A stretch of 64,000 bases of DNA from an uncultured Gammaproteobacteria bacterium (GTDB lineage: Bacteria > Patescibacteriota > Microgenomatia > JAMCZE01): positions 19,260 to 83,259 of the forward strand of contig CAZSSJ010000002.1 in assembly GCA_964609775.1 (NCBI GenBank). The letters are read 5' to 3'. Under the pieces are notes generated by a model. It saw only the letters and a list, made by a program, of their open reading frames with translations. It searched no databases and was not told where the DNA came from. The position numbers and the translations under genes are program-made. Positions 1 through 64,000 of the stretch are shown one piece after another. Within the stretch, counting starts at the first letter, position 1, and every line of letters begins with the position of its first letter.

Positions 1-2
1 GG

Positions 3-395
3 GACGTTATCGAACATTTTACCGACCCGGTTTCGGAAATTACAAAAGTTTATCGCACCCTAAAAAAGGGCGGAGTTTTCGCTTTTTCCACCGTCGACCC
101 TGAGAGTCTAACGGCTAAAATTAGGGGGAGTAAGTGGCCCTGGTATATGGAAATGCACCGAGTCTTATTAAGCCGGCCGGTCATTGAACGCTATCTTCGA
201 CAGTCGGGATTTAAAACAGTCTTTTTTAGGTCACATTGGCGTTTTTTTTCGTTAGGTTATGCTGCCACCAGGTGGGAAACTATCAGTCCCACACTTGCTC
301 GAATTTTGACCAGCGCAGTTAAGATTATGCACCTACAGAAAGTCTTAGTGCCGTTTTATGCTAACGATCTCTACGACTGCTATGCGTTTAAGTAG
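3..395 (+). CDS. Class I SAM-dependent methyltransferase, C-terminal fragment (5' end outside window)
   Basis: Frame 3 is open from the window edge to TAG 393-395. The translation DVIEHFTDPVSEITKVYRTLKKGGVFAFSTVDP... is the typical region after motif II/III of Methyltransf_11-type enzymes (xEH..DP, LKxGG). Confidence 0.7.
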   Translation, partial: DVIEHFTDPVSEITKVYRTLKKGGVFAFSTVDPESLTAKIRGSKWPWYMEMHRVLLSRPVIERYLRQSGFKTVFFRSHWRFFSLGYAATRWETISPTLARILTSAVKIMHLQKVLVPFYANDLYDCYAFK

Positions 396-1947
396 CCACC
401 AGCCAAAGCCACTGTCTCTAATTATCCTGGTAACCGTTCTCCTTGCGGCCTTCTTCCTTCGCACCTGGCCGACTCTGAGTGACACCACCCATTTTTCCTT
501 TGATCAGGGCCTGGACATGATCATGGCCAAACTGTTGATCGTCGATCACCAGATCAACTTAATCAGTCGCCACAGTGGACTTCAGGGCGTCTTGATGGGC
601 CCCCTCTGGACTTATTTTCTGGCCACCCCTTTTGCCCTTTCAGGTGGTCACCCCTCCGGCAACGTCATCTTCCTGTCTGTTTTTAATCTGGTCACCTCTG
701 TTCTGGCAACTGTGCTGGTCGGCCGGAAATTCGGCTTGACTGCCGGAGTTGTTACCGGACTTTTTTTTCTGTTCTCACCCTCCTTCATCACCGGTTCTCA
801 AGTAGTCCTTAGTCCTTATCCTCTAATACCCTTATTTATTTTTTTCCCCCTACTTGCCCACGAAACCCTAGTTAACAAAAGCAGTCGTTTCGCCTGGCTT
901 CTCATGCTGCTCTTGGGACTATACTTTCAATTCGAAGTCGGCTTTGCCATTTTTGCCCTTCTCGCTTTTGTTGTCCTTTTTGTTTTTTTCCACTCGTGGT
1001 GGCTTTTTAAAAAGCGGTCATTCTGGGCAGGCTGTGGGCTTTTTGTCTTGACATTTTTGCCCCAGATCCTTTTTGACCTTCGCCACCAATTTCTGATAAC
1101 CAGCGGTTTGTTAGCCTACTTTACTGGCAGTAATACTAGTCTTTACCAGAAGTCAGCTCCACTCATCATTCGCCTCGCTCAGCGATTATATTCATTCTAT
1201 GAAGACGCGACCGCAATGGCATTTTTTGGCCATTGGTCGGTGAATATTGCTCTTCTTCTTCTGGTGGTTTCCGGCTGGATAGTCGCTCTAAAGCATGACG
1301 CAAAAACCCATCGGAAATTTTTGCAAATGATCCTTTTGACATTGGCGTCTTTTTTTATCGGTTTTACCCTTTATCCTGGTCCGATTTGGGGTTGGTATCG
1401 AATTGGCCTACCGGCAATCTACATCTTTCTTGTTTCCATACCAACTGGCGTCCTTTGGCAGAGAATGTATCGTCTTCGGCCGTTAATTCTGATCGTTCTA
1501 ATCGCACTATTTTTGACTGGCGTCAAACCCTGGACTCTCTGGCACCTATATAAAAATCCAGGTGTTGGCGGAGTGGGGACACTCAATAATCAAAAAAAAG
1601 TCATCGACTACGTTTATTCTCAGGCAGAGGGAAAGCCGTTCAACTATCTCGTCTATACCCCGCCGGTCTATGACTACATCTGGCAATATGACTTTTGGTG
1701 GTACGGAAGACAAAAATATGGCTATCTTCCGACAAATTGGCAAATGAGTGTGCCCCTATTGGGAATCGGGGAACAATCCAAACCTCCTGCCACCAAAGAA
1801 CCTTTCTTTCTCATTATTGAGCCAAATACCGACCACCCCGACGAATCCGTCAATTGGAAGAAGACTTTAAAACTAGAGCCAGCAGATTCAAAAGCTACTC
1901 TTCCCGGAGGAATTATCGTCGAAAGTCGGCAAGGCGACAATTTATGA
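382..1947 (+). CDS. Polytopic membrane protein, divergent ArnT/PMT_2-like GT-C candidate
   Basis: ORF 358-1947. ATG 382 (MRLSSHQPKPLSLIILVTVLLAAFFLR) gives a 14-nt overlap with the upstream stop. It has many hydrophobic segments. Its C-terminal soluble tail (FNYLVYTPPVYDYIWQYDFWWYG) resembles the tails of the GT39-like paralogs downstream. Confidence 0.45.
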   Translation: MRLSSHQPKPLSLIILVTVLLAAFFLRTWPTLSDTTHFSFDQGLDMIMAKLLIVDHQINLISRHSGLQGVLMGPLWTYFLATPFALSGGHPSGNVIFLSVFNLVTSVLATVLVGRKFGLTAGVVTGLFFLFSPSFITGSQVVLSPYPLIPLFIFFPLLAHETLVNKSSRFAWLLMLLLGLYFQFEVGFAIFALLAFVVLFVFFHSWWLFKKRSFWAGCGLFVLTFLPQILFDLRHQFLITSGLLAYFTGSNTSLYQKSAPLIIRLAQRLYSFYEDATAMAFFGHWSVNIALLLLVVSGWIVALKHDAKTHRKFLQMILLTLASFFIGFTLYPGPIWGWYRIGLPAIYIFLVSIPTGVLWQRMYRLRPLILIVLIALFLTGVKPWTLWHLYKNPGVGGVGTLNNQKKVIDYVYSQAEGKPFNYLVYTPPVYDYIWQYDFWWYGRQKYGYLPTNWQMSVPLLGIGEQSKPPATKEPFFLIIEPNTDHPDESVNWKKTLKLEPADSKATLPGGIIVESRQGDNL

Positions 1948-4010
1948 TCGGTGACTTCCTGCCACTGCAAACAAATCTTTTACCCTATTGGTTTTTTCCC
2001 TGGAACACTAATTCCTGGTCAGGCTTTACTCCCTTTATTTTCCACAAGGAACTATTAGCTATCGACGCTCTGCGCCAGATTTTTGTCTGGAAAGAATTTG
2101 CTTTTTCCCAAATCAGACTAGGTGGGTGGCCGCTCTGGAATCCCTACAGTTTTTCCGGTCAGCCGCTTTTGGCCAATTTCCAATCCTCGGTTTTCTATCC
2201 GTTGTCTTGGTTTTTTATGTTTCTGCCGCCCATGATTGCCTGGGCGGCTTATGTTTTTAGTCAGCCGCTCCTTTTAGTCACTTTTATGTTCTTCTGGATG
2301 CGACCAAAAGTGGGTGCCGTTGCCGCCCTTTTTGCCGCCCTCGCCCTTGCAACGGCCAGTTTTTTTGCCACCCGCTATTTCTGGGGAGTCTACGTTCATT
2401 CGCTGTTATGGATTCCTCTGGGGTTAGGCCTGATTGACCGCTACAAAGAAGCCAAAATCAAAACATCATCTTTCGTCGCCTCTTTTTCCCTGGTTTGTGT
2501 CTTAACGGTTCTGGGTGGTTATCCTCAGTTTGGCTTGTACGCCATTGCCCTTTTGGGAGCGTACTATTTGTATATTTTTGGCAAAAAGCGCCTGCTCCTC
2601 TTTCTCCTTTCCCTGATTTTGGCCTTGTTAATTTCCGCCGTCCAGTTAATCCCAACAGCCGAACTATACCGCTATTCGCTTCGTGAGGGAACTGCCTCAG
2701 CCCGGACCTTTAGCGATTCCCTCTTGTCTCCGAAATACCTTGCTACCATAGTTTACCCCGACATGTTTGGCAGTCCGGCAGTTAATGACTACACTGGAGG
2801 CAAAGACTACTCTGGTGTCAACGGCTATTTTGGCGTCGTCCCCTTTCTTCTGGCTTCGGGTGCTGCTATTTTCTTACGAAGGGACAGACAAGTTAGGTTT
2901 TGGATCGCCGTTGGAGCATTGGGGCTACTTCTTGCCTACGACAATCCTTTTGCTCGGCTACCTCAGGTGTTGCCCTTGCCCATCATAAGCAGCGGGAATG
3001 CGTGGCACAACCTTTTCTTTTTTCAGTTTGCCGGTGTCGTATTAGCCACAATTCTACTTACCAGGTTACCAAAGAGAGCCATTCTCATCTGTCTCCTGTT
3101 GACAACCTTCTTAGGCTTCTATTATTCACTGAAAGTGTCACCCTTCGGACAGACCAAATATTTTTATCCTCCCCACCCTCTTCTTTCTTGGCTAAGGCAA
3201 AATGCTGGCCTAGATCGGTTTTATGGTTATCGCAGTTCCCACTTTCTTTCTAATCTTTCCACCTACTATCGCATCTATAGTCCCGAGGGCTATGACAGTC
3301 TTTGGCCGTCTTGGTACGGAGAGTTACTTTCCTCCGCTGACAGAGGTAAAGTTCCTCCGGAAGTAAATCGGGCGGATGTCTCCGTGACTGATTGGGACAC
3401 TTCCTACCGGCGTAAATTGCTAAATCTTCTGGGGGTCAAATATTTTTTAGACAAATCTGATAAACCCGGCGGCGACCAAGGTCCAAACCTGGCCAAGTAC
3501 CCGGCCGGGCAATTTGTCTTAAGGAAACAATGGGGAGAAGTGTCCATCTATGAAAACAAAGAGGCCTTGCCGAGAGCTTTTTTGGCAGACGGCGTCATCT
3601 CTGCCCCAAAATCGGAAGTCATCGAGAAAATCTATTCTTTGCCCTCGCTTCGGACCATCATCTTGGATTCACCACCCGGCCTGGGGTCAAAAAAACTGAC
3701 CACCGGATCAGCGAGTATTAAAAAATATCTTCCCAATGAGGTAATCGTGACCACCAATTCCCCTGGTAATTCCCTCCTCTTTTTATCCGATACCTACTTC
3801 CCCGGTTGGGATGCTTTCGTAGACGGCCACAAAGCAAAAATCCTTCGGGCTGACTATGCCTTTCGGGCAGTCCCTGTTCCTCCCGGAAAAAATGAAGTAA
3901 GATTCATATATCAACCAAAATCATTTTTTCTTGGGATTTCTATGAGTTTATTAGGGAGCGCGATCTGGCTATGGCTGTTGTTAAAAAATTTTTTCAAGAA
4001 AACTGGCTAG
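1944..4010 (+). CDS. YfhO-like GT-C membrane glycosyltransferase (paralog 1)
   Basis: ATGA overlap with the upstream stop. Motifs: FFPWN, WPLWNPYSFSGQPLLANFQSSVFYPL, and C-terminal LSDTYFPGWDAFVDGHKAKILRADYAFRAVPVPPG. About 690 aa and polytopic. Confidence 0.6.
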   Translation: MIGDFLPLQTNLLPYWFFPWNTNSWSGFTPFIFHKELLAIDALRQIFVWKEFAFSQIRLGGWPLWNPYSFSGQPLLANFQSSVFYPLSWFFMFLPPMIAWAAYVFSQPLLLVTFMFFWMRPKVGAVAALFAALALATASFFATRYFWGVYVHSLLWIPLGLGLIDRYKEAKIKTSSFVASFSLVCVLTVLGGYPQFGLYAIALLGAYYLYIFGKKRLLLFLLSLILALLISAVQLIPTAELYRYSLREGTASARTFSDSLLSPKYLATIVYPDMFGSPAVNDYTGGKDYSGVNGYFGVVPFLLASGAAIFLRRDRQVRFWIAVGALGLLLAYDNPFARLPQVLPLPIISSGNAWHNLFFFQFAGVVLATILLTRLPKRAILICLLLTTFLGFYYSLKVSPFGQTKYFYPPHPLLSWLRQNAGLDRFYGYRSSHFLSNLSTYYRIYSPEGYDSLWPSWYGELLSSADRGKVPPEVNRADVSVTDWDTSYRRKLLNLLGVKYFLDKSDKPGGDQGPNLAKYPAGQFVLRKQWGEVSIYENKEALPRAFLADGVISAPKSEVIEKIYSLPSLRTIILDSPPGLGSKKLTTGSASIKKYLPNEVIVTTNSPGNSLLFLSDTYFPGWDAFVDGHKAKILRADYAFRAVPVPPGKNEVRFIYQPKSFFLGISMSLLGSAIWLWLLLKNFFKKTG

Positions 4011-6325
4011 TCATCTTTGCTCTGGGTGTCTCCAATCTTGTTTCTTTTTGGCAATTCTACCTTAAGGGTTTGTTACCCTTTCCCGGGGACCTTCTAGTTT
4101 CCTTTTTCTTTCCTTGGAACTCTGGAGGGTTTGTGGGCTTTGATTCCTGGACCACCCACAAGGAATACATCGCCTCCGACGCTCTCCGTGCCCTTTTCCC
4201 CTGGAAGGTCGAAGTCATCCGTCAATTCTTAAGCGGCAATTTTCCTTTGTGGAACCCCTTCAACTTTGCTGGTACACCGCTTCTGGCTGATTTCCAGTCC
4301 GGAGCCTTTTTTCCCACTAATCTTCTTTACGCCTTTCTGCCTCCTCTCACCGTCTGGATTCTCCAAGTGCTAGTTCTCTTGAGTCTGTTTGCCTTTTTTT
4401 CCTATCTGTTCCTGCGTGCCCTCAAACTCTCACCACTTGCCAGTGCTTTTGGAGCTGTTGTTTTGTCGAATTTACCCTATTTGGTCAACTGGCACGAGAT
4501 CCTCGTCGTGACGCAAAGTGCCCTCTTCTTGCCTCTGGATTTGTACCTACTTGAGAAATTTGCTCAAACAAAAAAAACTATTTATCTTTTTTTTCTGCCC
4601 CTTTTTTTGGCCTTCGCAATTTTTGCTGGCCATCCCCAGACAATCATTATGGTCTTCTTTCTCATCGGAAGTTATGCTCTTTTCCGCCGCTTGTCTTTGG
4701 GCAGAATTTTCCTAATTTTCGTAATCTCACTTCTTTTGGGTGCTGTCCAGTTGTTGCCGTCCTGGCAGTTTTATGAATTCTCGGCCCGGGAAGCAGGAGA
4801 CACGGCTAAACTTTTCCTTGACCACCTCTTCCCGTGGCGAAACGTAATAACCGCCCTAGCTCCGGATTTCTTTGGCAATCCGGTGACCGGAAACTTTTGG
4901 GGGTGGGATTATCACAACTCTCTTGCTTATATTGGTGTGACCGCTTTGTTCCTGGCCCTGTTTTCGTTCTTTTGGCAGTCCAGGAGAAGAGAGGTTGGCT
5001 TTTTTGCCCTGCTGGCACTTATTGGCTTGTTGCTGGCCACCTCTCCACTGGCCAACATTTTTCTCTTCTTTAAAATCCCGATTCTCTCCACCGGCATTGC
5101 CGCCAGGAATATTTTTTTCTGGCAGTTTTCTTTGGGAGTTCTCTCCGCTTTTGGTTTGGACTATCTCCTAAATAAGGTCCGACAAAGCAGGTCTCGGTGG
5201 CATTTTGCCCCCCTAATATTTCTTCTAGTTTTATATCTACTGCTTTGGGTTGTTGTCCTCACAAGCTCTTCCCCGGAGTTTCTTATAAGTCGCCATAATC
5301 TGATTCTCCCCACGGCCATCTTTATCCTGACAGCCATCCTGATTCTCGGCGTCATTGTCCAGCCAAAAATAGGAAAATATCTTCTCTTTGTGCTTTTAGC
5401 ATTGGCAATCTTTGAACAGGGGCGCTATTTTAATAAAATCGAACCCTTCGCTAGCCCCGCCTTTGTCTTTCCCGACCACCCGGTCCTGACTTTTTTGCAG
5501 GAAAATGCCGGAACCAACCGCTTTATCGGAGCAGGGACAGCCAAAATTGATAGCAACTTTGCCACCTACTACCGCATTTTTGACCCCCAGGGCTATGACC
5601 CACTCTATCTTCTTCGCTATGGCCAGCTGCTCGCGGCCTCAAAAAATGGCGGTAAAAAAGCGCCTGTCATCTCCCGGGCTGATGCGATGATCGCCAATTT
5701 GGACCGAAATGATGGCTTTAAAGACCGCTTACTCGATATTTTGGGAGTCAAATACGTCCTCGATAATGAAAATATGTCTGTCGCCAGAGACTGGGAACCG
5801 GGGACTCTTGAGACTGCAAACAACCGCCATCTGCTTGTTTGGCAGCAAGAGAACAAGTGGAAAATTTACGAGCGACAAACCGCCCTCCCCCGAACCTTTT
5901 TGGCCGGAAGCTATGAAGTTGCCTCCTCTGATGAGGCAATTTTGGCACGTCTCTTTGATCCAGACTTTGCTGCTCAAGACAAAATTATCTTGGAAAAAGA
6001 TCCCGGTTTTCCAATCACCAATCAAGGCTCTGCCGAGGCAGTAATCACTCATTATTCTCCCAATACCGTCACGATTCAGACCCGTTCCGACCACCCTCGG
6101 CTGCTTTTTCTTTCGGATAATTACTATCACGGTTGGCTAGCAACCCTTGACGGCCAAAAGGCGGAGATTTTTCGGGCTAACTACACTTTTCGCGCCGTTG
6201 CCGCCCCTTCCGGATCGCACGTGGTGGAATTTAGATATAGTCCGGAGTCATTTCGCCTTGGACTAGTTGTCAGCGTTCTGGGTTTGCTGCTATGGCTAAA
6301 ATTTTTGCGACCAACAAGAAGCTAA
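3971..6325 (+). CDS. YfhO-like GT-C membrane glycosyltransferase (paralog 2)
   Basis: 784-aa ORF. Motifs: FPGDLLVSFFFPWNSGGF, FPLWNPFNFAGTPLLADFQSGAFFP, and C-terminal LSDNYYHGWLATLDGQKAEIFRANYTFRAV. Overlaps the upstream gene by 40 nt. Confidence 0.6.
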   Translation: MAVVKKFFQENWLVIFALGVSNLVSFWQFYLKGLLPFPGDLLVSFFFPWNSGGFVGFDSWTTHKEYIASDALRALFPWKVEVIRQFLSGNFPLWNPFNFAGTPLLADFQSGAFFPTNLLYAFLPPLTVWILQVLVLLSLFAFFSYLFLRALKLSPLASAFGAVVLSNLPYLVNWHEILVVTQSALFLPLDLYLLEKFAQTKKTIYLFFLPLFLAFAIFAGHPQTIIMVFFLIGSYALFRRLSLGRIFLIFVISLLLGAVQLLPSWQFYEFSAREAGDTAKLFLDHLFPWRNVITALAPDFFGNPVTGNFWGWDYHNSLAYIGVTALFLALFSFFWQSRRREVGFFALLALIGLLLATSPLANIFLFFKIPILSTGIAARNIFFWQFSLGVLSAFGLDYLLNKVRQSRSRWHFAPLIFLLVLYLLLWVVVLTSSSPEFLISRHNLILPTAIFILTAILILGVIVQPKIGKYLLFVLLALAIFEQGRYFNKIEPFASPAFVFPDHPVLTFLQENAGTNRFIGAGTAKIDSNFATYYRIFDPQGYDPLYLLRYGQLLAASKNGGKKAPVISRADAMIANLDRNDGFKDRLLDILGVKYVLDNENMSVARDWEPGTLETANNRHLLVWQQENKWKIYERQTALPRTFLAGSYEVASSDEAILARLFDPDFAAQDKIILEKDPGFPITNQGSAEAVITHYSPNTVTIQTRSDHPRLLFLSDNYYHGWLATLDGQKAEIFRANYTFRAVAAPSGSHVVEFRYSPESFRLGLVVSVLGLLLWLKFLRPTRS

Positions 6326-8616
6326 TTCTGGTTTTCCTGTGCCTGTTAGCGGCCAATGTTGCAATTTTCTGGCAGTTCTATTTTCGTGGACTTTTGCCCT
6401 TTCCCGGCGATCTACTGGTGTCATTTTTCTTTCCCTGGAACTCTGGCGGCTTTGCCAATTTTGATCAGTGGACCACTCACAAAGAAGTCATCGCCGCCGA
6501 TGTCATTCGGCAAATGTATCCTTGGAAAGCCCTCCTAGTCAACGCCGTAAAGAACGGCACCTGGCCTCTGTGGAACCCCTACAATTTTTCTGGAACTCCG
6601 CTTCTGGCTAATCTTCAGTCATCCGTTTTCTTTCCGGCCAATGTTGTTTTTCTCTTTTTGCCCCGGCTTGTTTCCTGGATCAGTCTCGTCATTTTTCTCC
6701 CCCTCATTTTTTCCATTTTTTGCTATCTCTTTTTACGCTCTTTAAACATTAGCCGGCTCGCCAGTCTCCTCGGAGCAATCATCCTGTCAAATATTTCTTA
6801 TTTGCTCGTCTGGTCAGAGCAATTGGTCTTTATTCAAAGTGTTCTTTTCCTGCCACTCTCCCTGTTGCTAATTAATTATTATTCAGTTTCAAAAAAACCA
6901 CTTCTTCTCCTCCTTTTGCCCCTAACCTTATCTTTTGCCGTTTTTGGCGGTCACATCCAAACAGTTGTCTATGTTTGTGTTGTGGTAACTTTATATGCCC
7001 TTTTCCGCCGCCTGCCAATCAAATACCTTTTTATCATCGCTCTTTCGACCATAGGCCTGTCATCACTACAACTTCTTCCTTCTCTCGAACTGTATCTCTA
7101 TTCAGCTCGCGAGGGAAATGCCTCTGCCCAGTTGTTTCTTGAATCTGTCCTTCCGATCCAAAATCTCGCCACCATTCTTGCTCCGGATTTCTTCGGCAAC
7201 CCCGCCACCGGCAATTTTTTCGGCTCTGACTATGGCAATAATCAGGTCTATTTCGGAGTATTGGCAGCATTTTTTTCCGTCGTTGGACTTTATTACGGAC
7301 TGAAGGGAAAAAAGAGTTTGACGCTTTTTTTTGCTCTCGTTGGCCTAGGAGGTCTGGTGTTTTCTCTAGATCCTTTTGCTCGCTTGTTTCTTGTTTTTAA
7401 AATCCCGGTTCTTTCTTCAGCGGTCGCTGCCCGAGGAATTTTCATTTTTCAATTTTGTTTTGCCGTCGTGGCCGCTTTGGGAATTGATCAATTTCTGGCA
7501 AACACAAGGAAACGAGCAATAATTACTATTTTTTTCCTCTTTCTCGGCTTCTACCTGCTCCTATATTTTTCCACCAAGTTAATTCCCAATCACGCCACTA
7601 TTGCTCAAAAGAACCTAGTTCTGCCCTTGCTGGTCCTACTTTCCACTGGTGTGACCGCCTTTCTCTCCCGTTTTCGAAGGCAAGCAGCCGTTGTTCTCAT
7701 TCTAATTGCCACTTTGGAATATGCTTATTTTTTCAACAAATTTGCCCCCTTCGCCAGGAGAGAGTTTGTCTTTCCTGGGCATCCGGTTTTCAATTTTTTG
7801 ACGACGCGGGCGGAAGTTGACCGGTTTTACGGCTTCGGGACAGCCTATGTTGACAATAATTTTGCCTCCTACTACCGCGTCTTTTCCGCCGAGGGCTATG
7901 ACTCGCTATATATCAAGCGCTATGGTGAACTTCTCGCCTCCACCAAAAACGGCCAACTTCCCCCAGATGTTCCCCGTTCTGACGCCCTCTTTACAAGTCA
8001 AGACAACGTCTTCCGTAACCGGCTCTTTGATCTTTTAGGCGTCAAGTATATCCTTGATAAAAATGATAATCCCCAGTCAAATTGGGAACCGGAGAATGAC
8101 AAATTCCCCGAGGAGCGCTATAAGCTTGTCTGGCAGAAACTGAAATGGAAAGCCTATGAGAGAAAAACCGCCTTGCCTCGGGTATTTCTCGCCGATTCAT
8201 TCCTCGTTACCAATTCCGACCAGCTGATATTGTCAAAAATGTTTGACCCCCGATTCGATCTGGCAGCCACCGTGATCCTTGAAAAGAACCCCCCTTGGGA
8301 ACTTGCTCCGGGAGGGAAAAGTGAGGCAAAAATGAGCAACTACCGGGAAAACATGGTTGTCATTGAGACACAAGCTGACAAACCCAAAGCACTTTTCTTA
8401 TCAGATACCTACTACCCCGGTTGGAAAGCTACTCTTGATGGAAAACCAATAGATATCTATCGAGCCGATTATATTTTTAGATCCGTCATGGTTCCGTCTG
8501 GAAAACATACTGTCATTTTTAACTACGATCCTGAAACTTTTAAATTTGGGCTTGCCCTTTCAGGATTATCAGCCGCTCTTCTCTTGATAACCATCTTGCG
8601 AAAATCGCATCCATGA
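6292..8616 (+). CDS. YfhO-like GT-C membrane glycosyltransferase (paralog 3)
   Basis: 774-aa ORF. Its N-terminus is nearly identical to paralog 2 (FPGDLLVSFFFPWNSGGF). Also has WPLWNPYNFSGTPLLANLQSSVFFP and C-terminal LSDTYYPGWKATLDGKPIDIYRADYIFRSV. Confidence 0.6.
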   Translation: MAKIFATNKKLILVFLCLLAANVAIFWQFYFRGLLPFPGDLLVSFFFPWNSGGFANFDQWTTHKEVIAADVIRQMYPWKALLVNAVKNGTWPLWNPYNFSGTPLLANLQSSVFFPANVVFLFLPRLVSWISLVIFLPLIFSIFCYLFLRSLNISRLASLLGAIILSNISYLLVWSEQLVFIQSVLFLPLSLLLINYYSVSKKPLLLLLLPLTLSFAVFGGHIQTVVYVCVVVTLYALFRRLPIKYLFIIALSTIGLSSLQLLPSLELYLYSAREGNASAQLFLESVLPIQNLATILAPDFFGNPATGNFFGSDYGNNQVYFGVLAAFFSVVGLYYGLKGKKSLTLFFALVGLGGLVFSLDPFARLFLVFKIPVLSSAVAARGIFIFQFCFAVVAALGIDQFLANTRKRAIITIFFLFLGFYLLLYFSTKLIPNHATIAQKNLVLPLLVLLSTGVTAFLSRFRRQAAVVLILIATLEYAYFFNKFAPFARREFVFPGHPVFNFLTTRAEVDRFYGFGTAYVDNNFASYYRVFSAEGYDSLYIKRYGELLASTKNGQLPPDVPRSDALFTSQDNVFRNRLFDLLGVKYILDKNDNPQSNWEPENDKFPEERYKLVWQKLKWKAYERKTALPRVFLADSFLVTNSDQLILSKMFDPRFDLAATVILEKNPPWELAPGGKSEAKMSNYRENMVVIETQADKPKALFLSDTYYPGWKATLDGKPIDIYRADYIFRSVMVPSGKHTVIFNYDPETFKFGLALSGLSAALLLITILRKSHP

Positions 8617-10103
8617 CCAAAAATACTTTCTTTTTTCTCATTATCCTCCTCCTCCTGCTCATCCCCATTGTCGTCCCTCTTGTCCAGCCCGGTTTCTTTG
8701 TCTCTGATGATGGCGACTGGATGGTTATCAGGCTATCCGCTTTCCACGAAACCCTCAAAACCGGCCAGTTCCCGGTTCGCTTTTTAGAAAGGCTCAATCA
8801 TGGCTACGGCTACCCGGTGACTGACTTTCTTTATCCTCTACCTTTCTATTTGGGAGAAATAATCCATCTCCTGGGCTTCAATTTTGTCGATTCAGTAAAA
8901 ATTCTTTTTGGCATGAGTTTTCTTCTCGGGGCTTTTTCCATGTTTTTCTACGCCAAAGATAAGTGGGGGAATCAGATAGGAATTATTGCTGCCGTTTTTT
9001 ACACTTATTTTCCCTACCGAATTTTTGACGTCTACAAACGTGGCTCGCTGGGAGAATCAGTCGCTTTTGTCTTTATCCCTCTGGTCTTTCTTTTTTATGA
9101 CCGCTTAGTCACCACCAAAAATCTAATATATCTTTCGTTTGGCGCTCTAGCCACAGCAGCCATGATAACCTCTCACAATACCGTTGCTTTTCTTACGTTA
9201 CTTGTCCTCATCGCATATATAACTACTAATCTTTTCTCAAAGACCGAAAAAAAATGGCTAATACTGTCCTCTATGTCTTATCTTGGTCTCTCTTTGACTC
9301 TTTCCGCCTTTTTTGTTATTCCGGCCCTTGTTGACCTCCAGTTCACTAAGACAAGGTTAATCACAATTTCTGATCCAACACGGTTCTTTCTTTCGTTAGA
9401 CAATCTTTTAAGTCTAGCCGGCATCCCAATAATGTTGATCACCGGTGCAGCCATACACCTAATTCGTAAGGGATCACGCGGGGTGGTATTTTGGACAGCT
9501 ATATCAATAGTCTCAATCCTGATGGCCATGTCCGTTTCTGATGTCCTTTGGGCAAATCTATCGTCACTTTCTAAACTAGTCCAATTTCCTTGGCGCTTTC
9601 TTTCGATTACGGCTCTAGCCGGAGCAATCTTAACCGGATTTTTGTTAAGCCACTACAGAATCAAGATATTATTCCCCCTCCTCATAATCTTGCCTGTCAT
9701 TTTCTCAGGAATATTGACACTAAAAATAGACAGAACTTTTCACCCAGAAAGCTATTACACTACCAACGACGACAGCACTACTGTCAAGAACGAATATATG
9801 CCCATTTGGGTAAAAAAAGACCCCACCAACCTTCCTAAGGAAAAAATTGCCTGGATAGACTCAAATCTTGTTCGAGTCAACACTGTATACTTCCCCGGTT
9901 GGGCAGCCTATGTCAATGGGCAAGAAAGGGAAATAATCTACCAGGACGATGGCCTAATCAAATTCGCTGCCCGACCAGACGACAAAATTGAACTTCGCTT
10001 TGAAGAAACTCCACTGCGGGCGGAAGCTAACCTTGTCACCATTTTGGGAATCTTCCTGGCCTTGGCTTTAATACTTTTGCCCCCCAAAAGTCAAATCACA
10101 TGA
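8613..10103 (+). CDS. PTPS-related-type polytopic membrane protein (GT-C candidate), paralog 1
   Basis: ATGA overlap. The N-terminal loop SDDGDWMVIRLSAFHETLKTGQFPVRFLERLNHGYGYPVTDFLYPLPFYLGE matches my recollection of the PF10131 family. C-terminal VYFPGWAAYVNGQE. Confidence 0.5.
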   Translation: MTKNTFFFLIILLLLLIPIVVPLVQPGFFVSDDGDWMVIRLSAFHETLKTGQFPVRFLERLNHGYGYPVTDFLYPLPFYLGEIIHLLGFNFVDSVKILFGMSFLLGAFSMFFYAKDKWGNQIGIIAAVFYTYFPYRIFDVYKRGSLGESVAFVFIPLVFLFYDRLVTTKNLIYLSFGALATAAMITSHNTVAFLTLLVLIAYITTNLFSKTEKKWLILSSMSYLGLSLTLSAFFVIPALVDLQFTKTRLITISDPTRFFLSLDNLLSLAGIPIMLITGAAIHLIRKGSRGVVFWTAISIVSILMAMSVSDVLWANLSSLSKLVQFPWRFLSITALAGAILTGFLLSHYRIKILFPLLIILPVIFSGILTLKIDRTFHPESYYTTNDDSTTVKNEYMPIWVKKDPTNLPKEKIAWIDSNLVRVNTVYFPGWAAYVNGQEREIIYQDDGLIKFAARPDDKIELRFEETPLRAEANLVTILGIFLALALILLPPKSQIT

Positions 10104-11749
10104 CAGGGAAAATTGTCATGCTAATTCTTGCCTCAATCATTCTGCTAGGATTTCTTGTCCGCCTATACAGACTTGGCAATATTCCTAACGGCTTTTTCTT
10201 TGACGAAGCCACCATTTCCTACCAGGCATATAGTTTACTCCAGACGGGTAAAGATACCTGGGGAACTGACTTTCCTTTATTGTCATTTAGAGATTATGGA
10301 GAGTACATTTTGCCAATCGGCGTTTATGGTCAAATTCCTAGTCTATTAATTGGAGGGCTAAATGTCTTATCTGCTCGGTTTCCCCATGCTATTTTGGGAA
10401 TACTTAGTGTCCCATTAGTATATTTTTTAGCCAAAGAACTGTTTAAGAACACTAAAATTTCTCTTTTATCTTCATTTTTACTAACAATATCACCTCTTTC
10501 AATTGGTTGGACACGTTTTGTGTTCGAAGGTAATTTCGGGACAGTCCTTTTCTTGAGTGGGACACTTCTTTTCGCCAGGTCTTTAAAAAAGCCCCGACTT
10601 CTACCCTGGTCAATCCTTTCTTTTGGTCTGTCAGCCCTTTCCTATCACATATTTTTAATCCTCACTCCACTTTACTTTTGCCTGCTCTCTCTCCTGAATC
10701 GAAAATCCCCAAGTCTGATTGGACACATAAGACCCATAACTCTCATCATCGTTGTTTTCTTCCTCGCCTGGATCCTGGCTGCTATCGCCTCAGGCGCTGG
10801 TCGGCAGCGCTTTTCCCAAGCCTCAACTCTTCTTACACCTCAAAAAATTGACAACCTCAACCATCAAATTGGCTACTGTTCAAACCAAATGTCTCTCACC
10901 CTGTGCAAAGTATTTCTAAATAAGCCAGTCTTAGCAGCGACCAGCTACCTGGAAAACTACCTCGCCCACTTTTCGCCGGTCTTTTTAGGATTTGACGGGA
11001 CATTCCTTCGCCAAAATGTCTTGCCCAAGTCGGGAATACTTTTACCTGTGGAAATGGTCGGCTTTTTCGTGGGATTATTTTTTCTTGTCAGATCACCTAC
11101 TTCTTTAGCGAGCCGGATTTTATTACCGATAATCCTGATCTATCCCGTGGCTAATAGCTTCACTGGTCTGGGAGAAATCAGCCGGATTGCCTTTGCCAGC
11201 CCCTTTCTCTCGCTTGTCGCCGCCTATGGTTTGGTGCGAATCACCCAAACTTTCCGGGTGTTTAAGCCCCCGCTTTTTCTGGCTATTCTTTACAGCGTTG
11301 TCAGTTTCCTCATCACTTATTTTCTAATCTTCCCCAAAACTAACGCCTACTACACCAATTTTGGCTACGACAAAGTATTTTCTTGGGTGCGGGCCAATCA
11401 GTCTAAATATGACCGGATTTTTATCTCCCGCAACTATGCCGGTTCCGTTCCCTACATTTCTGCCCAATTTTTCCTGCCCATTGATCCGCAGATGTTTCAA
11501 AGGGGTCAAGTGGAGAGAAAAAAATCGCCTGAGGGTTATTATCAGATTGAATCCGTTGACCAGAAATTTCGATTTTTTCAAAATTTACACTCTGAAGCTC
11601 TTAAGCCAAATGATTTTGTTGTCGCCACCCCTGAGGACATTCAATCTTATGCGCTAACGCCGAAATTTACTATAATTGATCCCACGGGGAGAAAACTGCT
11701 CCTTGGCGTTGAAGCAAATGAAATTTTGGCAAAAACTGCTGTCCCTTAG
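10100..11749 (+). CDS. PMT_2/GT39-like (ArnT-like) GT-C glycosyltransferase
   Basis: ATGA overlap. N-terminal helix, then LYRLGNIPNGFFFDEATISYQAYSLLQTGKDTWG (loop-1 Asp-Glu motif). Polytopic core with a soluble C-terminal domain. Confidence 0.6.
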   Translation: MTGKIVMLILASIILLGFLVRLYRLGNIPNGFFFDEATISYQAYSLLQTGKDTWGTDFPLLSFRDYGEYILPIGVYGQIPSLLIGGLNVLSARFPHAILGILSVPLVYFLAKELFKNTKISLLSSFLLTISPLSIGWTRFVFEGNFGTVLFLSGTLLFARSLKKPRLLPWSILSFGLSALSYHIFLILTPLYFCLLSLLNRKSPSLIGHIRPITLIIVVFFLAWILAAIASGAGRQRFSQASTLLTPQKIDNLNHQIGYCSNQMSLTLCKVFLNKPVLAATSYLENYLAHFSPVFLGFDGTFLRQNVLPKSGILLPVEMVGFFVGLFFLVRSPTSLASRILLPIILIYPVANSFTGLGEISRIAFASPFLSLVAAYGLVRITQTFRVFKPPLFLAILYSVVSFLITYFLIFPKTNAYYTNFGYDKVFSWVRANQSKYDRIFISRNYAGSVPYISAQFFLPIDPQMFQRGQVERKKSPEGYYQIESVDQKFRFFQNLHSEALKPNDFVVATPEDIQSYALTPKFTIIDPTGRKLLLGVEANEILAKTAVP

Positions 11750-13454
11750 CCCTCTTGTTGTTCTCTTTATCGCCTCATTTTGGTCCTGGAAGCCGCTTCT
11801 GGCCTCCGGCTTTTTTACAATTCATGACAACCAGCAGATCGCCCGGCTGTTTGAATTAAATAAAGCTCTTCTTGCTGGTCAGTTTCCCGTTCGCTGGGTG
11901 CCGGATCTGGGTTTTAGCTTTGGCTACCCGCTCTTTAATTTCTATCCGCCCCTGATTTATTATCTCGGCGAACTCTTTCATCTGTTGCTCGGGACAGGAT
12001 TCATTGACTCAATTAAGATAGTTTGGTTCGTCGCCCTGGTGGGATCGGGGATTGCCATGTACTTCTTGGCGAAAGAGTACTTTGGCAGAGCAGGAGGACT
12101 CGTTGCCGCGATGTTTTATGTTTACGCTCCCTACCACGCCGTCGACGCCTACGTCCGCGGGTCTTTGGCCGAACTTTTTTCTTTTGTTTGGCTCCCCCTC
12201 ATCCTGCTGGCATTGTATAAAATTGTGACTTTGCCAATAAGCTACGATCGTTGGATTTTGGCAAGCGGTATTCTCCTTGGCCTGCTGATGATCACCCACA
12301 ACCTCATTTTTCTCCCTTTTGTGGGAATATCAGCCCTTTGGTATTTTGCTCTAGTATTAATTTATCGCCGTAACGAACCGGTCCGTTATACTTTATACTT
12401 TATACTTTATACAGCCCTTTGTTTCGCTCTATCAGCCTTTTTCTGGCTGCCGGCGCTGGCTGAAAAACAATTCACCCTCGTTGACCAACTCCTGATTAAG
12501 AATCTGGCTTCCTACCAAATCCATTTTGTCTGCCCGCAGCAGTTATGGAACAGTCCCTGGGGTTTTGGCGGTTCGACTGCAGGTTGTCTTGATGGCCTGT
12601 CATTCAAACTCGGCAAGCTGCACATCTTGGCAGCCATAGCCTCTTTCGGGGCTGTCGCCTACCTCTGGCTTAAAGCTCACAAAAAGCTAGCGTTAGTAAT
12701 TCTTATATCTTATTTCTTATTTTTTATATCCCTGTTCATGACTACTGACTATTCAAAAATTTTGTGGGACAATTTTCCCCCTCTTTGGTACCTTCAGTTC
12801 CCCTGGCGTTTTCTGGAATTTGCCACCCTTTTTGCCGCGCTAATTGCGGGGAGTATCTTGGCGTTGGTCAAAAATATCCCCCTTAAAATATTGGTTACCA
12901 TAACGCTAATTTCGGCAATTCTCTACATCGAAGCTAAAAACTTCGTTCCCCAAACCCACCTCTTCACTGACACAGACGACCAAGAAACTTCTGATGAGCA
13001 AATTAAGTGGGTCATCAGTTCAACTTCGTTTGAGTATCTCCCAAAAGAAGTTGCCACTAGAGTCACAGACCTCGGGACCGTTTGGGTCGATATTGATCGA
13101 TCAAAAATTCCCCCCCGAAAGTATCAAGTTCTCTCCGGAAACTTGCAAAGCACCGAGGAAATATTTCTTCCCCATCGTTTCAAACTCACTGGCCAATTTA
13201 CAAACGAGACGACAATTCAAATTAATGTGGCAAACTTTCCCGGGTGGGAAGTGTGGCTCGATGGTTCCGAAGCACGCATCAGGGATAACAATGCCTATAA
13301 ATTGATCACTATCAATGTCCCCCCAGGAAACCATACACTAACTGGGCAATTTACCAATACCTGGCCGAGGTCCCTAGGTAACACCATTTCCATCATTGCA
13401 CTCATCGCGTTAGCCCTTTACTTTGGAAAATATGGAATTAGAAGAAGTTCTTAA
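11718..13454 (+). CDS. PTPS-related-type polytopic membrane protein (GT-C candidate), paralog 2
   Basis: Start chosen at ATG 11718 (MKFWQKLLSLS). Motifs: HDNQQIARLFELNKALLAGQFPVRWVPDLGFSFGYPLFNFYPPLIYYLGE and C-terminal ANFPGWEVWLDGSE. Confidence 0.5.
   Translation: MKFWQKLLSLSPLVVLFIASFWSWKPLLASGFFTIHDNQQIARLFELNKALLAGQFPVRWVPDLGFSFGYPLFNFYPPLIYYLGELFHLLLGTGFIDSIKIVWFVALVGSGIAMYFLAKEYFGRAGGLVAAMFYVYAPYHAVDAYVRGSLAELFSFVWLPLILLALYKIVTLPISYDRWILASGILLGLLMITHNLIFLPFVGISALWYFALVLIYRRNEPVRYTLYFILYTALCFALSAFFWLPALAEKQFTLVDQLLIKNLASYQIHFVCPQQLWNSPWGFGGSTAGCLDGLSFKLGKLHILAAIASFGAVAYLWLKAHKKLALVILISYFLFFISLFMTTDYSKILWDNFPPLWYLQFPWRFLEFATLFAALIAGSILALVKNIPLKILVTITLISAILYIEAKNFVPQTHLFTDTDDQETSDEQIKWVISSTSFEYLPKEVATRVTDLGTVWVDIDRSKIPPRKYQVLSGNLQSTEEIFLPHRFKLTGQFTNETTIQINVANFPGWEVWLDGSEARIRDNNAYKLITINVPPGNHTLTGQFTNTWPRSLGNTISIIALIALALYFGKYGIRRSS
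12386..12412 (+). repeat. Heptanucleotide tandem repeat (TTATACT) x3 plus a 6-nt partial copy, inside a CDS
   Basis: Read directly: ttatact ttatact ttatact ttatac. It encodes YTLYFILYT. The unit length is not a multiple of 3. Confidence 0.9.
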
Positions 13455-14877
13455 TCGGACCGTAAAAAGCGTCATCGCGCTGACGAGCCGCAGCGTTGTC
13501 TTGCTGCTGATTCAGGCCGTGGCTTATTCTCTTCTCATCGCTTTTCTGGGAGCCCAGGAGATCGGCATTTTTATTGTCGTCTCGGCAATTTTGCGCGTCT
13601 TCACTTTCTTTACCGATTTGGGATTGGGCGCCGCCCTCATCCAGAAAAAAGAAAATTTAGACCAGGATGACCTGCGCTCTGCCTTTACTATTCAAACCGC
13701 ACTGGTCCTCATAATTATCGCCGTTGCCTTTGCGCTCACCCCGCTTGTCAGATCCTATGCCAATTTGGACCCGGCCGGAGTTTTTCTTTACCAGGTTCTC
13801 GCCTTCACTTTGCTCATTTCTTCCTTAAAAATGATCCCCTCGATTCTTCTGGAGAGGCAGCTGCGCTTTGAAAAACAAATCATTCCCCAAATCGTCGAGG
13901 CATTGGTATTCAACAGCTTGGTGGTCATTCTGGCGGCCAAACATTTTGGTGTCGCCTCCTATTCATGGGCCATTCTAGTTTCCTCTCTCGCCGGATTGCC
14001 CGTCTACTACCTAATTTCGCCGTGGAGAATTTCCCTGGGATTGTCGAAAGATGTGGCCAAACACCTCATTCGCTATGGCCTCCCTTTCCAAGGCAAGAGT
14101 GTCCTGGCGATAATAAAAGATGATCTTCTGGTCTTCTTTCTTTCCGGAATTGTTGGCACCGCCGGAATTGGCTACTGGGGGACGGCGCAAAAATTTGCCT
14201 ATTATCCCTTCCGTCTGCTCGTCGACACTCTCACTAAAGTCACTTTTCCCGCTTATTCGCGAATTCAACTGGAAAAAGAAGCCTTAAGAATTGGTATAGA
14301 AAAATCGCTACTTGCCGTCAGCCTCCTGCTCTTTCCGGTGCTCACCTTAATCGCCGTGCTGGCCCACAATCTTGTTTATTTAATCCCCAAATATCAAAAG
14401 TGGGAGCCGTCACTGCCTTCTCTCTATTTCCTCTGTGCGGGGGCGGCCGTCTCTGCCTTGTCAAACATTTTGGTGAACGCCCTTGACGCTACCGGACACG
14501 TCAAAACAACTCTGGGGTTGATGGTAATGTGGATAGTATTAACCTGGGTTGGAACTTTGGTCCTCGTAGCCAAGTTTGGTTTTACCGGAATAGCTATGGC
14601 CTCGTTCGTGGTCGCTCTCACCATTATTCTTACCATCTACTTGGTTAAACGGGTTGTCAATTTTCGCTTTTTGGGAAGTATCTTCAAGCCATTTTTGGGT
14701 TCCCTACTTATGGGGCTTTCGGTGTTTGCCCTCATTCAAGTTCTGCCAATCTCCTTCCCGGCTCTTCTTCTTGAAGGTATTGCTGGTGCTATAATTTATT
14801 TGGGTGCGATGTATCTGCTCGCCCGCAAGGAACTATTAGCGGATCTGAGAATCGTCATCAAAACTTTCAGAAAATGA
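13432..14877 (+). CDS. wzx: MOP-superfamily oligosaccharide/lipid-linked sugar flippase (Wzx-like)
   Basis: About 480 aa with 12 or more hydrophobic segments. Motifs typical of polysaccharide biosynthesis proteins (GLGAALIQ, YGLPFQG, VTFPAYSRIQ). ATG 13432; an alternative TTG lies at 13423. Confidence 0.65.
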   Translation: MELEEVLNRTVKSVIALTSRSVVLLLIQAVAYSLLIAFLGAQEIGIFIVVSAILRVFTFFTDLGLGAALIQKKENLDQDDLRSAFTIQTALVLIIIAVAFALTPLVRSYANLDPAGVFLYQVLAFTLLISSLKMIPSILLERQLRFEKQIIPQIVEALVFNSLVVILAAKHFGVASYSWAILVSSLAGLPVYYLISPWRISLGLSKDVAKHLIRYGLPFQGKSVLAIIKDDLLVFFLSGIVGTAGIGYWGTAQKFAYYPFRLLVDTLTKVTFPAYSRIQLEKEALRIGIEKSLLAVSLLLFPVLTLIAVLAHNLVYLIPKYQKWEPSLPSLYFLCAGAAVSALSNILVNALDATGHVKTTLGLMVMWIVLTWVGTLVLVAKFGFTGIAMASFVVALTIILTIYLVKRVVNFRFLGSIFKPFLGSLLMGLSVFALIQVLPISFPALLLEGIAGAIIYLGAMYLLARKELLADLRIVIKTFRK

Positions 14878-15767
14878 CAACAATTTCCTTCGCAATTGCG
14901 ACTCGTAATGAGGCTGATGACATTAAAGATTGCCTCGAATCGATCAAATGGGCTGATGAAATCGTCATTTTTGACGAAAAATCAATCGACAAAACGGTTG
15001 AGGTCGCCAAAAAATATACTTCTAAAATTTTCCTCATTGACCACGATCCGATGTTTCACCGCACTAAGCAAAAGGCAATCGATAAATGTGCCAGTGATTG
15101 GATTTTTCAAATTGACGCTGACGAAAGAGTCAGCCCCGACCTAAAAGATGAAATTCTCCAGACAATTAGTGGCGTCTCGTCGCTTCCCGGTTACCAACTC
15201 CCCCGCAAAAGCAGGATTTTTGGCAAATGGATGGAACACACCGGTTGGTACCCCGACTATCAGGTCAAGCTTTTCCAAAAGGGCAAGGGTCACTATCCCT
15301 GTCAGTCAGTTCACGAAATGATAACTATCGACGGTCAAATGGGAACTTTAACAAACGATCTTCTGCACGAACACTATTCCACTCTTGACTGGTATTTGAA
15401 TCGCCGGTTCGAATACACCAAAAACGACGCCGAAAACATCATCGCCCGCGGGGAAAAAATTGTTTGGTCAGATGCGATTAAATTCCCCGCCGACGAGTTC
15501 TTTAAACGATTTTTCTTTTGGCAAGGCTACAAAGACGGTCTGCATGGCTTAGTCCTCTCACTTTTGATGGCCTTTGACCGCTTAATCGTTTTTGCCCGCC
15601 TCTGGGAGCACCAAAAATTTTGGCAACATGACAGTGCTGATTTTCGAGGGGAAGTCATACACAAGACAAAAAAGGTGGCGCATGACTGGCACCATTGGCT
15701 GTCGCAAACTGCCACCAAACCCCACGAGAAAATCTTGCATAAGCTGAAAGCAAAATTTAATTTCTAA
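14874..15767 (+). CDS. GT2 glycosyltransferase (WaaE/KdtX-like subfamily)
   Basis: ATGA overlap. Motifs: ISFAIATRNEADDIKDCLESIKWADEIVIFDEKSIDKT and QIDADERVS (DxD). Paralogous to the genes at 18375 and 39213. Confidence 0.75.
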   Translation: MTTISFAIATRNEADDIKDCLESIKWADEIVIFDEKSIDKTVEVAKKYTSKIFLIDHDPMFHRTKQKAIDKCASDWIFQIDADERVSPDLKDEILQTISGVSSLPGYQLPRKSRIFGKWMEHTGWYPDYQVKLFQKGKGHYPCQSVHEMITIDGQMGTLTNDLLHEHYSTLDWYLNRRFEYTKNDAENIIARGEKIVWSDAIKFPADEFFKRFFFWQGYKDGLHGLVLSLLMAFDRLIVFARLWEHQKFWQHDSADFRGEVIHKTKKVAHDWHHWLSQTATKPHEKILHKLKAKFNF

Positions 15768-15770
15768 TCT

Positions 15771-16700
15771 ATGGAAAAAACTGAACTCTCAATTGCCACC
15801 ATTCTCCATAACGAGGAGGCGAACGTTGTCGAACTCCACCGGAGATTAAGCACGGTCCTAAAAACCCTCAATAAAACCCATGAAATTATTTTGGTAGATG
15901 ATGGCAGCACTGACAGGACACTTGATAAACTCAAGACGCTTCGCCAAAAGGACAGATCCATCAAAATCATCTCTCTCTCGCGAAACTTCGGTATCGAGGC
16001 CGCCGCCACTGCCGCCCTAGATCACACCAGCGGAGAAATGGTTGTTCTCATGGACGGCGACCTTCAGGACGCCCCGGAATTCATTCCCTCACTCCTGAAT
16101 AAAATTGGACAGGGCTACGACGTCGTCTACGCCCAGCACCCAAAGAGAAAAGACACCCTCGTGAAGCAAGCACTTTTTGGTAGCTTTTATCGGCTGATGG
16201 ACAAACTGGCCGACTATAAATTTCCCGTTGACGTGGGTCATTTTTCCGTGATGAGACGGCCGGTTGTCGACGTGTTGACGCAAATGACGGAAAGAAATCG
16301 GTTTATTGCCGGACTTCGGGCTTGGGTGGGCTTCAAACAAACAGGAATCCTGTATGAAAAACAGGCCAGGTTTGCCGGCAAACCACCACAAACATTTAAA
16401 AAGTTGCTCAAAATGGGCTTTGATGCTTTGTTTTCTTTCTCGTACATCCCACTTCGAGTTGCAACATTAATGGGTCTATTGGTCGCTATTGGAACAATTA
16501 TTGTGATCATTAACGTTTTGTATCAAAAATTCGTCGTCAACACTGCTATTATCGGATGGGCTGGACCCATGCTCTCAATATTGATCATCGGAGGTGTGCA
16601 ACTTTTCATTCTCGGCATAATCGGGGAATATTTAGCCAGAATCTATGATGAAGTCAAAAGGCGTCCCTACTATATCGTCTCTGAGAAAATTGGTTTCTAA
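15771..16700 (+). CDS. GT2 polyprenyl-phosphate sugar synthase (GtrB/ArnC/DPM1-like)
   Basis: Motifs: ILVDDGSTDRT and LMDGDLQDAPEFIP. Two C-terminal TM helices (LRVATLMGLLVAIGTIIVIINVLY; LSILIIGGVQLFILGIIGEYL) are typical of GtrB/ArnC architecture. Confidence 0.75.
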   Translation: MEKTELSIATILHNEEANVVELHRRLSTVLKTLNKTHEIILVDDGSTDRTLDKLKTLRQKDRSIKIISLSRNFGIEAAATAALDHTSGEMVVLMDGDLQDAPEFIPSLLNKIGQGYDVVYAQHPKRKDTLVKQALFGSFYRLMDKLADYKFPVDVGHFSVMRRPVVDVLTQMTERNRFIAGLRAWVGFKQTGILYEKQARFAGKPPQTFKKLLKMGFDALFSFSYIPLRVATLMGLLVAIGTIIVIINVLYQKFVVNTAIIGWAGPMLSILIIGGVQLFILGIIGEYLARIYDEVKRRPYYIVSEKIGF

Positions 16701-18378
16701 CGGGAGAGAGTTTGTCCCGCCGCTTGCCCCGGCAATATTCTTCACCCTGGTAGTCATCTACCTTCAGGGGGCAACAATTTTCCCCAGTGGTTTGTTTGAC
16801 AAAAGTGGCAACCTCATTTTCTATAATGATGTCCTCTTCCATGACAGCAATGTCCATCTTTCTTTAACGGGTGAACTCCTTCACCGTTTCCCCCCCACCA
16901 ATTTTGCTGCTTCCGGCGTACCTCTCAAAAACTATCATTATCTCTTTGACGTCTTTCTCGCCGTCATGCATAAATTAACGGCAATATCGGTTCTCGATCT
17001 TTATTTTCGCCTTGTCCCCGTAATTTTATCTTCTCTTTTATGTTTAGTCATTTATCAGTCTCTGATGGTCTTAACGAAAAAGCGTTGGGCCTGCGCTTTA
17101 GGGATCTTCTTTACGATTCTGGCAACCAGTTGGGGACCGCAGACGCCCTTCGTTAAAGACATCCTTGGCGCTTCGCCAGTGACCCCGGCCAGCAATCTTT
17201 TTATGACCGACCAGCTGCTAAGTATGCTTGTCAATCCCCAGGGTCAATTGTCCTTGATCGTCTTCCTCACTCTTTTTCTCTTGCTCCATCACTACGAACA
17301 CACAAAAAGAACTATCACGCTAGTTCTTTTTGCTTTGCTCCTGGGACTGTCGTTTGGGATCAAAGCCTATGGGGGAATCGTCTTTGCCCCAGCGGCAATC
17401 TTTAGTGCCGTCTACTTTATCATCCGCACCAGAGATCCAAAACCACTCCTCGCTGTCCTTTTTGGCTTTGCGATTATGGCTTCGTGGGTTGCCCTTACGA
17501 TTGATAGAGGCGTCGCCGGTTTGCAATTCGCCCCCTTCTGGCTGCTGGATCACATGATGACTGACCTGGATAAGCTCAACGAACCCCGTTTCTTGCTCCT
17601 CAAAGAACACTACACCCAGATGAGTAATTGGGCTCGTTTGTTTGTTCTAAATCTCTTTTCTCTAGCAATCTATGTCTTCGGCAGTTTGGGTTTGCGTCTC
17701 TTCGGTCTACTGGGCGTCATTTGGCTCATCAAGCAAAAGATGTCATCTCCCTCGCTCTTCTTTTTAATCACTGCCGCGGCGATCTCTTTTACCGTCCCTG
17801 TCCTTTTCAACCAATCGAAAAAAGCCTACGACACCGTCCAGTTTACCCCATACTTCACCCTCTTCATGGGCTTGATGTTCTCCGTAACCGTGTTTATCTT
17901 CCTAAAACATCTCCGGAAGCGCCGCATATTCAAAGCGATTTTTGCCGTGTCTGTTGTCACCTTAGTCATCCTTTTAAATCTCAGCGAAATTTCCATCCGA
18001 TTTCGACCAAGAGAAGAGAAAATAGTCATCCCTAACACCACACTCGAGGCGACTGAGTATGTCAGAACCGAAACCCCACCAAACGCCATTTTTCTGCTCG
18101 CTCCGACGGAGTTTAATCGCAGCTACCTCATCTTTTCCTCCTTGACACAAAGGCGGACGGCTTTTTCCGGACTGGATTTTGCCTACCAAGTGGGGCAGGA
18201 CACCCAACGCCTACGCACCCAGTGGGAGAGCTATTTTGCCGACGGGAAAGTGCCAGCTGACGTTGACTATCTATTTATTCCCGCCCCGGAAGAGGACGAT
18301 TTTGTTAGAATTAAAGAAAACTCCCGCTTCGTCACCGTCTTTGACAACAGCGCGGTAAAAATTCTTAAAAAAAGTTGA
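16645..18378 (+). CDS. Polytopic membrane protein, unassigned (possible distant PTPS-related/GT-C)
   Basis: 577-aa ORF overlapping upstream by 56 nt. Loop 1, HDSNVHLSLTGELLHRFPPTNFAASGVPLKNYHYL, echoes the HD...H...FP(V/P)R pattern of the genes at 8613, 11718 and 37536. The core is highly hydrophobic. Confidence 0.35.
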   Translation: MMKSKGVPTISSLRKLVSNGREFVPPLAPAIFFTLVVIYLQGATIFPSGLFDKSGNLIFYNDVLFHDSNVHLSLTGELLHRFPPTNFAASGVPLKNYHYLFDVFLAVMHKLTAISVLDLYFRLVPVILSSLLCLVIYQSLMVLTKKRWACALGIFFTILATSWGPQTPFVKDILGASPVTPASNLFMTDQLLSMLVNPQGQLSLIVFLTLFLLLHHYEHTKRTITLVLFALLLGLSFGIKAYGGIVFAPAAIFSAVYFIIRTRDPKPLLAVLFGFAIMASWVALTIDRGVAGLQFAPFWLLDHMMTDLDKLNEPRFLLLKEHYTQMSNWARLFVLNLFSLAIYVFGSLGLRLFGLLGVIWLIKQKMSSPSLFFLITAAAISFTVPVLFNQSKKAYDTVQFTPYFTLFMGLMFSVTVFIFLKHLRKRRIFKAIFAVSVVTLVILLNLSEISIRFRPREEKIVIPNTTLEATEYVRTETPPNAIFLLAPTEFNRSYLIFSSLTQRRTAFSGLDFAYQVGQDTQRLRTQWESYFADGKVPADVDYLFIPAPEEDDFVRIKENSRFVTVFDNSAVKILKKS

Positions 18379-19187
18379 CTATGGTTTCAGCTATTGTTTT
18401 TATATTTTGGCCCGAAGAGGAAGATCATTTTGAAGTCTGCTTAAAAACTTTGTCATGGGTTGATGAAATTATCGTCATTGATAATGGGGCTTCAAAGAAA
18501 ACATCTAACCTTGCCAAAAAATATCATGGTCGAATTATTAAAACTGATTCAAAAAGTTTTGCCCAAAGACATAATCTTGGTGCAAATGAAGCAAAAGGGG
18601 ACTGGCTATTATTTATCGACGCCGATGAACGGATATCCAAGGATCTTCAGCAAGAGATTGCCCGAGAAATTGTTCACCCGACAGCTGACGCCTACGAGTT
18701 AAACAGAATCAATTTTTATCTTGGTAAGAAGGTTCGGTTTGGAGACCGATACCCAGACTACGTTGCTAGATTGTTTTATAAAACAAAACTTAAAGAATGG
18801 ACCGGTGATATCCATGAATCTTCGGTTGTGAGTGGCACAACGGGTCGACTGTCAGCTCCTCTATATCACCTAACTCACCGTGACATATTTTTGATGATAG
18901 ATAAAACAAAAAACTATGCTGAGATTGAAGCCAAACTCAGACTGGAATCTCACCATCCACCGGTTGTTGGTTGGCGTCTGGTGCGAGTTTTTCTGACCGA
19001 ACTCTATAATCGCATCATTAAACTTCAAGGTTTCAGGCAGGGGACAGAGGGTTGGATTGACGGCCTCTTTCAAGCCTTTTCCCTGTTTATCGTCTATGCC
19101 CGACTTTGGGAAAAGCAAAGAAAGCCTGATTTAGAAGAAACCTACCGGCAACTTGACCAAAAAATTTTGACGGGAGAAGAACTATAA
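18375..19187 (+). CDS. GT2 glycosyltransferase (WaaE/KdtX-like subfamily)
   Basis: TTGA overlap (alternative ATG at 18381). Motifs: LSWVDEIIVIDNGASKKT and FIDADERIS. C-terminal GFRQGTEGWIDGLFQAF parallels the paralogs. Confidence 0.75.
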   Translation: MTMVSAIVFIFWPEEEDHFEVCLKTLSWVDEIIVIDNGASKKTSNLAKKYHGRIIKTDSKSFAQRHNLGANEAKGDWLLFIDADERISKDLQQEIAREIVHPTADAYELNRINFYLGKKVRFGDRYPDYVARLFYKTKLKEWTGDIHESSVVSGTTGRLSAPLYHLTHRDIFLMIDKTKNYAEIEAKLRLESHHPPVVGWRLVRVFLTELYNRIIKLQGFRQGTEGWIDGLFQAFSLFIVYARLWEKQRKPDLEETYRQLDQKILTGEEL

Positions 19188-19273
19188 TCATCATCTTCGA
19201 ATTTGCAACAGTTTTGATGATTAATACACATCGAAATGCGGTGAACGCATAATATTTACCTTATGATGGGTAT

Positions 19274-20350
19274 ATGAAAGTTGGCATCTATAGCCCCTAT
19301 TTGGACACTTTGGGTGGGGGAGAGCGCTACATTTTGACCGCTGCAGAATTTTTCCTCCACAGAAAAGATAGTGTCGACATTTTCTGGGATAAGGACAGCG
19401 ACTTGCAAGATATGGCCGCCCGTTTCGGACTTGATCTGAAAGGTGCCAAGTTTGTCTCCAATCTTTTTTCCGGAAACTTCAGTTTTTGGCAAAGACTTAG
19501 AAAAAGTTACCGATACGACTTAATTCTGGTTCTCTCGGACGGTAGCATCCCTTTGACGCTGGCAAAGAAAAACTTCATCCATCTTCAAGTCCCATTTCAA
19601 AAATCCAACCGGCCAAAAATAGTCAACCGCCTTAAGCTACTGACATATAAAGCCGTCCTCTGCAATTCATATTTCACTAAAAAGATTATCGATCAGACCT
19701 ATGGCATAACCAGTAGTGTTCTCTATCCGCCTGTTGATGTTAACCGTTTCCAGCCGGGGAAAAAAGAAAAAGTGATTCTTTCGGTGGGTCGCTTCTTTGC
19801 AGCCAGGCACCTGCACAATTTTGCCCCAAAAAAGCACCAAGAAATGATTAGCGCCTTTGAGGAGCTAATTGATTCCGGTCTTAAAGACTGGAAACTTCGC
19901 TTGCTAGGAGCCAATTCTCCCGATCAGCAAAGTTCCCTTGAGCAGTTAAAAAAAATTGCCCAAAACTACCCGATTGAAATTTCGTCCAACGTTGACTATG
20001 AAGATTTAAAGACCAGCTTCGCCCAGGCCTCTATATATTGGCACGCCGCCGGTTTTGGTGAGGATCTGGATAAACACCCAGAAAGAGCCGAGCACTTCGG
20101 CATTACCACTGTTGAAGCGATGGCCTCGGGCGCTGTCCCGGTTGTCTTTGCCGGCGGCGGCCAAAAGGAGATCATTCAGGACTCGGTCAATGGTTTGTTT
20201 TGGCAAACCCCAGGCGAGCTTCAGACCAAAACTATTCAACTCATCAAAAATCAATCTCTAACACGGAAACTAGCTGAAAAAGCCCTCATCAGGTCACGCG
20301 ATTTTAGTAAGCAAAAATTTTTCCGTTCTTTGGAAGACCTCTTGAAATGA
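19274..20350 (+). CDS. GT4 (group 1, GT-B) glycosyltransferase
   Basis: N-terminal MKVGIYSPYLDTLGGGERY. C-terminal EHFGITTVEAMASGAVPVVFAGGGQKEII (E-x7-E type motif). It is the first gene after an 86-bp gap. Confidence 0.8.
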   Translation: MKVGIYSPYLDTLGGGERYILTAAEFFLHRKDSVDIFWDKDSDLQDMAARFGLDLKGAKFVSNLFSGNFSFWQRLRKSYRYDLILVLSDGSIPLTLAKKNFIHLQVPFQKSNRPKIVNRLKLLTYKAVLCNSYFTKKIIDQTYGITSSVLYPPVDVNRFQPGKKEKVILSVGRFFAARHLHNFAPKKHQEMISAFEELIDSGLKDWKLRLLGANSPDQQSSLEQLKKIAQNYPIEISSNVDYEDLKTSFAQASIYWHAAGFGEDLDKHPERAEHFGITTVEAMASGAVPVVFAGGGQKEIIQDSVNGLFWQTPGELQTKTIQLIKNQSLTRKLAEKALIRSRDFSKQKFFRSLEDLLK

Positions 20351-22557
20351 GAAAAAAAATATTTTTCCTTCCGTTGATATTTCTTATCGTTTTTGCGGCT
20401 CTTTTTTATTCTCCCCTAATTTTAGAAAAAAAACTTCCCATTCCGGCGGACACCATCGTCGGTCTGTATCACCCCTGGCGGGACTATTTTTCTAAAAATT
20501 ATCCAAACGGAATTCCCTTCAAAAACTTTCAAATCACCGACTCCGTCCGGCAACAATATCCTTGGCGAAGCCTGTCAATTGATCTGATCAAAAGGGGAGA
20601 GGTGCCAAGGTGGAACCCCTATTCGTTTTCGGGCACTCCCCTGCTGGGGAATTTTCAATCAGCTGTATTCTATCCCCTCAACATCCTCTACCTCTTGGTG
20701 AGCGATTTTGCTTCTGTTTGGGCCATCCAGGTGGTCTTGCAAACAGTTTTGGGTGGAATTTTTATGTGGGCCTATCTCCACAATCTGAAGCTAAAACCTC
20801 AAGCGCAAGTTCTGGGAACCTTGGCCTGGGTCGGCAGCGGATTTTTTATCGCCTGGCTGGAGTGGAACACGGTCGTTCATGTGGCCATCTATTTACCGCT
20901 GGTTCTACTCACTATCGATGAAATCATTCTGGAAAAACATTCCCCCCCAAAAAGCATTTTTTGGCCTTTTGTCTTTGTGGGCGCTTTAGTCAGTAGTTTC
21001 TTTGCTGGATATCTGCAGCCGTTCTTTTATGTCTTTATAACCAGCTTGGTTTATCTGTCAGCCAGAGTGTGGCAGACGAAGAAGTTTCAAAAGCTCCTGC
21101 TGTTTTCAATTCTGTACGTCCTTTTCTTTATCATTAGTCTTCCTCAACTGATCCCGACCTTAAGTTTCATAAATTTGTCCGCCCGCGACGTTGACCAGGC
21201 AAATTGGACTCGGCCCGACTGGTTCCTCCCTTGGCAAAACTTAATTCAGCTCGTTGCTCCCGATTTTTTTGGCAATCCGGCGACTCTCAATTATTTCGGC
21301 GTTTGGAACTATCAGGAGTTTGTCAGTTTCATTGGCACCGCACCACTTGTTTTCGCCCTGGCAGCCCTTTTTATGCGCCGCGATAAAAAGACGCTTTTTT
21401 GGGGAGCTCTTTTGACCTTGACCTTAGTCTTCGCCTTACCCACGCCAATTGCCAGGTTGCCGTACGTTTTAAAATTGCCCTTTCTCTCAACTGCCCAACC
21501 ATCAAGAATAATAATGCTGGTAGACTTTGCCCTGGCGATCCTGGCCGCACTTGGCCTGGATCACTATTTGCGAAAATCCCCGCGCGCTCCTTTGGGCAGT
21601 ACCTTAATTGTTGTTTCGGCCCTGGCTCTTCTACTTATCTTTACTTATAAGTCAGGCCTGCTGGTCAGTCAGAGAAATCTCATTTTACCCCTGGTAATAA
21701 CCGTCGTCGTTTTCTTCCTCCTTTCCGTCGTCCATTTGGTCAAAAAAACTAAATCCGTCATCGTCCTGGCAATTCTCATCCTTACCTTATTTGACTTGCT
21801 TCGTTTTGCGACAAAGTTTGAACCGTTTTCGCCCAGAGAATATCTTTACCCTTCAACAAAAATACTTTCTTTTCTTGAGGGCAAAGCAAAAGAAGAAGTC
21901 TTTCGAGTGGCTGCCCTGGACGATCGCATTTTGCCCTCAAATTTTAATGTTGCTTATAAAATTCAGATGGCCGCTGGCTACGATCCACTTTATTCAAAAC
22001 GCTACGGACAATTTATCGCCTCACTTGAGCGGGGAAAGCCCGACATCTCCCCGCCTTGGGGATTTAACAGAATTATTACCCCCAAACTTGTCGGCAGTCA
22101 CCTTTACGGCCTTTTAAACACCAAGTATGTCCTCTCTTTTGTTGATTTTCCTCAGTTCAAACTTCTTGCTAAAGAAGGGGACACCTATCTATTTGAATAC
22201 CCGGACGCTCTTCCCCGGGCCTTTTTTGTTTCCCGGACGATAAATGCCATCAGCGGTAATGAAGCCATAAGCAAAATATATTCTTCGGACTTTGATTCCC
22301 GAAACAGTGCCGTGGTAGAAAACTTCCGCACCGCTGCCTTTACGACCGGACAGGCAAAGATAACTTCCTATACGGAAAATACTGTCGTGCTTCAAACGCA
22401 AAATACCTCTGAGGGCTTCCTAGTGCTGCTGGACGCCTATTATCCTGATTGGCATGCCACTGTTGATAGTGTTCCTACTCAGATCTATATTACAAACTAT
22501 ATTTTCAGGGGCATAAAAGTGCCACGCGGGAATCATCTCGTGAAATTTCAAATATGA
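20347..22557 (+). CDS. YfhO-like GT-C membrane glycosyltransferase (paralog 4)
   Basis: ATGA overlap. Motifs: VPRWNPYSFSGTPLLGNFQSAVFYPLN and C-terminal LLDAYYPDWHATVDSVPTQIYITNYIFRGIKVPRG. Confidence 0.6.
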   Translation: MRKKIFFLPLIFLIVFAALFYSPLILEKKLPIPADTIVGLYHPWRDYFSKNYPNGIPFKNFQITDSVRQQYPWRSLSIDLIKRGEVPRWNPYSFSGTPLLGNFQSAVFYPLNILYLLVSDFASVWAIQVVLQTVLGGIFMWAYLHNLKLKPQAQVLGTLAWVGSGFFIAWLEWNTVVHVAIYLPLVLLTIDEIILEKHSPPKSIFWPFVFVGALVSSFFAGYLQPFFYVFITSLVYLSARVWQTKKFQKLLLFSILYVLFFIISLPQLIPTLSFINLSARDVDQANWTRPDWFLPWQNLIQLVAPDFFGNPATLNYFGVWNYQEFVSFIGTAPLVFALAALFMRRDKKTLFWGALLTLTLVFALPTPIARLPYVLKLPFLSTAQPSRIIMLVDFALAILAALGLDHYLRKSPRAPLGSTLIVVSALALLLIFTYKSGLLVSQRNLILPLVITVVVFFLLSVVHLVKKTKSVIVLAILILTLFDLLRFATKFEPFSPREYLYPSTKILSFLEGKAKEEVFRVAALDDRILPSNFNVAYKIQMAAGYDPLYSKRYGQFIASLERGKPDISPPWGFNRIITPKLVGSHLYGLLNTKYVLSFVDFPQFKLLAKEGDTYLFEYPDALPRAFFVSRTINAISGNEAISKIYSSDFDSRNSAVVENFRTAAFTTGQAKITSYTENTVVLQTQNTSEGFLVLLDAYYPDWHATVDSVPTQIYITNYIFRGIKVPRGNHLVKFQI

Positions 22558-23237
22558 AACTTTCCATCATCGTCCCAGCATATAACGAAGAAAAAACCAT
22601 TACTAAAGTCATCGATAAGTTATTGCGACTAAAAATCCGTGGTTGGCACAAAGACGTAATTGTCGTTGACGATGCTTCAACCGATCAAACACTCCAGCTT
22701 TTAAAAAACTACCGGGGAAAAATTACCCTCATCCATCACTTAGCCAACCGCGGAAAAACGGCGGCCATAAGGACTGCTGTTCGTCAGACAAGCGGTGATT
22801 ACATCATCATTCAGGATGCCGATCTCGAGTATGATCCCAAGGATATTCCCCTTCTGATTCGCGCTCTCGGTGATAGTAAAGACGCAGTTGTCTTTGGCTC
22901 CCGATTTGCAACGTCAAAGTATGTCGACACTGTCTTTGGTCACAAATTCGGCAACAAGTTGCTGACTCTTCTGGCAAATTTGCTCTACAGGTCAGACATT
23001 TCAGACATGGAAACTTGTTACAAACTCATTCCGGGTCCATTTCTTCGAAGCATCACCCTACAATCTGACCGTTTTGGTTTTGAACCGGAAATTACGGCCA
23101 AGGTGCTTCGAAGTGGGAGAAAAATCAAGGAAGTGCCTATTTCCTATGTCAAAAGATCAGTCACCGAAGGAAAGAGTATCCGTTGGTGGCGCGACGGCTG
23201 GGCCACGGTAGCCATACTGATTCGCTATCGTTTATGA
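22554..23237 (+). CDS. GT2, DPM1-like (soluble polyprenyl-phosphate sugar synthase candidate)
   Basis: ATGA overlap. Motifs: LSIIVPAYNEEKTI, VVDDASTDQT and IIQDADLEYDPKDIP. 227 aa with no TM segment. Confidence 0.7.
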   Translation: MKLSIIVPAYNEEKTITKVIDKLLRLKIRGWHKDVIVVDDASTDQTLQLLKNYRGKITLIHHLANRGKTAAIRTAVRQTSGDYIIIQDADLEYDPKDIPLLIRALGDSKDAVVFGSRFATSKYVDTVFGHKFGNKLLTLLANLLYRSDISDMETCYKLIPGPFLRSITLQSDRFGFEPEITAKVLRSGRKIKEVPISYVKRSVTEGKSIRWWRDGWATVAILIRYRL

Positions 23238-24859
23238 AATTTCTAATCCTCTTTCTTATTGTAATCCTGGCCTTTTTACTTCGCTTCTATCAGCTCTCAA
23301 CAAATCCCCCGGGCCTCAATCTCGACGAAGTGGCCATCGGTTACAATGCCTACTCTATTCTCCGTACTGGCAGAGACGAGTATGGCAAATTTCTCCCGAT
23401 TGTTTTTCGCTCCCACGACGACTACAAACCACCCCTATACATTTATTTAACCGCGCCTTCAATCGCCGTCTTTGGGGTCAATGAGTTCGCCGTTCGGTTT
23501 CCCGCCGCGCTTTTTGGGACCCTGTCAGTGCTGGCAGTATTTTTTCTCAGCCGGCAACTTTTTTCTTCCTCTAAATTAGCCTTGCTGTCTTCTTATTTTT
23601 TGGCGATTTCCCCCTGGCACTTGCAATTCACCCGAGCGGCATTTGAAACTGGCGTGACGGTTTTTGCCACCGCCGTTGGGGTTTTCTTGTTCCTTCGCGG
23701 GCTAACGAAAAAGAGTTCCGCCTCCCTCATCCTCGCCAGCCTCGCCTTTGGATTGGAACTCTATCTCTACCAGGCTGCCAAGGTTTTTATTCCTCTTCTT
23801 GTCATCGCTCTTCTGGCTCTCAACCTTCAGAAAATTATCAACCAGAAGAAAAGAGTCCTTGTTTTCGTCTTCATTTTTGCAACTTTCTTCCTTCCCGTTG
23901 CCTTCCTTTCCACAACCCGCGCGGGCCAACTTCGCTTCCAAGGAACGAGTATTTTCAAAGAGTATCTCCCATATGCCCATGCTCAGTCCTGGAGAGAAGC
24001 CGATCAACTCTCCGGGAGTACTTTTGCCGCCTCTCTTTTCCATCCACGCTTTTTAACTTACCTTCCCTCAGTCATTTCCGGATACCTGTCCCACTATGAC
24101 CTCACCTTTCTCTTTGTCGGTGATCACGGCCCGCCGAATAATTATGTCCCTGGAGCGGTTGGTCTTCTGTATCCCTGGGAGATCCTCGCGGTCATTCCTG
24201 GCTTGTATTTTCTTGCCCGACGTTTTCGCCCCGCCTCGCTAGTCGTCTTTGCTTGGTTTCTTCTGGCTCCCTTGCCGGCTTCCGTGACCTCCGGCGTCCC
24301 TAGTGCCACCCGCACCGCACTCAGTCTTCCTATCTATCAGATCATCACCGCGCTTGCCATTGTTGTGTTGTTAAATATCATCAGGAACCATTCACGCTTC
24401 TGGGCAAACGCTTCTTCCTTGGCCTTTTTGCTTCTGACTGTCCCCATCGTCACCTATTACCTGCATATGATGTTTTTCCATGCCCCTCGGGACTATTCAG
24501 ACATTTGGTTTTATGGCTATAAAAACGTCGTTGCCGAGACGGCTCGCCTTGCTCCAAACTATCGTCGGGTGGTTGTTTCCACGGCGCTAAAACAACCCCA
24601 GAATTTTTTCGCTTTCTTTTTACGCTATGATCCCTTGACCTACCTGCGTGTTGACGGGGGAACCGTTTCTGGCGGTTTTAAGGAAAACCGAAATCACTTC
24701 GCTAAGTTCAACTTCACTTCCTCTGATTGGGAGACGCTTCTCAAAGAGAAGTCACTCTTATTTGTGGGTTTGGTAGATGACTTTCCTGATAGCATTACCC
24801 CCATTAAGACGTTTCACTATCTTAATGGCAAGCCGTCAGTTATGATAGTGGGAACGTAA
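23234..24859 (+). CDS. PMT_2/GT39-like GT-C glycosyltransferase (array member 1)
   Basis: ATGA overlap at 23234 (MKFLILFLIVILAFLLRFYQL). Motifs: LNLDEVAIGYNAYSILRTGRDEYG and SHDDYKPPLYIY. Confidence 0.65.
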   Translation: MKFLILFLIVILAFLLRFYQLSTNPPGLNLDEVAIGYNAYSILRTGRDEYGKFLPIVFRSHDDYKPPLYIYLTAPSIAVFGVNEFAVRFPAALFGTLSVLAVFFLSRQLFSSSKLALLSSYFLAISPWHLQFTRAAFETGVTVFATAVGVFLFLRGLTKKSSASLILASLAFGLELYLYQAAKVFIPLLVIALLALNLQKIINQKKRVLVFVFIFATFFLPVAFLSTTRAGQLRFQGTSIFKEYLPYAHAQSWREADQLSGSTFAASLFHPRFLTYLPSVISGYLSHYDLTFLFVGDHGPPNNYVPGAVGLLYPWEILAVIPGLYFLARRFRPASLVVFAWFLLAPLPASVTSGVPSATRTALSLPIYQIITALAIVVLLNIIRNHSRFWANASSLAFLLLTVPIVTYYLHMMFFHAPRDYSDIWFYGYKNVVAETARLAPNYRRVVVSTALKQPQNFFAFFLRYDPLTYLRVDGGTVSGGFKENRNHFAKFNFTSSDWETLLKEKSLLFVGLVDDFPDSITPIKTFHYLNGKPSVMIVGT

Positions 24860-24866
24860 GACACCC

Positions 24867-26402
24867 ATGGCCCGAGCAAGCTCCATCGTTTTACTGTTAG
24901 TAGTTATTCTGGCGAGCCTCTTGCGGTTGTATCGGATACAGACCAACCCGCCCTCACTCTATCGGGACGAAGTTTCGATCGGCTACAATGCCTATTCGAT
25001 CATCAGCACCGGCAAAGACGAGTGGGCAGCGGCCTTCCCGCAAACCTTTAAATCGTTCGGTGATTATAAATTGCCTTTGTATATCTATCTCGTGGCCGGA
25101 CTGGAAAAATTTCTTGGGCCGACTGAACTGGCCGTCCGCCTGCCCTCAGCACTTGCCGGCATTCTTTCTGTGGTAGTGATGTTCTTTTTAATGACTGAGA
25201 TAAAACTGTTGGTGTTAAAGCACTACCCCGACTTTAAATTTCTCCGCGGCTACACTCTAGCGCTTCTTTCGGCCTTGCTGTTGTCAATTTCCCCCTGGCA
25301 CCTCCAGTTCTCCAGGGCCGGCTTCGAAGCCGGTCTTGGTCTTCTGTTTTTGACGGCTTCGCTGGTCTTTTTTTTACTCTCGCTGCGAAAAAGCAGTCAC
25401 TTTTTCCTTCCCGCCGTCATTTCTGCTGTCGGGTGCTTTTACAGCTATCACAGCGCCGCTTTTGTCCTTCCCTTTCTCGCTCTCGCCGCCATAGCGATCT
25501 TTTTTCGCCCAGTCTTTTCCCGGGGGAAAATTGTTCTTGTTGGGCTCATCCTCGGAGCCGTCCTTTTAATGCCTTACCTTCCCCAATATTTCTCTGCCGG
25601 AACAAATCGAGTCGCTTTCACCGGTATTTCCGTTGTTAACCAGAAAGGGGACGTGCTTTCTAACTTTGTCCAAAATTACGTGGCCAACTTTTCCTTTGAC
25701 TATCTCTTTTTCAAGGGCGACCAGGAAGGCCGGCACTCCGTCAAGAAGCTCGGGGAACTCTATCTTTGGCAATTCCCGGCCGTTTTGGCCGGAATTTATT
25801 TTCTCCTTCGCTTCCGTTCAAAGGCCAGTGTTCTTCTCTTTGTCTGGCTGCTTGTCAGCGCCCTCCCCGTCGCCCTCACCCGCGTCTCCCCCCACGCCCT
25901 AAGAAACCTCATGGCCGTTTTTCCCTGGCAAGCCGTCTCGGCCTTCGGCCTCCTCTATGTTTTGCGCAAAACAAGAGCCGCCGGGGGCTTTATCTTTGCC
26001 ATAATCTTTGTTTATGCCCTGGTAACCTATCTTCACCAATACTACGTCCACTATCCCGTCTCCTATGCCGCCGATTGGCAAGATGGTCAAAAACAAGCAG
26101 TCACCTTCCTAAAACAGGTGGAAAAGAACTACTCCGAAATCTTTCTGACCAAAGATCTCTACCCTATATATTTAAAGTTCTTTTTGCCCTACCCTCCGCA
26201 GAAACTTCAAGAAAGCAGCCACAACGAAAGCCAATTGGGCAAATATAAATACCTAACTCCCGCCCAAGCCCCAAAGAAAGAATTTCCCGACCGGACTTCT
26301 CTGATGATTGCTCCTTCCTGGATGGGCTCCGATGTCATGCGAGCTCTCCCGTCGATTAAAATGACTAACGGTGATGTTGCCTTTCGCGTCTATGAATTTT
26401 AA
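24867..26402 (+). CDS. PMT_2/GT39-like GT-C glycosyltransferase (array member 2)
   Basis: Motifs: LYRDEVSIGYNAYSIISTGKDEWA, FGDYKLPLYIY, SPWHLQFSRAGFEA and NYVANFSFDYLFFKGDQEGRH. Confidence 0.65.
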   Translation: MARASSIVLLLVVILASLLRLYRIQTNPPSLYRDEVSIGYNAYSIISTGKDEWAAAFPQTFKSFGDYKLPLYIYLVAGLEKFLGPTELAVRLPSALAGILSVVVMFFLMTEIKLLVLKHYPDFKFLRGYTLALLSALLLSISPWHLQFSRAGFEAGLGLLFLTASLVFFLLSLRKSSHFFLPAVISAVGCFYSYHSAAFVLPFLALAAIAIFFRPVFSRGKIVLVGLILGAVLLMPYLPQYFSAGTNRVAFTGISVVNQKGDVLSNFVQNYVANFSFDYLFFKGDQEGRHSVKKLGELYLWQFPAVLAGIYFLLRFRSKASVLLFVWLLVSALPVALTRVSPHALRNLMAVFPWQAVSAFGLLYVLRKTRAAGGFIFAIIFVYALVTYLHQYYVHYPVSYAADWQDGQKQAVTFLKQVEKNYSEIFLTKDLYPIYLKFFLPYPPQKLQESSHNESQLGKYKYLTPAQAPKKEFPDRTSLMIAPSWMGSDVMRALPSIKMTNGDVAFRVYEF

Positions 26403-26820
26403 CTTTCTCTGCACTAAGGACTGGATCCTCGGCGATGTTCCCCTTCAGCTCTGGGAAGCAACCACCGCCGATGGTCCCACCGCGAACGCTTTGCTGACTC
26501 GGTTTCTCCATAATAAGCCGATGTTTTATTTGGACAATTTTCTCCGCTGCTATCTGTCCTATCTTTCGGCAGACTTTTTGGTCAAAGCCTTCTCTCTCTT
26601 AGGATTAGGACTTTTCATTTTCGGAGTCTACCAAGCCATCCGACAGCGAAGAAAATGGCTGTTAAGCATTGTTCTAATGACCCCGTTGTTCCCCCTTTTT
26701 CAATTTCCCGCGGCTAACTTAGCCCAGGGAGTTCTTCTTTATGGTTCACAATTAGCCCTGATCTTGTTTGGTCTCCAACAACTCATTAAAATTCTAATAC
26801 AAAAATTCCGTGCGCCTTAA
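26374..26820 (+). CDS. Small membrane protein resembling the central segment of the flanking GT39-like paralogs (relic or mini-gene)
   Basis: 148-149 aa (GTG 26371 or ATG 26374). NFLRCYLSYLSADFL..LLGLGLFIFGVYQAIRQRRKWLLSIVLMTPLFP..PAANLAQ parallels NYLSHLDPAFLF..PFIILGLIYLIRHRPKYLALLLIWFVLSPVPA of the gene at 32907. It lacks the DE loop. Confidence 0.4.
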   Translation: MLPFASMNFNFLCTKDWILGDVPLQLWEATTADGPTANALLTRFLHNKPMFYLDNFLRCYLSYLSADFLVKAFSLLGLGLFIFGVYQAIRQRRKWLLSIVLMTPLFPLFQFPAANLAQGVLLYGSQLALILFGLQQLIKILIQKFRAP

Positions 26821-28399
26821 GCTACTTTTAATCAGCATAGTTCTCTTAGCCGCCATTCTCCGGCTCTATCGTTTGGCCAATGCCCCCCCCAGTCTCTACT
26901 GGGACGAAGCCTCAATTGGCTATAACGCCTACAGTATTGCCCAAACACTTCGCGACGAGCACGGCGAATTTTTGCCTCTGACGCGTTTCATCGCTTTTGG
27001 TGACTATAAACCACCGGGCTACATCTACGCTGCTGCTCTCTCCGTTAAGCTTTTTGGGCCAACGGAGTTTGTAGTCCGTCTACCCTCCGCTGCAGCAGGA
27101 ACTCTTTTGGTTCTCGTCAGTTTTTATCTCGCCCGAATGCTTACAGGAAACGCCAAACTAGGCCTGGTGACGGCCGCGCTTTTGGCTGTTTCTCCCTGGG
27201 CCCTCCAATTTTCCCGGGGCGCTTTCGAAGCCAATTTAGCCACTTTGTTTTCCTCTGCCGGACTCTACTTTTTTGTCCGAACCATTCGCACAAAAACACT
27301 TGCTTCGGGCATCTCTAGTGCCGTTTTTTTCGCGCTTTCCCTGTACACTTTTAATTCCCACCGCGTCTTTGTCCCAGCAGTCATTGGTGCTCTGGGTCTA
27401 ATTTACTTTCGGGAGATTTGGCGCAGCAGGGGACAATGGTTAGTTTTTTTGTTAGCTCTACTTCTTCTGCTTGCTCCCCTAATCCCTCATCTGCTTTCCC
27501 GCGAGGGACAGCTTCGCTTCTATGAAGTTACTTGGCTAAACGATCTCGCCCCCATTGAACTTTCTAATTCGCGGACGGCTGTCGACGGTAACACCTGGTG
27601 GTCAGGATTAATCCACAACCGGCGGATCATTTTTTCCCAAGAGTTTCTGAAGCACTACACCGACCATTTCCGGGCTGAATTTTTGTTCTTCTCCGGGGAC
27701 GTCAATCCCCGGCTGTCGATCCAAACTGTCGGCGAAATGTACTGGCTGGATCTACCACTCCTCTTGATTGGAGTCTTCATCTTGGTCAAAAAGCGCCGCC
27801 GGGCCGCTCTTGTTCTCCTCGCCTGGGTTGTCCTTTCTCCTGTCCCCGCCGCCACCGCCCGCGAAACCCCCCACGCCCTACGCATCCTCCACATCCTGCC
27901 CTCATTGCAAATCGTCGCTGCCTTTGGCCTTTTGACCTTTTGGAAACTAGATTCCTTTAAAAAAATCCGTCTGCTTCTCGTCCCCATTTATGGTCTTTTT
28001 ATCATCATGTATCTTCATGACTATTACGTTCACTACCCGAAATTCTATTCCTCCGACTGGCAGTACGGCTATAAAGAAATGGTAGGTTTTGTTTCTTCAC
28101 TCCAGGACAAGTACGACCACATCAGTGTTACTGACACTTTGGGCAGACCCTACATCTATCTACTGTTCTATCAAAAATACCCCCCCGAAAAATACTGGGC
28201 AAACCGTCAGGTACGCCGCGATTGGTATGGCTTTTGGTACGTCGACGGCTTTGACAAATATACATTTGGAGGTCCGTTGCCTCCTGGCCGTTCGCTCATC
28301 GTTTCCGGTCCGCAGCCAATTCCCGGCAATTGGCAGCTCCTGAAGTCCGTCACTGACCCGCAAGGAAACACCGTCTTTCAAATAAGCGAAAAGGACTAA
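26810..28399 (+). CDS. PMT_2/GT39-like GT-C glycosyltransferase (array member 3)
   Basis: GTG start at 26810. Motifs: LYWDEASIGYNAYSIAQTLRDEHG, FGDYKPPGYIY and SPWALQFSRGAFEA. Confidence 0.65.
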   Translation: MRLKLLLISIVLLAAILRLYRLANAPPSLYWDEASIGYNAYSIAQTLRDEHGEFLPLTRFIAFGDYKPPGYIYAAALSVKLFGPTEFVVRLPSAAAGTLLVLVSFYLARMLTGNAKLGLVTAALLAVSPWALQFSRGAFEANLATLFSSAGLYFFVRTIRTKTLASGISSAVFFALSLYTFNSHRVFVPAVIGALGLIYFREIWRSRGQWLVFLLALLLLLAPLIPHLLSREGQLRFYEVTWLNDLAPIELSNSRTAVDGNTWWSGLIHNRRIIFSQEFLKHYTDHFRAEFLFFSGDVNPRLSIQTVGEMYWLDLPLLLIGVFILVKKRRRAALVLLAWVVLSPVPAATARETPHALRILHILPSLQIVAAFGLLTFWKLDSFKKIRLLLVPIYGLFIIMYLHDYYVHYPKFYSSDWQYGYKEMVGFVSSLQDKYDHISVTDTLGRPYIYLLFYQKYPPEKYWANRQVRRDWYGFWYVDGFDKYTFGGPLPPGRSLIVSGPQPIPGNWQLLKSVTDPQGNTVFQISEKD

Positions 28400-29778
28400 T
28401 GACCAGATTTCTTTTGACTGTCAGTTTTGTCATTTTGACTCTCCTCTCTTGGGTCCTTCTGTTGCGTGACGAGCAAGCAATCACCGCCTTGGGTGACTTC
28501 TCTTTGCATTTGGGAACAACCCTAACCTCCTTTCGTCAAACCCTGCTTCATTATGGCCTCAACAGCCTCGTCAGCCTCCTTTTTGCCATGTGTGTCATCA
28601 TTGCTTTTGGGGCATACTTTCAAGCCTTGCGTCAAAAAATTTCTTTAAACCAAGCGTTGCTTTTCTCCGCCATCTTTCCGGCCATTGTCTTTTTCTCCTA
28701 CCCCGCTTTGTCTACGGACATCTTTGACTATATCCTTTCTGACCGTCTCGCCGTAATTTTTGGCGCCAATGTCTGGACAACGCCCCCCTCGGCTTTGATT
28801 CCTCCCGCCGATCCCTACTTTCAACTCACCAGTTGGGGATCCCAAGTAAATCCCTATGGTCCACTCAATCAGTTTTTCTATTTGCTTGCCGGGCTGGCCT
28901 CGATGAATAATTTCTGGCTAAGCTTAGCTGCCCATAAACTCTTGCCTTTAACTTTTCTTTTGGCTTCTTTAGTTGTCGTCTCTAAAACGTTACAAAAATA
29001 TTATCCTCAGTCACAAAGTCAAGGCATCATCCTTCTCTTTTGGAATCCTCTGTTCATTCTAGAAACAGCCGGTTCCGGCCATAATGATATCTTGTGGATC
29101 TTTTTTGCCCTAGCCGCTATCTATTTTTGGCTGGGAAAAAAATTTTTTATTTCCGGCTTGCTTTTAGCTCTAGCCGTCCAGGTCAAATTCATTCCCGTCA
29201 TCCTCTTTATATTCTTGCTGGCCTCGTTAACAAGCAAGGAACGGCAAGGTGCTTTGCAATTTGCCGGTGCCTTTATAACAGTAAACATCCTGGCCTTTTT
29301 ATACTTAGGCTCAGCGGTGTTTCCCTTTCTAACTAGGCTGGTTCTGGGAGCAAGCATCTATTGGCAATCGCTGCCACAACTTGTCCATCCTCTCTACGGC
29401 CAGGAGAAAATCTTCTTCACCACCTCCTTCTTACTATTATTAACGTCCGCTCTTATCCTTGTTCTCAAACAACGAATTACTCCGCTGCTGGGATACGTAG
29501 TGGTCATGTTCTTCTACCTACTCCTCCTGACCTCCGTCTATTGGAACTGGTACATCCTCTGGATCCTCTTCCTAATCCCTTTTCTGGGCAAAACCCGTTT
29601 GACTCGTCCGATCCTCATCTTTTCTGCCACCTCCCTTCTTGCCTACCCGCTCTATTGGCTGTCGCTCCGCTTTGGTTTCGGCAGTCTCTCCTGGCAGGTT
29701 ATAATATATCTGTTTATTGCTTTGCCCCCACTGGCAAGCTTTTTCCATGAGAAAATTATTCGACGACCACAAGACTGA
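28399..29778 (+). CDS. Polytopic membrane protein, GT87/DUF2029-like GT-C candidate
   Basis: TAATG 1-nt overlap. Motifs: YPALSTDIFDYILSDR and ETAGSGHNDILWIFFALAAIYFWLGKKFFISGLLLALAVQVKFIP. These resemble my recollection of PimE-type DUF2029 proteins. Confidence 0.35.
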   Translation: MTRFLLTVSFVILTLLSWVLLLRDEQAITALGDFSLHLGTTLTSFRQTLLHYGLNSLVSLLFAMCVIIAFGAYFQALRQKISLNQALLFSAIFPAIVFFSYPALSTDIFDYILSDRLAVIFGANVWTTPPSALIPPADPYFQLTSWGSQVNPYGPLNQFFYLLAGLASMNNFWLSLAAHKLLPLTFLLASLVVVSKTLQKYYPQSQSQGIILLFWNPLFILETAGSGHNDILWIFFALAAIYFWLGKKFFISGLLLALAVQVKFIPVILFIFLLASLTSKERQGALQFAGAFITVNILAFLYLGSAVFPFLTRLVLGASIYWQSLPQLVHPLYGQEKIFFTTSFLLLLTSALILVLKQRITPLLGYVVVMFFYLLLLTSVYWNWYILWILFLIPFLGKTRLTRPILIFSATSLLAYPLYWLSLRFGFGSLSWQVIIYLFIALPPLASFFHEKIIRRPQD

Positions 29779-31252
29779 CCTTCTTGTTTTTGGGGGATTA
29801 ATTCTTGCCTACTTTCTCACCCGGCTTCCCCGCTTGGATCTCATCCCAATCTTCACTGACGAGGCCATCTATCTTCGCTGGAGTCAGATCATGGCCTATG
29901 ATGCCTCGCTGCGCTATCTGCCTCTGGTCGACGGTAAACCACCACTTTTTATGTGGGCTACCTCTATTGTTCTTAAACTGTTTCCGAGTCTTGACCCACT
30001 GCTTTCTCTCAGATTAACTTCGGTCGGGGGTGGCCTCTTTTCCATGGCCGGGATAATTTTTACCTCGTATGTGTTTTTTCGCAATAAACGCATTTCTTTG
30101 CTGGCGGCCTTGCTCTATCTTGTCGTCCCCTTCACATTTTTTTATGACCGCTTTGGTTTGGCCGATAGCCTTTTGGCCGCCTTTGGAGTCTGGAGTCTTG
30201 GGTTGGGGGCTTTGCTTGTCCAGTCGATCCGCCTTGACGTGGCACTGATACTTGGGACGGCGATTGGCTTAGGACTTTTGACGAAAACCCCGGCGCTATT
30301 TTTCCTCGTCACTTTGCCGTTGCAACTCCTCCTCTTTAATTTCAAAACCAGTGGATGGAAGATTCGACTTGTGAAGTTATTTCTCCTGTTTTTATTGGTC
30401 GTAATAATTTCCCAAGCCATCTTTTCGATCCTTCGGCTTTTCCCCTTGTTTCATATGATTTCTCAAAAAAACTTGGAATTTATCGTTACTCCGGCAGAAT
30501 TTCTCGCCCGGCCCTTCGAATTCTTTTTTAACAATCTCAAAACATTGCTCACCTGGGAAGTTGGCTACCTCACTGCCCCTGTCGCTTTGACCATCGCTTT
30601 TGCCTTTCTTAGAGGCCAGGCCGTTAAGCAAAATCTCATTCTGGCAGCCATCTTTCTCATCCATCTGCTTTATATGTCCACCTTTAACAAATCAATTTTT
30701 CCCCGTTTCTTGCTCACTTTCACTCCGGGCTTGTTGGTTTTGGCGGCCGTCGGGCTTGACCAAATGTCAACTCGTCTTCGTCCGTCATTACTCGTCTTGG
30801 TCTTTGTCCTCGTCCTGGCGCTCCCAGTTTATACCGATTTCAAACTTCTAACCGATCCTCCGACTGCTCCAATTCCCGATGGCGATTCCAAGCAGTACAT
30901 CAACGCCTGGCCGGCCGGCTATGGAGTCAAGGAAATTCGCCAGTTTTTGGCCCGGGAAAGTAGCCAATATCCAAAAGTGACTATCGGCACCGAAGGCACC
31001 TTCGGGCTTATGCCCTATGCCCTGCAGCTCTATCAAAAAGACTACCCTAATGTCGAAATCAAAGACTATTGGCCCTTGGGAGAGACAGTGCCGGCAGCAT
31101 TATTGGAAGCCTCGGCCAACCACCCCACCTACTTCATTATCTACCAGCGGCCAGATGTGCCCCCGAACTGGAAGCTGCGTTTGGTCGCCTCCTTCCAGCA
31201 AGGACGAAGTAATGACTATCTCCGACTCTATCAGATTTTACCCGAAGATTGA
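29747..31252 (+). CDS. ArnT/PMT_2-like GT-C glycosyltransferase (divergent)
   Basis: Start chosen at ATG 29747 (MRKLFDDHKTD). Motif: LTRLPRLDLIPIFTDEAIYLRWSQIM...DGKPPLFMW. Polytopic, with a soluble C-terminus. Confidence 0.55.
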   Translation: MRKLFDDHKTDLLVFGGLILAYFLTRLPRLDLIPIFTDEAIYLRWSQIMAYDASLRYLPLVDGKPPLFMWATSIVLKLFPSLDPLLSLRLTSVGGGLFSMAGIIFTSYVFFRNKRISLLAALLYLVVPFTFFYDRFGLADSLLAAFGVWSLGLGALLVQSIRLDVALILGTAIGLGLLTKTPALFFLVTLPLQLLLFNFKTSGWKIRLVKLFLLFLLVVIISQAIFSILRLFPLFHMISQKNLEFIVTPAEFLARPFEFFFNNLKTLLTWEVGYLTAPVALTIAFAFLRGQAVKQNLILAAIFLIHLLYMSTFNKSIFPRFLLTFTPGLLVLAAVGLDQMSTRLRPSLLVLVFVLVLALPVYTDFKLLTDPPTAPIPDGDSKQYINAWPAGYGVKEIRQFLARESSQYPKVTIGTEGTFGLMPYALQLYQKDYPNVEIKDYWPLGETVPAALLEASANHPTYFIIYQRPDVPPNWKLRLVASFQQGRSNDYLRLYQILPED

Positions 31253-32910
31253 AAGTTATGACCCGCAAGATCTGGATCATCCTCCTGAGCATTGTCCTTC
31301 TGGGTGCTTTCCTTCGTTTTTACCTGCTTGGCAAAATCCCTGCCAGTCTTGACTGGGATGAAGCCTCCATCGGCGACAATGCCTATTCACTTTTAAAAAC
31401 CAGCAGCGATGAATACGGTAACCGCTTCCCGCTCTCCATTCGCTCTTTCAACGACTACAAGCCCCCCCTCTATGTCTATGCCACTATTCCCAGCATTGCC
31501 CTTTTTGGCAAGAATGAATTTGCCATCCGTTTCCCTTCCGCTTTCGTCGGTACCCTTTCAATTTTAGCAACTTTTCTGCTGATTCAACAACTTCTCAACT
31601 TCCGAAGGGAGAAAAATTCATTGCATTATTGCATTATTGCATTATTGATTTCTTTCCTCTTGGCCGTCTCTCCCTGGCACATCCAGTTTAGCCGGCTCGC
31701 CTTTGAAGCCAATCTCGCCCTCTTTTTTAGTCTCTGCGGGTGGCTGTTCCTCACTAAATTCATCTCCCAGGGGAGATGGTGGCCCATTATTCCATCGACA
31801 CTAAGCTACGTGCTTGCCCTCTATAGTTATCACAGCGCCCGCCTGGTAGTTCCTCTTTTTCTTTTAGGAATCGGATTCTACTATCACCGAATATTATTTG
31901 CCCGGATTAAAACGGTCCTTGTTGGCCTGGGTCTTGCTATAGTCCTCCTCCTGCCTTTAGCCCTGTCCACACTTCAGACGACAAGCCTGCAAGCCCGCTG
32001 GGGCGAGGTGAGCATTTTTTCTTCAGCGGGACTGCGCGATACCGTCAAAGTCACCCTCGACGCCCAGCAAGAATATTGGCGGCAAGACAAGCTCCAGGGC
32101 GATCGCCTGGCCCGGCTGATCCACACTAAATTTATCTCCTACAGCCGACTGCTGGCCAAAAACTACCTCGACCACTTCAATTTCAGTTTTCTTTTCCTTG
32201 AAGCCGATGGCAACGGTCGGCACCACGCTCCGGGGATGGGCCTTCTCTATCTTGTTGAGGCGCCGTTCCTCCTCTATGGAGGCTATCTGCTTCTTAGGAG
32301 GCGCCCGACCTACTCATTTTTTCTTGTGTGGGCTTTTCTCGTCGCCCCCTCGGCTGCCAGCCTGACTGCTGATACCCCCCACGCCGTCCGCTCCCTATCC
32401 TTCCTCCCCAGCTTTCAAATCATCACCGCCTTCGGCCTTTACAGTCTGTTGTCAAAAGTCAAAACTCTTTTCCGAGGGCCACTGCTACTTTTGATCAGTC
32501 TTCTTTTCCTGGCTAATTTTTACTACTTTTTCCACCAATATTTTGTCCATTTCGGAATCGAGCACGCTTCTTCTTTTCAATACGGCTACAAGGAGATGGT
32601 CGCCAAAGTCCGCGCCCTAAGTGGAGAATTTGACCAGATCTATGTCACTGTGAAATATGACCAACCCTACATCTATTTTCTTTTCTATGGCCACTCCGAT
32701 CCCAGAATAAAAAATGACGGGACCTTCCAACTAAGCTTTGATAAATACCGTTTTGTCAATTGGGGAGAACTGACAAACGAGCAAAAATCTAATTTGAGCC
32801 CGAAAATCTTGGCCGTCCACGCCCCCGATGACTTTTTTAGCCCCCATGTCATTCTTGACAAGATCTATTACCCGGACGGGAAAGTTGTTTTCGTCCTCAG
32901 CCACATGTGA
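31249..32910 (+). CDS. PMT_2/GT39-like GT-C glycosyltransferase (array member 4)
   Basis: TTGA overlap (alternative ATG at 31258). Motifs: LDWDEASIGDNAYSLLKTSSDEYG, FNDYKPPLYVY and C-terminal YDQPYIYFLFYGHSDPRIKNDG. Confidence 0.65.
   Translation: MKVMTRKIWIILLSIVLLGAFLRFYLLGKIPASLDWDEASIGDNAYSLLKTSSDEYGNRFPLSIRSFNDYKPPLYVYATIPSIALFGKNEFAIRFPSAFVGTLSILATFLLIQQLLNFRREKNSLHYCIIALLISFLLAVSPWHIQFSRLAFEANLALFFSLCGWLFLTKFISQGRWWPIIPSTLSYVLALYSYHSARLVVPLFLLGIGFYYHRILFARIKTVLVGLGLAIVLLLPLALSTLQTTSLQARWGEVSIFSSAGLRDTVKVTLDAQQEYWRQDKLQGDRLARLIHTKFISYSRLLAKNYLDHFNFSFLFLEADGNGRHHAPGMGLLYLVEAPFLLYGGYLLLRRRPTYSFFLVWAFLVAPSAASLTADTPHAVRSLSFLPSFQIITAFGLYSLLSKVKTLFRGPLLLLISLLFLANFYYFFHQYFVHFGIEHASSFQYGYKEMVAKVRALSGEFDQIYVTVKYDQPYIYFLFYGHSDPRIKNDGTFQLSFDKYRFVNWGELTNEQKSNLSPKILAVHAPDDFFSPHVILDKIYYPDGKVVFVLSHM
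31620..31647 (+). repeat. Octanucleotide tandem repeat (TTGCATTA) x3 plus flanking partial copies, inside a CDS
   Basis: Read directly: a ttgcatta ttgcatta ttgcatta ttg. It encodes LHYCIIALLI. The unit length is not a multiple of 3. Confidence 0.9.
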
Positions 32911-34478
32911 CTAGGAAAGTAGTTTTTTTCTTAATCATCGTTCTTGCCGCCCTGCTGCGCCTGGCCTATCTGGCAGGAGCCCCCCCGAGTCTCAATTGGG
33001 ACGAGGTCTCGGTCGGTTGGAACGCCTATTCTCTTTTAACAACCAGCCGTGACGAATATGGCCAGTCCTTTCCTCTCTCCATTCGCTCCTTCAACGACTA
33101 TAAACCTCCCCTCTACACCTACGCGACCGCTGCCGCCATGGCTCTTCTTGGCAAAACTGAGATTGCCGTCCGGTTGCCTTCCGCTCTGGCCGGCCTTTTA
33201 ACGGTGGTTTTAATTTTTTTCCTTGGTCGAGTGAGCGGGCTGGGTGGCAAAGCGAACTTCCGTTTTGCCTATCTCTCCGCTTTCCTTCTGTCCGTCTCCC
33301 CCTGGCACATCCAGCTTAGCCGTATTGCCTTTGAAGCCAGTCTGGCCCTCTTTTTTTTCCTCTTTGGACTGGCCTTGATACTTTTCTATTTCCGTCACCC
33401 CACCACAAAGCTGCTGGCCATCCTCAGCGCTACCGGTTTTGTTCTGTCAACTTACGCTCACCATAGTGTCAAGATATTTCTACCGTTGTTTACCCTCCTC
33501 TTTGCTGCGGCTTACCGTCAACAAATTACTAAAAACTGGCCCAAACTACTTCCTGCCCTTGTCATTGGCGCGATCCTTCTTCTACCTCTAGGAAGAAACA
33601 TGCTCTACACCTCTGGTCAAGCCACCCGGGCACTTACGGTGAGCATTTTCGCCCCGGAAAACCAATTTCATTTCCAGGGAAAATCAACGCTGCAAGTTTT
33701 GACGGAAAACTATCTGTCTCATCTTGATCCCGCCTTCTTGTTCTTTGGCCGGGGTGACAATCCCCGGCATCACGCCCCAGATACAGGTGTTGTCCTCCTC
33801 TGGACTGCCCCCTTTATCATTCTTGGTCTAATTTACCTCATCAGACACCGACCAAAATATCTCGCGCTGCTCCTAATTTGGTTTGTCCTATCGCCCGTCC
33901 CGGCGATTCTCTCCATCGACAATCCCCACGCCAGCCGCTCCTTTCTCAGCCTCCCCATCTACGTTTTTCTCACTGCGCTGGGAATACTGTTTCTTGCCAA
34001 GCGAAGAGCGCTTGCCGCTTTGGGCATAGGGTTGCTGTTGGTGTTTAATCTGCTCTATTTCTTCCATCAATACTTTAGCGATCTGTCGATAAGAGATGCC
34101 CCGGCTTGGCAGTATGGTTATAAACAGCTTGTCGAACGCCTCGACTCTGTCTCTTCTAGTCGCTACCGGAAAATTTATGTCTCCACTGCCTATGACCAAC
34201 CCTACATTTATTTTCTTTTCTATGGCCACTCCGACCCATGGATAAAAAATGACGGCAGTTTTTCCCAAGCGTTGGGAAAAATCTCTTTTGTCAACTTTAA
34301 AAATTGGAGGCAATCCGATTGGGACGCCCTTGACGCTGACGATCTATTAGTTCTAACTTCAACTGATCCCCAAGATGGCTTAACAATCATTGAGGAGATA
34401 AACTATCCCGATAGTCAGGTTGCTTTTCGAATTACTCAACCAATCTCACGCCATGGCGTAATTTTGATTACACCCTAG
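32907..34478 (+). CDS. PMT_2/GT39-like GT-C glycosyltransferase (array member 5, recent duplicate of 31249)
   Basis: GTGA overlap. Motifs: LNWDEVSVGWNAYSLLTTSRDEYG, FNDYKPPLYTY and YDQPYIYFLFYGHSDPWIKNDG. A 47-nt stretch differs from the copy in gene 31249 at only 2 positions. Confidence 0.65.
   Translation: MTRKVVFFLIIVLAALLRLAYLAGAPPSLNWDEVSVGWNAYSLLTTSRDEYGQSFPLSIRSFNDYKPPLYTYATAAAMALLGKTEIAVRLPSALAGLLTVVLIFFLGRVSGLGGKANFRFAYLSAFLLSVSPWHIQLSRIAFEASLALFFFLFGLALILFYFRHPTTKLLAILSATGFVLSTYAHHSVKIFLPLFTLLFAAAYRQQITKNWPKLLPALVIGAILLLPLGRNMLYTSGQATRALTVSIFAPENQFHFQGKSTLQVLTENYLSHLDPAFLFFGRGDNPRHHAPDTGVVLLWTAPFIILGLIYLIRHRPKYLALLLIWFVLSPVPAILSIDNPHASRSFLSLPIYVFLTALGILFLAKRRALAALGIGLLLVFNLLYFFHQYFSDLSIRDAPAWQYGYKQLVERLDSVSSSRYRKIYVSTAYDQPYIYFLFYGHSDPWIKNDGSFSQALGKISFVNFKNWRQSDWDALDADDLLVLTSTDPQDGLTIIEEINYPDSQVAFRITQPISRHGVILITP
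34448..34459. promoter_or_regulatory. Perfect 12-bp palindrome ACGCCATGGCGT, copy 1 (candidate operator or insertion scar)
   Basis: Read directly. It lies in the last 31 nt of the GT39-like CDS and 16 nt beyond the stop of the minus-strand gene. An identical copy sits at 35146-35157. Confidence 0.4.
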
Positions 34479-35122
34479 ACACCGAAGTATTTTCGAAACT
34501 GTTCATCATTTTCAATCCTTTCAGCCAGAATTAATCGGACCTCGCCATTAATTCCCAGGAAACTTCGGAGAAACTCGACTTGAGTCTCGCAAGGATAGGC
34601 ATGAATATAGACACTTTCCTGAAGTGGATAAAAGCCTGCGCTCCGAAGAATCCGTTGAAATCTGTCTCTGATTGACTTTTTGCTACTTTTTATATCGTAG
34701 AAAACGAGCCACCATTTATGATCCCATTTTGACGGTGGATCAATTTTCACCGATTCGATCGCAAACTGAAGAACTTTTGTTTTCCCCTTTTCCGTGATTT
34801 TGACAGTTTGGTAGTCTCCCATACCCTCGGTCTCAATTATTTTTTCCCTTTGTAAACGTCTAATTGTGTTTTGTAAATAGCGGCGGTTAAACAATTTCCA
34901 GTCATCCCAATCAGACCTATCTGGTTGAAAGAAAGTGAGCAGGCGAGTGCTTCGGGGTGAGGCGATGGCTAAAGCCAGACTAGAACCCGCTGCTAGAAGC
35001 AAGAGCACTTTTTTAATTTTTTCGTTACGCTCTCGGGCTTTGCTAGTGACCAGTTGTTTTAAGAGAAAATCACTCAGCTCTTTAGGTAGATCATGGGGAA
35101 GTGTCTCAGAACGGTTATCCAT
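34475..35122 (-). CDS. Membrane-anchored wHTH plus Cas2-fold (PaaX-like) putative transcriptional regulator
   Basis: Only minus-strand gene inside the locus. One TM segment (VLLLLAAGSSLALAIA). wHTH-like YLQNTIRRLQREKIIETEG..VKITEKGK. C-terminal WWLVFYDIKSSKKSIRDRFQRILRSAGFYPLQESVYIH fits the Cas2/PaaX_C ferredoxin-like pattern. Confidence 0.5.
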   Translation of the reverse strand: MDNRSETLPHDLPKELSDFLLKQLVTSKARERNEKIKKVLLLLAAGSSLALAIASPRSTRLLTFFQPDRSDWDDWKLFNRRYLQNTIRRLQREKIIETEGMGDYQTVKITEKGKTKVLQFAIESVKIDPPSKWDHKWWLVFYDIKSSKKSIRDRFQRILRSAGFYPLQESVYIHAYPCETQVEFLRSFLGINGEVRLILAERIENDEQFRKYFGV

Positions 35123-35128
35123 AAGATG

Positions 35129-35137
35129 AATATAGCA
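35129..35137 (-). promoter_or_regulatory. Extended -10 element TGcTATATT for the minus-strand regulator (leaderless geometry)
   Basis: The reverse complement of 35129-35137 is TGCTATATT. The 3' end of the hexamer is 6 nt from ATG (35122). No Shine-Dalgarno sequence lies between them. Confidence 0.35.
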
Positions 35138-35145
35138 CCAAACCT

Positions 35146-35157
35146 ACGCCATGGCGT
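35146..35157. promoter_or_regulatory. Perfect 12-bp palindrome ACGCCATGGCGT, copy 2, at the -35 position of the regulator promoter
   Basis: Read directly. It starts 9 nt upstream of the extended -10 on the minus strand. The flanking bases partly repeat the copy 1 context (..TGAT.A.A.CC). Confidence 0.45.
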
Positions 35158-35308
35158 TTTAATGATGATAACCGATTTTGTTAAACAATTAAAAGTTTTT
35201 AATCAAATCGGGGGAATTGAATTATTAAACTTCATGAATGCCTTTATGAATGTCATTTCCAAGCAGGTGAAATTCCAGAGCGTTCTGGAGAATTTTGACC
35301 AGATACTG

Positions 35309-35317
35309 TGTTAGAAT
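35309..35317 (+). promoter_or_regulatory. Extended -10 element TGtTAGAAT upstream of the GT2 gene at 35326 (near-leaderless geometry)
   Basis: tgtTAGAAT ends 8 nt before ATG 35326. TTGACC at 35295-35300 is only 11 nt upstream, so it is not a normally spaced -35. No SD sequence is visible. Confidence 0.3.
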
Positions 35318-35325
35318 CTTAATAT

Positions 35326-36075
35326 ATGTCTAGCAAAAAGCCTAAAGTAATTGTCGTCATGCCGGCATACCACGCCGAAAAAACAATTGAAAAAACCTTT
35401 GCCGAAGTGCCGAAAGGTTTGGTCAATGAGATCATCCTTGTTGACGATGCCGGCGGCGACAAAACCATCGCTATTGCCAAAAAACTGGGAATCACTGTCT
35501 ATCAGCACTCTCACAATTTAGGTTATGGCGGCAACCAGAAAACTTGCTATTGGGAAGCCCTCAAAAGAAATCCCGACGTGGTCGTCATGCTCCATCCCGA
35601 CTATCAATATAATGGCAGCAAGATTAAAGGTCTGGTCGATCCAATTTTAAACGGTGACTATGACATGATGTTCGGCAGCCGAATCAAAAGTCGGGGCATG
35701 GCCCTGACCGGGGGAATGCCCAAGTCAAAATATTTTTCCAACCGCCTCTTCACCCTGTTTGCTAATATTCTCCTTGGCGAGAATCTCTCCGAGTACCTAA
35801 GCGGGCTTCGAGCCTACAGTCGGAAGTGCTTGGAAAGTGTGCCCTACCAAAGATTTTCTGACGACTTTGCTTTTGATCAACAGTTCACCGTTTCCGCCAT
35901 TGCCAAAAATCTTCGTATTGGCGAAATTCCCATCCCGACACGCTATCATGTCGAGCAACACACCCTTCCTTTAATTAGTTTTCGAGGAGTCAAATTTGTT
36001 GTCGAAAGTTACTGGATCATCTTTCTCTATCTTCTCCGAAAAGCAAATGTGTATAAAAGCAAAATTTTCGACTGA
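35326..36075 (+). CDS. GT2, DPM1-like polyprenyl-phosphate sugar synthase candidate
   Basis: Motifs: VIVVMPAYHAEKTIEKT, ILVDDAGGDKT and VVMLHPDYQYNGSKI. One C-terminal hydrophobic segment (FVVESYWIIFLYLL). Confidence 0.65.
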   Translation: MSSKKPKVIVVMPAYHAEKTIEKTFAEVPKGLVNEIILVDDAGGDKTIAIAKKLGITVYQHSHNLGYGGNQKTCYWEALKRNPDVVVMLHPDYQYNGSKIKGLVDPILNGDYDMMFGSRIKSRGMALTGGMPKSKYFSNRLFTLFANILLGENLSEYLSGLRAYSRKCLESVPYQRFSDDFAFDQQFTVSAIAKNLRIGEIPIPTRYHVEQHTLPLISFRGVKFVVESYWIIFLYLLRKANVYKSKIFD

Positions 36076-36081
36076 TCGTTT

Positions 36082-37539
36082 ATGTGGACGAAATTTTCCT
36101 CAGCAGCCTTGTTAATTTTGCTCATCTCCACCTCTCTTCATTTTTACGGCCGATCCTTCACCAACTTTTTCTTCCAGGACGATTTTTTCAATATCACCCT
36201 GTCTCAAAGTCAAAGCATTATTCAATCTTTTAACATTTTTTCTAAGCCGATACTTGACTTCTATTTCTTCCGACCGCTGACGACCCAGCTTTTTTGGGGC
36301 GTGACTTTTCCCGTCTTCGGGTGGAATGTCGCTCCATATCACCTAATCGTATCAATATTTTTTGCCATAAACATATTTTTCATCTATTGGCTATCAACGC
36401 TCCTGACAGACAAAAAGCCCATCGCTCTCTTAACCACATTCCTGTACGCCTTCTCCGCCACGCATTTCCATCGTCTGTTTTTTCTGTCACAGTTCCAAGA
36501 GATCGGCCTGACTACTTTTGTTCTACTGACAATAATATCCTATATTAAAAACAGCAAGCTTTCTTTAGTCTTTTTCATTCTCGCTTTGACAAGCAAGGAA
36601 ACTGCCGTTGTCACTCCAATCTTCCTCCTCGTCTTCAGTGTCCTATCAAGTCGCAAACAATACCGGCTTCTAGCACTGCATTTTCTAATCCTGGGAGTCT
36701 ACTTATTTCTTCGTTTCACCTTTTTTGGTTTTGCCTCTGGGGGCCCGTACACCTACGATTTTAATCCACTCCACGTCATCAATAACTATGTTTGGTACGG
36801 CCTTTGGGCCTTGGGCATCCCGGAGTCTTTCGTCAATTTGAAACTGTTTTTTGTCAACAGATATGATGATCTGGGACAGTGGCAATCGTTCTCGTTTATT
36901 AATCCCGATATATTCACTGCTTTTGGAATCTGGGGCGGGCCAATTATTCTTGTCTTCGCACTTTTGTTGTTAACTCTAATTCTAGCCCTAAACAAAAAAA
37001 ACTGGACCCATTTCTTCCGTCGAGAAAGCATTTTCGCCTCCATGATATTTATCATCTTCCTTTTGCCAGTTGCCTTCTTTCCTTTCCATAAATTTGCCTA
37101 CAGCTTAACACTTCCGGCCATAGGCCTGTCTCTGTTTCTGGCCAACCTACTTATCAATTTTTCTCTGCGTTTCCAAATCTTGTCCCTTGTCTTCTTCATT
37201 GCCCTCTCCTTTTTTACGACTCAATACAATGTTTCCGAGCACTGGGCAGTCAAGAAGGCGATAGTAGCCAAATTGGCTTGGGAATATTTCCGTCAAAACC
37301 ACCCGGAAAACATCACTGCGGACAACATTTATTTTCGAAATACTGACGCGCCCTATTGCTCGATTCTGAAAAATAAATTTAAACCCTCGCAGGAAGTGGC
37401 CTATGGTCTCGGCGGAGCCGATAGCCTCAGGCTTCTCTACAACAACCCAGAGTTGAAAGTTTATTTTGAAGACTTTGACGACAATCATCATTTGATGGCC
37501 GATTCTTTGATGATCGATTCTCGGCAGTTTTTGCCATGA
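36082..37539 (+). CDS. Polytopic membrane protein, GT-C candidate with a loop-1 DD motif
   Basis: 485 aa. TM1 is followed by FTNFFFQDDFFNITLSQ (acidic pair as in PMT/TMTC-type GT-C). Ten or more hydrophobic segments and a short soluble C-terminus. Confidence 0.4.
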   Translation: MWTKFSSAALLILLISTSLHFYGRSFTNFFFQDDFFNITLSQSQSIIQSFNIFSKPILDFYFFRPLTTQLFWGVTFPVFGWNVAPYHLIVSIFFAINIFFIYWLSTLLTDKKPIALLTTFLYAFSATHFHRLFFLSQFQEIGLTTFVLLTIISYIKNSKLSLVFFILALTSKETAVVTPIFLLVFSVLSSRKQYRLLALHFLILGVYLFLRFTFFGFASGGPYTYDFNPLHVINNYVWYGLWALGIPESFVNLKLFFVNRYDDLGQWQSFSFINPDIFTAFGIWGGPIILVFALLLLTLILALNKKNWTHFFRRESIFASMIFIIFLLPVAFFPFHKFAYSLTLPAIGLSLFLANLLINFSLRFQILSLVFFIALSFFTTQYNVSEHWAVKKAIVAKLAWEYFRQNHPENITADNIYFRNTDAPYCSILKNKFKPSQEVAYGLGGADSLRLLYNNPELKVYFEDFDDNHHLMADSLMIDSRQFLP

Positions 37540-39206
37540 AAGCCAACACCTTAGCGATCGTTATCATTATTTTCTTAGGGCTTTTTGCCATTCAGGCGCT
37601 CTTCACCCCCGGCTTCTACACGAGCCACGACGGCGCCACCCACGCTGCCCGGATTGCCAACTACTTCCTTGCCCTTGCAGACCACCAGTTTCCCCCCAGG
37701 TGGGCTCCGCTTCTTAATGGCGGGATGGGCTCGCCGATTTTTGTTTACATCTATCCCTTGCCCTATTTTCTCGGCGCGTTAGTTCACGCCATTGGGCTAT
37801 CTTTTACCGACAGTTTTAAAGCCATCCTTGGTCTGGCCTACATTGCTTCCGGAATAACTTTTTATATTTGGATGCGCAAACACTTTGCGGTCTGGTCTTC
37901 TCTTGCAGCGGCAGCAGTTTATCTGTTTGCTCCCTATCGCTTTTCCCTGTTGTTTGTTCGGGCTGCTTTTGCCGAAAGTATTGCCTACACTTTTGTTCCC
38001 CTGGTTTTTTTATCTATCGACCAAATGTTTTCCTCTAAAAATACGCGAAGATCAATTGCCTTCGGAGCAATGTCCACCAACCTTTTGCTACTGTCTCATA
38101 ATCTGGTAGCCTTCATCTTCTTGCCATTAGCCTTTTTGTATTCATTAGTCCTTTTCTGTCAAAGCAAAAAACTGTCAGCACTAATCAACTATTTTCTTTG
38201 CACCATCTTTGGATTTTTAATCTCTGCCTTTATCTACGTCCCGGACTTTCTAGAAAAAAAATACATCCGCTTTGACGAATTGATTAGTTATTATCAGAAT
38301 CACTTCGTCTATTTTTGGCAGTTCCTCCGCTCACCCTGGGACTATGGCTTTTCTTTCCTTGGTCCAGCTGACGCCATGAGTTTTCAAATCGGACTCGGCC
38401 AGCTTCTTGTACTGATTTTCTCACTGGTAATCTTGATCAGAATAATTATCTTCAAGAAGAAAGATAAACACTTCGCCAAGCTGATTTTCTTTTTAACCCT
38501 TTTTGCCGCTGCGGTGCTCTTAATGCTCGAAAGTCCCTTGAGTCGAATCCTCTGGAAAAACATTCCGGGACTCTCAACGATTGACTACCCCTGGCGGCTT
38601 TTGGGCATCACCACCTTTTCTCTGGCTGCTGTTTCAGGCGTTGTCGTCGACCAAAGTGGAAAAAGACTGAAAACGCTCCTGGCGACTGTCATTATTCTCG
38701 GAGTGCTCATTGCCAATCGCCACCATTTGCGCATTAATCAGCAAGTTTTCCTTCCTGATTCCCAATTTCTTTCCTACAGTGGTTCCGCGACCCATCTTGG
38801 CGAGTTTACCCCTGTCACTCGCGCCAGCTCAAAATTCATTCCTTTCCCCGACACCATCCAGGTCGTTTCCGGAAAAGCCACCATCGTCAAGCAAACAGAA
38901 AAGTCTGCAGGTAAAAAGTACCTCATCAATGCCTCGGAAAAGACCAAAATTCGCCTCAACACCCTCTATTTTCCCGGATGGCAAATTGCTCTTGATGGTA
39001 AAGTTCTGCGTTTGGAGACCGATTTCCAAATCACCGGGGACACCAATTTGAAAACTGACGTTGACCAGAGCGGACTTATATACGTCGACGTCTCTAAAGG
39101 TAAGCACGTGTTGACGGCTAAGTTCGCGGAAACTCCGGTGCGCCAGATAGCCGATTTCATGTCTCTCGGGTCGTTTGTTGTAGTATTAATCTTGCTTGTT
39201 ATCTAA
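37536..39206 (+). CDS. PTPS-related-type polytopic membrane protein (GT-C candidate), paralog 3
   Basis: ATGA overlap. Motifs: SHDGATHAARIANYFLALADHQFPPRWAPLLNGGMGSPIFVYIYPLPYFLG and C-terminal LYFPGWQIALDGK. Confidence 0.5.
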   Translation: MKANTLAIVIIIFLGLFAIQALFTPGFYTSHDGATHAARIANYFLALADHQFPPRWAPLLNGGMGSPIFVYIYPLPYFLGALVHAIGLSFTDSFKAILGLAYIASGITFYIWMRKHFAVWSSLAAAAVYLFAPYRFSLLFVRAAFAESIAYTFVPLVFLSIDQMFSSKNTRRSIAFGAMSTNLLLLSHNLVAFIFLPLAFLYSLVLFCQSKKLSALINYFLCTIFGFLISAFIYVPDFLEKKYIRFDELISYYQNHFVYFWQFLRSPWDYGFSFLGPADAMSFQIGLGQLLVLIFSLVILIRIIIFKKKDKHFAKLIFFLTLFAAAVLLMLESPLSRILWKNIPGLSTIDYPWRLLGITTFSLAAVSGVVVDQSGKRLKTLLATVIILGVLIANRHHLRINQQVFLPDSQFLSYSGSATHLGEFTPVTRASSKFIPFPDTIQVVSGKATIVKQTEKSAGKKYLINASEKTKIRLNTLYFPGWQIALDGKVLRLETDFQITGDTNLKTDVDQSGLIYVDVSKGKHVLTAKFAETPVRQIADFMSLGSFVVVLILLVI

Positions 39207-39212
39207 CAACCA

Positions 39213-39971
39213 ATGAAACTTTCCGTTGTCCTGGCCACTTTCAACGAGGAACAAAATATTGATCGCTGCCTCAAAGCCGTTTTCAAATGGGCTGACGAAA
39301 TTGTCGTTGTTGACGGTCGTTCCACTGACAAAACCATCGCTATTGCCCGAAAGTTCAAAGCCAGGATCATCGTCACAGATAATCCTCCGATGTTCCACAT
39401 CAATAAACAAAAAGCCATCGACGCGGCGAAAGGTGATTGGGTTTTGCAACTGGACGCTGATGAAGTTGTCACTCCCGAGCTTAAGAAAGAAATTGATTTC
39501 ACAATGAATAGTGATCCCGATGAAAATGGTTTTTGGATTCCCAGAAAAAATTACTTCCTTGGTAAGTTTCTGACTAAAGGGGGGGCCTATCCCGACTACA
39601 CTCTGCGCCTCTATCGCCGGACTAAAGGCCGCCTTCCTTGTAGGAGCGTTCATGAGCAAGCAGTCGTTGAAGGTAAGATCGGCTATCTAAAAAATCCCAT
39701 TTTGCACTATGCCGACCCCACTTTTGGCCGCTACATTGAAAGATTCAACCGCTACACTGATCTAGCCGCTCACAATGTTACCGGAGGCCTGCTGACAAAT
39801 CTTTTGTGGAAACCGCTTTTTGACCCTCTGCAAGGTTTTTTGCTCATCTACTTTCGTCACTTGGGCTTTCTCGACGGCTTTCCAGGATTTATCTGGGCCC
39901 TCTTTTCCGCCCTCAATTTTCCGATTGCATACTTTAAATCAATTGACATCAAAGAGGGGAGAGTGACCTAA
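39213..39971 (+). CDS. GT2 glycosyltransferase (WaaE/KdtX-like subfamily)
   Basis: Motifs: LSVVLATFNEEQNIDRCLKAVFKWADEIVVVDGRSTDKT and QLDADEVVT. Paralog of the genes at 14874 and 18375. Confidence 0.75.
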   Translation: MKLSVVLATFNEEQNIDRCLKAVFKWADEIVVVDGRSTDKTIAIARKFKARIIVTDNPPMFHINKQKAIDAAKGDWVLQLDADEVVTPELKKEIDFTMNSDPDENGFWIPRKNYFLGKFLTKGGAYPDYTLRLYRRTKGRLPCRSVHEQAVVEGKIGYLKNPILHYADPTFGRYIERFNRYTDLAAHNVTGGLLTNLLWKPLFDPLQGFLLIYFRHLGFLDGFPGFIWALFSALNFPIAYFKSIDIKEGRVT

Positions 39972-39972
39972 C

Positions 39973-41022
39973 TTGCGCCTTGGTTTTGTCCGGCCACCGA
40001 ATGCGGGGAATTTGATAAGAGGTGTCGGTACTTACGCTGATCACTTATATATTGCCTTGCAGAATGCTGGGGTGGGGGTGCATTGGCTTTCCCCGACATA
40101 CCCGGTGCTAAACGCCAGTAATTTCGACCTGATCCATTATCCCTATTTTGACCTCTTCTTTCTGACACAACCAATAACACTAGGTAAGTCAGTTATCACT
40201 GTTCATGATTTGACACCCTTAGTTCTTCCGAAATATTTCCCTGCAGGACCAAGAGGCCATCTTAAGTGGCAAGTCCAGAAAAATATCCTCCGAACTTCTT
40301 CGGCCGTCATCACCGTTTCCCAGGCTTCTAAAAAAGACATTGTCAACATAACTGGTTTGAAACCAGAAAAAATAATAGTTACTTACGAAGCAGCAGGCGA
40401 AAGTTTCCGGAAGCTAACCAGCTTGGCCCAGCTAAAGACCGTTAAAAATAAATTGGCCTTACCTGAAAAGTTTCTGCTTTATGTTGGTGACGTCAACGCC
40501 AATAAAAATATTCCCATGTTGCTTGAGGCCTTTGCGCAGTTTAAAAAAACTTCTCTCGGGGGAACCTTTTCCCTCGTGCTTGCCGGTGGAGCTTTCTTTA
40601 AAAAAGATCTTTTAGAGACAGAAAATATCCGGAGGTTGATCGAAGAGCTCAAGATTAAAAACGCCGTCATCCTTCCCGGTTTCGTGGAAACAAGCGACCT
40701 CGTCGGCCTCTATAATCTCGCCTCCGCCTACATTCAACCATCGCTCTATGAAGGTTTTGGTCTGCCGGTCTTGGAAGCCATGGCTTGCGGCACTCCGGTG
40801 ATCTGCGGACGAAACAGCAGCCTTCCTGAAGTGGCCGGGGACGCTGCTATCTATACAGACGTGACTAACGTAGCTGAATTTGCCCACACTATTACCTCGG
40901 TGGTCAGCTCTCCCAGGGATAAGTACACGCCAAAATGTCTTGCTCAGGCGGCCAAATTCAGCTGGGATAAAACCGCCAAGGAAACAATCGCTGTCTATGA
41001 GAAAGTTCTTAAAAACAAATAG
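39973..41022 (+). CDS. GT4 (group 1, GT-B) glycosyltransferase
   Basis: TTG start. Motifs: FLLYVGDVNANKNI and PSLYEGFGLPVLEAMACGTPVICGRNSSLPEV. Confidence 0.8.
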   Translation: MRLGFVRPPNAGNLIRGVGTYADHLYIALQNAGVGVHWLSPTYPVLNASNFDLIHYPYFDLFFLTQPITLGKSVITVHDLTPLVLPKYFPAGPRGHLKWQVQKNILRTSSAVITVSQASKKDIVNITGLKPEKIIVTYEAAGESFRKLTSLAQLKTVKNKLALPEKFLLYVGDVNANKNIPMLLEAFAQFKKTSLGGTFSLVLAGGAFFKKDLLETENIRRLIEELKIKNAVILPGFVETSDLVGLYNLASAYIQPSLYEGFGLPVLEAMACGTPVICGRNSSLPEVAGDAAIYTDVTNVAEFAHTITSVVSSPRDKYTPKCLAQAAKFSWDKTAKETIAVYEKVLKNK

Positions 41023-42100
41023 CTTTGTCATCACCGTCTTTGTCATTTGGCGCCTGGCGATGTTTCTCCTTGGCCTGCCGGGGTTTTCCATCCTGACCTT
41101 CAAAGCCAGCTTCCCCAAAATTGACGAGATGCTCATCGCCTCTGGCTTTCCTCAGTGGCTGTGGCAGTGGGGAAACTTCGACGGCGTGCACTATCTGGAC
41201 ATTGCCCAAAACGGCTATCACGGCTCTGGGCTCCAGGTCTTTTTCCCCGTCTTTCCGCTCCTGATAAAACTGGGCAGTTTCCTTACCGGCAACTACTTTC
41301 TCTCCGGTCTGGTGATCTCCAATTTGGCCATTTTGCTTGCGGGCATAACTTTATTTCAGCTTGTCAGCCGTGACTTCGACAACAAAACAGCCCGTTGGGC
41401 GGTCATCTTTTTGTTCGCCTTTCCCACTTCATTTTTCTTCGGCAGCGTCTATACCGAGTCGCTCTTTCTTCTTTTTCTCTTGCTCACTTTTCTCAAAACC
41501 GGCTGGCTTTCCGGGCTTTTCTCTTTTCTTGCCGGTGGAACCAGGTTAGTCGGAGCTTTTCTTACTCCGGTGCTGGTCGCTTTTCGACCAAGAAACTGGT
41601 GGGGGATTCTTGCTGGAGGCGGCATCGGACTTTATATCTCCTACTTAACACTAACTTTCGGCAATCCGTTCTATTTTCTAACCGGCCAAGGAGCCTTCAA
41701 AAACGCCAGGGCCAATTCTCTTGAGTCCTTAGTCCTTCCTCCGCAAGTGCTTTACCGTTACATCAAAATCTTAACCACCGCGAGTCCTGCCCACTATGAC
41801 TATTGGATTGCCGCACTCGAGTTGGCTGCTTTCATCTTTGGCCTCATCATAGTGCTTTACTTAACACTCAGGAAAAAAATGCCCGCTCCCTACCTCATTT
41901 TTTCCTTCCTGGCGCTTCTCCTCCCTAGCTTTTCCGGCACTCTGTCATCCATGCCCCGCTATCTATTGTCAATTTTCCCGATCTTTATCGGTTTAGCTAT
42001 AATCAAAAATAACTCTGTTAAAGTTGGCATCGTGACGCTTTTTACACTATTATTAGCCGCATTGACAATCCTTTTTACCCGAGGCTACTGGGTCAGTTGA
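40997..42100 (+). CDS. PIG-V-like (GT76-type) GT-C mannosyltransferase candidate
   Basis: Start chosen at ATG 40997 (MRKFLKTNSFVITVFVIW). The motif WGNFDGVHYLDIAQNGYHG..VFFPVFPLLIK resembles the WD..YL.IA..GY signature of Mannosyl_trans2. Polytopic. Confidence 0.5.
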   Translation: MRKFLKTNSFVITVFVIWRLAMFLLGLPGFSILTFKASFPKIDEMLIASGFPQWLWQWGNFDGVHYLDIAQNGYHGSGLQVFFPVFPLLIKLGSFLTGNYFLSGLVISNLAILLAGITLFQLVSRDFDNKTARWAVIFLFAFPTSFFFGSVYTESLFLLFLLLTFLKTGWLSGLFSFLAGGTRLVGAFLTPVLVAFRPRNWWGILAGGGIGLYISYLTLTFGNPFYFLTGQGAFKNARANSLESLVLPPQVLYRYIKILTTASPAHYDYWIAALELAAFIFGLIIVLYLTLRKKMPAPYLIFSFLALLLPSFSGTLSSMPRYLLSIFPIFIGLAIIKNNSVKVGIVTLFTLLLAALTILFTRGYWVS

Positions 42101-42103
42101 CAC

Positions 42104-42784
42104 GTGCCAAAAATCCTAGTTGTCATCCCTGCTTTTAATGAACAAGCTACCTTGCTCTCCGTCCTATCCGACGTGTTAAAGAACATCCCGGCTGATGTAC
42201 TTGTCGTCAACGACGGGTCTTCTGATTCGACTAAAGATATAGCGCTTAAAAACAATGTCTTTGTGGTCTCCCACGTCGCCAACCGCGGTCTTGGCGCGGC
42301 CTTGGGAACCGGTTTTGAGTTTGCCAGGAAAAGAGATTATGACATTTTGGTCACTTTCGACGCGGATGGTCAACACACTTCGAAAGACGCCTTAAAACTC
42401 ATCCGGACAATCGACAAGGGGAGAGCAGATGTGGCTATCGGCAGCCGGCTTTTGACCAAAACTGCGATGCCTTTGGATCGAAAAGTGCTCAACTATCTGA
42501 GCGACCTGTTAACCTATATTTTCTATGGTGTCTGGACAACAGACTCCCAGTCCGGTCTGCGGGCTTTTAATAAGGAGGCAATTTCAGAAATTAAAATTAT
42601 GACTGACCGCATGGAGGTCAGCAGTGAATTTTTTAGAGAGATAAAACGCAATCATTTAACTTTTAAAGAAGTCGCCATTCAGGCAATCTACACTGATTAT
42701 AGTTTGTCAAAAGGCCAGGACAAAAAGGGTAATTGGAATGCTTTGTCGATTGGAGTTAAAATGCTCTTAAGGCTTTTTTCCTAA
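42104..42784 (+). CDS. GT2, DPM/DPG-synthase-like
   Basis: GTG start. Motifs: ILVVIPAFNEQATL, LVVNDGSSDST, NRGLGAALGTGF and TFDADGQHTSKD. Confidence 0.7.
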   Translation: MPKILVVIPAFNEQATLLSVLSDVLKNIPADVLVVNDGSSDSTKDIALKNNVFVVSHVANRGLGAALGTGFEFARKRDYDILVTFDADGQHTSKDALKLIRTIDKGRADVAIGSRLLTKTAMPLDRKVLNYLSDLLTYIFYGVWTTDSQSGLRAFNKEAISEIKIMTDRMEVSSEFFREIKRNHLTFKEVAIQAIYTDYSLSKGQDKKGNWNALSIGVKMLLRLFS

Positions 42785-43129
42785 GTGACACTAATTCAAT
42801 TGCTACTATCGATCTTTCTGCTCTTTGCTCTCAGCCGGGTGATATTGCGCTTCCGTGGCGGCCAACTCTCACCCTTAGAATTCGCCTTTTGGTCGATCCT
42901 CTTCGTGGCAGCAATTTTTGGAATTTTTCTCCCCGAGCAAACGTCGCAACTGGCTAAAATATTAGGAATTGGTCGAGGAGCAGACCTGGTCGTTTATGTC
43001 TCAATTGTAATCATTTTCTACCTTGTTTTTAGACTCTATATTATGATCGAGAATCTCCGTCACGAAATAACCGAGATTGTCAGAAAAATAGCTCTGGAAA
43101 ATGTCATCAAATCGAAAACAAAAAAGTAA
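42785..43129 (+). CDS. DUF2304-type small membrane protein (GT2 partner)
   Basis: GTG start directly after the GT2 stop. 114 aa. The pattern LSRVILRFRGGQL..FAFWSILF..LAKILGIGRGADLVVYVSIVIIFYLVFRLY..ENLRHEITEIVRKIAL is typical of DUF2304. Confidence 0.65.
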   Translation: MTLIQLLLSIFLLFALSRVILRFRGGQLSPLEFAFWSILFVAAIFGIFLPEQTSQLAKILGIGRGADLVVYVSIVIIFYLVFRLYIMIENLRHEITEIVRKIALENVIKSKTKK

Positions 43130-44235
43130 TGAAAATTTTGTGGATCACTGAGTTTTTCCCCGCAACTTCGGCCGGAGAAATAACGGGGGGAGTTGAAGCG
43201 CGCTGTTTTTATGTCAGCCGATACCTTAAAAAGAGGGGAGTAGAACTAGAAGTCATTACCCGTCCCACCGGAGGAGAAACATGGTATCATGCTTCCCTCT
43301 CTTCAATCCCCAATAGGATCCTTTTTACCCTCAAAGCGATCATTAAAGGACTTGGAACTGACTTTGATCTGGTCGAGGGCTCGAACTCCGCCACCTATCC
43401 AGTTGCTGCCCTTTTGGGACTCCTTAAAAGAAAGCCAATCGTTTTTTGGTACCCCGACGTCTTCCAAGGAAGTTGGGTCGCCAAAGTGGGTTTAGTGGGC
43501 ATTCTTGGTAATATCTCAGACTGGATACTTTTCAAGATGCCAAACGTTCACTACATTGCCATCAGCCAGACAACGAAGCGTAAGCTCATGTCTAAGGGCG
43601 TAAGCGAGCTTAAAATTACCGTTATCTATTGTGGCATTGAACCAAAGGAGATATCCGCAATTAAAACTAATGGTCAGAAGACCACCCTCTCAGCCGTCAG
43701 CCGCTTAGTTGCCTATAAACACCTCGACGAGTTGATTAAAGCCGGGCAAATTCTCGTCCAAAAGCATCCCGACCTCAGCGTTAGCATTATTGGCCAAGGG
43801 CCGGAGGAACAAAAGTTAAAAAACCTGGCCAAAAGAATCGGGGTGGCAAAAAATATCAATTTTTTGGGATTTGTTAAAGACCACAAAGACGTTCTCGGAG
43901 TGGTCAATAAGTCCCAAGTTTTTGTGCACCCCTCGACTGTAGAAGGCTTTGGCATTGCTTTAATGGAGGCGGCAGCGCTGGGCGTTCCCTATGTTGCCGC
44001 TCGTCTTCCTATAGTCACGGAAGTGACTCGGACTGGCCAAGGAGGACTGCTGTTTGCAGCCGGAAATCACCACGATTTAGCTTCGAAAATTGACCAGCTC
44101 TTAACCTCTCGAAAGTTATATTTAACCAAGGCCAAACAAGCTGCTGCCCTCGCCGCCCACTACTCTTGGCATGAAGCCGCAAAGCAAACAGAGCGTCTTT
44201 ACAGGAAACGTGTCCAGAACAAAGCGATAGCATGA
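43129..44235 (+). CDS. GT4 (group 1, GT-B) glycosyltransferase
   Basis: TAATG overlap. Motifs: MKILWITEFFP and HPSTVEGFGIALMEAAALGVPYVAARLPIVTEV. Confidence 0.8.
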   Translation: MKILWITEFFPATSAGEITGGVEARCFYVSRYLKKRGVELEVITRPTGGETWYHASLSSIPNRILFTLKAIIKGLGTDFDLVEGSNSATYPVAALLGLLKRKPIVFWYPDVFQGSWVAKVGLVGILGNISDWILFKMPNVHYIAISQTTKRKLMSKGVSELKITVIYCGIEPKEISAIKTNGQKTTLSAVSRLVAYKHLDELIKAGQILVQKHPDLSVSIIGQGPEEQKLKNLAKRIGVAKNINFLGFVKDHKDVLGVVNKSQVFVHPSTVEGFGIALMEAAALGVPYVAARLPIVTEVTRTGQGGLLFAAGNHHDLASKIDQLLTSRKLYLTKAKQAAALAAHYSWHEAAKQTERLYRKRVQNKAIA

Positions 44236-45302
44236 AAGTGGATACGGATATGAAAATAGTAATTCTCACTGATGCTTGGACACCAATTTGGGGCGGTGGC
44301 CAAAAACATATTTGGGAGGTTTCTAAACGTTTAACTACTAATTACGATTGTCAAATAGATATTCTAGTCCCCAATCTTGTCAACGACGGTAAAACTCACC
44401 CGGATGAGGAAAAGTATTTTTCTGACAAATTGGTTATTCGCCGGTTGGGCAAGCCATTCGTTTTTCCTGATATCTTTGGCCGGAGTTTGTTTCTCCTCTT
44501 CTGCTTATCTTGGCCACTGACCCACGATTATGACATCATCCACGCCCACGCCTATCAATTTGTCCTCTTCCCGTTGTTAAGACTACTTCGTCCTCGCACT
44601 AAGCTTGTCTACACTCTCCACGGCGCCGGGGTCAACTTGCTCGGTGGCGCAGTCCTAAACACCTTCAAAATTCCCAAGTTAATCTGGGAGTTTTTTGTTC
44701 ATCACTTCCCTTATGATCTGTTGACGACAGTTGCCAAAAGCACCATCATCGCTCCTGTAGCTGCCAAAAAACTGGCCGTTGTCCCTAACGGTGTCGATAC
44801 CACATTGTTCGATAAGTTTAAGGAGCATAAGGATCCCCACAAGTTTAAGATTCTTTGGGTGGGGAGAATTGCCGATCCCGTCAAGGGCGTCAAGTATCTT
44901 GAGGAAGCAGTGGAGGAAATACAGCGCACTGATCCTAGAGTCAAGCTATCTTTAGTCACAAACAAATTTGGGGACGATTTGATAAAAGAATATAAATCAA
45001 GTGACTTGTTCGTTTTGCCATCCCTATCAGAAGGGCTACCATTAACTCTTCTTGAGGCGATGGCCGCCAAATTGCCCGTTGTGGTCACCGATGTTGGTGA
45101 TTGTAAAATGATTGTCAACTCAGCCCATTGCGGTGAAGTCGTCCCGCCAGCAAGCTCTTCTTCACTCGCGGCCGCAATCTTCAGAATGATTGACAGCAAG
45201 GATCGTCAAAAACTCGGTCTAAACGGTTACAATTTTGTCAAGGGGCACTACCTTTGGGACGAAATCGCCTCGAAGATCTACAGGGCATATCAAAATGTTT
45301 AA
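44232..45302 (+). CDS. GT4 (group 1, GT-B) glycosyltransferase
   Basis: ATGA overlap (alternative ATG at 44250, MKIVILTDAW). Motifs: ILWVGRIADPVKGVKYL and LPSLSEGLPLTLLEAMAAKLPVVVTDVG. Confidence 0.8.
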   Translation: MKVDTDMKIVILTDAWTPIWGGGQKHIWEVSKRLTTNYDCQIDILVPNLVNDGKTHPDEEKYFSDKLVIRRLGKPFVFPDIFGRSLFLLFCLSWPLTHDYDIIHAHAYQFVLFPLLRLLRPRTKLVYTLHGAGVNLLGGAVLNTFKIPKLIWEFFVHHFPYDLLTTVAKSTIIAPVAAKKLAVVPNGVDTTLFDKFKEHKDPHKFKILWVGRIADPVKGVKYLEEAVEEIQRTDPRVKLSLVTNKFGDDLIKEYKSSDLFVLPSLSEGLPLTLLEAMAAKLPVVVTDVGDCKMIVNSAHCGEVVPPASSSSLAAAIFRMIDSKDRQKLGLNGYNFVKGHYLWDEIASKIYRAYQNV

Positions 45303-46365
45303 AATTTTCTCGGCCGGCCTTGCCATTATTTTGATTCTTTTTGGTCTTCCCAACCTGGAATCCAAAAACATTACCAAAGCCAAACTGCTCATTGCCGACG
45401 TTTCTAAGGAGCCAGAACTCGAAACCTACACAACGGATATGAAAGCCTATCTACGAACTTATTACCAACTTAGGGCGGGCAAACCATATTATGAATCTCT
45501 TGGCAAGTCAGTCGTTGGTGATGCCACCAGAGACAATCTTCCCGGTGAAATCTGGGGTTGGAAACTACCGTTTATTTTTTATTTTTGGTCACTTTTACCA
45601 GGACCATCGGGAGTAGGTGTCTATGTCATTTTTATTTTTCTTCTCAGCGCCACCCTTTTTGCAAGTTTTAAGCTTTCCCAAAGAATAATTGGCAAATATG
45701 CACTTTTCTCTCCCTATCTTTTGGTTGGTTATTTTATTTTGCCATTGACAGAAATAACCATATTTCAGGTAGAATGGTGGGCCGTCTGCTTTTTCATCAT
45801 CGCCCTTGCGTTTTTGGTTTATGACAGAAAACTTTTTGCTGGAATGTTCTTTATGACTTCAATTTTCACTCGTGAACTTTTTGTCTTCCACCTAGCGATG
45901 CTCGCCCTTGTGTGTTTCCTTCTTCGAAGACGCCGCTATTTGTTGCCTCTTGTCATTCCACCCATACTCCTTATTCTCTTCTATTCATTCTATCACTTAG
46001 GCCAGGTCTATAGGTTCGAAAATTTCGGCCCGCTGACCACCTGGTGGCGCCAAGGCATCGATCGGGGCTGGCACCTTGTTAGACCAACGTTGAGTTTTTC
46101 CTCGCAGAACTATTTTTTCTTTTTTCTTCATCCTTTCAGGTTCTTTCTGCTCTTTGCTACAATTGGCCTACTAAGTCTTCTTATCAAAAATAAAGACAAG
46201 CTGTTGCCACTTTTGGCCCTTTTCTCCTTCCTGCCTTTTTTCTTGTTTATTTTTTTCTTCGGCATCCAAACAAAATGGCAGGATTACTGGGGAATATATT
46301 ATTTGCCGCTAGCCATTATTTTCGCACCAACCATTTTAACTTTGTTTCCCTATGCCAAAAAATGA
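45295..46365 (+). CDS. Polytopic membrane protein, function unknown
   Basis: Start chosen at ATG 45295 (MFKIFSAGLAIILILFGL). About 9 hydrophobic segments. I recognise no motif. Confidence 0.4.
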   Translation: MFKIFSAGLAIILILFGLPNLESKNITKAKLLIADVSKEPELETYTTDMKAYLRTYYQLRAGKPYYESLGKSVVGDATRDNLPGEIWGWKLPFIFYFWSLLPGPSGVGVYVIFIFLLSATLFASFKLSQRIIGKYALFSPYLLVGYFILPLTEITIFQVEWWAVCFFIIALAFLVYDRKLFAGMFFMTSIFTRELFVFHLAMLALVCFLLRRRRYLLPLVIPPILLILFYSFYHLGQVYRFENFGPLTTWWRQGIDRGWHLVRPTLSFSSQNYFFFFLHPFRFFLLFATIGLLSLLIKNKDKLLPLLALFSFLPFFLFIFFFGIQTKWQDYWGIYYLPLAIIFAPTILTLFPYAKK

Positions 46366-47593
46366 CTTTGCCCCACTTTTTTTAATACTTCTTTCATCAA
46401 TAATGCTTCTATATCAAGTGGCTAAGCCGTTTTGGGGCCATCATGATTTTAATAATGCTTTCTACGGCAACATGGCTCGAAATCTTGTCAGATTTTCAAT
46501 TCTTGATACCAAGCTGGCACAGGTGACCAGTTCTGGAAGACCTTCGGTGTCTGATTTTTCCTTCCATACCCATCACCCCCCATTGCTCATCTGGGCCCTG
46601 GGGGTGTCATATCTACTATTCGGGGTCACGGAATTGTCTACTCGTCTAGTTCCGATTGCCTTTTCCGTCGGCACACTTTTTACTTTTTATATGTTGATAA
46701 AAAAAACCGTCAACTCAAAAACCGCCGTCATTGCCTCCTTCTTTTGGATCGTTACCCCGCTCTATATCTATTTTGGCAAGATGGCCGTTCAGGAAATTCC
46801 GGTGCTGTTTTTCGTCTTGCTCGGACTGTATTCATATGCCGCAGGAAAGGTCAAACTCCTCTATTTTTCCACCTTCTTGGCCGCTCTTTCCGGCTGGCCG
46901 GGCTACTATTTAATCCCCACAATTTGGCTCTGGTCACTACTTCGGACTGGCAAAATCGCTAAAAACATAACTGCTTTGCCAATTGTCGCCATCGGTGTTT
47001 TTGCTTTCCATCTTTTCCAAAACCATGTCGTGACCGGCAGCACCATCGGCGGGGGATTCCTCAACTCTTTCGTCCTGCGAAGCTCTGACATTCCCCTTTT
47101 CGAATACGCAAGAAAGGAACTCAGTTGGATCTTGGCCTATTTTACAAAACCGTTCGTCACACTCGCCGCCGGAGGTTTAATCATCAGCCTTATCCATAGA
47201 AAAGCGTTAATTTTGGTTCTTTTTTTCTTCGGAATCCTTCATCTGATTTTTTTTCGCCAGGCAGCTTTTCGCCACGACTATCTGATTTATTATCTTCTCC
47301 CTGCCGTCTCACTGGGGGCAGCGCTCTTTTTAACCCACATGATAAGAAATAAATTCTTCCTTACTTCCACCACTCTTTTGATCATCGCCTTTTCACTGTC
47401 CCTGAGCTTTCGGTTCACCGGTGCCCTTCAGGGAAGCAATTATGGTCGAATCGCCGTGCAGGCCGGCAAAAACATCGCCACCAAAACCTCTCCGAACGAA
47501 AGGGTAACGCTAATAAATAAAGAAATATATAATAATTTCGACTGGCAGGTCAGATTCTACGCTGATCGCAACGTCACCATTATCCCTGAATGA
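46352..47593 (+). CDS. ArnT/PMT_2-like GT-C glycosyltransferase (short form)
   Basis: Motifs: FWGHHDFNNAFYGNMARN and THHPPLLIWALGVSYLLFGVTELSTRLVPIAFSVGTLFTFYML, typical of the PMT_2 core. There is no large C-terminal domain. Confidence 0.5.
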   Translation: MPKNDFAPLFLILLSSIMLLYQVAKPFWGHHDFNNAFYGNMARNLVRFSILDTKLAQVTSSGRPSVSDFSFHTHHPPLLIWALGVSYLLFGVTELSTRLVPIAFSVGTLFTFYMLIKKTVNSKTAVIASFFWIVTPLYIYFGKMAVQEIPVLFFVLLGLYSYAAGKVKLLYFSTFLAALSGWPGYYLIPTIWLWSLLRTGKIAKNITALPIVAIGVFAFHLFQNHVVTGSTIGGGFLNSFVLRSSDIPLFEYARKELSWILAYFTKPFVTLAAGGLIISLIHRKALILVLFFFGILHLIFFRQAAFRHDYLIYYLLPAVSLGAALFLTHMIRNKFFLTSTTLLIIAFSLSLSFRFTGALQGSNYGRIAVQAGKNIATKTSPNERVTLINKEIYNNFDWQVRFYADRNVTIIPE

Positions 47594-48354
47594 AAGCTGA
47601 TATCACCGTTTTGATGAGCGTGTACAACAACGAACGAACCGTTGGCAAGAGCATAGAAAGTATCCTGTGGCAAACCTATCCGCACTTTGTTTTTGTCATT
47701 ATTAATGACGGTTCGACTGACAATTCATCAAGCCAGATAAGGAAATTCAGTGACAAAAGAATAGTATATATAGACAAAAATAAAAATCTGGGCCTCACCA
47801 GAAGGCTTAACGAGCAACTGGATAATGTAAGTACTCATTATGTCGCTCGAATGGATGCCGATGACATTAGCCGTCCAGACCGCCTGGAGAAACAGCACAA
47901 CTTTATGACCACTCACCAAAGCTACGGGGCCGTCGGCAGCAATTTTAAAAGAGTCAATGCCCAAGGAAGTCTTCTGTGGGAAAGTGATTTCCCTCTTTCC
48001 TCAAAAGACATCAGGCAAAGAATTCTTTTGAAAAATCCCTTCAAGCACTCGATTCTCTTTTTTCGAACGGAAATTCTTAAAACATTGGGGGGATACAACG
48101 AAAAGTTTAAATATAGCCAGGACTACGACCTAATGCTCCGTCTGACTGCCAAATATCCTGTCGCCAATCTAAAGGAATGCTTACTCGTTGACAATCACCT
48201 TGACTCTGCCCTTTCCCAAACCCACCGTTTTGACCAAGCCAAATTTGCCACCTTGGCCCAAATAAATGCTCTCAGGCGGGGAGACTATCCGCTCTTTCAA
48301 AGCGTTTTCTTGTTTCGTTCTTTGGGGTATCTTTTTAAATCATGGTTAAGTTAG
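47590..48354 (+). CDS. GT2 glycosyltransferase (SpsA/WcaA-like)
   Basis: ATGA overlap. Motifs: ITVLMSVYNNERTVGKSIESILWQTY, VIINDGSTDNS and ARMDADDIS. Confidence 0.8.
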   Translation: MKADITVLMSVYNNERTVGKSIESILWQTYPHFVFVIINDGSTDNSSSQIRKFSDKRIVYIDKNKNLGLTRRLNEQLDNVSTHYVARMDADDISRPDRLEKQHNFMTTHQSYGAVGSNFKRVNAQGSLLWESDFPLSSKDIRQRILLKNPFKHSILFFRTEILKTLGGYNEKFKYSQDYDLMLRLTAKYPVANLKECLLVDNHLDSALSQTHRFDQAKFATLAQINALRRGDYPLFQSVFLFRSLGYLFKSWLS

Positions 48355-49349
48355 TCAATTACGAACTTGAGTCCATTCCCGTCCCCTTTCGCCTCTCCTG
48401 GGGCAAACTGGGCTATTCCCGGCATGTCTATGTGACTGTCGAAAACGAAAAGGGGGCAAAGGGTCGGGGCGAAGGGGTGCTGTACAAAACCACGCATCTA
48501 GAACTACTGCCATATCTTGAGAATAGATTTACTCTCGATTTGGAGAGACTAGCCGCCTTCGAACCAGCGCTTGCCTTTGCCGTAGACACCGCTCATCTTG
48601 ACCTAAAAGGGAAAATTTTAGTCGTGCCGCCTAACCCCTCTGTCGTTCGCGAAATCTTTATGGAAGACCAGGATCTGGAACAATCTGTCAAAGAGATAGC
48701 AACTCAACACACAAGCGCGATTAAACTAAAAGTCGGGGCGGGAGTAGAGAATGACAAAAAGACCCTTGTTCAGGTTCACCACCTCACCAAGGGCAAGATC
48801 AAAATTCACCTCGACGCCAATCGGGCATATAATTTAAAAGACGCCTTAGAGTTGGCCAGTTTTGCCAGCGCTAGGGGAGTGACTCTTTTTGAGGAACCGG
48901 TCTCTGGAGGCTTTCCTATCGTCGGAGAATTTAAACGGGCATCCAATCTGCCGGTGATGCTTGATGAAAGCATCCAGTCTGCGGCCGATCTGGAAAGTGC
49001 CATTAGAGAAAAATGCTTCGACATCCTAAATATTAAACTCAGCCGGCTGGGCGGTATAACCTTAGCCCAAAGGTACGTTCAGCGCTGCACTCAAGCCGGG
49101 CTAAGAATCTATCTTGGCTGTAGTGAAGAGCTAGAAACGGGCACCCGAGCAATTTTCACTTTGGCAAAATCAACAAAAAATCTTTATGCGGTTGAGGGGC
49201 TGGGCTTCGAAAGATTAGCCGGTCGGGAGGGCTTCCACTACAGTCTTGGAGAAGGTAGTCGGCGACTCTTTTTACTCAAAGAGTTTTCTGGTCTTTGGGC
49301 CACCAGAATTGAAAATTGCCTTAATTACACACTAGCGAAGATAAGGTAA
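48342..49349 (+). CDS. Enolase-superfamily enzyme, MLE subgroup (OSBS / N-acylamino-acid racemase / dipeptide epimerase-like)
   Basis: Motifs: AIKLKVG (KxK), HLDANRAY (Asp ligand), LFEEPV (Glu ligand), VMLDESI (Asp ligand) and ILNIKLSRLGGI (second catalytic Lys). Confidence 0.7.
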   Translation: MVKLVNYELESIPVPFRLSWGKLGYSRHVYVTVENEKGAKGRGEGVLYKTTHLELLPYLENRFTLDLERLAAFEPALAFAVDTAHLDLKGKILVVPPNPSVVREIFMEDQDLEQSVKEIATQHTSAIKLKVGAGVENDKKTLVQVHHLTKGKIKIHLDANRAYNLKDALELASFASARGVTLFEEPVSGGFPIVGEFKRASNLPVMLDESIQSAADLESAIREKCFDILNIKLSRLGGITLAQRYVQRCTQAGLRIYLGCSEELETGTRAIFTLAKSTKNLYAVEGLGFERLAGREGFHYSLGEGSRRLFLLKEFSGLWATRIENCLNYTLAKIR

Positions 49350-49355
49350 AAACCT

Positions 49356-50591
49356 ATGCGCATCTGTTCGCCACAACTAGGGATTTCTCCGGACTCAAAT
49401 CTTGGCGGCGAGGTCCACGATCGCGAAATGCTCAAATCCCTAGCAGACTTGGGGGTGGAGATCGACATCATTCTTCCTTTTGGAAAGAAGCACGAAGCTC
49501 ACAAAAATTGGCACTTTTATTATTTACTAACCCCAATAGTCTTTCCGCCAATAGTTTTCAACGCTCTAGTCTTACCCCATCTCTTTTGGATTTACTTTCG
49601 GCATAAATTCAATATTCTCCGCGTCCATTCTCCCTACTTCGTCGGGCTAGGAGCTTTGATTTTCAAATTGGTTTTTCCACGGATTTTAGTCATTGCCCAC
49701 TATCACCATTTTGAAGGCAATAAGGTTTATAATTTGATAGATAGCATTATCGCCAACAAGTTCGATTTAATCGTCACTGCTAGCAATGTGACTAAAAGCA
49801 AGTTAATAAACAAATTTGGCGTTTTGGAATCTAAAATTGCAATCATTCCCTACGGAGTATCTGCTAGCTTTGCTCCGCAAATTGTCGACCAACAAATTAT
49901 TCTTGAACCTGCGAATACCTCGTTGCTCTGCAGCGAGGATGAGCAGGCTCCAAGAAGAAACTCCGAGCCCAAGATACCTCGTCAGCCCTTCAGGTCTGAG
50001 CCTCAGGGTCGAAGACTTGCTGCGATGAGTTTCATTTCCAAGTATAAACTTCATGGAAAGAAACCGCTTCTTTATATTGGTCAGTTAATCAGTCGCAAAA
50101 ACATCCCCTTTCTACTTCAAGTAGTAAAGGCGCTACCTGAAGAATATATACTTTTGATCGCCGGTGATGGGCCATTAAAAAATCAACTACAAGACATGGT
50201 AAGGTCCTTACAACTAGATAACCGGGTGACATTTTGCGGTCATATTTCAGAAGAAGAAAAGCCGAAAATGATTTCCCTTGCCGATTTTTTTCTTTTTTCT
50301 TCAAGCAATGAAGGATTCGGACTATCAGTGTTAGAAGCAATGGCCTGCGGCAAAATTGTTATTGCCGCAAAACTTCCCGTCTTTCAACAGTTTATTGACA
50401 CCGGCAGAAACGGATTTCTTTTGGATCTTGATTCCCAGCGATGGGTGAAGACTATTTTATCTTTGGACCATAAACCACAGACCAAACGGTCTTTAGAAAA
50501 AAACGCCAGACAAAGTGCAAAAAAATTTAGCTGGAACAACTTTGCCAAAACCTATCTTCGTCGAGTAAATCATTCATTTCCTAGCCTATGA
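49356..50591 (+). CDS. GT4 (group 1, GT-B) glycosyltransferase with an extended charged interdomain linker
   Basis: Motifs: LGGEVHDREMLKSLADLG and SSSNEGFGLSVLEAMACGKIVIAAKLPVF. About 30 extra residues (SEDEQAPRRNSEPKIPRQPFRSEPQGRR) lie between the two Rossmann halves. Confidence 0.75.
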   Translation: MRICSPQLGISPDSNLGGEVHDREMLKSLADLGVEIDIILPFGKKHEAHKNWHFYYLLTPIVFPPIVFNALVLPHLFWIYFRHKFNILRVHSPYFVGLGALIFKLVFPRILVIAHYHHFEGNKVYNLIDSIIANKFDLIVTASNVTKSKLINKFGVLESKIAIIPYGVSASFAPQIVDQQIILEPANTSLLCSEDEQAPRRNSEPKIPRQPFRSEPQGRRLAAMSFISKYKLHGKKPLLYIGQLISRKNIPFLLQVVKALPEEYILLIAGDGPLKNQLQDMVRSLQLDNRVTFCGHISEEEKPKMISLADFFLFSSSNEGFGLSVLEAMACGKIVIAAKLPVFQQFIDTGRNGFLLDLDSQRWVKTILSLDHKPQTKRSLEKNARQSAKKFSWNNFAKTYLRRVNHSFPSL

Positions 50592-51367
50592 CAGTCACCA
50601 AGCTTTCTATAGTGCTACTTAAAAAATTGCGGCAAGCAACTCCACTTGCAGCAAAGCTCGTTTTTCTAACAGGGAAATCAACGCAAGCCCTTCACCCGAA
50701 GCACCTCGTCGAAATCGAAAAGCCTTGGTATCTTGATTATCTTTCAAAGAACGATATTGTTCTCGACCTCGGCTGTGGCAACGGTCAAAATTCCCTCAAG
50801 GCAGCCAAGAAGGCCAAACATGTATACGGACTCGACACAAACCAGGCCAGTCTTAATCAAGGAAGATCCTTCGCTAGTCGACACAAGATCACTAATATTA
50901 CCTTCTCATTTCATGATTTGAACAACAAGCTGCTCTACCCCGACCAACGTTTCGACCGAGTACTATTCCTGGATGTCCTAGAACACCTAGGGACCGCCAG
51001 TCGCCAGCAGATAATGGGCGAAATTCACCGGATTCTGAGAACCGATGGCCTGCTGCTCCTAGCCGTCCCTAATAGTCAAACATCTTGGAAAAAGACGCAA
51101 AGGTCTGTAAGCGTGGACTCATTTACCGATCCAGACCATAAAATTGAATATTCGCTTGACGGGATCAAAAAATTTTGTAGTAAATGTAAGTTTAAACAAT
51201 TAAATATTAGTGGTATTACTTATGACAGCCCTTATGCTCCCTTAATTGACATTGCTGGAGGATTTTCACTGCAGCTGTATAAAAAGCTATCACTTTGGAA
51301 AAAAAATAAGATGAAAGGTGGCTTAACTGAAAGTATCGGTTTCAGATTAGTTTGTCAAAAAATGTAG
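50588..51367 (+). CDS. Class I SAM-dependent methyltransferase
   Basis: ATGA overlap. Motifs: VLDLGCGNGQNS (motif I), VYGLD, FDRVLFLDVLEHL and LRTDGLLLLAVPN. Confidence 0.8.
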   Translation: MTVTKLSIVLLKKLRQATPLAAKLVFLTGKSTQALHPKHLVEIEKPWYLDYLSKNDIVLDLGCGNGQNSLKAAKKAKHVYGLDTNQASLNQGRSFASRHKITNITFSFHDLNNKLLYPDQRFDRVLFLDVLEHLGTASRQQIMGEIHRILRTDGLLLLAVPNSQTSWKKTQRSVSVDSFTDPDHKIEYSLDGIKKFCSKCKFKQLNISGITYDSPYAPLIDIAGGFSLQLYKKLSLWKKNKMKGGLTESIGFRLVCQKM

Positions 51368-51379
51368 CGCCATCTGATA

Positions 51380-52555
51380 ATGAAAATCGCATATATCGTA
51401 GACTATCTACCAAACTTAGATTCCAGGACAGATTTCAGTGGAGCAGAGGTCAGTGTCCAGCTGTTAGCGGCGGGTTTAAAAAAACACGGGGTCGAGATCA
51501 AGTTAGTTTCACCTGCCCAAGGTTTATATTCTTCACGAGGAAAAGTCTTTCCCTCTTTGCTGACAACAAATATTTTCTGGTTTTTTCTTTCCACTTTAAT
51601 AATTATCAGAAGCCTTCAGAGGGAAGAGATTGACTTGATTCACGCTCAGGGAAAGAACTCCCTAGTAGGAGCTTACTTGAGTAGTCTTTTTTTTAAAAAG
51701 CAACTTTTAGTTACCGTTAGGGACTATCGAGCCCTTTGTGACTTGGGTATGTGTTTTCTTCGGGGCAAGAAACACTGTACTTTCAAAAACTACTTTCAGC
51801 AGGACATTCCGTTTTTCGTCAGAAAATACAAGAAACAGACAGTTTTAAGATATCTCTATGCCTATCTTGTCGGGCTATACCAATATCCTCTTCGCCTTCT
51901 TTATCGTCATATTCTAAAAAAAGCTAATAAAGTCGTTTGTATCAGCATTGCCCAACAGAAGTTATACAATACATTTGGCATTGATAACACAATAGTAATT
52001 TATAACCCAGTGACTTTTGAAAAAGTCCACTATCAAAAGAAAAAACAATTATTTTTCGGCGGCAGATACACACTTGGCAAAGGAAAGGAAATTTTAAAAA
52101 TCATCCTTCCAAAATTCTTTCAACTTTATCCAGATTGGGAACTTATCTTTGCTGGTCGTGACAAGCTGGATATCGAACATCGAAACATCAGAACCCTTGG
52201 CCAATTGCCTTACAAGAGCTATCTAAGGTCAGTCGGGGAGTCATCCCTAGCGCTTGTTCCCTCTGTCTGGCCGGAGCCCTTCGGAAGGGCAGCGCTGGAC
52301 GCAATCTCTGTTGGGACACCGGTAGTTGCGACAAATGCTGGCGCCCTATCTGAAATAGTAGTTAGTGGCCGCTACGGAACCGTAAGTCAACCAAATACGC
52401 AAAGTTATTGGCAAGCCCTCCAAGAGGGAATGGCAAAAAGGAGCGGTCTTTCTGAACAGATCAAAAAAGACACCGAAAAATTGATCAAAAAATTTCAGGT
52501 CGATCCAGTTCAAGATCACCTCAGACTATATGAATCGTCACTACACAAATCTTGA
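51380..52555 (+). CDS. GT4 (group 1, GT-B) glycosyltransferase
   Basis: Motifs: MKIAYIVDYLPN..FSGAEV and VPSVWPEPFGRAALDAISVGTPVVATNAGALSEIV. Confidence 0.75.
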   Translation: MKIAYIVDYLPNLDSRTDFSGAEVSVQLLAAGLKKHGVEIKLVSPAQGLYSSRGKVFPSLLTTNIFWFFLSTLIIIRSLQREEIDLIHAQGKNSLVGAYLSSLFFKKQLLVTVRDYRALCDLGMCFLRGKKHCTFKNYFQQDIPFFVRKYKKQTVLRYLYAYLVGLYQYPLRLLYRHILKKANKVVCISIAQQKLYNTFGIDNTIVIYNPVTFEKVHYQKKKQLFFGGRYTLGKGKEILKIILPKFFQLYPDWELIFAGRDKLDIEHRNIRTLGQLPYKSYLRSVGESSLALVPSVWPEPFGRAALDAISVGTPVVATNAGALSEIVVSGRYGTVSQPNTQSYWQALQEGMAKRSGLSEQIKKDTEKLIKKFQVDPVQDHLRLYESSLHKS

Positions 52556-53150
52556 CTATCTATCGCGCTCGCGATGGGCTAGCTTTTACGTCCAAATTAA
52601 AGAAACCGTCAATCCCAAACCTGCCAACGTACTTGAAATCTGTAAGGGTTTCGGGCTCTTGTCTTTTGTCGTCAGAGGCATAGGAACAGACATTAAAACT
52701 TTAGATGTTGACCCTAAATTAAAGCCCGATTTTATTGGAGACGTACGTAGAATTCCCCTCAAAGCCAATTCTTTCGACGTTGTCACTTGTTTTCAAGTTC
52801 TTGAGCATCTTCCTTTTTCCGATTTCAAAATTGCCCTTTTGCAAATGAAACGAGTAAGTAAAAAATATATTCTTCTCTTTCTACCTGAACCCTATAGCAC
52901 CTTTGTCTATTTTGGCGCCAAGTTGATCCCGTTCATTCCTAAGCTTGAATTATTCCGAAAATTTGCTATGTCTGACCGATTTTTTCCGAAATTCGGGCTG
53001 AACAGTCCTCATTATTGGGAAATTGGAAGAAAAGGTGTTTCCTACCAAAAAGTTGAAAAATGTATCACAGCGTGCCAATTAAAAATTATTAAATCCTTTT
53101 ATCCGAAAGAAAACTTATATCACCACGTTTTCGTTTTGTCTAAATTATGA
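52530..53150 (+). CDS. Class I SAM-dependent methyltransferase (divergent motif I)
   Basis: Motifs: VLEICKGFGLLS, TLDVDP and FDVVTCFQVLEHLPFSDF. 26-nt overlap with the upstream gene. Confidence 0.6.
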   Translation: MNRHYTNLDYLSRSRWASFYVQIKETVNPKPANVLEICKGFGLLSFVVRGIGTDIKTLDVDPKLKPDFIGDVRRIPLKANSFDVVTCFQVLEHLPFSDFKIALLQMKRVSKKYILLFLPEPYSTFVYFGAKLIPFIPKLELFRKFAMSDRFFPKFGLNSPHYWEIGRKGVSYQKVEKCITACQLKIIKSFYPKENLYHHVFVLSKL

Positions 53151-54190
53151 CACTTGGAATTCTTTTGCCGATGGGGAGCAGCCTTGAAGACATGGAGCTT
53201 CATGGCCAAAAGGAACGTTTCCAAAAATACTACCTCAATGTCTATAGACAGAGCTTTGAAAAAGTTATTGTCTTTAGCTATAAGGACTCTCCCCTTCATC
53301 GCTACTTCTATTCCCTAGCTCTCCCGTTAGTCAAGCGCAAAGATTTCACCACATGCGACGTCTTCCGATGCTTTCATTTAAGTTCCACGCCCCCGGCCAT
53401 TGTCGGGAAAATTCTATTTAACAAAAAGTTCGTCTTCAATTACAACTATGATTATAAAAAATGGGCGGTTATCGAAAAAAAACCCTTCCTGGTTCCATTG
53501 ATTCAACTTTTAGAGCAGGTAAGTTTTAGGTTGGCAAACCATATTTTTGTCGCCGACGAAAGAATGGCCGAATTTGCCAGAACGCTCAGAAGTGCAACAA
53601 AAATTACGAACATCCCCAACGGCGTGGACGTCACCATCTTTAGGCCAGCATTGCATAACAAAAAAAACAGCCAAAAAGTTATCCTTTCTGTAGGTCGGCT
53701 AGAAGAGCAAAAAAACTATGGGCAGCTTATCGCTGCCGTTGCCAACATTAGCCCAAAACCACATTTAATCATCATTGGTCGGGGAGCTTTAAAGGAGACT
53801 TTAGTTAGGCAAGCAGGTCGATTGGCAGTGGATATGACAATTATTGATGTGGTCCCCCACCTAGAGTTGCCAAAATATTATCAATCTGCTGATGTTTATG
53901 TTCAACCCTCCTTAGCGGAGGCTCCGGTAAAAACTCTTCTCGAAGCAATGAGCTGCCAATGTGCTTGTGTAGGGACCAGGGTTCCTGGCATTTCGGGAGT
54001 CTTAGAAGATGGAAAAAATGGATTGCTAGCCTCCTTAGAAACGAAAGATCTTCAGAAAAAGATTCAACAGGTTTTAAATAATCCAAAAACGGCAAAAAAA
54101 CTAGGGGAGCAAGCCAGAGTGACAATCATCAACCGCTTCAATATCAAAAAAATGATTAACAAAGAAATCTCCATTCTGAAAAGCATATGA
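53147..54190 (+). CDS. GT4 (group 1, GT-B) glycosyltransferase
   Basis: ATGA overlap. Motifs: ILSVGRLEEQKNYGQLI and QPSLAEAPVKTLLEAMSCQCACVGTRVPGISGVL. Confidence 0.7.
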   Translation: MTLGILLPMGSSLEDMELHGQKERFQKYYLNVYRQSFEKVIVFSYKDSPLHRYFYSLALPLVKRKDFTTCDVFRCFHLSSTPPAIVGKILFNKKFVFNYNYDYKKWAVIEKKPFLVPLIQLLEQVSFRLANHIFVADERMAEFARTLRSATKITNIPNGVDVTIFRPALHNKKNSQKVILSVGRLEEQKNYGQLIAAVANISPKPHLIIIGRGALKETLVRQAGRLAVDMTIIDVVPHLELPKYYQSADVYVQPSLAEAPVKTLLEAMSCQCACVGTRVPGISGVLEDGKNGLLASLETKDLQKKIQQVLNNPKTAKKLGEQARVTIINRFNIKKMINKEISILKSI

Positions 54191-55242
54191 CAGTCTGCTA
54201 TTTTGGCTACTACCGACCCTTTCATTCTAGAAATCGCAACCTCATACTTGGTTTACGGAGAAATGGTGTTAACGTAATTGAATGCAATGCTGTAGTGCCG
54301 TTTATTCAAGGAAGATACTTTTGTCTTCTTGCAAAATACTTCCGCTATGGCACAGGGGCGGATGTGATTATTGTTGGTTTTCCTGGGCACACAGATGTGC
54401 CCCTTGCCTGGGCTTTAGCGAAAATTTTTCACCGAAAGTTAGTTTTTGACGCTTTTACTTCTATGTATTTAAACCTTGTGTATGACCGCCAGGATGTTGC
54501 TCAACATTCTTTGAAGGCTTTAGTCTACTGGCTAGTCGACTGGTTAAGTTGCCTGCTATCAGATAAAGTTCTGGTCGATACTTCCGATAACCAACAATAT
54601 TTTGCTAAAGAGTTTTCTGTTAAGGTGGATAAAATTGCCTGTATTCCTGTATGTTTTGACGAAAGTATTTTTAAACCGCAAAAAGCGATTAATGGTGATA
54701 GTTGTATCGTCGGTTGGCACGGCACTTTCCTCCCGCTTCAGGGGGTGGAGACTATTATCGCAGCAGCGCAAAAACTTAAGAACGTGAATATAAATTTTCG
54801 CCTTTTAGGCTACGGGCGAGAGAAAGACATGAGTGTTAAATTAGTAAAAAAGAAGGGCTTGAAAAATATTTATTTTTTTGATCGAGTAAATTACCAACGC
54901 CTGCCAGATTTTATCAGTGGCTGTGATATTTATCTTGGAGGACCGTTTGGCCAGAATTTAAAGGCCAACATGGTTATACCAAATAAGGTAGTAGAGGCAA
55001 TGGCCATGGGCAAGCCGGTAATTTGTGCTGACACACCTGCCATGCGGCGAGCTTTTGTTTCGGGAAAAGAAGTTTTGTTAACAACACAAAGTAATCAGCT
55101 TGCTTTAGCTAGGGCGATAATAAGTCTGAAGGAAAGCCCCAAGCTACGCGAAACCCTGGGTCATAACGCACTAAGGGCTGCTTCTTTCTATACTAGCAAG
55201 AATATTGGTCGCTTATTACTTCAAAAAATCGCCCAGCTATAA
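54187..55242 (+). CDS. GT-B glycosyltransferase (GT4-like)
   Basis: ATGA overlap. Motifs: VGWHGTFLPLQGVETII and IPNKVVEAMAMGKPVICADTPAMRRAF. Confidence 0.6.
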   Translation: MTVCYFGYYRPFHSRNRNLILGLRRNGVNVIECNAVVPFIQGRYFCLLAKYFRYGTGADVIIVGFPGHTDVPLAWALAKIFHRKLVFDAFTSMYLNLVYDRQDVAQHSLKALVYWLVDWLSCLLSDKVLVDTSDNQQYFAKEFSVKVDKIACIPVCFDESIFKPQKAINGDSCIVGWHGTFLPLQGVETIIAAAQKLKNVNINFRLLGYGREKDMSVKLVKKKGLKNIYFFDRVNYQRLPDFISGCDIYLGGPFGQNLKANMVIPNKVVEAMAMGKPVICADTPAMRRAFVSGKEVLLTTQSNQLALARAIISLKESPKLRETLGHNALRAASFYTSKNIGRLLLQKIAQL

Positions 55243-55256
55243 TATACTTTCTAAAG

Positions 55257-56462
55257 ATGCGTAAGATAGGTTATCTAGAGGGGTTAAGAGGCATCGCTGC
55301 GTTCATTGTCGTCCTTAATCATTTTGCCGTATCCTTTTTCCCGGCATTGTATAACGGAAAGATAACCCAGGCTCATACCTTATCCTGGCTAGAATCGGCT
55401 ATCGCTAGTAGCCCTATTAATTTTTTTTATAATGGCAACTTTGCCGTCGCTGTTTTCTTTGTTCTTAGCGGCTTTGTCCTCTCATACAACTATTTCAAAA
55501 CTCTACGTGTAGAGGTAATTGTGTCCGGAGCAATTAAACGATATTTCCGGCTAGTGATTCCGGTTGCCTTTACTGTCCTGTTGGCCTACTTATTCATGAA
55601 ATTTTCATTTTTCTTTAACAAACAGGCCGGAGAGATAAGTTATTCGACTTGGTGGCTATCAAGATATTGGGAATTTGATACCAATCTAATAGATGTTTTA
55701 AATACCGCATTTATTAGAGTGCTCTTTTTTGGTGATGTTAGATTTAATCACATATTGTGGACGATGCGTTATGAGTTTTTTGGATCCATAATTGTATTCA
55801 CGACGTTATTTATCTTTCGACAAAGAAGGTATCGATATGCGGCTTATATCATTCTTAGTTTATGGTTTTTAAGGTCATACTATCTTCCATTTATCCTTGG
55901 TTTGGTTCTCTCCGACCTATATAGTCTTAAAAGATACACAGTTAAACTAAATAAAGATTTAAAAAGAATTTGTCTTCTATTGCTGGGATTTGTTGGTTTA
56001 TATTTAAGTTCCTGTCCCAGTGGAGCCCCAATAAGAAATACAATCTATGCCCCCTTGTTTATCTTGGATCGTTATCCCTACACCTTTTATCACATCTTAG
56101 GGGCTTTAATGCTCATGATTACTCTTTTAAATTGGACAGCGCTGCAAAACTTATTTTCAAACAGACTATTTATCTTTTTGGGCAGAATATCGTTTTCTAT
56201 GTATTTGCTTCATTTGATAGTGATTGGTTCCTTATCCAGTCTACTGTTAATTATTTTGACTCACTATTTTACCTATCCTGTTGCAGCTATGCTCGTCTTT
56301 GTGATATCGATGCCGGTCTTAGTATTTACCTCCTATTTAATGTACGTGCTGGTGGATAGTAAGGGTACCATCCTATCTAAAATTATTTGTCGTTGGCTCA
56401 CTGGGTCAATCAGGCGGCAACAATTCGCCAACCAGTTTGTCCTTGGTGGCAAAAAATCATAA
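55257..56462 (+). CDS. Acyltransferase family 3 membrane O-acyltransferase (OafA/WecH-like)
   Basis: The motif IGYLEGLRGIAAFIVVLNHF is typical of the Acyl_transf_3 N-terminus. About 10 TM segments. Confidence 0.8.
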   Translation: MRKIGYLEGLRGIAAFIVVLNHFAVSFFPALYNGKITQAHTLSWLESAIASSPINFFYNGNFAVAVFFVLSGFVLSYNYFKTLRVEVIVSGAIKRYFRLVIPVAFTVLLAYLFMKFSFFFNKQAGEISYSTWWLSRYWEFDTNLIDVLNTAFIRVLFFGDVRFNHILWTMRYEFFGSIIVFTTLFIFRQRRYRYAAYIILSLWFLRSYYLPFILGLVLSDLYSLKRYTVKLNKDLKRICLLLLGFVGLYLSSCPSGAPIRNTIYAPLFILDRYPYTFYHILGALMLMITLLNWTALQNLFSNRLFIFLGRISFSMYLLHLIVIGSLSSLLLIILTHYFTYPVAAMLVFVISMPVLVFTSYLMYVLVDSKGTILSKIICRWLTGSIRRQQFANQFVLGGKKS

Positions 56463-56471
56463 AATAGATTT

Positions 56472-57284
56472 ATGGAAATAATCATTCGACCAAAAAGTGT
56501 CTTCAATCTAGATTTTAAAGAAATCTGGCATTATCGCGAACTTTTTTACGTCTTTGCCTGGCGAGATATTAAAGTCCGTTATAAACAAACAGTTTTAGGC
56601 ATCTCGTGGGCTCTTTTTCAACCTCTAGTTACGACTGGAATATTTAGCATTTTTTTTGGAAAAATTGCCAAAATCCCTTCTGACCATATCCCATACCCGT
56701 TATTTGTTCTTACTGGATTGGTTTTTTGGAGCTTTTTTTCAAATAGTGTTACGGCGGCAAGTCAAAGCATGGTCGCCAGTGAAAACATCATCAAAAAAGT
56801 CTACTTTCCACGCCTGATTATTCCACTTTCCTCAATTGTGACAGCCGGGCTTGACTTTCTAATTTCCTTTTTGATGCTATTACTAGTAATGGTTTACTAC
56901 CGGTATTTTCCTCAATTTACCAGCCTGCTAGTTCTCCCAGTGTTGTTGCTTACTTTAATTCTCACTGCTGGGGGAATCGGTTTATTTACATCAGCGATTA
57001 ATGTCAAATATCGCGATGTCAGATATATCCTGCCGTTTTTCATCCAAATTGGGCTCTTCGTTACTCCCATTATCTATCCAATAAGTGTTATCTTGGACTA
57101 CCGTAAATGGCTTCTGATTCTCAATCCTCTGACCTCAGTAATCGAAACAGCGCGTGCCCTCTATTCGGGCAAACCAATAAATTATTTTCTCATCTCTTTA
57201 GGCTTTGCGATTTCGGTCGTCATATTTTCTCTCGGCCTTTACTATTTTCGCAAGACCGAAGCTTTCTTTGCTGACGTCGCTTAG
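56472..57284 (+). CDS. wzm: ABC-2 type polysaccharide/teichoic-acid exporter permease
   Basis: Motif: FKEIWHYRELFYVFAWRDIKVRYKQTVLGISWALFQPLVTT. Six hydrophobic segments. It sits immediately upstream of the ATPase gene. Confidence 0.85.
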   Translation: MEIIIRPKSVFNLDFKEIWHYRELFYVFAWRDIKVRYKQTVLGISWALFQPLVTTGIFSIFFGKIAKIPSDHIPYPLFVLTGLVFWSFFSNSVTAASQSMVASENIIKKVYFPRLIIPLSSIVTAGLDFLISFLMLLLVMVYYRYFPQFTSLLVLPVLLLTLILTAGGIGLFTSAINVKYRDVRYILPFFIQIGLFVTPIIYPISVILDYRKWLLILNPLTSVIETARALYSGKPINYFLISLGFAISVVIFSLGLYYFRKTEAFFADVA

Positions 57285-57293
57285 ACTTTTGCT

Positions 57294-58574
57294 ATGGACA
57301 ATATTATTGAAGTCAGTGATCTATCTAAAAAGTACCGTCTCGGCCAAGAACAGCGCTATTACACGCTACGGGACAGCATTGCGTCTTTGTCTTCGCTTCC
57401 CAAACAGCTTTGGGGGGTGTGGGGAAATTTTAGCGAAATTCTTGAAAAAAATGAATTTTGGGCTCTTAAAGACGTTTCTTTTTCGGTCAAACGAGGCGAA
57501 GTTGTTGGAGTCATCGGGAAAAACGGTGCTGGTAAAAGCACTCTGCTTAAAATTCTGTCTCGCATCACTCCTCCAACCTATGGTCAAGCTCGACTGCGTG
57601 GTCGTGTAGCTAGCCTTCTGGAGGTTGGAACTGGTTTTAACCAGGAATTAACAGGCCGCGAAAATATCTTTCTCAACGGTGCTATCTTAGGCATGAGCCG
57701 CCAAGAGGTAAGAAGAAAATTCGACGAGATAGTCGCTTTTGCCGAAGTCGAAAGGTTCATCGACACGCCAGTGAAACGTTATTCTTCAGGGATGTATTTG
57801 CGCCTTGCCTTTGCCGTCGCCGCCCATTTGGAACCAGAAATACTTCTGGTTGACGAAGTCCTTTCCGTTGGTGATGCCCAATTTCAAGAAAAGAGTTTGG
57901 GAAAAATGCGCGAAATTACCCAGCAGGAAGGCAGGACAATAATATTTGTCAGTCACAACATGGGTGCAATTAACGCTCTTTGCAACCGGTGTTTATTGCT
58001 TGAACAAGGGCAGACTGTCGCTTTCGGCGAAACCGCCGAGGTCGTCACCAAATACTTATCGTCGAAAAGAAAATCAGTCAACAATATTTGGAAGATTCCG
58101 AAAAAACCGTCCGTCCCATTTTATGTTTCTAAAATGTGGTTAACTGACGAAAACGGGAAAGCTATTTCTCAAATAGAGATGGGAGAAAATGTTAACCTCA
58201 ATCTAGAAGCTAAAATTACTCAGGAAATCAGGGATGGAGTCCTTGCCGCTCTCGTCGCTACGGAAGGATCACCGCTTCTTTATATCTATGATACTGACAA
58301 CTCCCCAGAACTGCGTCGGAAGCGTCGGGTAGGTAAATATTTTGAACAGGTTCTCCTGCCCACATCCATATTTAAAGAAGGCGACTACACGATCAGTATA
58401 ATGATCGGCCACGGACAAGATAATCTCACCGACCAAAACTGTGAAATTTCCTTCAAGATCGTTAACACCAAAAGGGATTTGACACACCTCAGTTTCCGTA
58501 AAAACAGACTAGGATTTCTTTATCAGGAAACCCACTGGGAGGTGCGCCAACTTGGACGTCAAAAAGAGTACTAA
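57294..58574 (+). CDS. wzt: ABC exporter ATP-binding protein with a C-terminal extension (Wzt/TagH-like)
   Basis: Walker A GKNGAGKST, signature YSSGMYLRLAFA, Walker B ILLVDEVLSVGD. An extra ~170-aa C-terminal region (FYVSKMWLTDENGKAISQIEMGENVNLNLEA...) resembles a Wzt_C beta-sandwich. Confidence 0.85.
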   Translation: MDNIIEVSDLSKKYRLGQEQRYYTLRDSIASLSSLPKQLWGVWGNFSEILEKNEFWALKDVSFSVKRGEVVGVIGKNGAGKSTLLKILSRITPPTYGQARLRGRVASLLEVGTGFNQELTGRENIFLNGAILGMSRQEVRRKFDEIVAFAEVERFIDTPVKRYSSGMYLRLAFAVAAHLEPEILLVDEVLSVGDAQFQEKSLGKMREITQQEGRTIIFVSHNMGAINALCNRCLLLEQGQTVAFGETAEVVTKYLSSKRKSVNNIWKIPKKPSVPFYVSKMWLTDENGKAISQIEMGENVNLNLEAKITQEIRDGVLAALVATEGSPLLYIYDTDNSPELRRKRRVGKYFEQVLLPTSIFKEGDYTISIMIGHGQDNLTDQNCEISFKIVNTKRDLTHLSFRKNRLGFLYQETHWEVRQLGRQKEY

Positions 58575-59520
58575 CCACCTTGTCCGGTACTTAGACAGGG
58601 CCTTTGGAGTCAGATCAGTTTTTCCTCTAAACCCGGTCAGAAAAAGGGCCAGAAAGGAACTTCTTAGACGGCTATCATCCGGAATTTATAAATTCCAGGA
58701 GATAAATTGTCCCTCCTGTGCCAGTCATAGATTTACAATCTTGGCTAAACAGGACATGTACGCCCTGCCGCATCTTGTGGTCATTTGCCTCTGTTGCTCG
58801 CTGGTTTATACGCGACAAAGATTGACGGAAAAATCTTTGTCAAACTTTTATCAAAATCTCTACCAGCAGTTAGACCGGGGTAGGGATTTGCCAAAAGAAG
58901 AATATTTCCGTTTAGAATCTAAAAAAGGACAAGACATTTTCCACTATATGTTCAATAACTCTTTGCTACCTCCTAAAAACACACTCATTGTTGAAATTGG
59001 TTGTGGTGTTGGAGGCGTACTTTATCCATTCCGAAAGTACGGTTATGAGATAATAGGTTGCGATTTCAATCAAGACTATATCAATTTTGGCATCACCACC
59101 CGCGGTCTTAATCTAAAAGCTGGAGGATTGAAAGAGATATCAAAAGTCCTCTTTAAAAGCAAAAAGAAAGTAGGTCTAGTCATTTATGAACAAGTATTTG
59201 AACATCTACCTGACCCCAAAAAAGAATTAACACAACTTAAAAAAATTATGACATCAAACACTTTACTCTATCTTGGCGTTCCAGGAATTAAAAATATTCG
59301 TCATCACTACCAGGAAAATTTTCGTGCATTCCTTCAATTTCCCCATTTGACCTATTTTGAACTGTCAACTCTTAAATCTCTGCTTGCTAGTCAGGGATTT
59401 CAATTATTAAAGGGGACTGAGAGAATTAGAGGAGTTTTTAAACTGGGTCAGAAAAGAAATATCCTCCTCACCAACCCGGATGGGATTATAACCTATATTC
59501 AAAATTTGAAATTTATCTAA
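58552..59520 (+). CDS. Class I SAM-dependent methyltransferase with an N-terminal CxxC...CxxC zinc ribbon
   Basis: TTG start overlapping wzt by 23 nt. Motifs: CPSC..(x30)..CLCC, VEIGCGVGGVL (motif I), GCDFN and VIYEQVFEHLPDP. Confidence 0.7.
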   Translation: MDVKKSTNHLVRYLDRAFGVRSVFPLNPVRKRARKELLRRLSSGIYKFQEINCPSCASHRFTILAKQDMYALPHLVVICLCCSLVYTRQRLTEKSLSNFYQNLYQQLDRGRDLPKEEYFRLESKKGQDIFHYMFNNSLLPPKNTLIVEIGCGVGGVLYPFRKYGYEIIGCDFNQDYINFGITTRGLNLKAGGLKEISKVLFKSKKKVGLVIYEQVFEHLPDPKKELTQLKKIMTSNTLLYLGVPGIKNIRHHYQENFRAFLQFPHLTYFELSTLKSLLASQGFQLLKGTERIRGVFKLGQKRNILLTNPDGIITYIQNLKFI

Positions 59521-59532
59521 TTTGCCATCCCT

Positions 59533-60258
59533 ATGGCTTTGGAAAAGCAAGACCTAACGCTGCTCCTTAGATTAAGAAAACAATATCCCGAAGGAAAAAA
59601 TCTGTGTATTTTAGGCGATTGCACTTTTCATTTTACCGATGAAACACTCAATCGAAAGTGTGGAATTAAATTTAAAGGGCAAGCAAAACAGACGACTTTA
59701 AAGTCTTTTAGCCAAGCCTATGGCTTCGAAACAGCGGTGACTATAGATATTGACGGCAATCCAACCCTTAAATTCGATTTACAAAAGAAGCTCCCTCGGA
59801 ATTTGATCGGAAAATTTGATTGGGTTATTGATGCTGGCACGTTATTCTGGTGTTTTGATATTGCCGGGATTTGGGAAAATATCCTCCTGCTTCTTAAGCC
59901 TCACGGTTGTGTGTTTCACATTGATGCCTTAACCGGCTATTTTGGCCGGGGTTATTATTCTTTGCATCCACGGTTGTTTAGCGATTTCTATAGCCAGAAT
60001 GGCCTAAAAATTATTACGTTCGCTTACCGTCTCAGGCCACCATCCCTTAATATTATCGAAAAAAGGTTCCGGAGACTTGAGTGGCAACCTTTTCCGCCAA
60101 GCCACATGTTTTTAAAAAATGCGGATAAATTTAATATGGAATTTTCTGATAAAAACACCACGGACCCGTCAATTGTGCCAAATGATGCCGTTTTGGCCTG
60201 TTTCGCGGTAAGGGCGAAAAAAGTGCCTTTCCAAACCGTTTTACCGTCAAATATTTAA
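59533..60258 (+). CDS. Hypothetical protein, divergent methyltransferase-fold candidate
   Basis: The order of NLCILGDCT, TIDIDG, FDWVIDAGTLFW and LLKPHGCVFH mimics class I MTase motifs I, II, IV and post-IV, but the glycine-rich loop is degenerate. Confidence 0.35.
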   Translation: MALEKQDLTLLLRLRKQYPEGKNLCILGDCTFHFTDETLNRKCGIKFKGQAKQTTLKSFSQAYGFETAVTIDIDGNPTLKFDLQKKLPRNLIGKFDWVIDAGTLFWCFDIAGIWENILLLLKPHGCVFHIDALTGYFGRGYYSLHPRLFSDFYSQNGLKIITFAYRLRPPSLNIIEKRFRRLEWQPFPPSHMFLKNADKFNMEFSDKNTTDPSIVPNDAVLACFAVRAKKVPFQTVLPSNI

Positions 60259-60276
60259 TTACTTGAGTTAATACCT

Positions 60277-60915
60277 GTGCCAAATAACGCCGATATTCTT
60301 ATTGTTGTAGCTCACCCGGACGACGAGTCCTTATGGTTTGGCGAAGGAATTCACCAGCTGGTAGCTAGGGGCAAAAATATAATTGTCCTTTGCCTCTCAG
60401 GTGGATCAAATCCAATCCGAAGCGCCGAATTTAAAAAAGCCTGCTTAAGACTCAAAGTTAAAGGCAAGATGCTGAACAATCCTGATCGAGGGATGCCGCG
60501 TTTGCAGACTAGCCCAAGTGACCTAGATTTGGTCGATTGGCATCCCGAATATGTGATAACTCATGCACCGTGGGGAAATGAACGACATCATCCCCACCAC
60601 CAACAGTGCTTTCAAATCTCCCGGTCATGGGCTTTAAAAGGGGGAATTCCGTTTGGTTATTTCTCGGAAAAAAAACCTCTCATTCTGAATCCTTTAATAG
60701 AAACGATCGAGTTTTCAGTCAACCGTCCGAGGAAAAACGCCCTTTTGTCCATCTATGATTCAGAAATTTCCGGACTTCGCGACTACGAAGCCTACCACCA
60801 CGACAAGGAATATCTAATTATCGAGCGAAAATATTTTTCCCGCATTTCCAAGATATTCACTAGGCTTTGCCAAACCTTAAGTTCTATTTTCGAATCGCGA
60901 GGACCACGAACGTGA
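60277..60915 (+). CDS. PIG-L/LmbE-family N-acetylglucosaminyl deacetylase
   Basis: GTG start. The signature ILIVVAHPDDESLWFG (AHPDDE) is followed by HHPHH. Confidence 0.8.
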   Translation: MPNNADILIVVAHPDDESLWFGEGIHQLVARGKNIIVLCLSGGSNPIRSAEFKKACLRLKVKGKMLNNPDRGMPRLQTSPSDLDLVDWHPEYVITHAPWGNERHHPHHQQCFQISRSWALKGGIPFGYFSEKKPLILNPLIETIEFSVNRPRKNALLSIYDSEISGLRDYEAYHHDKEYLIIERKYFSRISKIFTRLCQTLSSIFESRGPRT

Positions 60916-60966
60916 GTTCGAGGCGTTGCGAGAGAAAAGAAACTGGCGAAGCCAAAACGAAAGAGA

Positions 60967-60986
60967 CCTCGGGCGTAAGCCCGAGG
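60967..60986 (+). terminator. Perfect 8-bp GC-rich stem with a GTAA (GNRA) loop in a 96-bp spacer
   Basis: CCTCGGGC-GTAA-GCCCGAGG, read directly. The following sequence (AGTTTCATAC) has only a weak U tract, so terminator function is uncertain. Confidence 0.3.
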
Positions 60987-61011
60987 AGTTTCATACAATT
61001 AAAATAATCAG

Positions 61012-62154
61012 ATGCCGTGCATATTAAAAAAACTGGCAAGGAAAAGTCCGGGTATAGTCACTTTTACTCATAACGAAGCCCTATATGGTTTACCGGCGAG
61101 ATCGCGTAAGGTTAAAAACTACATTACCCAAACCTCTGGGAAAAGATGGATTTATGGCGTTCATCTTCAGGGCAGCTTGAAACATCTGAAGGAGTGGCCA
61201 CTTGAGCCCTGGCAAGCATTCATTTCTTGGTCGAACCCAAAGTCCCCATTTCTGTCAAATGTCCCCACCGAAAAACTAATTGATATTAATCACATTAATC
61301 TTCTACCCGAATTTGGGTTTACCCCACGCCCTAAGATTTGGGACATCATCATTATTTCTCGGCCATCAAAAATTAAAAGAATTCAGGAATCAGTTTTCAT
61401 CATTAAAAAATTAATGTTGAAAAGACCTGAGTTAAAAACAATTTTTATCGTTCCAACTCCCAGTCGGCAAGCCAAAGACATTGACCGGAGTTTTTTTGAA
61501 TTGCCCAAAAGGTTATTTTCTACTAAAGAGATGAAAAATACATCATTTATTGTTTCACCGACTGAAAGTTTCGGAAATTTTCCCGTTTCCTCAGAACTAA
61601 TATCAAAATTGATTTCACAGTCAAAATTTTTACTGTTAACTTCTCACCGTGAAGGTGGGCCACGGGCGATTGGCGAAGCGCTTCTGGCGGGAACACCCTG
61701 CATTATATCTAAAAATTTAGACACGGGAATCGTGGGCGTTTTTGACAATAAAAATACTCTCACAATCGACGACAATATCGATCTAGCCACGCAGCAAATT
61801 AATCAAGGCTTGCAAAATTACTCTTCATTTAAAATTGATGATAAAAAAATCTGCCGCTTTTTCAGTGAGCGGCATAATAAGCCAATATTTAAAGCCAAAT
61901 TATCAAAACTACTAACACAAATGAGTTACCAGGTGGCGGGAGAATGGTATCTTGAAGATTTGTCTTTTCGGCTCTGCGGTCACGGTCGAAAATTCAGTTT
62001 TCAATCCCTGGACGACGACCGACAATTCTTTTTTTGGTTTGATAAGATTACTTCAGTAAATCCATATGATGAAGATGGTCTGATTTATCACCCCGAATCA
62101 TTATCAGACTATGCTCTTCGGAAACTAAAAAGGTTATGGCAGACAAGACGCTGA
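61012..62154 (+). CDS. Hypothetical protein, GT-B (GT4-like) C-terminal Rossmann domain candidate
   Basis: Motifs: WDIIIISRPSKIKR and LLLTSHREGGPRAIGEALLAGTPCIISKN (E-x7-E-like). The N-terminal half is not recognisable. Confidence 0.4.
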   Translation: MPCILKKLARKSPGIVTFTHNEALYGLPARSRKVKNYITQTSGKRWIYGVHLQGSLKHLKEWPLEPWQAFISWSNPKSPFLSNVPTEKLIDINHINLLPEFGFTPRPKIWDIIIISRPSKIKRIQESVFIIKKLMLKRPELKTIFIVPTPSRQAKDIDRSFFELPKRLFSTKEMKNTSFIVSPTESFGNFPVSSELISKLISQSKFLLLTSHREGGPRAIGEALLAGTPCIISKNLDTGIVGVFDNKNTLTIDDNIDLATQQINQGLQNYSSFKIDDKKICRFFSERHNKPIFKAKLSKLLTQMSYQVAGEWYLEDLSFRLCGHGRKFSFQSLDDDRQFFFWFDKITSVNPYDEDGLIYHPESLSDYALRKLKRLWQTRR

Positions 62155-63015
62155 TATTTTTTCTCCTCATGATTCCTGGCACCCTGCTCCTCGGAATCAA
62201 TGACGTTCTTGCTCGAAAGATTCTTCGTTCCGGGGTGGCCGACAGTCTTCTTGTGGGGCTAATGTTCTTGGCCTCGGGAGTTCTTGGCCTTGCCCTTTTA
62301 TCTCTTTTTGGTCTTCCGGAAATAAAAAATGGCTTTTGGCTGGTTTTTTCGGGAACTGTAATTCTCAATGTTTTTGGTCAGGTGGCTTGGTACCGAGCCT
62401 TCAAACTCGAGAGGTATCTTTACTTTCTCCACTGTGCCTCTTGACCCCGCCCCTCGTCATTTTCACCGGCTCCTCCTTCTTCACGAACAGCCAACACTTG
62501 CCGGTGTCAGCGGGATCCTGATTACCACACTGGGTTTGTTAGTCCTCCTCCAGCCGGATCTTTTATCAACAGAGCTAAAAATAAAAGCTGTTGTCTTGAG
62601 AAAAGGCGTGGTCTACGGCATTATCGGCGCCATCCTATTTTCCTTTTCTTTTCCCTTGGACAAAATCACCATATCAAAACCTTCAGGTCTCGTTTTGGCA
62701 GCTGGAATGAGTACGGCCGTCGGTCTAACGACCCTTCTCTACAGCCTTGTGACGAGCAGTGGACAGCGTGCTAATCCTCATCTTCTCATCAAAGAAAAAA
62801 CCCTCATATTTCTAATCATCACTATCTTTGCTGGCACCGTGCTCGTTTCCCAAGCCCTCCTCTACGCTCCCGTGGCCAACGCCGCCAGTGTTAAAAGGCT
62901 CTGGTCCCTCTGGGCTGTGATCTTGGGCGGGAAGTTTCTCCACGAGAGTCACATCAAAGAAAAAATTATTGCCACAGTCATTATGGCCTTGGGGATTTTT
63001 CTGCTCTCAGTTTAG
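62136..63015 (+). pseudogene. DMT/EamA-family transporter disrupted by two frameshifts
   Basis: Three overlapping ORFs (62136-62444, 62336-62521, 62368-63015) tile one EamA-like sequence. It reads ..QVAWYRAFKLE | EVSLLSPLCLLTPPLVIFTGSSFF | (L)HEQPTLAGVSGILITTLGLLVLL.., with frame changes near 62409-62413 (GAGAG) and about 62465-62480 (TCCTCCTTCTTC). Confidence 0.55.
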
Positions 63016-63588
63016 GGGTAGGGAAGTTGGGTCAACTCTTTTAGCCTGAAGTAATAAATTACAAAAATCTCGTACCGCGCCGCTACCAGCCTCCCGTGAT
63101 GCTGTGAAATGGGCGATGTCCTTGATAATCTTCTCCGCTCCGGCAGGGCAAGCCGCCAGACCGACCTTTTTCATCACTGGGTAATCGCCCAAATCATCGC
63201 CCATAAACGCACATTCATCCCAAGCAAGACCCAGTTTTTTCAGCCAATTTCCAACGACCTTGACTTTCCCTTCTCCCGCCGCCTGGACAAAAACGTCTAC
63301 TTTAGGCCACTTGCCGGATTTAGCCGAAGGCAAACTGTTTAATTTTTCAGCGAATTTTGGCAAGAAATTGTCGCCCGTTGCAGTGACAAAGCAGATTCTC
63401 AGGCCTATCCCGCGCAGAAGCGAAATCCCCTGGCCATCAACATGGCTTCTAACGCGTTGGACTTCACCCTTTTCGGAGTCAAACCAGACGGTCGCCGAAA
63501 AAAGGACCCCGAGCGACCCAAAGCCGGCCGCTTTAATTTTTTTAGCTTGAGCTAGAACCTTACTCTTTTGTGTCTTTCTTTTTACCAT
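63007..63588 (-). CDS. KdsC-like HAD-IIIA family protein lacking the DxD nucleophile motif
   Basis: Motifs HVDGQGISLL, CFVTATG, GEGKVKVV, FMGDDLGDYPVMKKVGLAACP and GSGAVRDFCNLLL align to KdsC. The position of DVDGVL reads LFSATVW, and there is no Asp in the first 37 residues. Confidence 0.6.
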   Translation of the reverse strand: MVKRKTQKSKVLAQAKKIKAAGFGSLGVLFSATVWFDSEKGEVQRVRSHVDGQGISLLRGIGLRICFVTATGDNFLPKFAEKLNSLPSAKSGKWPKVDVFVQAAGEGKVKVVGNWLKKLGLAWDECAFMGDDLGDYPVMKKVGLAACPAGAEKIIKDIAHFTASREAGSGAVRDFCNLLLQAKRVDPTSLPLN

Positions 63589-64000
63589 TGTTAAGTTGTT
63601 TTTTTAAAAAGCTTTCGGCTAAAGACCAGTCGGCCGGTTCGTCAATGTCAATCGCCTTTTCTTCCGGCATGACATAGACACCAATTTTACCACCCAAGCG
63701 ATTTTTATAAGTCTCTAAGACTTCTTTCTTCGTCAGGTAAAACGCCCCATTTTCATTGACCACGCCTTCAAATTCCTGTCGTCTGGGACGATGCAAGTAG
63801 TCATAGTTTAGCGGCTTGCCGTCTAGTGTCCAGTAGAACTTTTTGTACAGTATTCCAGTTAGCATTGAATCCCAGCCATTTTCAAAGAACAATTCAATCG
63901 CCTGGTCCAAATCCTCGCTGGTCGTAAATGGCGATGTGGCCTGAATCAGATTTAAAACGTTAAAATCCTTTATGAGTGTCGCAAAATGGAGCATTACCGA
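63560..64000 (-). CDS. neuA: Acylneuraminate/nonulosonate cytidylyltransferase (NeuA-like), C-terminal part (5' end outside window)
   Basis: The frame is open to the window edge. Motifs: LIQATSPFTTSEDLDQAIELF, NENGAFYLTKKEVL and KAIDIDEPADW, typical of CTP_transf_3. It overlaps the HAD gene by 29 nt. Confidence 0.7.
   Translation of the reverse strand, partial: SVMLHFATLIKDFNVLNLIQATSPFTTSEDLDQAIELFFENGWDSMLTGILYKKFYWTLDGKPLNYDYLHRPRRQEFEGVVNENGAFYLTKKEVLETYKNRLGGKIGVYVMPEEKAIDIDEPADWSLAESFLKKQLNNGKKKDTKE

Follow-up and report, generated by a model that had tools for sequence, protein, structure and literature searches.

Two described enzyme pairs, GacI/GacJ of Streptococcus and PpgS/Rv3632 of Mycobacterium, make polyprenyl-phosphate-HexNAc, after which a GT-C glycosyltransferase transfers the sugar outside the membrane. 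In the group A carbohydrate pathway of S. pyogenes, the DUF2304 protein GacJ complexes with GacI and lowers its Km for Und-P, and GlcNAc is transferred by the GT-C GacL (see Rush et al. for the GacI/GacJ biochemistry). In the system that places GalN on arabinogalactan in Mycobacterium and Corynebacterium, the DUF2304 protein Rv3632 stimulates PpgS (Rv3631) and the sugar is transferred by the GT-C Rv3779; in experiments, PpgS failed to stand in for the mannose-donor synthase Ppm1 in vivo. Eukaryotic GPI mannosyltransferase II (PIG-V/Gpi18; PF04188, GT76) and the GT87-type polyprenyl-phosphomannose mannosyltransferases PimE, MptA and MptB of Corynebacteriales complete the set of systems compared here.

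The DNA analyzed is a 64-kb stretch (the window) from a Microgenomates (CPR) bacterium; its relevant features are listed in Table 1. We propose, with a probability of roughly 0.6, that a GT2/DUF2304 pair and the adjoining PF04188-type GT-C form a lipid-linked sugar donor module for an exported surface glycan. The module looks like an ordinary bacterial kit that charges a lipid carrier with a sugar, which is then passed to a surface glycan outside the membrane. The surrounding surface-glycan locus exceeds 64 kb and contains several donor-synthase/GT-C sets, this one included. Modules of this kind being already known from GacI/GacJ and PpgS/Rv3632, the present case adds a Microgenomates example.

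Table 1. Features of the surface-glycan locus, with positions in the window and supporting profile matches.
Feature	Position	Strand	Profile match or remark
MOP/Wzx-type flippase, candidate for lipid-linked sugars or oligosaccharides	13423-14877	+	PF13440 160.7 bits; NCBIfam MOP flippase 122.7 bits
Second candidate donor/transferase pair: YfhO-type GT-C; short GT2 without TM segment	20347-22557; 22554-23237	+	PF09586 79 bits; PF00535 115.6 bits
GT87/MptA-B-like GT-C membrane glycosyltransferase, 459 aa	28399-29778	+	PF09594 30.4 bits (cutoff 25)
Third candidate pair: short GT2; 485-aa polytopic protein; PTPS_related GT-C	35326-36075; 36082-37539; 37536-39206	+	
GT2 glycosyltransferase, 252 aa, conserved upstream partner of module	39213-39971	+	PF00535 76.4 bits
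GT4 glycosyltransferase, 349 aa	39973-41022	+	PF00534 115.6 bits; translationally coupled to GT-C gene
PF04188/PIG-V-like GT-C-fold membrane glycosyltransferase, 367 aa	40997-42100	+	PF04188 32.6 bits (cutoff 22.4), E 7e-8
GT2, 226 aa, no TM segment predicted, PpgS/GacI-type polyprenyl-phosphate sugar synthase	42104-42784	+	PF00535 88.5 bits
DUF2304 protein, 114 aa, 3 TM predicted, GacJ/Rv3632-type partner/activator of GT2	42785-43129	+	PF10066 75.7 bits, E 3.9e-21
Two more GT4 glycosyltransferases, downstream of DUF2304	43129-44235; 44232-45302	+	PF00534 129 and 86 bits
Acyltransferase	55257		PF01757
ABC-2 polysaccharide exporter: Wzm-like permease; TagH/Wzt-like ATPase	56472-57284; 57294-58574	+	PF01061, PF00005; Wzt_C weak, 24 bits
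PIG-L/LmbE-family zinc deacetylase, soluble, 212 aa	60277-60915	+	PF02585 60.2 bits

The sequence-only reading had placed four tightly coupled genes at 39973-43129, and these are real and translationally coupled: the GT4 and GT-C genes share 26 nt, the GT2 gene starts 3 nt past the GT-C stop codon, and the DUF2304 gene begins directly where the GT2 gene ends. The next GT4 gene (43129) in turn overlaps the DUF2304 gene by 1 nt. The family-level calls in that reading (GT4, PF04188-type GT-C, polyprenyl-phosphate-sugar-synthase-type GT2, DUF2304, PIG-L and GT87) were right, and by profile score the Pfam matches of the module, PIG-L and GT87 genes are significant rather than chance. It had also correctly noted the motif WGNFDGVHYLDIAQNGY in the PIG-V-like protein, the AHPDDE motif of the PIG-L deacetylase (residues 12-17, accompanied by HHPHH at 104-108), an acyltransferase, and many PMT-like enzymes, which are present as PMT_2-type genes.

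Judged by sequence, the GT2 and DUF2304 proteins carry the signature of the GacI/GacJ and PpgS/Rv3632 pairs. Among curated profiles, the GT2 at 42104 matches NCBIfam PpgS (NF058614) best, over its full length (residues 3-209 of 226) and at 147 bits. As the equivalog cutoff is 370 bits, the GT2 is related to PpgS but is not an equivalog, and a score so far under the cutoff does not set its sugar specificity; the sugar loaded is most likely a HexNAc. Its solved relatives in the PDB are all polyprenyl-phosphate glycosyltransferases, namely DPMS (5mlz, 2.6e-10) and ArnC (3e-7). The DUF2304 protein matches PF10066 over positions 2-104 of 106.

The likeness to the Gac pathway extends beyond the pair itself, in which a soluble GT2 of ~230 aa is followed at once by a three-TM DUF2304 protein of ~113 aa. 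A GT-C lies nearby, and the same locus encodes cytoplasmic glycosyltransferases for a backbone, a flippase of the Wzx/MOP type and an ABC exporter for polysaccharide, the last two corresponding to GacK and GacDE in Streptococcus. The GT-C here, however, is PF04188-like and ~370 aa long and may be unrelated to GacL; neither a rhamnose pathway nor a GacO/WecA primer was seen here, and the CPR host has ~20 GT-C paralogues in place of one. The PpgS system is alike in its DUF2304 partner and in GT-C transfer outside the membrane, and also includes a UDP-sugar 4-epimerase; in 21 related CPR loci an SDR epimerase gene is inserted in the module, although the window itself lacks one. That system also needs a deacetylation, for which the enzyme has not been identified there, and a PIG-L-family deacetylase is encoded in this locus. 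Besides the sub-equivalog score, the differences are that the GT-C is much smaller and that the acceptor cannot be arabinogalactan.

From its ATG start, the PIG-V-like GT-C has 100% identity to the 367-aa NCBI protein UY21_C0001G0042. It resembles PIG-V/Gpi18 in its GT-C fold, its conserved acidic loop motif (FDGVHY..IA..GY) and an above-cutoff PF04188 match that takes in the first outer loop and subsequent helices. The alignment is limited to profile positions 45-174 of 443, a stretch over which PMT_2 scores 22.7 bits. Precomputed PF04188 matches were found for 69 of its 120 best homologues; residues F61, D62, G63, H65 and Y66 are invariant (57 homologues), an Asp of the first outer loop among them. 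The predicted fold is confident (pLDDT 95) and generically GT-C: structure comparison ranked ALG12, AglB, Pmt4 and ArnT all above GPI-MT1 and PimE, with no preference for GPI-pathway GT-Cs over others, although this ranking lacks PIG-V itself as a reference, since no solved PIG-V structure was among the matches. The gene context, unlike that of PIG-V, is bacterial polysaccharide synthesis. We know of no characterized member of this GT-C family; for the protein encoded here, the predicted donor is a polyprenyl-phosphate sugar, used at the membrane's outer face.

In the mechanism we propose, the GT2 catalytic subunit and its DUF2304 partner would work at the cytoplasmic face, loading undecaprenyl or another polyprenyl phosphate with a sugar taken from a nucleotide sugar. 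The lipid-linked sugar would then be flipped across the membrane, possibly by the candidate flippase of Table 1, and the PF04188-type GT-C, which we infer to be paired with this donor, would pass it to an acceptor at the outer face. The acceptor is probably a glycan made by the neighboring GT2 and GT4 enzymes and exported through the Wzm/Wzt-TagGH-type ABC transporter. NCBIfam scores for the exporter are 202 bits for a teichoic-acid export ATPase, 188 for a galactan Wzt and 80 for a galactan Wzm, all below the equivalog cutoffs. A TagH/Wzt-type exporter, methyltransferases (also encoded in the locus), a MOP flippase and ~20 GT-C paralogues fit an exported surface glycan that is decorated outside the membrane. 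The acyltransferase of Table 1 belongs to the same supporting context. Neither a priming phosphoglycosyltransferase (WecA/TagO/WbaP type) nor an LCP ligase was found in the window, ~6 kb upstream or ~8 kb downstream, which leaves wall polysaccharide, protein and glycolipid all as candidate acceptors; the priming transferase and ligase genes may lie elsewhere in the genome.

Proteins are thus one such acceptor, and the GT-Cs, including the PIG-V-like one, might glycosylate pilins, S-layer or other surface proteins with polyprenyl-phosphate sugars from the short GT2s, in the manner of Pmt-type O-glycosylation. The locus encodes eight PMT_2/PMT-type paralogues, the PIG-V-like protein counts Pmt4 and AglB among its best fold matches, and the lack of a visible primer or wall ligase in the window and flanks would agree with this explanation. 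Which acceptor is used, however, does not follow from PMT_2 membership (the substrate of ArnT, for instance, is lipid A), and the conserved coupling to cytoplasmic GT4 and GT2 enzymes, an ABC exporter and methyltransferases points to a polymer substrate. We therefore regard protein glycosylation as unlikely.

Gene order was compared across species-representative CPR loci with 37-60% identity. The order GT2-GT4-GT-C-(SMR-like protein/epimerase)-GT2-DUF2304 is kept across CPR/Microgenomates-type MAGs, with a homologue of the GT2 at 39213 upstream of GT4 and GT-C in most related loci and the downstream GT4s (43129-45302) also in order. In 61 of 63 related loci the GT-C is preceded by a same-strand GT4 gene no more than 3 kb away, and in 43 of 59 it is followed on its own strand by a GT2+DUF2304 pair (directly adjacent in 16); no such pair was found within ~6 kb downstream in the remaining 16. 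Because the GT4-GT-C linkage is the tighter of the two, the GT-C may use another donor. Adjacency could then be merely that of a large glycosylation locus, with the GT2/DUF2304 pair feeding other GT-Cs and the PIG-V-like GT-C serving the products of the upstream GT2 and GT4 with a different lipid-linked donor. At least three candidate donor synthases and ~20 GT-C-like proteins are encoded in the locus (the GT2 at 22554-23237, for example, best matches the AglJ/Dol-P-hexose transferase type), and one or two unrelated genes are often inserted between the GT-C and the pair. On the other hand, same-strand proximity is kept in 73% of loci, down to ~37% identity, and the inserted genes, an SDR epimerase (21 loci) or a small SMR/EamA-like 4-TM protein (16 loci), themselves suit a donor-supply pathway; they mirror the mycobacterial GalN epimerase and ArnE/F-type flippases. 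On balance, mere adjacency seems quite unlikely.

The sequence-only reading had gone further and treated these genes as a GPI/PIM-like toolkit, in which the GT4, PIG-V-like GT-C, GT2/DUF2304, PIG-L and GT87 proteins might build a phosphatidylinositol- or glycolipid-primed, mannan-type lipoglycan similar to GPI or PIM/LM/LAM. Its families stand, as does extracytoplasmic glycan building from lipid-phosphate-sugar donors (as in LM/LAM and O-mannosylation); GPI/PIM biology, the phosphoinositide primer and mannan do not. The GT87-like protein at 28399, like the PIG-V-like GT-C, has a profile match above cutoff. Its homologues match PF26314 and carry the MptA_B family domain, and its closest structural neighbors are GPI-MT1 and ALG3, with PimE as a further match (the GPI-MT1/ALG3/ALG6/PimE structural group). 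Identity to PimE is ~12%, however, and no Ppm1-type synthase was identified here. Since ALG3, whose acceptor is a Dol-PP-oligosaccharide, matches as well as GPI-MT1, this fold fixes neither mannose as the donor sugar nor a PI-based acceptor. The motifs of the PIG-L protein are intact, but its gene is 17 kb from the module, and no counterpart turned up in related loci in the 6 kb to each side of the GT-C; the protein has no hydrophobic segment and is only weakly similar to BshB1 (25.8 bits).

The GT4 at 39973 is weakly similar to glycolipid-forming GT4s, as it is to many others. Its closest solved relatives (E ≤ 1e-3) are MshA (C-terminal half only), an SPS-like protein, GlgM, BshA and GlgA, with neither PimA nor PimB' among them, and NCBIfam gave only generic GT4 matches below cutoff. 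Without specific similarity to PimA or PimB' in these comparisons, it does not look like a PimA/PimB'/PIG-A-type GT4 acting on phosphatidylinositol.

While the unseen Und-PP primer enzyme would suit a lipoglycan, the window and its flanks (~6 kb upstream, ~8 kb downstream) contain no PI synthase, inositol or CDP-alcohol phosphatidyltransferase gene, nor were other GPI-specific components seen there; a lipid primer may be encoded elsewhere in the genome. The GT2+DUF2304 pair, moreover, resembles PpgS/GacI rather than Ppm1, so that the in vivo result for PpgS speaks against it as a mannose-donor source, and the fold of the PIG-V-like protein does not favor GPI enzymes. The TagH/Wzt-type exporter points to a conventional exported surface polymer, which the sequence-only reading had set against its own proposal, and together with the methyltransferases it fits an Und-PP-linked polymer. 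According to PMC7242380, CPR bacteria are regarded as incapable of synthesizing membrane lipids themselves. A lipoglycan of GPI or PIM type is accordingly improbable. Also improbable is a membrane-anchored, GPI-core-like glycolipid or lipoglycan built on scavenged host lipids by the Microgenomates GT2-GT4-GT-C core and the PIG-L deacetylase (HexNAc-lipid formation at the cytoplasmic face, de-N-acetylation, flipping, and GT-C extension outside), which, if true, would be a previously undescribed class in CPR bacteria.

A donor module for an exported surface glycan remains our preferred reading, and it corrects an interpretation that is easily carried too far: PIG-V, PIG-L and GT87 name protein families and indicate polyprenyl-phosphate-sugar chemistry rather than GPI or PIM biology. 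Ultra-small CPR bacteria probably attach to their hosts by means of surface glycans, on which we know of no experimental work. A module conserved in Microgenomates that follows the well-understood logic of donor synthase plus GT-C thus offers a concrete entry point to CPR glycans. The more unusual feature is the size of the locus, which, with its ~20 GT-C-like genes, runs past the window and is large for so small a genome (contigs of relatives are ~1 Mb).

The four genes at the centre of this analysis, encoding a GT4, a PIG-V-like polytopic membrane protein, a GT2 and a DUF2304 protein, lie within one long array of some 50 genes on the plus strand. The sequence-only reading had described them as tightly coupled. 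The Pfam matches confirm the families it named, and the coordinates confirm the coupling: the GT4 gene overlaps the membrane-protein gene by 26 nt, and the start of the DUF2304 gene directly abuts the GT2 stop codon. The ATG start of the membrane-protein gene is confirmed by a 100% identical NCBI protein (UY21_C0001G0042, Microgenomates group bacterium GW2011_GWA1_48_10). Scanning positions 34000-46000 for promoters and terminators gave no clear break within the four genes. The scan yielded 25 promoter-like sites, somewhat more than shuffled sequence would give (15.3, sd 3.7), and 19 terminator-like sites, close to the 14.7 (sd 3.2) expected. Rfam and tRNA scans of the whole window returned zero matches.

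The best-supported reading, to which we assign a probability of roughly 0.6, is that a large exported-glycan locus contains a three-component module for extracytoplasmic glycosylation. The module would consist of a lipid-linked sugar synthase (the GT2, with the DUF2304 protein as activator), a flippase, and a GT-C transferase.

Features of the module and of the surrounding locus, with profile matches (window positions)
Feature	Position	Strand	Match or motif
GT87 gene	28399-29778	+	30.4 bits vs. cutoff 25 (Pfam)
GT4	39973-41022	+	PF00534, 115.6 bits (Pfam)
Polytopic membrane protein, 367 aa	40997-42100	+	PF04188 (PIG-V), 32.6 bits vs. cutoff 22.4 (Pfam)
GT2, 226 aa	42104-42784	+	PF00535, 88.5 bits (Pfam)
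DUF2304 protein, 114 aa	42785-43129	+	DUF2304, 75.7 bits (Pfam)
Further GT4	starts 43129	+	
PIG-L gene	60277-60915	+	60.2 bits (Pfam), AHPDDE and HHPHH motifs
Hydrophobic ORF, 149 aa	26371-26820		
PaaX central/Cas2-like protein, 215 aa	34475-35122	-	PF20803, 62.8 bits; PF09827, 27.3 bits
Enolase-superfamily gene	48342-49349		MR_MLE_C
ABC ATPase	57294-58574		Wzt_C, 24.1 bits vs. cutoff 30.4
HAD gene	63007-63588	-	

The GT2 lacks transmembrane segments; its DUF2304 neighbour contains three. Among curated models, the GT2 matched PpgS (polyprenyl-phospho-N-acetylgalactosaminyl synthase) best, over its full length but at 147 bits, which falls well short of the 370-bit equivalog cutoff. Next in rank came the models for AglJ and Dol-P-hexose transferase. 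Its solved structural relatives, DPMS and ArnC, are both polyprenyl-phosphate glycosyltransferases. In Mycobacterium, PpgS is stimulated by the DUF2304 protein Rv3632, and the GT-C Rv3779 delivers the PpgS-derived sugar to arabinogalactan, a combination of GT2, DUF2304 partner and GT-C transferase like that found here. In a conditional mutant, PpgS failed to take the place of Ppm1, the mannose-donor synthase (PMC3485146). The Streptococcus pathway likewise pairs a GT2 donor synthase with a GT-C transferase and an ABC exporter: GacI, stimulated by the DUF2304 protein GacJ, produces GlcNAc-P-undecaprenol, and GacL moves GlcNAc onto polyrhamnose, which leaves via the ABC transporter (Rush et al., bioRxiv 10.1101/180810). 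The earlier description of a DPM-synthase-like GT2 with DUF2304 thus holds at the superfamily level but not as a GPI/PIM component, since the PpgS match and these two systems make a HexNAc-P-polyprenol synthase with its activator the specific precedent.

For the membrane protein, the PF04188 match is limited to profile positions 45-174 of 443, and PMT_2 matches the same stretch (22.7 bits). Two motifs are invariant across 57 aligned homologues: FDGxHY (D62), located in the first outer loop, and S..PRY, close to the C-terminus. Confidence in the AF2 model is very high (pLDDT 95.3, pTM 0.94). The protein is identified on these grounds as a GT-C glycosyltransferase, which should use a lipid-phosphate-linked sugar at the outer face. 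The family is very large (17,029 cluster representatives at 50% identity, E<=1e-3), and we found no characterised member in the literature, nor anything relevant on GT-C or mannosyltransferase loci of CPR/Patescibacteria or on bacterial PF04188 members. Searching PDB sequences with the family profile gave chance-level matches only, and Foldseek against the PDB gave weak GT-C matches, none at E<=0.001. Four longer proteins that include the GT-C domain (P0157, P0167, P0168, P0170) were considered as Rosetta-stone fusions of GT-C and GT2, and rejected; their extra domains are GT-C-type or absent.

The GT-C is one of 21 polytopic membrane proteins in the window, 16 of which have GT-C-type Pfam matches (four YfhO, two PTPS_related, eight PMT_2, one GT87 and one PIG-V); a third PTPS_related-like protein and four unassigned ones make up the rest. 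The GT-C-type proteins sort into three paralogue groups, at 26-47% identity, plus singletons, which suggests old tandem duplications, and at least three additional PMT_2-type genes lie upstream of the window (1-10000 of the upstream-flank record). What is most unusual about the locus is that a CPR genome has so many GT-C paralogues. Several short GT2s of the AglJ/Dol-P-hexose type, lacking transmembrane segments, adjoin GT-C genes, and the locus also encodes a MOP flippase, nine GT4s, three to four methyltransferases, an acyltransferase-3 and a Wzm plus TagH/Wzt-like ABC exporter. A rival reading, glycosylation of proteins by the GT-Cs of the locus, seems rather unlikely.

We compared 80 species-representative loci, essentially all from CPR/Microgenomates-type MAGs. 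The GT-C has a same-strand GT4 homologue within 3 kb upstream in 61 of 63 loci. In 43 of 59, it is followed on that strand by the GT2 and DUF2304 pair, which is directly adjacent in 16. An SDR epimerase is inserted between GT-C and DUF2304 in 21 loci, and the mycobacterial GalN system has a parallel in its UDP-sugar 4-epimerase. The other insert, present in 16 loci, is an SMR/EamA-like membrane protein of 122 aa, which has a parallel in the ArnE/F flippases. Five homologous loci (73-40% identity) keep the order GT2, GT4, GT-C, zero to two inserts, GT2, DUF2304, GT4, GT4, methyltransferase, ending in some with an ABC-2 transporter. The other rival reading, in which this GT-C does not pair with this donor, is improbable.

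The sequence-only reading had instead proposed a lipid-anchored, phosphoinositide- or glycolipid-primed mannan, a GPI/PIM-type product that we regard as very improbable: the PIG-V and GT87 profiles do score above cutoff and a PIG-L-family deacetylase with its motifs is present, but the proposal has no specific support. Genes for PI synthase or inositol were not seen in the window or in the flanks read (~6 kb upstream, ~8 kb downstream), and neither were a WecA/WbaP primer and an LCP ligase. The fold of the GT-C does not favour GPI enzymes. A PIG-A/PimA-type role for the GT4 finds no backing among solved structures, where it matched MshA (C-terminal half only), an SPS-like protein, GlgM, BshA and GlgA, and neither PimA nor PimB'. 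The PIG-L protein is soluble and without a close characterised relative. Its gene is 17 kb away from the module, and in relatives it was not seen near the module within 6 kb of flank.

Several further features of the locus deserve mention. The concentration of GT-C-type genes is extraordinary, running on one strand from 358 to 47593 and on into the upstream flank; its sole sizeable gap (~400 nt), between two PMT_2 paralogues, is filled by the hydrophobic ORF. Only two genes in the window are on the minus strand, and the PaaX central/Cas2-like gene is the sole one inside the array. It divides the array, and a 200-nt divergent intergenic region follows it, so its product may regulate the half downstream. 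The weak Wzt_C match of the ABC ATPase comes with ~170 extra residues at its C-terminus; together with the methyltransferases, this hints that chain ends are capped and the cap recognised, by analogy with O8/O9a-type O-antigen export. The enolase-superfamily gene, an unusual member of a glycan locus, sits among glycosyltransferases and is kept in the closest relative (9817-10836 of its locus). It matches L-Ala-D/L-Glu epimerase and N-acetyl-D-Glu racemase best, though weakly, and its product might modify an amino-acid or acid-sugar substituent. The locus is followed, at 12549-16100 of the downstream-flank record, by genes for a cytidylyltransferase (CTP_transf_3), a PhyH-family protein and a 630-aa NeuB-like synthase fused to an AP_endonuc_2 domain; together these genes suggest supply of a nonulosonic-acid or KDO-like CMP-sugar to the same glycan.

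Sugar composition appears to vary among lineages, as a relative at 51% identity carries a GHMP kinase, SDR epimerase and SIS-domain isomerase (5507-8218 of its locus), which form a heptose-type nucleotide-sugar pathway, and MBOAT and AlgX-like O-acetylation genes farther downstream. Many records with the CPR-typical locus, some of them single contigs of ~0.7-0.95 Mb, are TPA assemblies named "uncultured Gammaproteobacteria" or "Pseudomonadales"; since the gene content fits Microgenomates, such names look like placeholders or mistaken taxonomy.

Follow-up and report, generated by a model that had tools for sequence, protein, structure and literature searches.

The gene block at 49356-60915 of the window (the whole 64,000-nt stretch of DNA analysed here, from a groundwater CPR bacterium) encodes a Wzm/Wzt-type ABC transporter whose ATPase, Wzt, carries a long C-terminal extension, raising the question of what this extension reads on the exported glycan and which enzymes would make the feature that is read. 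A chain-terminating cap is present in every characterised system with a Wzt-type carbohydrate-binding domain (CBD), the terminal residue is in all cases what the CBD binds, and capped O antigens cannot be exported without it (PMC9445017; PMC11231755). The gene content and the related loci suggest, with a probability slightly better than even, that the block forms the core for assembly of a surface glycan and for its ABC-transporter-dependent, cap-gated export, and that the cap is built by a conserved module beside wzt and not by a WbdD-like enzyme. The polymer and transporter genes are the following.

49356..50591, plus strand: GT4 glycosyltransferase, 411 aa (Glycos_transf_1 E=1e-33, Glyco_transf_4 E=2e-16)
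50588..51367, plus strand: MT1, class I SAM methyltransferase, 259 aa (Methyltransf_31/25/11 E=1e-16 to 2e-20)
51380..52555, plus strand: GT4 glycosyltransferase, 391 aa (Glyco_transf_4 E=2e-14, Glycos_transf_1 E=2e-14)
52530..53150, plus strand: MT2, small methyltransferase-like protein, 206 aa (Methyltransf_11 33.6 bits, Methyltransf_23 30.5 bits)
53147..54190, plus strand: GT4 glycosyltransferase, 347 aa (Glycos_transf_1 E=6e-31)
54187..55242, plus strand: GT-B (group 1) glycosyltransferase, 351 aa (Glycos_transf_1 E=2e-21)
55257..56462, plus strand: Acyl_transf_3 membrane acyltransferase, 401 aa (PF01757 E=1e-21)
56472..57284, plus strand: Wzm, ABC-2 permease, 270 aa (ABC2_membrane E=3e-19)
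57294..58574, plus strand: Wzt, 426 aa, nucleotide-binding domain (NBD) to about residue 256, then ~170 residues more
57294..58064, plus strand: Wzt NBD, residues 1-257 (ABC_tran E=1e-21)
58065..58574, plus strand: Wzt CBD, residues 258-426 (CBD-only profile against solved Aquifex aeolicus CBDs)

An ORF and coordinate check placed all block genes on the plus strand in tight packing, with gaps of 6, -4, 12, -26, -4, -4, 14, 9, 9, -23, 12 and 18 nt in the series through the PIG-L gene, and the GC content of the block is 0.407 compared to 0.46-0.47 in the flanks. MT1 shares 4 nt with the GT4 gene before it. MT2, with overlaps of 26 and 4 nt to the genes on either side, is a weak match that nevertheless exceeds the Pfam cut-offs for Methyltransf_11 (21.2) and Methyltransf_23 (27). 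The acyltransferase, with about six hydrophobic segments, probably O-acylates the glycan. Wzm matches the NCBIfam galactan Wzm/RfbD model at E=2e-22, under the curated cut-off, and is 35-53% identical to Wzm of related loci. The GT4 enzyme at 49356..50591 has only generic GT4 similarity (21-30%) in related loci and belongs to the variable, polymer-building half of the locus. Neither an initiating phosphoglycosyl transferase nor a ligase or oligosaccharyltransferase was found in the window.

Most of this inventory had been given by the initial annotation, and the methyltransferases at 50588 (strong) and 52530 (weak), the acyltransferase_3, Wzm, the ~170-aa extension of Wzt, the 23-nt overlap of a zinc-ribbon methyltransferase with wzt, a divergent methyltransferase-fold protein and a PIG-L deacetylase were all recovered. 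Of the five GT4/GT-B genes it had counted, four lie inside the block and the fifth, at 61012-62154, lies outside. The MOP flippase noted at 13.4 kb is present (13423-14877, Polysacc_synt_3 E=6e-47). However, it is ~42 kb away, the intervening DNA contains a gene on the minus strand (34475-35122) as well as several 200-400-nt gaps, and neither its placement in one operon with the block nor the idea of two export routes in that operon was borne out, the flippase linkage being unsupported.

The closest solved relative of the window Wzt is the WzmWzt transporter of A. aeolicus (PDB 7k2t, 8dku, 6o14, 8dky), the best PDB match covering NBD plus CBD at E=1e-67, and both systems comprise an ABC-2 permease, an NBD and a C-terminal jelly-roll CBD. 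The Pfam Wzt_C family (PF14524), named as a check by the initial annotation, scored 24.1 bits against the C-terminal region, below the gathering cut-off of 30.4, and phmmer with the CBD alone gave no match in the PDB, but a CBD-only profile matched the isolated A. aeolicus CBD crystal structures 8dky and 6o14 at E=6e-10. A full-length Wzt profile scored 336 bits against full-length A. aeolicus Wzt and 299 bits against the A. aeolicus NBD alone, the CBD contributing ~38 bits. The AF2 model of the CBD is all-beta (pLDDT ~77-95 over most of residues 260-370, lower beyond), and Foldseek aligned 420-430 columns to full-length A. aeolicus Wzt. By profile and model, the extension is thus, as the initial annotation had supposed, a genuine carbohydrate-binding domain, and it is homologous to the cap-binding CBD of A. 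aeolicus. The latter binds a methylated terminal sugar, the 3-O-methyl-mannose cap, and gates loading of the chain (PMC9445017). The two CBDs are only weakly similar, and the residues of the A. aeolicus methyl pocket are not kept in the sequence alignment (T346 to S368, A348 to M370, M353 to Q375, W362 to D380); therefore, the ligand cannot be read from the pocket. The systems also differ in their neighbouring genes and in the host, which here is a CPR bacterium, expected to be without LPS and outer membrane.

The initial annotation had considered that the WbdD logic of cap addition may operate here. The large methyltransferase(-kinase) WbdD is anchored to the membrane and contains a long coiled-coil ruler; a coiled-coil ruler is found in every characterised Klebsiella/E. 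coli terminator (PMC11231755). The window resembles the WbdD-Wzt systems of E. coli O8/O9a and K. pneumoniae O3/O5 in its ABC-dependent glycan, its GT4-type transferases and the presence of both methyltransferases and a Wzt CBD. In contrast to WbdD, the methyltransferases here are single-domain proteins of 206-322 aa. Pfam and NCBIfam domain searches found no WbdD-like kinase domain in the block, no coiled-coil was found among the block proteins, the adjacent methyltransferases included, and WbdD was absent from the solved-structure matches of the block methyltransferases (generic methyltransferases only for MT1, no PDB match for MT2). Control of chain length by a ruler is therefore without support.

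Candidates for making a cap instead lie at and beyond the 3' end of wzt, and the functional unit extends beyond 60915 and out of the window.

58537..58544, plus strand: Shine-Dalgarno sequence GGGAGGTG, read from the sequence, inside the wzt 3' end, 7 nt ahead of the TTG (58552)
58552..59520, plus strand: Zn-ribbon class I methyltransferase, 322 aa, TTG start (Methyltransf_23 E=4e-15)
59533..60258, plus strand: unk241, divergent class I methyltransferase-fold protein, 241 aa (assigned via relatives; no Pfam match of its own)
60277..60915, plus strand: PIG-L/LmbE-family de-N-acetylase, 212 aa (PF02585 E=4e-16; AHPDDE motif in the translation)
60967..60986, no strand assigned: perfect GC-rich hairpin CCTCGGGC-GTAA-GCCCGAGG, in a 96-nt gap, the sole sizeable gap of the block
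61012..62154, plus strand: GT380, divergent GT4-like retaining GT-B glycosyltransferase, 380 aa (AF2 pLDDT 92.7; E214-x7-E222 motif)
62368..63015, plus strand: EamA/DMT-family membrane protein (EamA E=9e-13)
63007..63588, minus strand: KdsC/KDN-9-P-phosphatase-like HAD phosphatase (Hydrolase_3 E=2e-5)
63560..64000, minus strand: CTP_transf_3, CMP-sugar cytidylyltransferase, 3' part, cut by the window end (fragment CTP_transf_3 E=0.006)

The Shine-Dalgarno sequence within the wzt 3' end implies translational coupling of wzt and the Zn-ribbon methyltransferase, whose ORF shares exactly 23 nt with wzt. The four cysteines of its CxxC-22-CxxC motif (C53, C56, C79, C82) are nearly invariant among homologues and, together with the Shine-Dalgarno sequence before the TTG, identify the long 58552-59520 ORF as the right one; the 254-aa start given by public gene callers is ruled out on the same grounds. 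A word-indexed protein search returned ~10 homologues and a species-genome scan 51 loci, and the gene adjoins CTP_transf_3 in 26/54 loci, NeuB in 25/54 and Wzt in only 9/54. Its closest solved relatives are the NDP-sugar C-methyltransferases TylC3 (4rv9, E=4e-14) and TcaB9 (~3e-7), so its substrate may be an activated sugar; this kinship touches, for this gene, the initial caveat of methyltransferases acting on nucleotide-sugar precursors only. In all three proteins, a four-cysteine zinc domain at the N-terminus precedes a class I SAM domain. However, the window protein, at 322 aa compared to 416-426 aa, is without the C-terminal sugar-binding domain of the other two, gave no Methyltransf_13 or Methyltransf_14 Pfam match, and has CMP-ulosonic genes around it where theirs have dTDP-deoxysugar genes.

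The fold of unk241 was assigned through its 1883 relatives at E<1e-3, 35 of which were aligned; 17 of these matched Methyltransf_12 and 13 Methyltransf_23. The 96-nt gap with its strong hairpin separates the PIG-L gene from GT380, in whose motif E214 is invariant and E222 nearly so. The EamA/DMT gene overlaps a 102-aa ORF (62136-62444), and its product, with about four hydrophobic segments, is not kept in related loci. The HAD phosphatase belongs to the CMP-ulosonic-acid gene set; it scored 71.7 bits with NCBIfam KDN-9-P phosphatase and 66.5 bits with KdsC, both under the cut-offs, and the full cytidylyltransferase gene (L001, 16267-16968, minus strand) resembled PseF (E=2e-33) and KdsB (E=2e-16), again both under cut-off. 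Just past the window are a PhyH dioxygenase, a GT-B-like ~460-aa protein (the u457 family, ~460-530 aa) and CMP-nonulosonic-acid synthesis genes. The sole structural matches of the u457-family profile were to WbbB of R. terrigena (GT99 beta-Kdo terminator) at a non-significant E of ~0.4; the invariant H-P, S, E and G residues align, and the WbbB catalytic Asp (Asp232 equivalent) is missing.

Across all 40 Wzt homologues the NBD identity to the window Wzt is flat (59-70%), while the CBD identity is bimodal, being 32-46% only in L007, L010, L013, L063, L064, L065, L069 and L070 and 14-27% elsewhere. These eight loci and the window, with a CBD identity of 32% or more, were compared with three loci carrying dissimilar CBDs, giving a sample of 12 loci picked by similarity and not as a systematic survey. 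Counting the window, GT380 is present in all nine loci of this CBD type and is the gene most tightly linked to it, and it is the candidate for the capping transferase; PIG-L occurs in 8/9, unk241 or a methyltransferase fused to GT380 in 8/9, the u457 family and CTP_transf_3 in 7/9 each, and the Zn-ribbon methyltransferase in 6/9 (absent from L063, L069 and L070). Homologues of unk241 with 32-50% identity occur in 7/8 of the related loci, and GT380-methyltransferase fusions (P0137 and P0138) are found in a locus of the same CBD type (38% identity) that has no stand-alone unk241, PIG-L or Zn-ribbon methyltransferase. Both unk241 and PIG-L are absent from 3/3 loci with dissimilar CBDs, in which a GT380-like match is weak at most (23%). 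The upstream GT4 genes, MT1, MT2 and the acyltransferase are not conserved among loci of the same CBD type, as would be expected if the polymer were variable and the cap conserved, and a CBD that varies with its neighbours while the NBD stays constant is the pattern expected of a specificity domain. Of the four methyltransferase-like genes of the initial annotation, 58552-59520 and 59533-60258 travel with the CBD type, in line with its suggestion of a methyl cap, and those at 50588 and 52530 do not. Methyltransferases adjoin wzt in every related locus examined, and CMP-ulosonic genes flank the whole Wzt clade, members with dissimilar CBDs included. The synteny can stem from shared descent instead of function.

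We propose that the four upstream GT-B enzymes would build up a lipid-linked glycan chain on the cytoplasmic side of the membrane, with MT1, MT2 and the acyltransferase decorating it, and that the distinct gene set around wzt would add a distinctive residue or short motif to the non-reducing end. This set would comprise GT380, unk241, PIG-L and the Zn-ribbon methyltransferase and, past the window, the PhyH dioxygenase, the GT-B-like protein and the CMP-nonulosonic-acid genes. The Wzt CBD would bind the chain-end cap, and Wzm/Wzt would thread capped chains only. What we observe are the identities of the genes, a CBD homologous to a cap-binding domain of solved structure, and a CBD type that co-varies with neighbouring genes; from these we infer that the co-varying genes make the cap and that it gates export, the cap possibly being a methylated, perhaps de-N-acetylated hexose and/or a nonulosonic acid. 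The exporter CBD would then be a "checkpoint" domain, and the conserved, uncharacterised genes next to the transporter would make the cap that it reads. Against this reading stand the sub-threshold Wzt_C score, the unmatched pocket residues, the 96-nt gap with its hairpin before GT380, the non-significant u457-WbbB match, and the result that neither a terminator with a coiled-coil ruler nor, in the window, an initiating transferase, ligase or oligosaccharyltransferase was found.

In the simple form of the initial annotation's model, a plain O-methyl or methyl-phosphate cap would be placed on the last repeat-unit sugar by stand-alone MT1, MT2 or the Zn-ribbon enzyme and its methyl group read by the CBD, much as for the glycans of E. 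coli O8/O9a and A. aeolicus and for the S-layer glycan of G. stearothermophilus; GT380, PIG-L and the nonulosonic genes would then serve the repeat unit or another glycan. Four methyltransferase-like genes in the block, methyltransferases beside wzt in each related locus examined, the 3-O-methyl-mannose bound by the closest solved CBD and the coupling of a methyltransferase gene to wzt, comparable to wsaE-wzt in G. stearothermophilus (PMC2943079), are consistent with such a cap. Nevertheless, we judge it unlikely: kinase and coiled-coil were not found, neither MT1 nor MT2 is kept with the CBD type, and an Asp aligns at the position of the methyl-stacking Trp362, while the Zn-ribbon enzyme resembles NDP-sugar C-methyltransferases, is associated far more with NeuB and CMP-transferase genes than with Wzt and is missing from three of the nine loci.

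The CBD might otherwise read an internal or polymer-wide feature or another terminus, the nonulosonic acid, the GT380 sugar and their modifications being constituents of a repeat unit or homopolymer, so that the neighbourhood would reflect a shared polymer and not a shared cap. The legionaminic-acid O chain of Legionella pneumophila is exported by Wzm/Wzt, and its LPS loci contain wzm/wzt together with legionaminic-acid genes, which agrees with such a reading, as does the flanking of the entire Wzt clade by CMP-ulosonic genes irrespective of CBD type. It appears quite improbable to us, since the polymer-type genes (four GT-B, MT1, MT2 and the acyltransferase) differ among loci of the same CBD type, the CBD binds a terminal residue in all characterised cases, and the conserved transferase-like proteins are GT380 and the GT-B-like u457 only, which fits single additions better than polymerisation. 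Very unlikely, in our view, is a structural or regulatory appendage (for dimerisation or ATPase modulation), with export not gated by a cap and with methyltransferases and PIG-L tailoring nucleotide-sugar precursors. The sub-threshold Wzt_C score, the loss of the known pocket residues, the missing ruler-type terminator and the NDP-sugar substrates of the Zn-ribbon enzyme's relatives would suit it, but the homology to a cap-binding CBD is significant, and the CBD shows a selection pattern tied to neighbouring genes at constant NBD. Moreover, transporters of uncapped glycans do without such a domain, as seen for mycobacterial galactan Wzt and TarH, PDB matches with chains of 260-270 aa; the K. 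pneumoniae O2a-type transporter is likewise not known to have one.

With regard to the cap-gated reading, the Kdo-capped glycans of K. pneumoniae O12 and R. terrigena (WbbB, GT99 beta-Kdo) and of K. pneumoniae O4 (GT137 alpha-Kdo) provide examples in which the Wzt CBD reads a CMP-activated ulosonic acid and not a methyl group. Similarly, CMP-ulosonic genes and a GT-B-like protein whose structural matches are to WbbB only flank the transporter here. In contrast to those systems, the synthase is NeuB-type (nine-carbon sugars) and not KdsA, no coiled-coil was found, the u457-WbbB similarity is not significant, with the catalytic Asp missing, and GT380, PIG-L, two methyltransferases and PhyH are additional conserved genes. 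In the slg cluster of the monoderm G. stearothermophilus NRS 2004/3a, wzm, wzt and the next gene overlap, the S-layer glycan receives its methyl cap from the methyltransferase part of WsaE, a fusion protein that also has GT domains, and the GC content is under the genome average (PMC2943079). The wzt/methyltransferase overlap, the GT380-methyltransferase fusions in relatives and the low block GC are likenesses to this cluster; its rhamnose-pathway genes, WsaB-type Wzy_C oligosaccharyltransferase and WbaP-type initiator were, in contrast, not found in the window. Two of the related CPR loci, L069 and L070, carry a Wzy_C-TPR protein.

The gene content ascribed in the initial annotation to the block at 49356-60915 was confirmed by an ORF and family scan, except for the number of GT-B genes. 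Four of the five claimed GT4/GT-B genes lie inside this range, and the fifth, encoding a 380-aa transferase (GT380), lies beyond it. Apart from the four GT-B genes, the following plus-strand genes make up the block and its immediate downstream border.

50588-51367, plus strand, methyltransferase (MT1)
52530-53150, plus strand, methyltransferase (MT2)
55257-56462, plus strand, Acyl_transf_3 gene (AcT3)
56472-57284, plus strand, wzm
57294-58574, plus strand, wzt; product with NBD (residues 1-257) and carbohydrate-binding domain, CBD (residues 258-426)
58552-59520, plus strand, zinc-ribbon (Zn-ribbon) methyltransferase, overlapping wzt
59533-60258, plus strand, 241-aa protein (unk241)
60277-60915, plus strand, PIG-L
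61012-62154, plus strand, GT380, past the block end

The GC content of the block is 0.407, compared to 0.462 and 0.474 in the flanks. Its sole sizeable intergenic gap, the 96 nt between PIG-L and GT380, carries a strong GC-rich hairpin (60967-60986) with a perfect 8-bp stem, a GTAA loop and no clear T-tract on the plus strand, which may represent a transcript boundary or processing site before GT380. A promoter scan detected 35 promoter-like sites where 32.9 were expected by chance, hence no excess. The PIG-L product scored 60.2 bits against PF02585 (cut-off 28.2), has the metal-binding motif AHPDDE at residues 12-17, and belongs to the PIG-L/LmbE de-N-acetylase family.

The products of the adjacent wzm and wzt genes, which are spaced by 9 nt, match ABC2_membrane (E=3e-19) and ABC_tran (E=1e-21), respectively. 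The closest PDB matches of the latter product are Wzt, TarH and TagH, i.e., exporters of O antigen and teichoic acid. The pair qualifies as a Wzm/Wzt-type ABC-2 polysaccharide exporter, and neither product reached an NCBIfam equivalog cut-off. The C-terminal extension of Wzt had been taken for a carbohydrate-binding module that the Pfam model Wzt_C (PF14524) should detect; this model, present in most Wzt homologues of 45-55% identity, gave 24.1 bits (E=4e-5) on the window Wzt and thus missed its gathering cut-off of 30.4 bits. A phmmer search with the CBD alone against the PDB returned nothing relevant, and a profile was needed. The alignment of the full window Wzt with its A. aeolicus counterpart extends across the CBD, and the Wzt family profile scored 336 bits against the full-length A. 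aeolicus protein vs 299 bits against an NBD-only construct, the CBD adding 38 bits. Moreover, a CBD-only profile of 21 sequences matched the crystal structures of the isolated A. aeolicus CBD, 8dky and 6o14 (E=6e-10). The AF2 model of Wzt (pLDDT 83.4 overall) shows an all-beta C-terminal domain with pLDDT ~77-95 over most of 260-370, and the Foldseek alignments spanned 420-430 columns with the full-length A. aeolicus protein vs ~256 with NBD-only chains. Because of these profile, AF2 and Foldseek results, the possibility that the extension bears no similarity to carbohydrate-binding folds fails, and the domain is, by homology and modelled fold, a Wzt CBD as initially proposed.

The pockets of such CBDs differ with the cap. 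In that of A. aeolicus, L300, T346, A348 and W362 make up the pocket to which 3-O-methyl-mannose binds (PMC9445017). By alignment this pocket is not conserved in the window CBD, where T346, A348 and W362 correspond to S368, M370 and D380, and the trap-loop residue M353 aligns with Q375; the ligand of the window CBD therefore cannot be read from the aligned pocket residues.

A chain terminator of the WbdD type, on which the logic previously suggested for this block was modelled, was not found. Its four methyltransferase-like proteins are single-domain proteins of 206-322 aa without a match to a kinase family, and a heptad heuristic, applied to the proteins of the block and to its downstream neighbours, gave no coiled-coil beyond those within globular domains, so that neither of the features anticipated in the methyltransferases next to the exporter was found. 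WbdD was also absent from the PDB matches of all four. In Klebsiella and E. coli, a coiled-coil ruler is present on every terminator (PMC11231755).

Comparison of related loci showed which genes accompany the window type of CBD. The main result came from comparing the two domains of Wzt separately: the NBDs of 40 homologues share 59-70% identity with that of the window Wzt, whereas CBD identity is 32-38% for P0002, P0003, P0004 and P0006 and 14-27% for the remaining homologues; by tblastn it is 34-46% in loci L007, L010, L013, L069 and L070. At a threshold of at least 32% CBD identity, nine loci were grouped (the window, L007, L010, L013, L063, L064, L065, L069 and L070), and all nine contain a GT380 homologue. 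PIG-L is present in 8/9, as is unk241 or, in its place, a methyltransferase fused to GT380, while the u457 family (GT-B-like proteins encoded past the window end) and CTP_transf_3 each occur in 7/9 and the Zn-ribbon methyltransferase in 6/9. L066, L067 and L068, three loci whose CBDs are dissimilar, are without unk241 and PIG-L, and have CMP-ulosonic genes and other methyltransferases. Since these controls carry them too, CMP-ulosonic genes were rejected as a discriminating marker; they accompany the Wzt clade as a whole, and the genes that discriminate between CBD types are, as judged from these comparisons, GT380, PIG-L and unk241. The upstream GT4, MT1, MT2 and AcT3 genes show generic similarity at most between loci. 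A constant NBD, a CBD co-varying with a fixed gene set and variable polymer genes would be expected if this set makes the structure that the CBD reads.

GT380 (AF2 model pLDDT 92.7) has a GT-B fold nearest to GT4 and an E-x7-E motif; it falls among the GT4-like retaining GT-B enzymes and not among the sialyl- or Kdo-transferases. Two members of its family, P0137 and P0138, bear a fused C-terminal methyltransferase. The fusion locus L069 retains the CBD type (38% identity) in the absence of stand-alone unk241, PIG-L and Zn-ribbon methyltransferase, and the fusion seemingly links the GT380 product with methylation. The fused methyltransferase is not a specific relative of unk241, the Zn-ribbon enzyme, MT1 or MT2 (best E=0.3-1.5), and its sole relative is a methyltransferase in L010; the fusion would therefore support a functional link and not orthology. 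The methyltransferase fold ascribed to unk241 itself was substantiated, as 1883 relatives were found and 17 of 35 aligned members match Methyltransf_12. Itself devoid of Pfam matches, unk241 ranks as a divergent class I methyltransferase.

The genes following the window were read from locus L001, which carries a CMP-transferase (PseF-like or KdsB-like), PhyH, a NeuB-AP_endonuc_2 fusion and u457 past the window end. Adding 47293 to an L001 coordinate gives the window coordinate.

L001 17926-19818 (window-equivalent 65219-67111), NeuB-AP_endonuc_2 fusion, NeuB_NnaB 300 bits
L001 19877-21250 (window-equivalent 67170-68543), u457, 3.2 kb past the window end

The u457 family (~460-530 aa; L007, L010, L013, L064, L069 and L070) has invariant REHP and YSS motifs, no family assignment and weak GT-B signals. 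Four of the five PDB matches of its profile are to WbbB, the GT99 beta-Kdo terminator of R. terrigena, and these are weak and not significant (E=0.39-0.48); the invariant residues H325-P326, S369, E374 and G379 align with WbbB, whereas WbbB Asp232 is not conserved. Genes for CMP-ulosonic supply (NeuB, CTP_transf_3 and HAD) are present. Fusion of NeuB to AP_endonuc_2, a xylose-isomerase-like TIM barrel, was also seen in L039, L051, L061 and L067, and recurs beside the Zn-ribbon methyltransferase in unrelated genomes. This fusion suggests that an unusual nonulosonic acid is made in a coupled isomerase/synthase step.

The Zn-ribbon ORF, reported to overlap wzt by 23 nt, proved to be real. Public gene calls (L001-L006) begin this gene at Met69 (254 aa), splitting the CxxC...CxxC ribbon, whereas the homologues extend upstream of Met69, with C53, C56, C79 and C82 nearly invariant, and a strong SD (GGGAGGTG) is located within wzt, 7 nt before a TTG at 58552. 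The homologue extension and the SD thus support the TTG start. About 10 homologues were obtained in a word-indexed protein search and 51 loci in a scan of species-representative genomes, the top identity of any locus in that scan being at most 41%. Within 10 kb of the gene in these 51 loci and three metagenomic ones (L007, L010 and L009), CTP_transf_3 was found in 26/54, NeuB in 25/54, a KdsC-like HAD in 14/54 and a Wzt NBD in 9/54. Among solved structures, the protein is closest to TylC3 (E=4e-14) and TcaB9, two NDP-sugar C-methyltransferases that likewise combine a 4-Cys zinc N-domain with a SAM domain. In contrast to these, the Zn-ribbon methyltransferase has no C-terminal substrate domain and no Methyltransf_14 match, and is assigned to a related but distinct family. 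Because of its neighbours and its relatedness to TylC3/TcaB9, the gene is assigned primarily to a CMP-ulosonic-acid cassette, and its product may have an activated sugar as substrate.

We propose that the block encodes a cap-gated ABC-dependent glycan pathway, functional statements throughout being computational inferences. The variable upstream genes would assemble the chain and modify it, its terminal structure would come from the conserved genes surrounding wzt, and the CBD would check this structure before export. As for the cap chemistry, GT380 could add a hexose or hexosamine, which PIG-L might de-N-acetylate and unk241 or the fused methyltransferase might methylate; u457 could transfer a nonulosonic acid, which the Zn-ribbon enzyme may methylate. 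The candidate cap module, comprising GT380, unk241 or the GT380-fused methyltransferase, PIG-L, the Zn-ribbon methyltransferase, PhyH, u457 and NeuB-type CMP-sugar genes, is distributed over CPR bacteria (Microgenomates and Parcubacteria) and metagenome contigs, the MAG with L013 being labelled Bifidobacteriaceae. Hence, we speculated, with considerable doubt, that the genes grouped with wzt might constitute a previously undescribed, widespread class of ruler-free cap machinery for ABC-dependent glycans, with a composite cap (e.g., an amino sugar and/or a nonulosonic acid, both in methylated form) read by a matching Wzt CBD subfamily on a CPR surface or S-layer glycan.

To our knowledge, what is understood of cap-gated export through a Wzt CBD comes from Aquifex and a few O antigens of proteobacteria, the caps we know of are limited to methyl, methyl-phosphate and Kdo, every terminator known to us has a coiled-coil ruler, and we are aware of almost no experimental work on the envelopes and surface glycans of CPR bacteria. 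Both the transporter and its checkpoint logic have precedents; this locus varies from them in its CPR host, in having no terminator of the ruler type, and in the conserved, uncharacterised candidate cap module with a CBD subfamily to match. A search of a literature library found no paper linking CPR bacteria with Wzt. If the module makes a cap, this would imply new cap chemistry and new, ruler-free families of terminator enzymes, and would extend the checkpoint logic to CPR bacteria; the 170-aa CBD (ligand binding) and the 380-aa transferase (single-residue capping) provide handles for experiment.

Among the scanned window ORFs of at least 150 aa, the family scan recognised no LCP, no initiating phosphoglycosyl transferase and no Wzy_C-type ligase or oligosaccharyltransferase, and in the latter two respects the window is unlike the Gram-positive S-layer glycan (slg) pathway. 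L069 (189-2399, minus strand) and L070 (1-2120, minus strand) encode a large Wzy_C-TPR fusion adjoining GDP-mannose dehydratase/reductase genes and wzm/wzt, with no counterpart recognised in the window. This protein may act on the exported glycan as a ligase or O-oligosaccharyltransferase, and is reminiscent of WsaB and WsaA in the pathway for the S-layer glycan of G. stearothermophilus, in which the wzm, wzt and terminator genes overlap (PMC2943079). In L063, L066, L067, L069 and L070, small genes of the toxin-antitoxin or mobile-element type, including PIN, KilA-N, PemK, PhdYeFM/ParE, Uma2 and 23S_rRNA_IVP, sit between wzm and wzt, a gap of 9 nt in the window.

Four window proteins are identical to NCBI entries of Microgenomates group bacterium GW2011_GWA1_48_10, namely Wzt (KKU92402.1), Wzm (KKU92403.1), PIG-L (KKU92399.1) and GT4 (KKU92410.1), and Rifle-aquifer contigs of up to 140 kb carry the same sequence, which identifies the host as a CPR/Patescibacteria bacterium. 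A glycosylation super-cluster on one strand, exceeding 64 kb, takes up the whole window. Polytopic GT-C enzymes predominate in 1-49350, where seven or eight of the numerous GT2 and GT4 enzymes are GT2; the further genes on the plus strand are as follows.

1854-8616 and 20347-22557, four YfhO-type GT-C genes
10100, 23183, 24867, 26810, 29717, 31249, 32907 and 46352, among others, ~ten PMT_2-type GT-C genes
8613 and 37536, two PTPS_related genes
28399, one GT87 gene
40880, one PIG-V-like gene
358, 11676, 16645, 36082 and 45235, five family-less polytopic proteins, 7-10 predicted TM segments each
13423-14877, MOP flippase

The genome of this CPR host probably measures ~1 Mb, and a cluster of this size would be a large investment for it. 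The placement of the exporter and the MOP flippase in one operon, as initially claimed, is unsupported because ~42 kb, several gaps and a minus-strand gene at 34475-35122 separate them. The latter, located in the middle of the GT-C array, is the sole minus-strand gene of the first 62 kb and encodes a 215-aa protein with a PaaX_M/Cas2-like domain (E=3e-17). An enolase-superfamily (MR_MLE_C) gene, unusual for a glycan locus, lies at 48342-49349, leaving 6 nt before the first GT4 gene, and its closest NCBIfam families are Ala-Glu epimerase, o-succinylbenzoate synthase and acid-sugar dehydratases. Near the window end, a 102-aa hydrophobic ORF (62136-62444) overlaps an EamA-family ORF (62368-63015) by 77 nt in another frame; this pair, which is not kept in related loci, could represent either a DMT transporter that has been split or frameshifted, or a flippase made of two parts.

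What the first reader, a model, noticed from the sequence alone, without database searches (positions are those of the whole stretch)
63007..64000. NeuA-like cytidylyltransferase followed by a KdsC-like HAD protein lacking its catalytic DxD: a split version of the animal CMP-sialate synthetase layout
On the minus strand, a nonulosonate cytidylyltransferase (QATSPF, IDIDEPADW) overlaps a 193-aa KdsC-family HAD protein by 29 nt. The HAD keeps motifs II-IV (FVTATG; K in GEGKVK; GDDLGD) and the tetramerisation-type C-terminus. Where DVDGVL should be, it reads LFSATVW, and it has no Asp in the first 37 residues. Vertebrate CMP-sialic acid synthetases carry a fused KdsC-like C-terminal domain reported to be phosphatase-inactive and to act as an oligomerisation platform. 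Here the same pairing appears as two coupled genes. It also indicates that a sialic, legionaminic or pseudaminic acid or Kdo-type sugar is activated next to the glycan locus.
Basis: partly seen in the sequence, partly recalled or inferred. Interest (0 to 1): 0.5.

Follow-up and report, generated by a model that had tools for sequence, protein, structure and literature searches.

The report
Dead KdsC-like phosphatase beside sugar-activating enzyme
A groundwater candidate-phylum bacterium encodes, coupled to the enzyme that activates sialic-acid-like sugars, a well-folded phosphatase look-alike that has lost both catalytic aspartates; this recalls the inactive tail domain of animal CMP-sialic acid synthetase, but it is one of many eroded members of a bacterial family and may be partly a relic.

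Summary
Window 63007-63588 (-) encodes a 193-aa KdsC/YrbI-fold protein (AF2 pLDDT 96; Foldseek TM 0.8-0.9). It overlaps by 29 nt the 3' end of a CMP-nonulosonate synthetase gene cut by the window edge. The DxDGV slot reads G24-S25-L26-G-V, not LFSATVW. Motifs II-IV and the oligomerisation hairpin are kept. No upstream start exists, and four assemblies are base-identical, so this is not an error.

Context changes the reading:
- The protein belongs to a Patescibacteria-specific KdsC-like family, usually arranged CTP-HAD-NeuB with an intact DxD.
- Natural CTP-HAD fusions exist, including one (P0218) with this same HAD subfamily.
- About 10% of family representatives have a degenerate motif I.
- Here the NeuB is a NeuB-SAF-TIM-barrel fusion. 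The closest cytidylyltransferase orthologues carry that fusion and no HAD. Two other such loci have Asp-less HADs, one of them frameshifted.

Best reading: a catalytically dead pseudo-phosphatase whose activity became dispensable. It is retained under purifying selection (dN 0.38, dS saturated), probably as a non-catalytic partner of the synthetase. A decaying relic is a serious rival. This is a new variant of a known kind, of moderate interest.

The parts
63007..63588 (-). Gene for the 193-aa KdsC-like HAD protein without the catalytic Asp pair (pseudo-phosphatase, P0001)
   Evidence: ORF. Family matches. AF2 pLDDT 96.2. Foldseek hits to YrbI/KdsC, TM 0.8-0.9. 100% identical to a protein of Candidatus Yanofskybacteria RIFCSPHIGHO2_02_FULL, seen on at least 24 contigs.
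63560..64000 (-). 3' part (last 146 codons plus stop) of the 233-aa CMP-nonulosonate synthetase (CTP_transf_3) gene; the rest lies beyond the window end
   Evidence: Full length P0094 = L001:9328-10029. Keeps QATSP and DID, which correspond to Q104 and D209/D211 of N. meningitidis CNS, the residues shown to matter in PMC2901514. Best PDB relatives are 9t4z and 1qwj.
63560..63588 (-). 29-nt overlap of the two genes (HAD frame is +1 relative to the synthetase frame); no Shine-Dalgarno-like purine block upstream of the ATG, consistent with translational coupling
   Evidence: Read directly from the sequence.
63599..63610 (-). T5A7 run inside the synthetase gene that contains the HAD-frame stop (TAA 63606-63604); loss of one A, or a +1 slip of tRNA-Lys on the A run, would fuse synthetase and HAD in frame
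   Evidence: Read directly from the sequence. Purely a sequence observation; the run is identical in four assemblies. No evidence of recoding.
63502..63522 (-). Degenerate motif I: F23-G24-S25-L26-G27-V28-L29 in place of the family's F-D-G-D-G-V-F/L
   Evidence: Alignments. D24 and D26 are 100% conserved in 64 main-family sequences.
63412..63450 (-). R47-SHVDGQGISLL-R59, the end of the beta-hairpin and the following helix (the oligomerisation flap of KdsC-type enzymes); the best conserved segment of the family, even in fully eroded members
   Evidence: Strands E30-37 and E41-47 and helix H49-60 in the AF2 model.
63376..63390 (-). Motif II region F67-V-T69-A-T71: Thr69 kept; family Glu71 (SGEK, equivalent to E56 in TGEK of B. 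thetaiotaomicron KDN-9-P phosphatase) replaced by Thr
   Evidence: The role of E56 as a specificity residue is from my own knowledge of Lu et al. 2009 (J Biol Chem); it was not retrievable here.
63307..63342 (-). Family-specific insertion L83-NSLPSAKSGK-W94, absent from KdsC, KDN-9-P phosphatase and CMAS-CT
63265..63267 (-). Motif III Lys108 (kept)
63184..63201 (-). Motif IV G130-D-D-L-G-D135 (kept)

Best explanation
The 193-aa protein is a catalytically dead member of a Patescibacteria-specific branch of the KdsC/YrbI (cap-less, type C0) HAD phosphatases.

In most relatives this protein carries an intact DxD and sits in the order cytidylyltransferase - HAD - NeuB. There it most likely removes the phosphate from a NeuB-made nonulosonate phosphate before CMP activation.

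In this genome the NeuB partner is a different type, a NeuB-SAF-TIM-barrel fusion. That pathway runs without any HAD in the closest relatives, so phosphatase chemistry became dispensable. Both motif I aspartates were lost (G24, L26), and so was the putative sugar-specificity Glu (T71). Without the nucleophile no phospho-aspartyl intermediate can form. This step follows from established HAD mechanism and was not assayed.

The rest of the protein has been kept under purifying selection and is co-translated with the CMP-nonulosonate synthetase. That includes the fold, the oligomerisation hairpin, motifs II-IV, the family insertion and the C-terminal tail. The most likely present role is therefore non-catalytic: an oligomeric partner or scaffold, or a ligand-binding subunit, of the synthetase. 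This would work like the inactive C-terminal domain of vertebrate CMP-sialic acid synthetase.

Shown: fold, lost residues, gene coupling, family context, selection signal. Inferred: loss of activity, physical association, scaffold role.
For: Fold and motifs.

Not an artefact.

Family context:
- In 27 GTDB and 64 metagenome loci the HAD lies beside CTP_transf_3 and/or NeuB, nearly always with DxD.

Fusions ('Rosetta stone' evidence):
- P0218 (425 aa) fuses a cytidylyltransferase to this same HAD subfamily, including its insertion.
- P0175, P0201 and P0209 fuse a 56-60%-identical cytidylyltransferase to another KdsC-like domain.

Dispensability of the phosphatase:
- Cytidylyltransferase orthologues at 74-78% identity carry the same NeuB-SAF-AP_endonuc_2 fusion and no HAD.
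- The other NeuB-fusion loci that have a HAD carry Asp-less ones: L072 reads SGI, L099 reads GGV.

Retention:
- Compared with P0002, which has also lost D+2, dN is 0.38 and dS is saturated.
- Identity at codon positions 1/2/3 is 0.65/0.73/0.39.
- 52 of 62 family-conserved positions are kept, including all 13 residues of RSHVDGQGISLLR.

Non-catalytic function elsewhere in the family:
- 12 of about 126 full-length representatives lack the canonical DxD. Several have also lost motifs III and IV yet keep the hairpin, the WNxLPS insertion, RxGGxGAxRD and the IDPxxL tail.
- In L019 a degenerate copy (PSI) starts directly after the cytidylyltransferase stop, while an intact paralogue (DWDG) sits beside NeuB.
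- L091 and L065 likewise combine degenerate and intact copies.

CMAS parallel.
Against: - No experiment or multimer model supports a physical complex.
- The closest cytidylyltransferase orthologues work without any HAD, so a scaffold cannot be essential to this enzyme type.
- The window's HAD is the least conserved member of its group: 52/62, equal to the family minimum. It has the longest branch. It is 10-15 identity points further from intact HADs than they are from each other. This is what relaxation would give.
- A related Asp-less copy is frameshifted in two contigs (L099, L100).
- The EamA transporter gene next door is also split by a frameshift in this genome.
- The grouping of D+2-less proteins into one old clade is not robust. 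Bootstrap support is 2-36% once the motif I columns are removed. The selection argument therefore covers the lineage history as a whole and not necessarily the time since the nucleophile was lost.
Confidence: 0.5

Rival explanations
1. Decaying relic. After the locus switched to a NeuB-TIM-barrel-fusion pathway that needs no phosphatase, the HAD gene lost its function. It is drifting towards loss and remains an intact ORF only because too little time has passed.
For: - Closest cytidylyltransferase orthologues with the same NeuB fusion have no HAD.
- L099 and L100 carry a frameshifted Asp-less HAD in the same kind of locus.
- The neighbouring EamA gene is frameshifted here.
- The window's HAD is the most diverged member of its group.
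- Monophyly of the degenerate clade is weakly supported.
Against: - The ORF is full length, with no stop or frameshift.
- dN is 0.38 against saturated dS, and codon positions 1/2 are much better conserved than position 3, versus P0002, which shares the D+2 loss and the derived LFSATV and FVTA(T/G)G strings.
- 52/62 conserved positions are kept, including motifs II-IV, which have no reason to persist under drift.
- The AF2 model is very confident.
- The tight 29-nt overlap with the synthetase is kept.
- Asp-less copies co-exist with intact paralogues in L019, L091 and L065, which is more typical of subfunctionalisation than of decay.
Confidence: 0.28
2. Still an enzyme. The protein keeps the phosphate/Mg2+ site (T69, K108, D131, D132, D135). 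It could hydrolyse or bind a phospho-sugar by a non-canonical route, such as direct water attack, or it could have acquired a different activity.
For: Motifs II-IV are all retained although motif I is gone. Relatives with only D+2 replaced (DGL, DSV, DSY) could keep weak activity.
Against: All characterised HAD phosphotransferases use the motif I Asp as a covalent nucleophile (established mechanism, my own knowledge). Here it is Gly, with no acidic residue nearby in sequence; the first Asp is residue 37. The putative specificity residue Glu71 is also lost. More eroded relatives lose motifs III and IV as well, which shows that family function does not depend on the site.
Confidence: 0.08
3. The two ORFs are really one gene, a CMAS-like fused synthetase-HAD protein produced by a +1 ribosomal slip or by loss of one A at the T5A7 run. 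The apparent split would then be a recoding site or a recent frameshift of an ancestral fusion.
For: The HAD-frame stop lies inside the A7 run, so deleting one A gives an uninterrupted fusion (...SFLKNNLTMVKRK...). Natural fusions exist in relatives.
Against: A7 is short for efficient slippage, and no slow codon follows it. The nearest relative (L005) has the two genes 111 nt apart with no overlap. Many loci have separate genes. The HAD ORF has its own ATG, aligned with the family N-terminus.
Confidence: 0.04
4. Artefact: a sequencing or assembly error, or a wrong start codon, hides an ordinary DxD phosphatase.
For: None found.
Against: DNA is identical in four independent assemblies. The stop lies five codons upstream with no alternative start. 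Multiple base changes would be needed to restore two Asp codons. The relative P0002 shares part of the change.
Confidence: 0.01

Closest known systems
KdsC / YrbI, 3-deoxy-D-manno-octulosonate 8-phosphate phosphatase (HAD type C0, subfamily IIIA; PDB 3mn1, 2r8e, 3i6b)
   Same: Same cap-less Rossmannoid fold with a beta-hairpin flap (Foldseek TM 0.8-0.9, rmsd 1.7 A). Best PDB sequence match, 1e-18. Motifs II, III and IV conserved.
   Different: Motif I is G-S-L instead of D-V-D. Thr71 stands where KdsC has the substrate Arg (TGRK). There is a 13-residue insertion (NSLPSAKSGKWPK) and a distinct conserved tail (V/IDPTSLxL). Scores fall below the curated KdsC cut-offs (66.5 vs 208; 61.6 vs 106.95). 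The genomic partner is NeuB/NeuA-like rather than KdsA/KdsB.
KDN-9-phosphate phosphatase BT1713 of Bacteroides thetaiotaomicron (PDB 3e81)
   Same: Top NCBIfam hit (NF058599, 7e-20). The wider Patescibacteria family shares its S/T-G-E-K motif II signature and the operon logic with a NeuB-type synthase and a cytidylyltransferase.
   Different: The score of 71.7 is far below the 180 cut-off. The window protein lacks D10/D12 and the E56 equivalent. The insertion is present. So the window protein is a dead relative, not a member.
C-terminal domain of vertebrate CMP-sialic acid synthetase (mouse CMAS-CT, PDB 3ewi)
   Same: A KdsC-like module attached to a CMP-sialate synthetase whose nucleophile Asp is replaced (CNIDGC). 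It is reported to lack phosphatase activity and to form a tetramer platform (PMC8636478, citing Oschlies 2009). The window's synthetase is itself closest to eukaryote-type enzymes.
   Different: Here it is a separate gene with a 29-nt overlap, not a fusion. CMAS-CT keeps D+2 but has degraded motif IV (GNEVSD); the window protein has lost both Asp but keeps GDDLGD. There is no specific sequence relationship (4e-11, partial alignment), and CMAS-CT lacks the insertion. The resemblance is convergent or parallel erosion, not orthology.
Bacterial fused cytidylyltransferase-KdsC-like proteins (P0175, P0201, P0209; P0218)
   Same: Cytidylyltransferase 56-60% identical to the window's. P0218 carries the same HAD subfamily, including the insertion, at 44% identity. 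They sit in the same kind of glycan locus with NeuB.
   Different: They are fused, they keep DxD (SDFDGVW, LDADGVL), and they are followed by a short stand-alone NeuB. They are presumably bifunctional phosphatase-synthetases.

Membership tests
HAD superfamily phosphatase, KdsC/YrbI type (C0) | Cap-less Rossmannoid HAD fold with beta-hairpin flap | tested here: met
   AF2 pLDDT 96.2, pTM 0.91. The top 50 Foldseek PDB hits are all YrbI/KdsC-type, TM 0.75-0.93.
HAD superfamily phosphatase, KdsC/YrbI type (C0) | Motif I DxD: Asp nucleophile plus Asp+2 general acid/base at the end of strand 1 | tested here: not met
   G24-S25-L26 occupy these positions in MAFFT, HMMER and hmmalign alignments. D24 and D26 are invariant in 64 main-family sequences.
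HAD superfamily phosphatase, KdsC/YrbI type (C0) | Motif II Ser/Thr, motif III Lys, motif IV (G)DDxxD | tested here: met
   T69, K108 and G130-DDLGD-135.
HAD superfamily phosphatase, KdsC/YrbI type (C0) | Score above curated family cut-off (TIGR01670, NF007019) | tested here: not met
   61.6 vs 106.95 and 66.5 vs 208. Only Pfam Hydrolase_3 passes (24.9 vs 20.9).
HAD superfamily phosphatase, KdsC/YrbI type (C0) | Mg-dependent phosphatase activity; homotetramer | not testable with these tools
   Needs an enzyme assay and SEC-MALS. The hairpin sequence and predicted strands are present.
KDN-9-phosphate phosphatase (NF058599) | Score above the equivalog cut-off, and the Glu of the T-G-E-K motif | tested here: not met
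   71.7 vs 180. T71 replaces the Glu that is 94% conserved in the Patescibacteria family.
CMAS C-terminal-domain-like inactive HAD module | KdsC-like fold with the catalytic nucleophile replaced | tested here: met
   G24 here; Asn in 3ewi (CNIDGC).
CMAS C-terminal-domain-like inactive HAD module | Covalently fused to the C-terminus of the CMP-sialate synthetase | tested here: not met
   Two ORFs in different frames with a 29-nt overlap. Fusions occur only in relatives.
CMAS C-terminal-domain-like inactive HAD module | Specific sequence relationship to CMAS-CT (closer than to active KdsC enzymes) | tested here: not met
   3ewi scores 4e-11 over residues 96-178 only, against 1e-18 for YrbI. Pairwise BLAST gives similar values to all outgroups.
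CMAS C-terminal-domain-like inactive HAD module | No phosphatase activity; acts as a tetramerisation platform for the synthetase | not testable with these tools
   The literature basis for CMAS is PMC8636478. No multimer prediction or assay was available here.
CMP-nonulosonate synthetase (Pfam CTP_transf_3), for the upstream gene | Pfam score above gathering threshold; P-loop ARGGSK, QATSP, DxD metal site | tested here: met
   P0094 scores 87.5 vs 22.6. The sequence shows LIPARGGSKSIPYKN, IQATSPF and IDIDEP. The importance of the residues is from PMC2901514. The PseF equivalog is not met (116 vs 205.7), so the sugar is undetermined.

The most novel reading that the evidence does not exclude
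Patescibacteria harbour a sizeable, so far undescribed set of KdsC-derived pseudo-phosphatases that act as dedicated non-catalytic oligomerisation or regulatory subunits of CMAS-type CMP-nonulosonate synthetases. These would be a free-standing bacterial counterpart of the vertebrate CMAS C-domain, whose function is still called unknown (PMC8636478). The window's two-gene pair would then be a simple, separable system for finding out what that domain does.
Probability: 0.2. Interest if true: 0.6.

Novelty: new variant of a known kind. Interest (0 to 1): 0.4.

Why it matters
If the dead HAD is a working partner of the synthetase, it gives a genetically separable bacterial model for the enigmatic inactive C-domain of animal CMP-sialic acid synthetase. 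A point mutation in that domain is lethal in fish, yet its role is unresolved (PMC8636478).

The finding also shows that automatic labels mislead here. This protein is named 'Phosphatase kdsC' and '3-deoxy-D-manno-octulosonate 8-phosphate phosphatase' in public records. About one in ten representatives of the family may be mislabelled in the same way. This matters for metabolic reconstructions of candidate-phyla bacteria.

Finally, intact HADs go with stand-alone NeuB, while absent or eroded HADs go with the NeuB-SAF-TIM-barrel fusion. This suggests two biochemically different nonulosonate routes in these organisms, one through a phosphorylated intermediate and one not. That prediction is testable.

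If the protein is merely a relic, the finding is an ordinary example of gene decay after a pathway change.

Tried and rejected
- Alternative upstream start or sequencing error: rejected.
- A second, intact KdsC-like gene in the window plus 10 kb of flank: none found by a family HMM against all ORFs. The remaining 7 kb of the contig and the rest of the genome were not searched.
- The DAHP_synth_1 gene 9 kb upstream as a KdsA that would need a KdsC: rejected. It scores as a type I-beta DAHP synthase (105 bits) rather than KdsA (26 bits), and it sits beside an FkbO/RidA-like gene.
- The search for related loci with the broad alignment A2 failed because there was no conserved stretch. It was repeated with A3 and A5.
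- tblastn of the L005 EamA protein against the window gave nothing. The split was shown with Pfam instead.
- One ancient, monophyletic 'D+2-less' clade: the NJ tree of 194 sequences shows it. Bootstrap with the motif I columns removed gives only 2/100 for 10 lineages and 36/100 for the window + L072 + L099 + P0002 core. I therefore do not rely on it.
- P0253 (2101 aa, 15 matched stretches) is a low-complexity repeat protein and a spurious hit.
- Literature searches found nothing on nonulosonic acids in Patescibacteria, HAD/KdsC pseudo-phosphatases or BT1713 Glu56. Lu et al. 2009 is not held.
- Model coordinates are not exposed, so the ten substituted conserved positions could not be mapped in 3D.
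- No multimer prediction was possible.
Full report
**1. What is in the sequence**

On the minus strand, an ORF of 193 codons runs from 63588 to 63007. A second ORF enters from beyond the window end and stops at 63560. The two overlap by 29 nt, with the downstream ATG at 63588-63586 and the upstream TAA at 63562-63560.

The upstream fragment contains IQATSPF and IDIDEPADW and matches cytidylyltransferase models. On the parent contig it is a complete 233-aa protein, P0094, with Pfam CTP_transf_3 at 87.5 bits.

The downstream protein matches KdsC-type HAD models. It scores 7e-20 against KDN-9-P phosphatase, 2e-18 against KdsC and 8e-17 against TIGR01670. All three scores are well below the curated cut-offs.

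An AlphaFold2 model built on 89 homologues is very confident (pLDDT 96.2, pTM 0.91). Its best 50 PDB matches are all YrbI/KdsC-type enzymes (TM 0.75-0.93, rmsd about 1.7 A).

The organism is a Candidatus Yanofskybacteria (Patescibacteria/CPR) population from the Rifle aquifer.

**2. The missing DxD**

The substance of the claim is right: neither the nucleophile Asp nor the Asp+2 acid/base is present.

Motif II (T69), motif III (K108) and motif IV (GDDLGD) are kept.

The change is real, for these reasons:
- The HAD frame has a TAA five codons upstream of the ATG and no other start codon in between.
- The 9.7 kb around the gene is base-identical in four independent assemblies and equals the window.
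- The only variant protein on record differs at M129I.

**3. The family it belongs to**

The word-index search returned 93 homologues, almost all from Patescibacteria. Most are 187 aa long and 45-59% identical to the query.

Compared with E. coli KdsC, B. thetaiotaomicron KDN-9-P phosphatase and mouse CMAS-CT, the family has three features of its own:
- a 13-residue insertion (LNSLPSVKSGKWP);
- an S-G-E-K motif II signature like the T-G-E-K of the KDN-9-P phosphatase;
- a conserved IDPxxLxL tail.

Among the 93 homologues, the window protein is the only one without the nucleophile. Four others lack only Asp+2: P0002 and P0011 (DGL), P0063 (DGF) and P0078 (DAN).

The exhaustive search of 1.84 billion representatives found 3477 relatives. 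Among the top 150, 114 have DxD and 12 full-length representatives do not (DSV, DSY, GVD, NVG, GAK, SVS, GGV, GGG, GVN, and the window's own GSL).

Several of these have also lost motif III and motif IV (GNDLVA, ANDLPE, GHDLVQ, GAEFAH). They still keep RSHxDGQGISLLR, the insertion, RxGGxGAxRD and the tail. Catalytic erosion is therefore recurrent in this family, and what stays conserved is the oligomerisation hairpin and the family-specific elements.

**4. Genomic context**

Beyond the window end lie, in order, a PhyH-type dioxygenase, a 630-aa NeuB-SAF domain fused to an AP_endonuc_2 TIM barrel, a 457-aa unknown protein, a Crp-type regulator and further genes. Its sugar cannot be named, because the PseF and NeuB equivalog cut-offs are not reached.

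I examined 27 GTDB loci and 64 metagenome loci with family HMMs built here, plus individual look-ups. The HAD lies beside a cytidylyltransferase and/or a NeuB in the great majority. The commonest order is CTP-HAD-NeuB, with a stand-alone NeuB and an intact DxD.

Natural fusions exist:
- P0175, P0201 and P0209 join a cytidylyltransferase 56-60% identical to the window's to a KdsC-like domain with DFDGV. Two were looked up, and each is followed by a short NeuB.
- P0218 joins a cytidylyltransferase to this very HAD subfamily, insertion included, with LDADGV.

The 'animal layout' is therefore a common bacterial arrangement. In its usual form the HAD looks like a working phosphatase.

**5. Why the aspartates could be lost here**

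The closest orthologues of the window's cytidylyltransferase (74-78% identical) sit next to the same NeuB-SAF-TIM-barrel fusion with no HAD gene at all (L038, L039). One sits alone among housekeeping genes (L037).

The other NeuB-fusion loci that do have a HAD carry Asp-less ones:
- L072 reads FSGIGVL, with GNDMND in motif IV.
- L099 and L100 read LGGVGVL. That copy is in addition frameshifted, in two contigs.

The only NeuB-fusion locus with an intact HAD (L026) also has a second, stand-alone NeuB.

I infer that the fusion-type NeuB route does not pass through a phosphorylated product. If so, selection on phosphatase chemistry lapsed. This correlation rests on few loci and is an inference, not a demonstration.

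**6. Retained or decaying?**

Evidence for retention:
- Against P0002 (55% identical), dN is 0.38 while dS is saturated. P0002 shares the Asp+2 loss and the derived strings LFSATV and FVTA(T/G)G.
- Identity at codon positions 1/2/3 is 0.65/0.73/0.39. For the adjacent cytidylyltransferase it is 0.73/0.81/0.37.
- 52 of 62 positions that are at least 90% conserved in the main family are kept, including motifs II-IV and the whole hairpin.
- The gene is tightly coupled to the synthetase.
- In L019 an Asp-less copy (FPSIGVL, GHDVGD) starts immediately after the cytidylyltransferase stop. An intact paralogue (DWDG, GDDLND) lies 0.9 kb further on, next to a histidine phosphatase and NeuB.
- L091 and L065 also pair degenerate with intact copies. 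This looks like division of labour rather than decay.

Evidence for decay:
- The score of 52/62 equals the family minimum.
- The branch is the longest in its group.
- Intact HADs are 59-68% identical to each other even when their cytidylyltransferases are only 33-46% identical. The window's HAD is only 45-53% identical to them.
- L099 and L100 are frameshifted.
- The convergent EamA transporter gene next door is split by a frameshift in this genome. It is 305 aa and intact in L005.

An NJ tree groups ten D+2-less lineages into one exclusive clade. Bootstrap support with the motif I columns removed is only 2% for the ten lineages and 36% for the four-member core. I therefore cannot say whether the loss is one old event or several.

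**7. Mechanism proposed**

Without the motif I Asp, no phospho-aspartyl intermediate can form. This rests on established HAD chemistry, from my own knowledge.

The protein should still fold, oligomerise through its hairpin, and possibly bind an anionic ligand or Mg2+ through motifs II-IV. I propose that it is co-translated with the CMP-nonulosonate synthetase and serves as its non-catalytic oligomeric partner.

The supporting facts are:
- the gene coupling;
- the Rosetta-stone fusions in relatives;
- the precedent of mouse CMAS. Its C-domain (3ewi) reads CNIDGC and GNEVSD, shows no phosphatase activity, and provides a tetramer platform (PMC8636478).

The window's synthetase is itself nearest to eukaryote-type enzymes (9t4z 1e-46; 1qwj 6e-37; 1eyr 6e-20). 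No step of the association was tested. I give this reading about 0.5 and the relic reading about 0.28.

**8. Comparison and novelty**

The protein has a KdsC fold but fails the defining motif I and the curated score thresholds, so it should not be filed as KdsC or as a KDN-9-P phosphatase. It works like CMAS-CT in being an Asp-less KdsC-like module attached to a sialate-type synthetase. It is not fused, it is not specifically related to CMAS-CT, and it has eroded different motifs.

I found no paper describing such proteins in Patescibacteria. That is an absence in the held library only.

My verdict is a new variant of a known kind and moderate interest (0.4). The broader pattern is the more useful result: roughly one in ten family representatives is eroded, and erosion correlates with NeuB type. 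The single gene is the less interesting part.

Noticed in passing
window 62136-63015 (+): The EamA-family transporter gene convergent with the HAD gene (their 3' ends overlap by 9 nt) is split into two overlapping ORFs (62136-62444 and 62368-63015). The first carries a truncated first EamA repeat and the second a full second repeat. The homologous gene in L005 is one 305-aa ORF. The split is identical in four assemblies, so it is a genuine frameshift: a likely pseudogene, or possibly recoding.
   Followed up: partly
L001 6478-8370 (-), about 1.2 kb beyond the window end; also L038 7727-9682, L039 8634-10544, L026 5116-7032, L072 1152-3050, L099 7698-9596: NeuB-SAF fused to a C-terminal xylose-isomerase-like TIM barrel (AP_endonuc_2), 630-651 aa, recurrent in Patescibacteria. 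Loci with this fusion have no KdsC-like HAD or an Asp-less one. Loci with a stand-alone NeuB have intact HADs. This suggests two different nonulosonate routes.
   Followed up: partly
L001 324-4448 (parent contig, about 5-9 kb beyond the window end): A type I-beta DAHP-synthase-like gene (276 aa, closer to DAHP synthase than to KdsA) sits near a 345-aa FkbO/Hyg5-chorismatase-like RidA-domain protein and a 650-aa unknown protein. This is an unexpected shikimate-branch-like pair for a reduced CPR genome.
   Followed up: no
window 63599-63610 (-): A T5A7 run in the synthetase gene contains the HAD-frame stop codon. Deleting one A, or a +1 slip, would give an in-frame synthetase-HAD fusion resembling CMAS and P0218. 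There is no evidence that this happens.
   Followed up: partly
L019 7266-11947: The locus reads cytidylyltransferase, Asp-less HAD (FPSIGVL), TylF-like methyltransferase, intact KdsC-like HAD (DWDG), histidine phosphatase, NeuB. A dead and a live paralogue lie in one operon-like row.
   Followed up: partly
L031 7884-8465: A fully eroded family member (SSVSGVL, motif III lost, GHDLVQ) lies among housekeeping genes (ndk, lepA, prfB, ftsE, ftsX), far from any glycan genes. It still keeps the hairpin, the insertion and the tail. Its function is unknown.
   Followed up: no
L099 5893-6563 and L100 (same coordinates): An Asp-less HAD (LGGVGVL) is broken by a 1-nt frameshift just before motif IV in two metagenome contigs. 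It lies in a CTP-DegT-SDR-HAD-NeuB-fusion locus that also encodes a weak polysialyltransferase-like match.
   Followed up: partly
window 63560-64000 (-) and L001 9328-10029: The cytidylyltransferase is more similar to eukaryote-type CMP-Kdn/CMP-sialate synthetases (P. parvum 9t4z, mouse 1qwj) than to classic bacterial NeuA (N. meningitidis 1eyr). It is 70-81% identical across many Patescibacteria.
   Followed up: partly
L001 8387-9229 (-): A PhyH-family Fe/2-oxoglutarate dioxygenase gene lies directly between the NeuB fusion and the cytidylyltransferase, transcribed divergently from the latter. It may modify the nonulosonate.
   Followed up: no
public records of P0001: The same protein is labelled 'Phosphatase kdsC' and '3-deoxy-D-manno-octulosonate 8-phosphate phosphatase' in public databases. 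That activity is not compatible with its motif I.
   Followed up: yes
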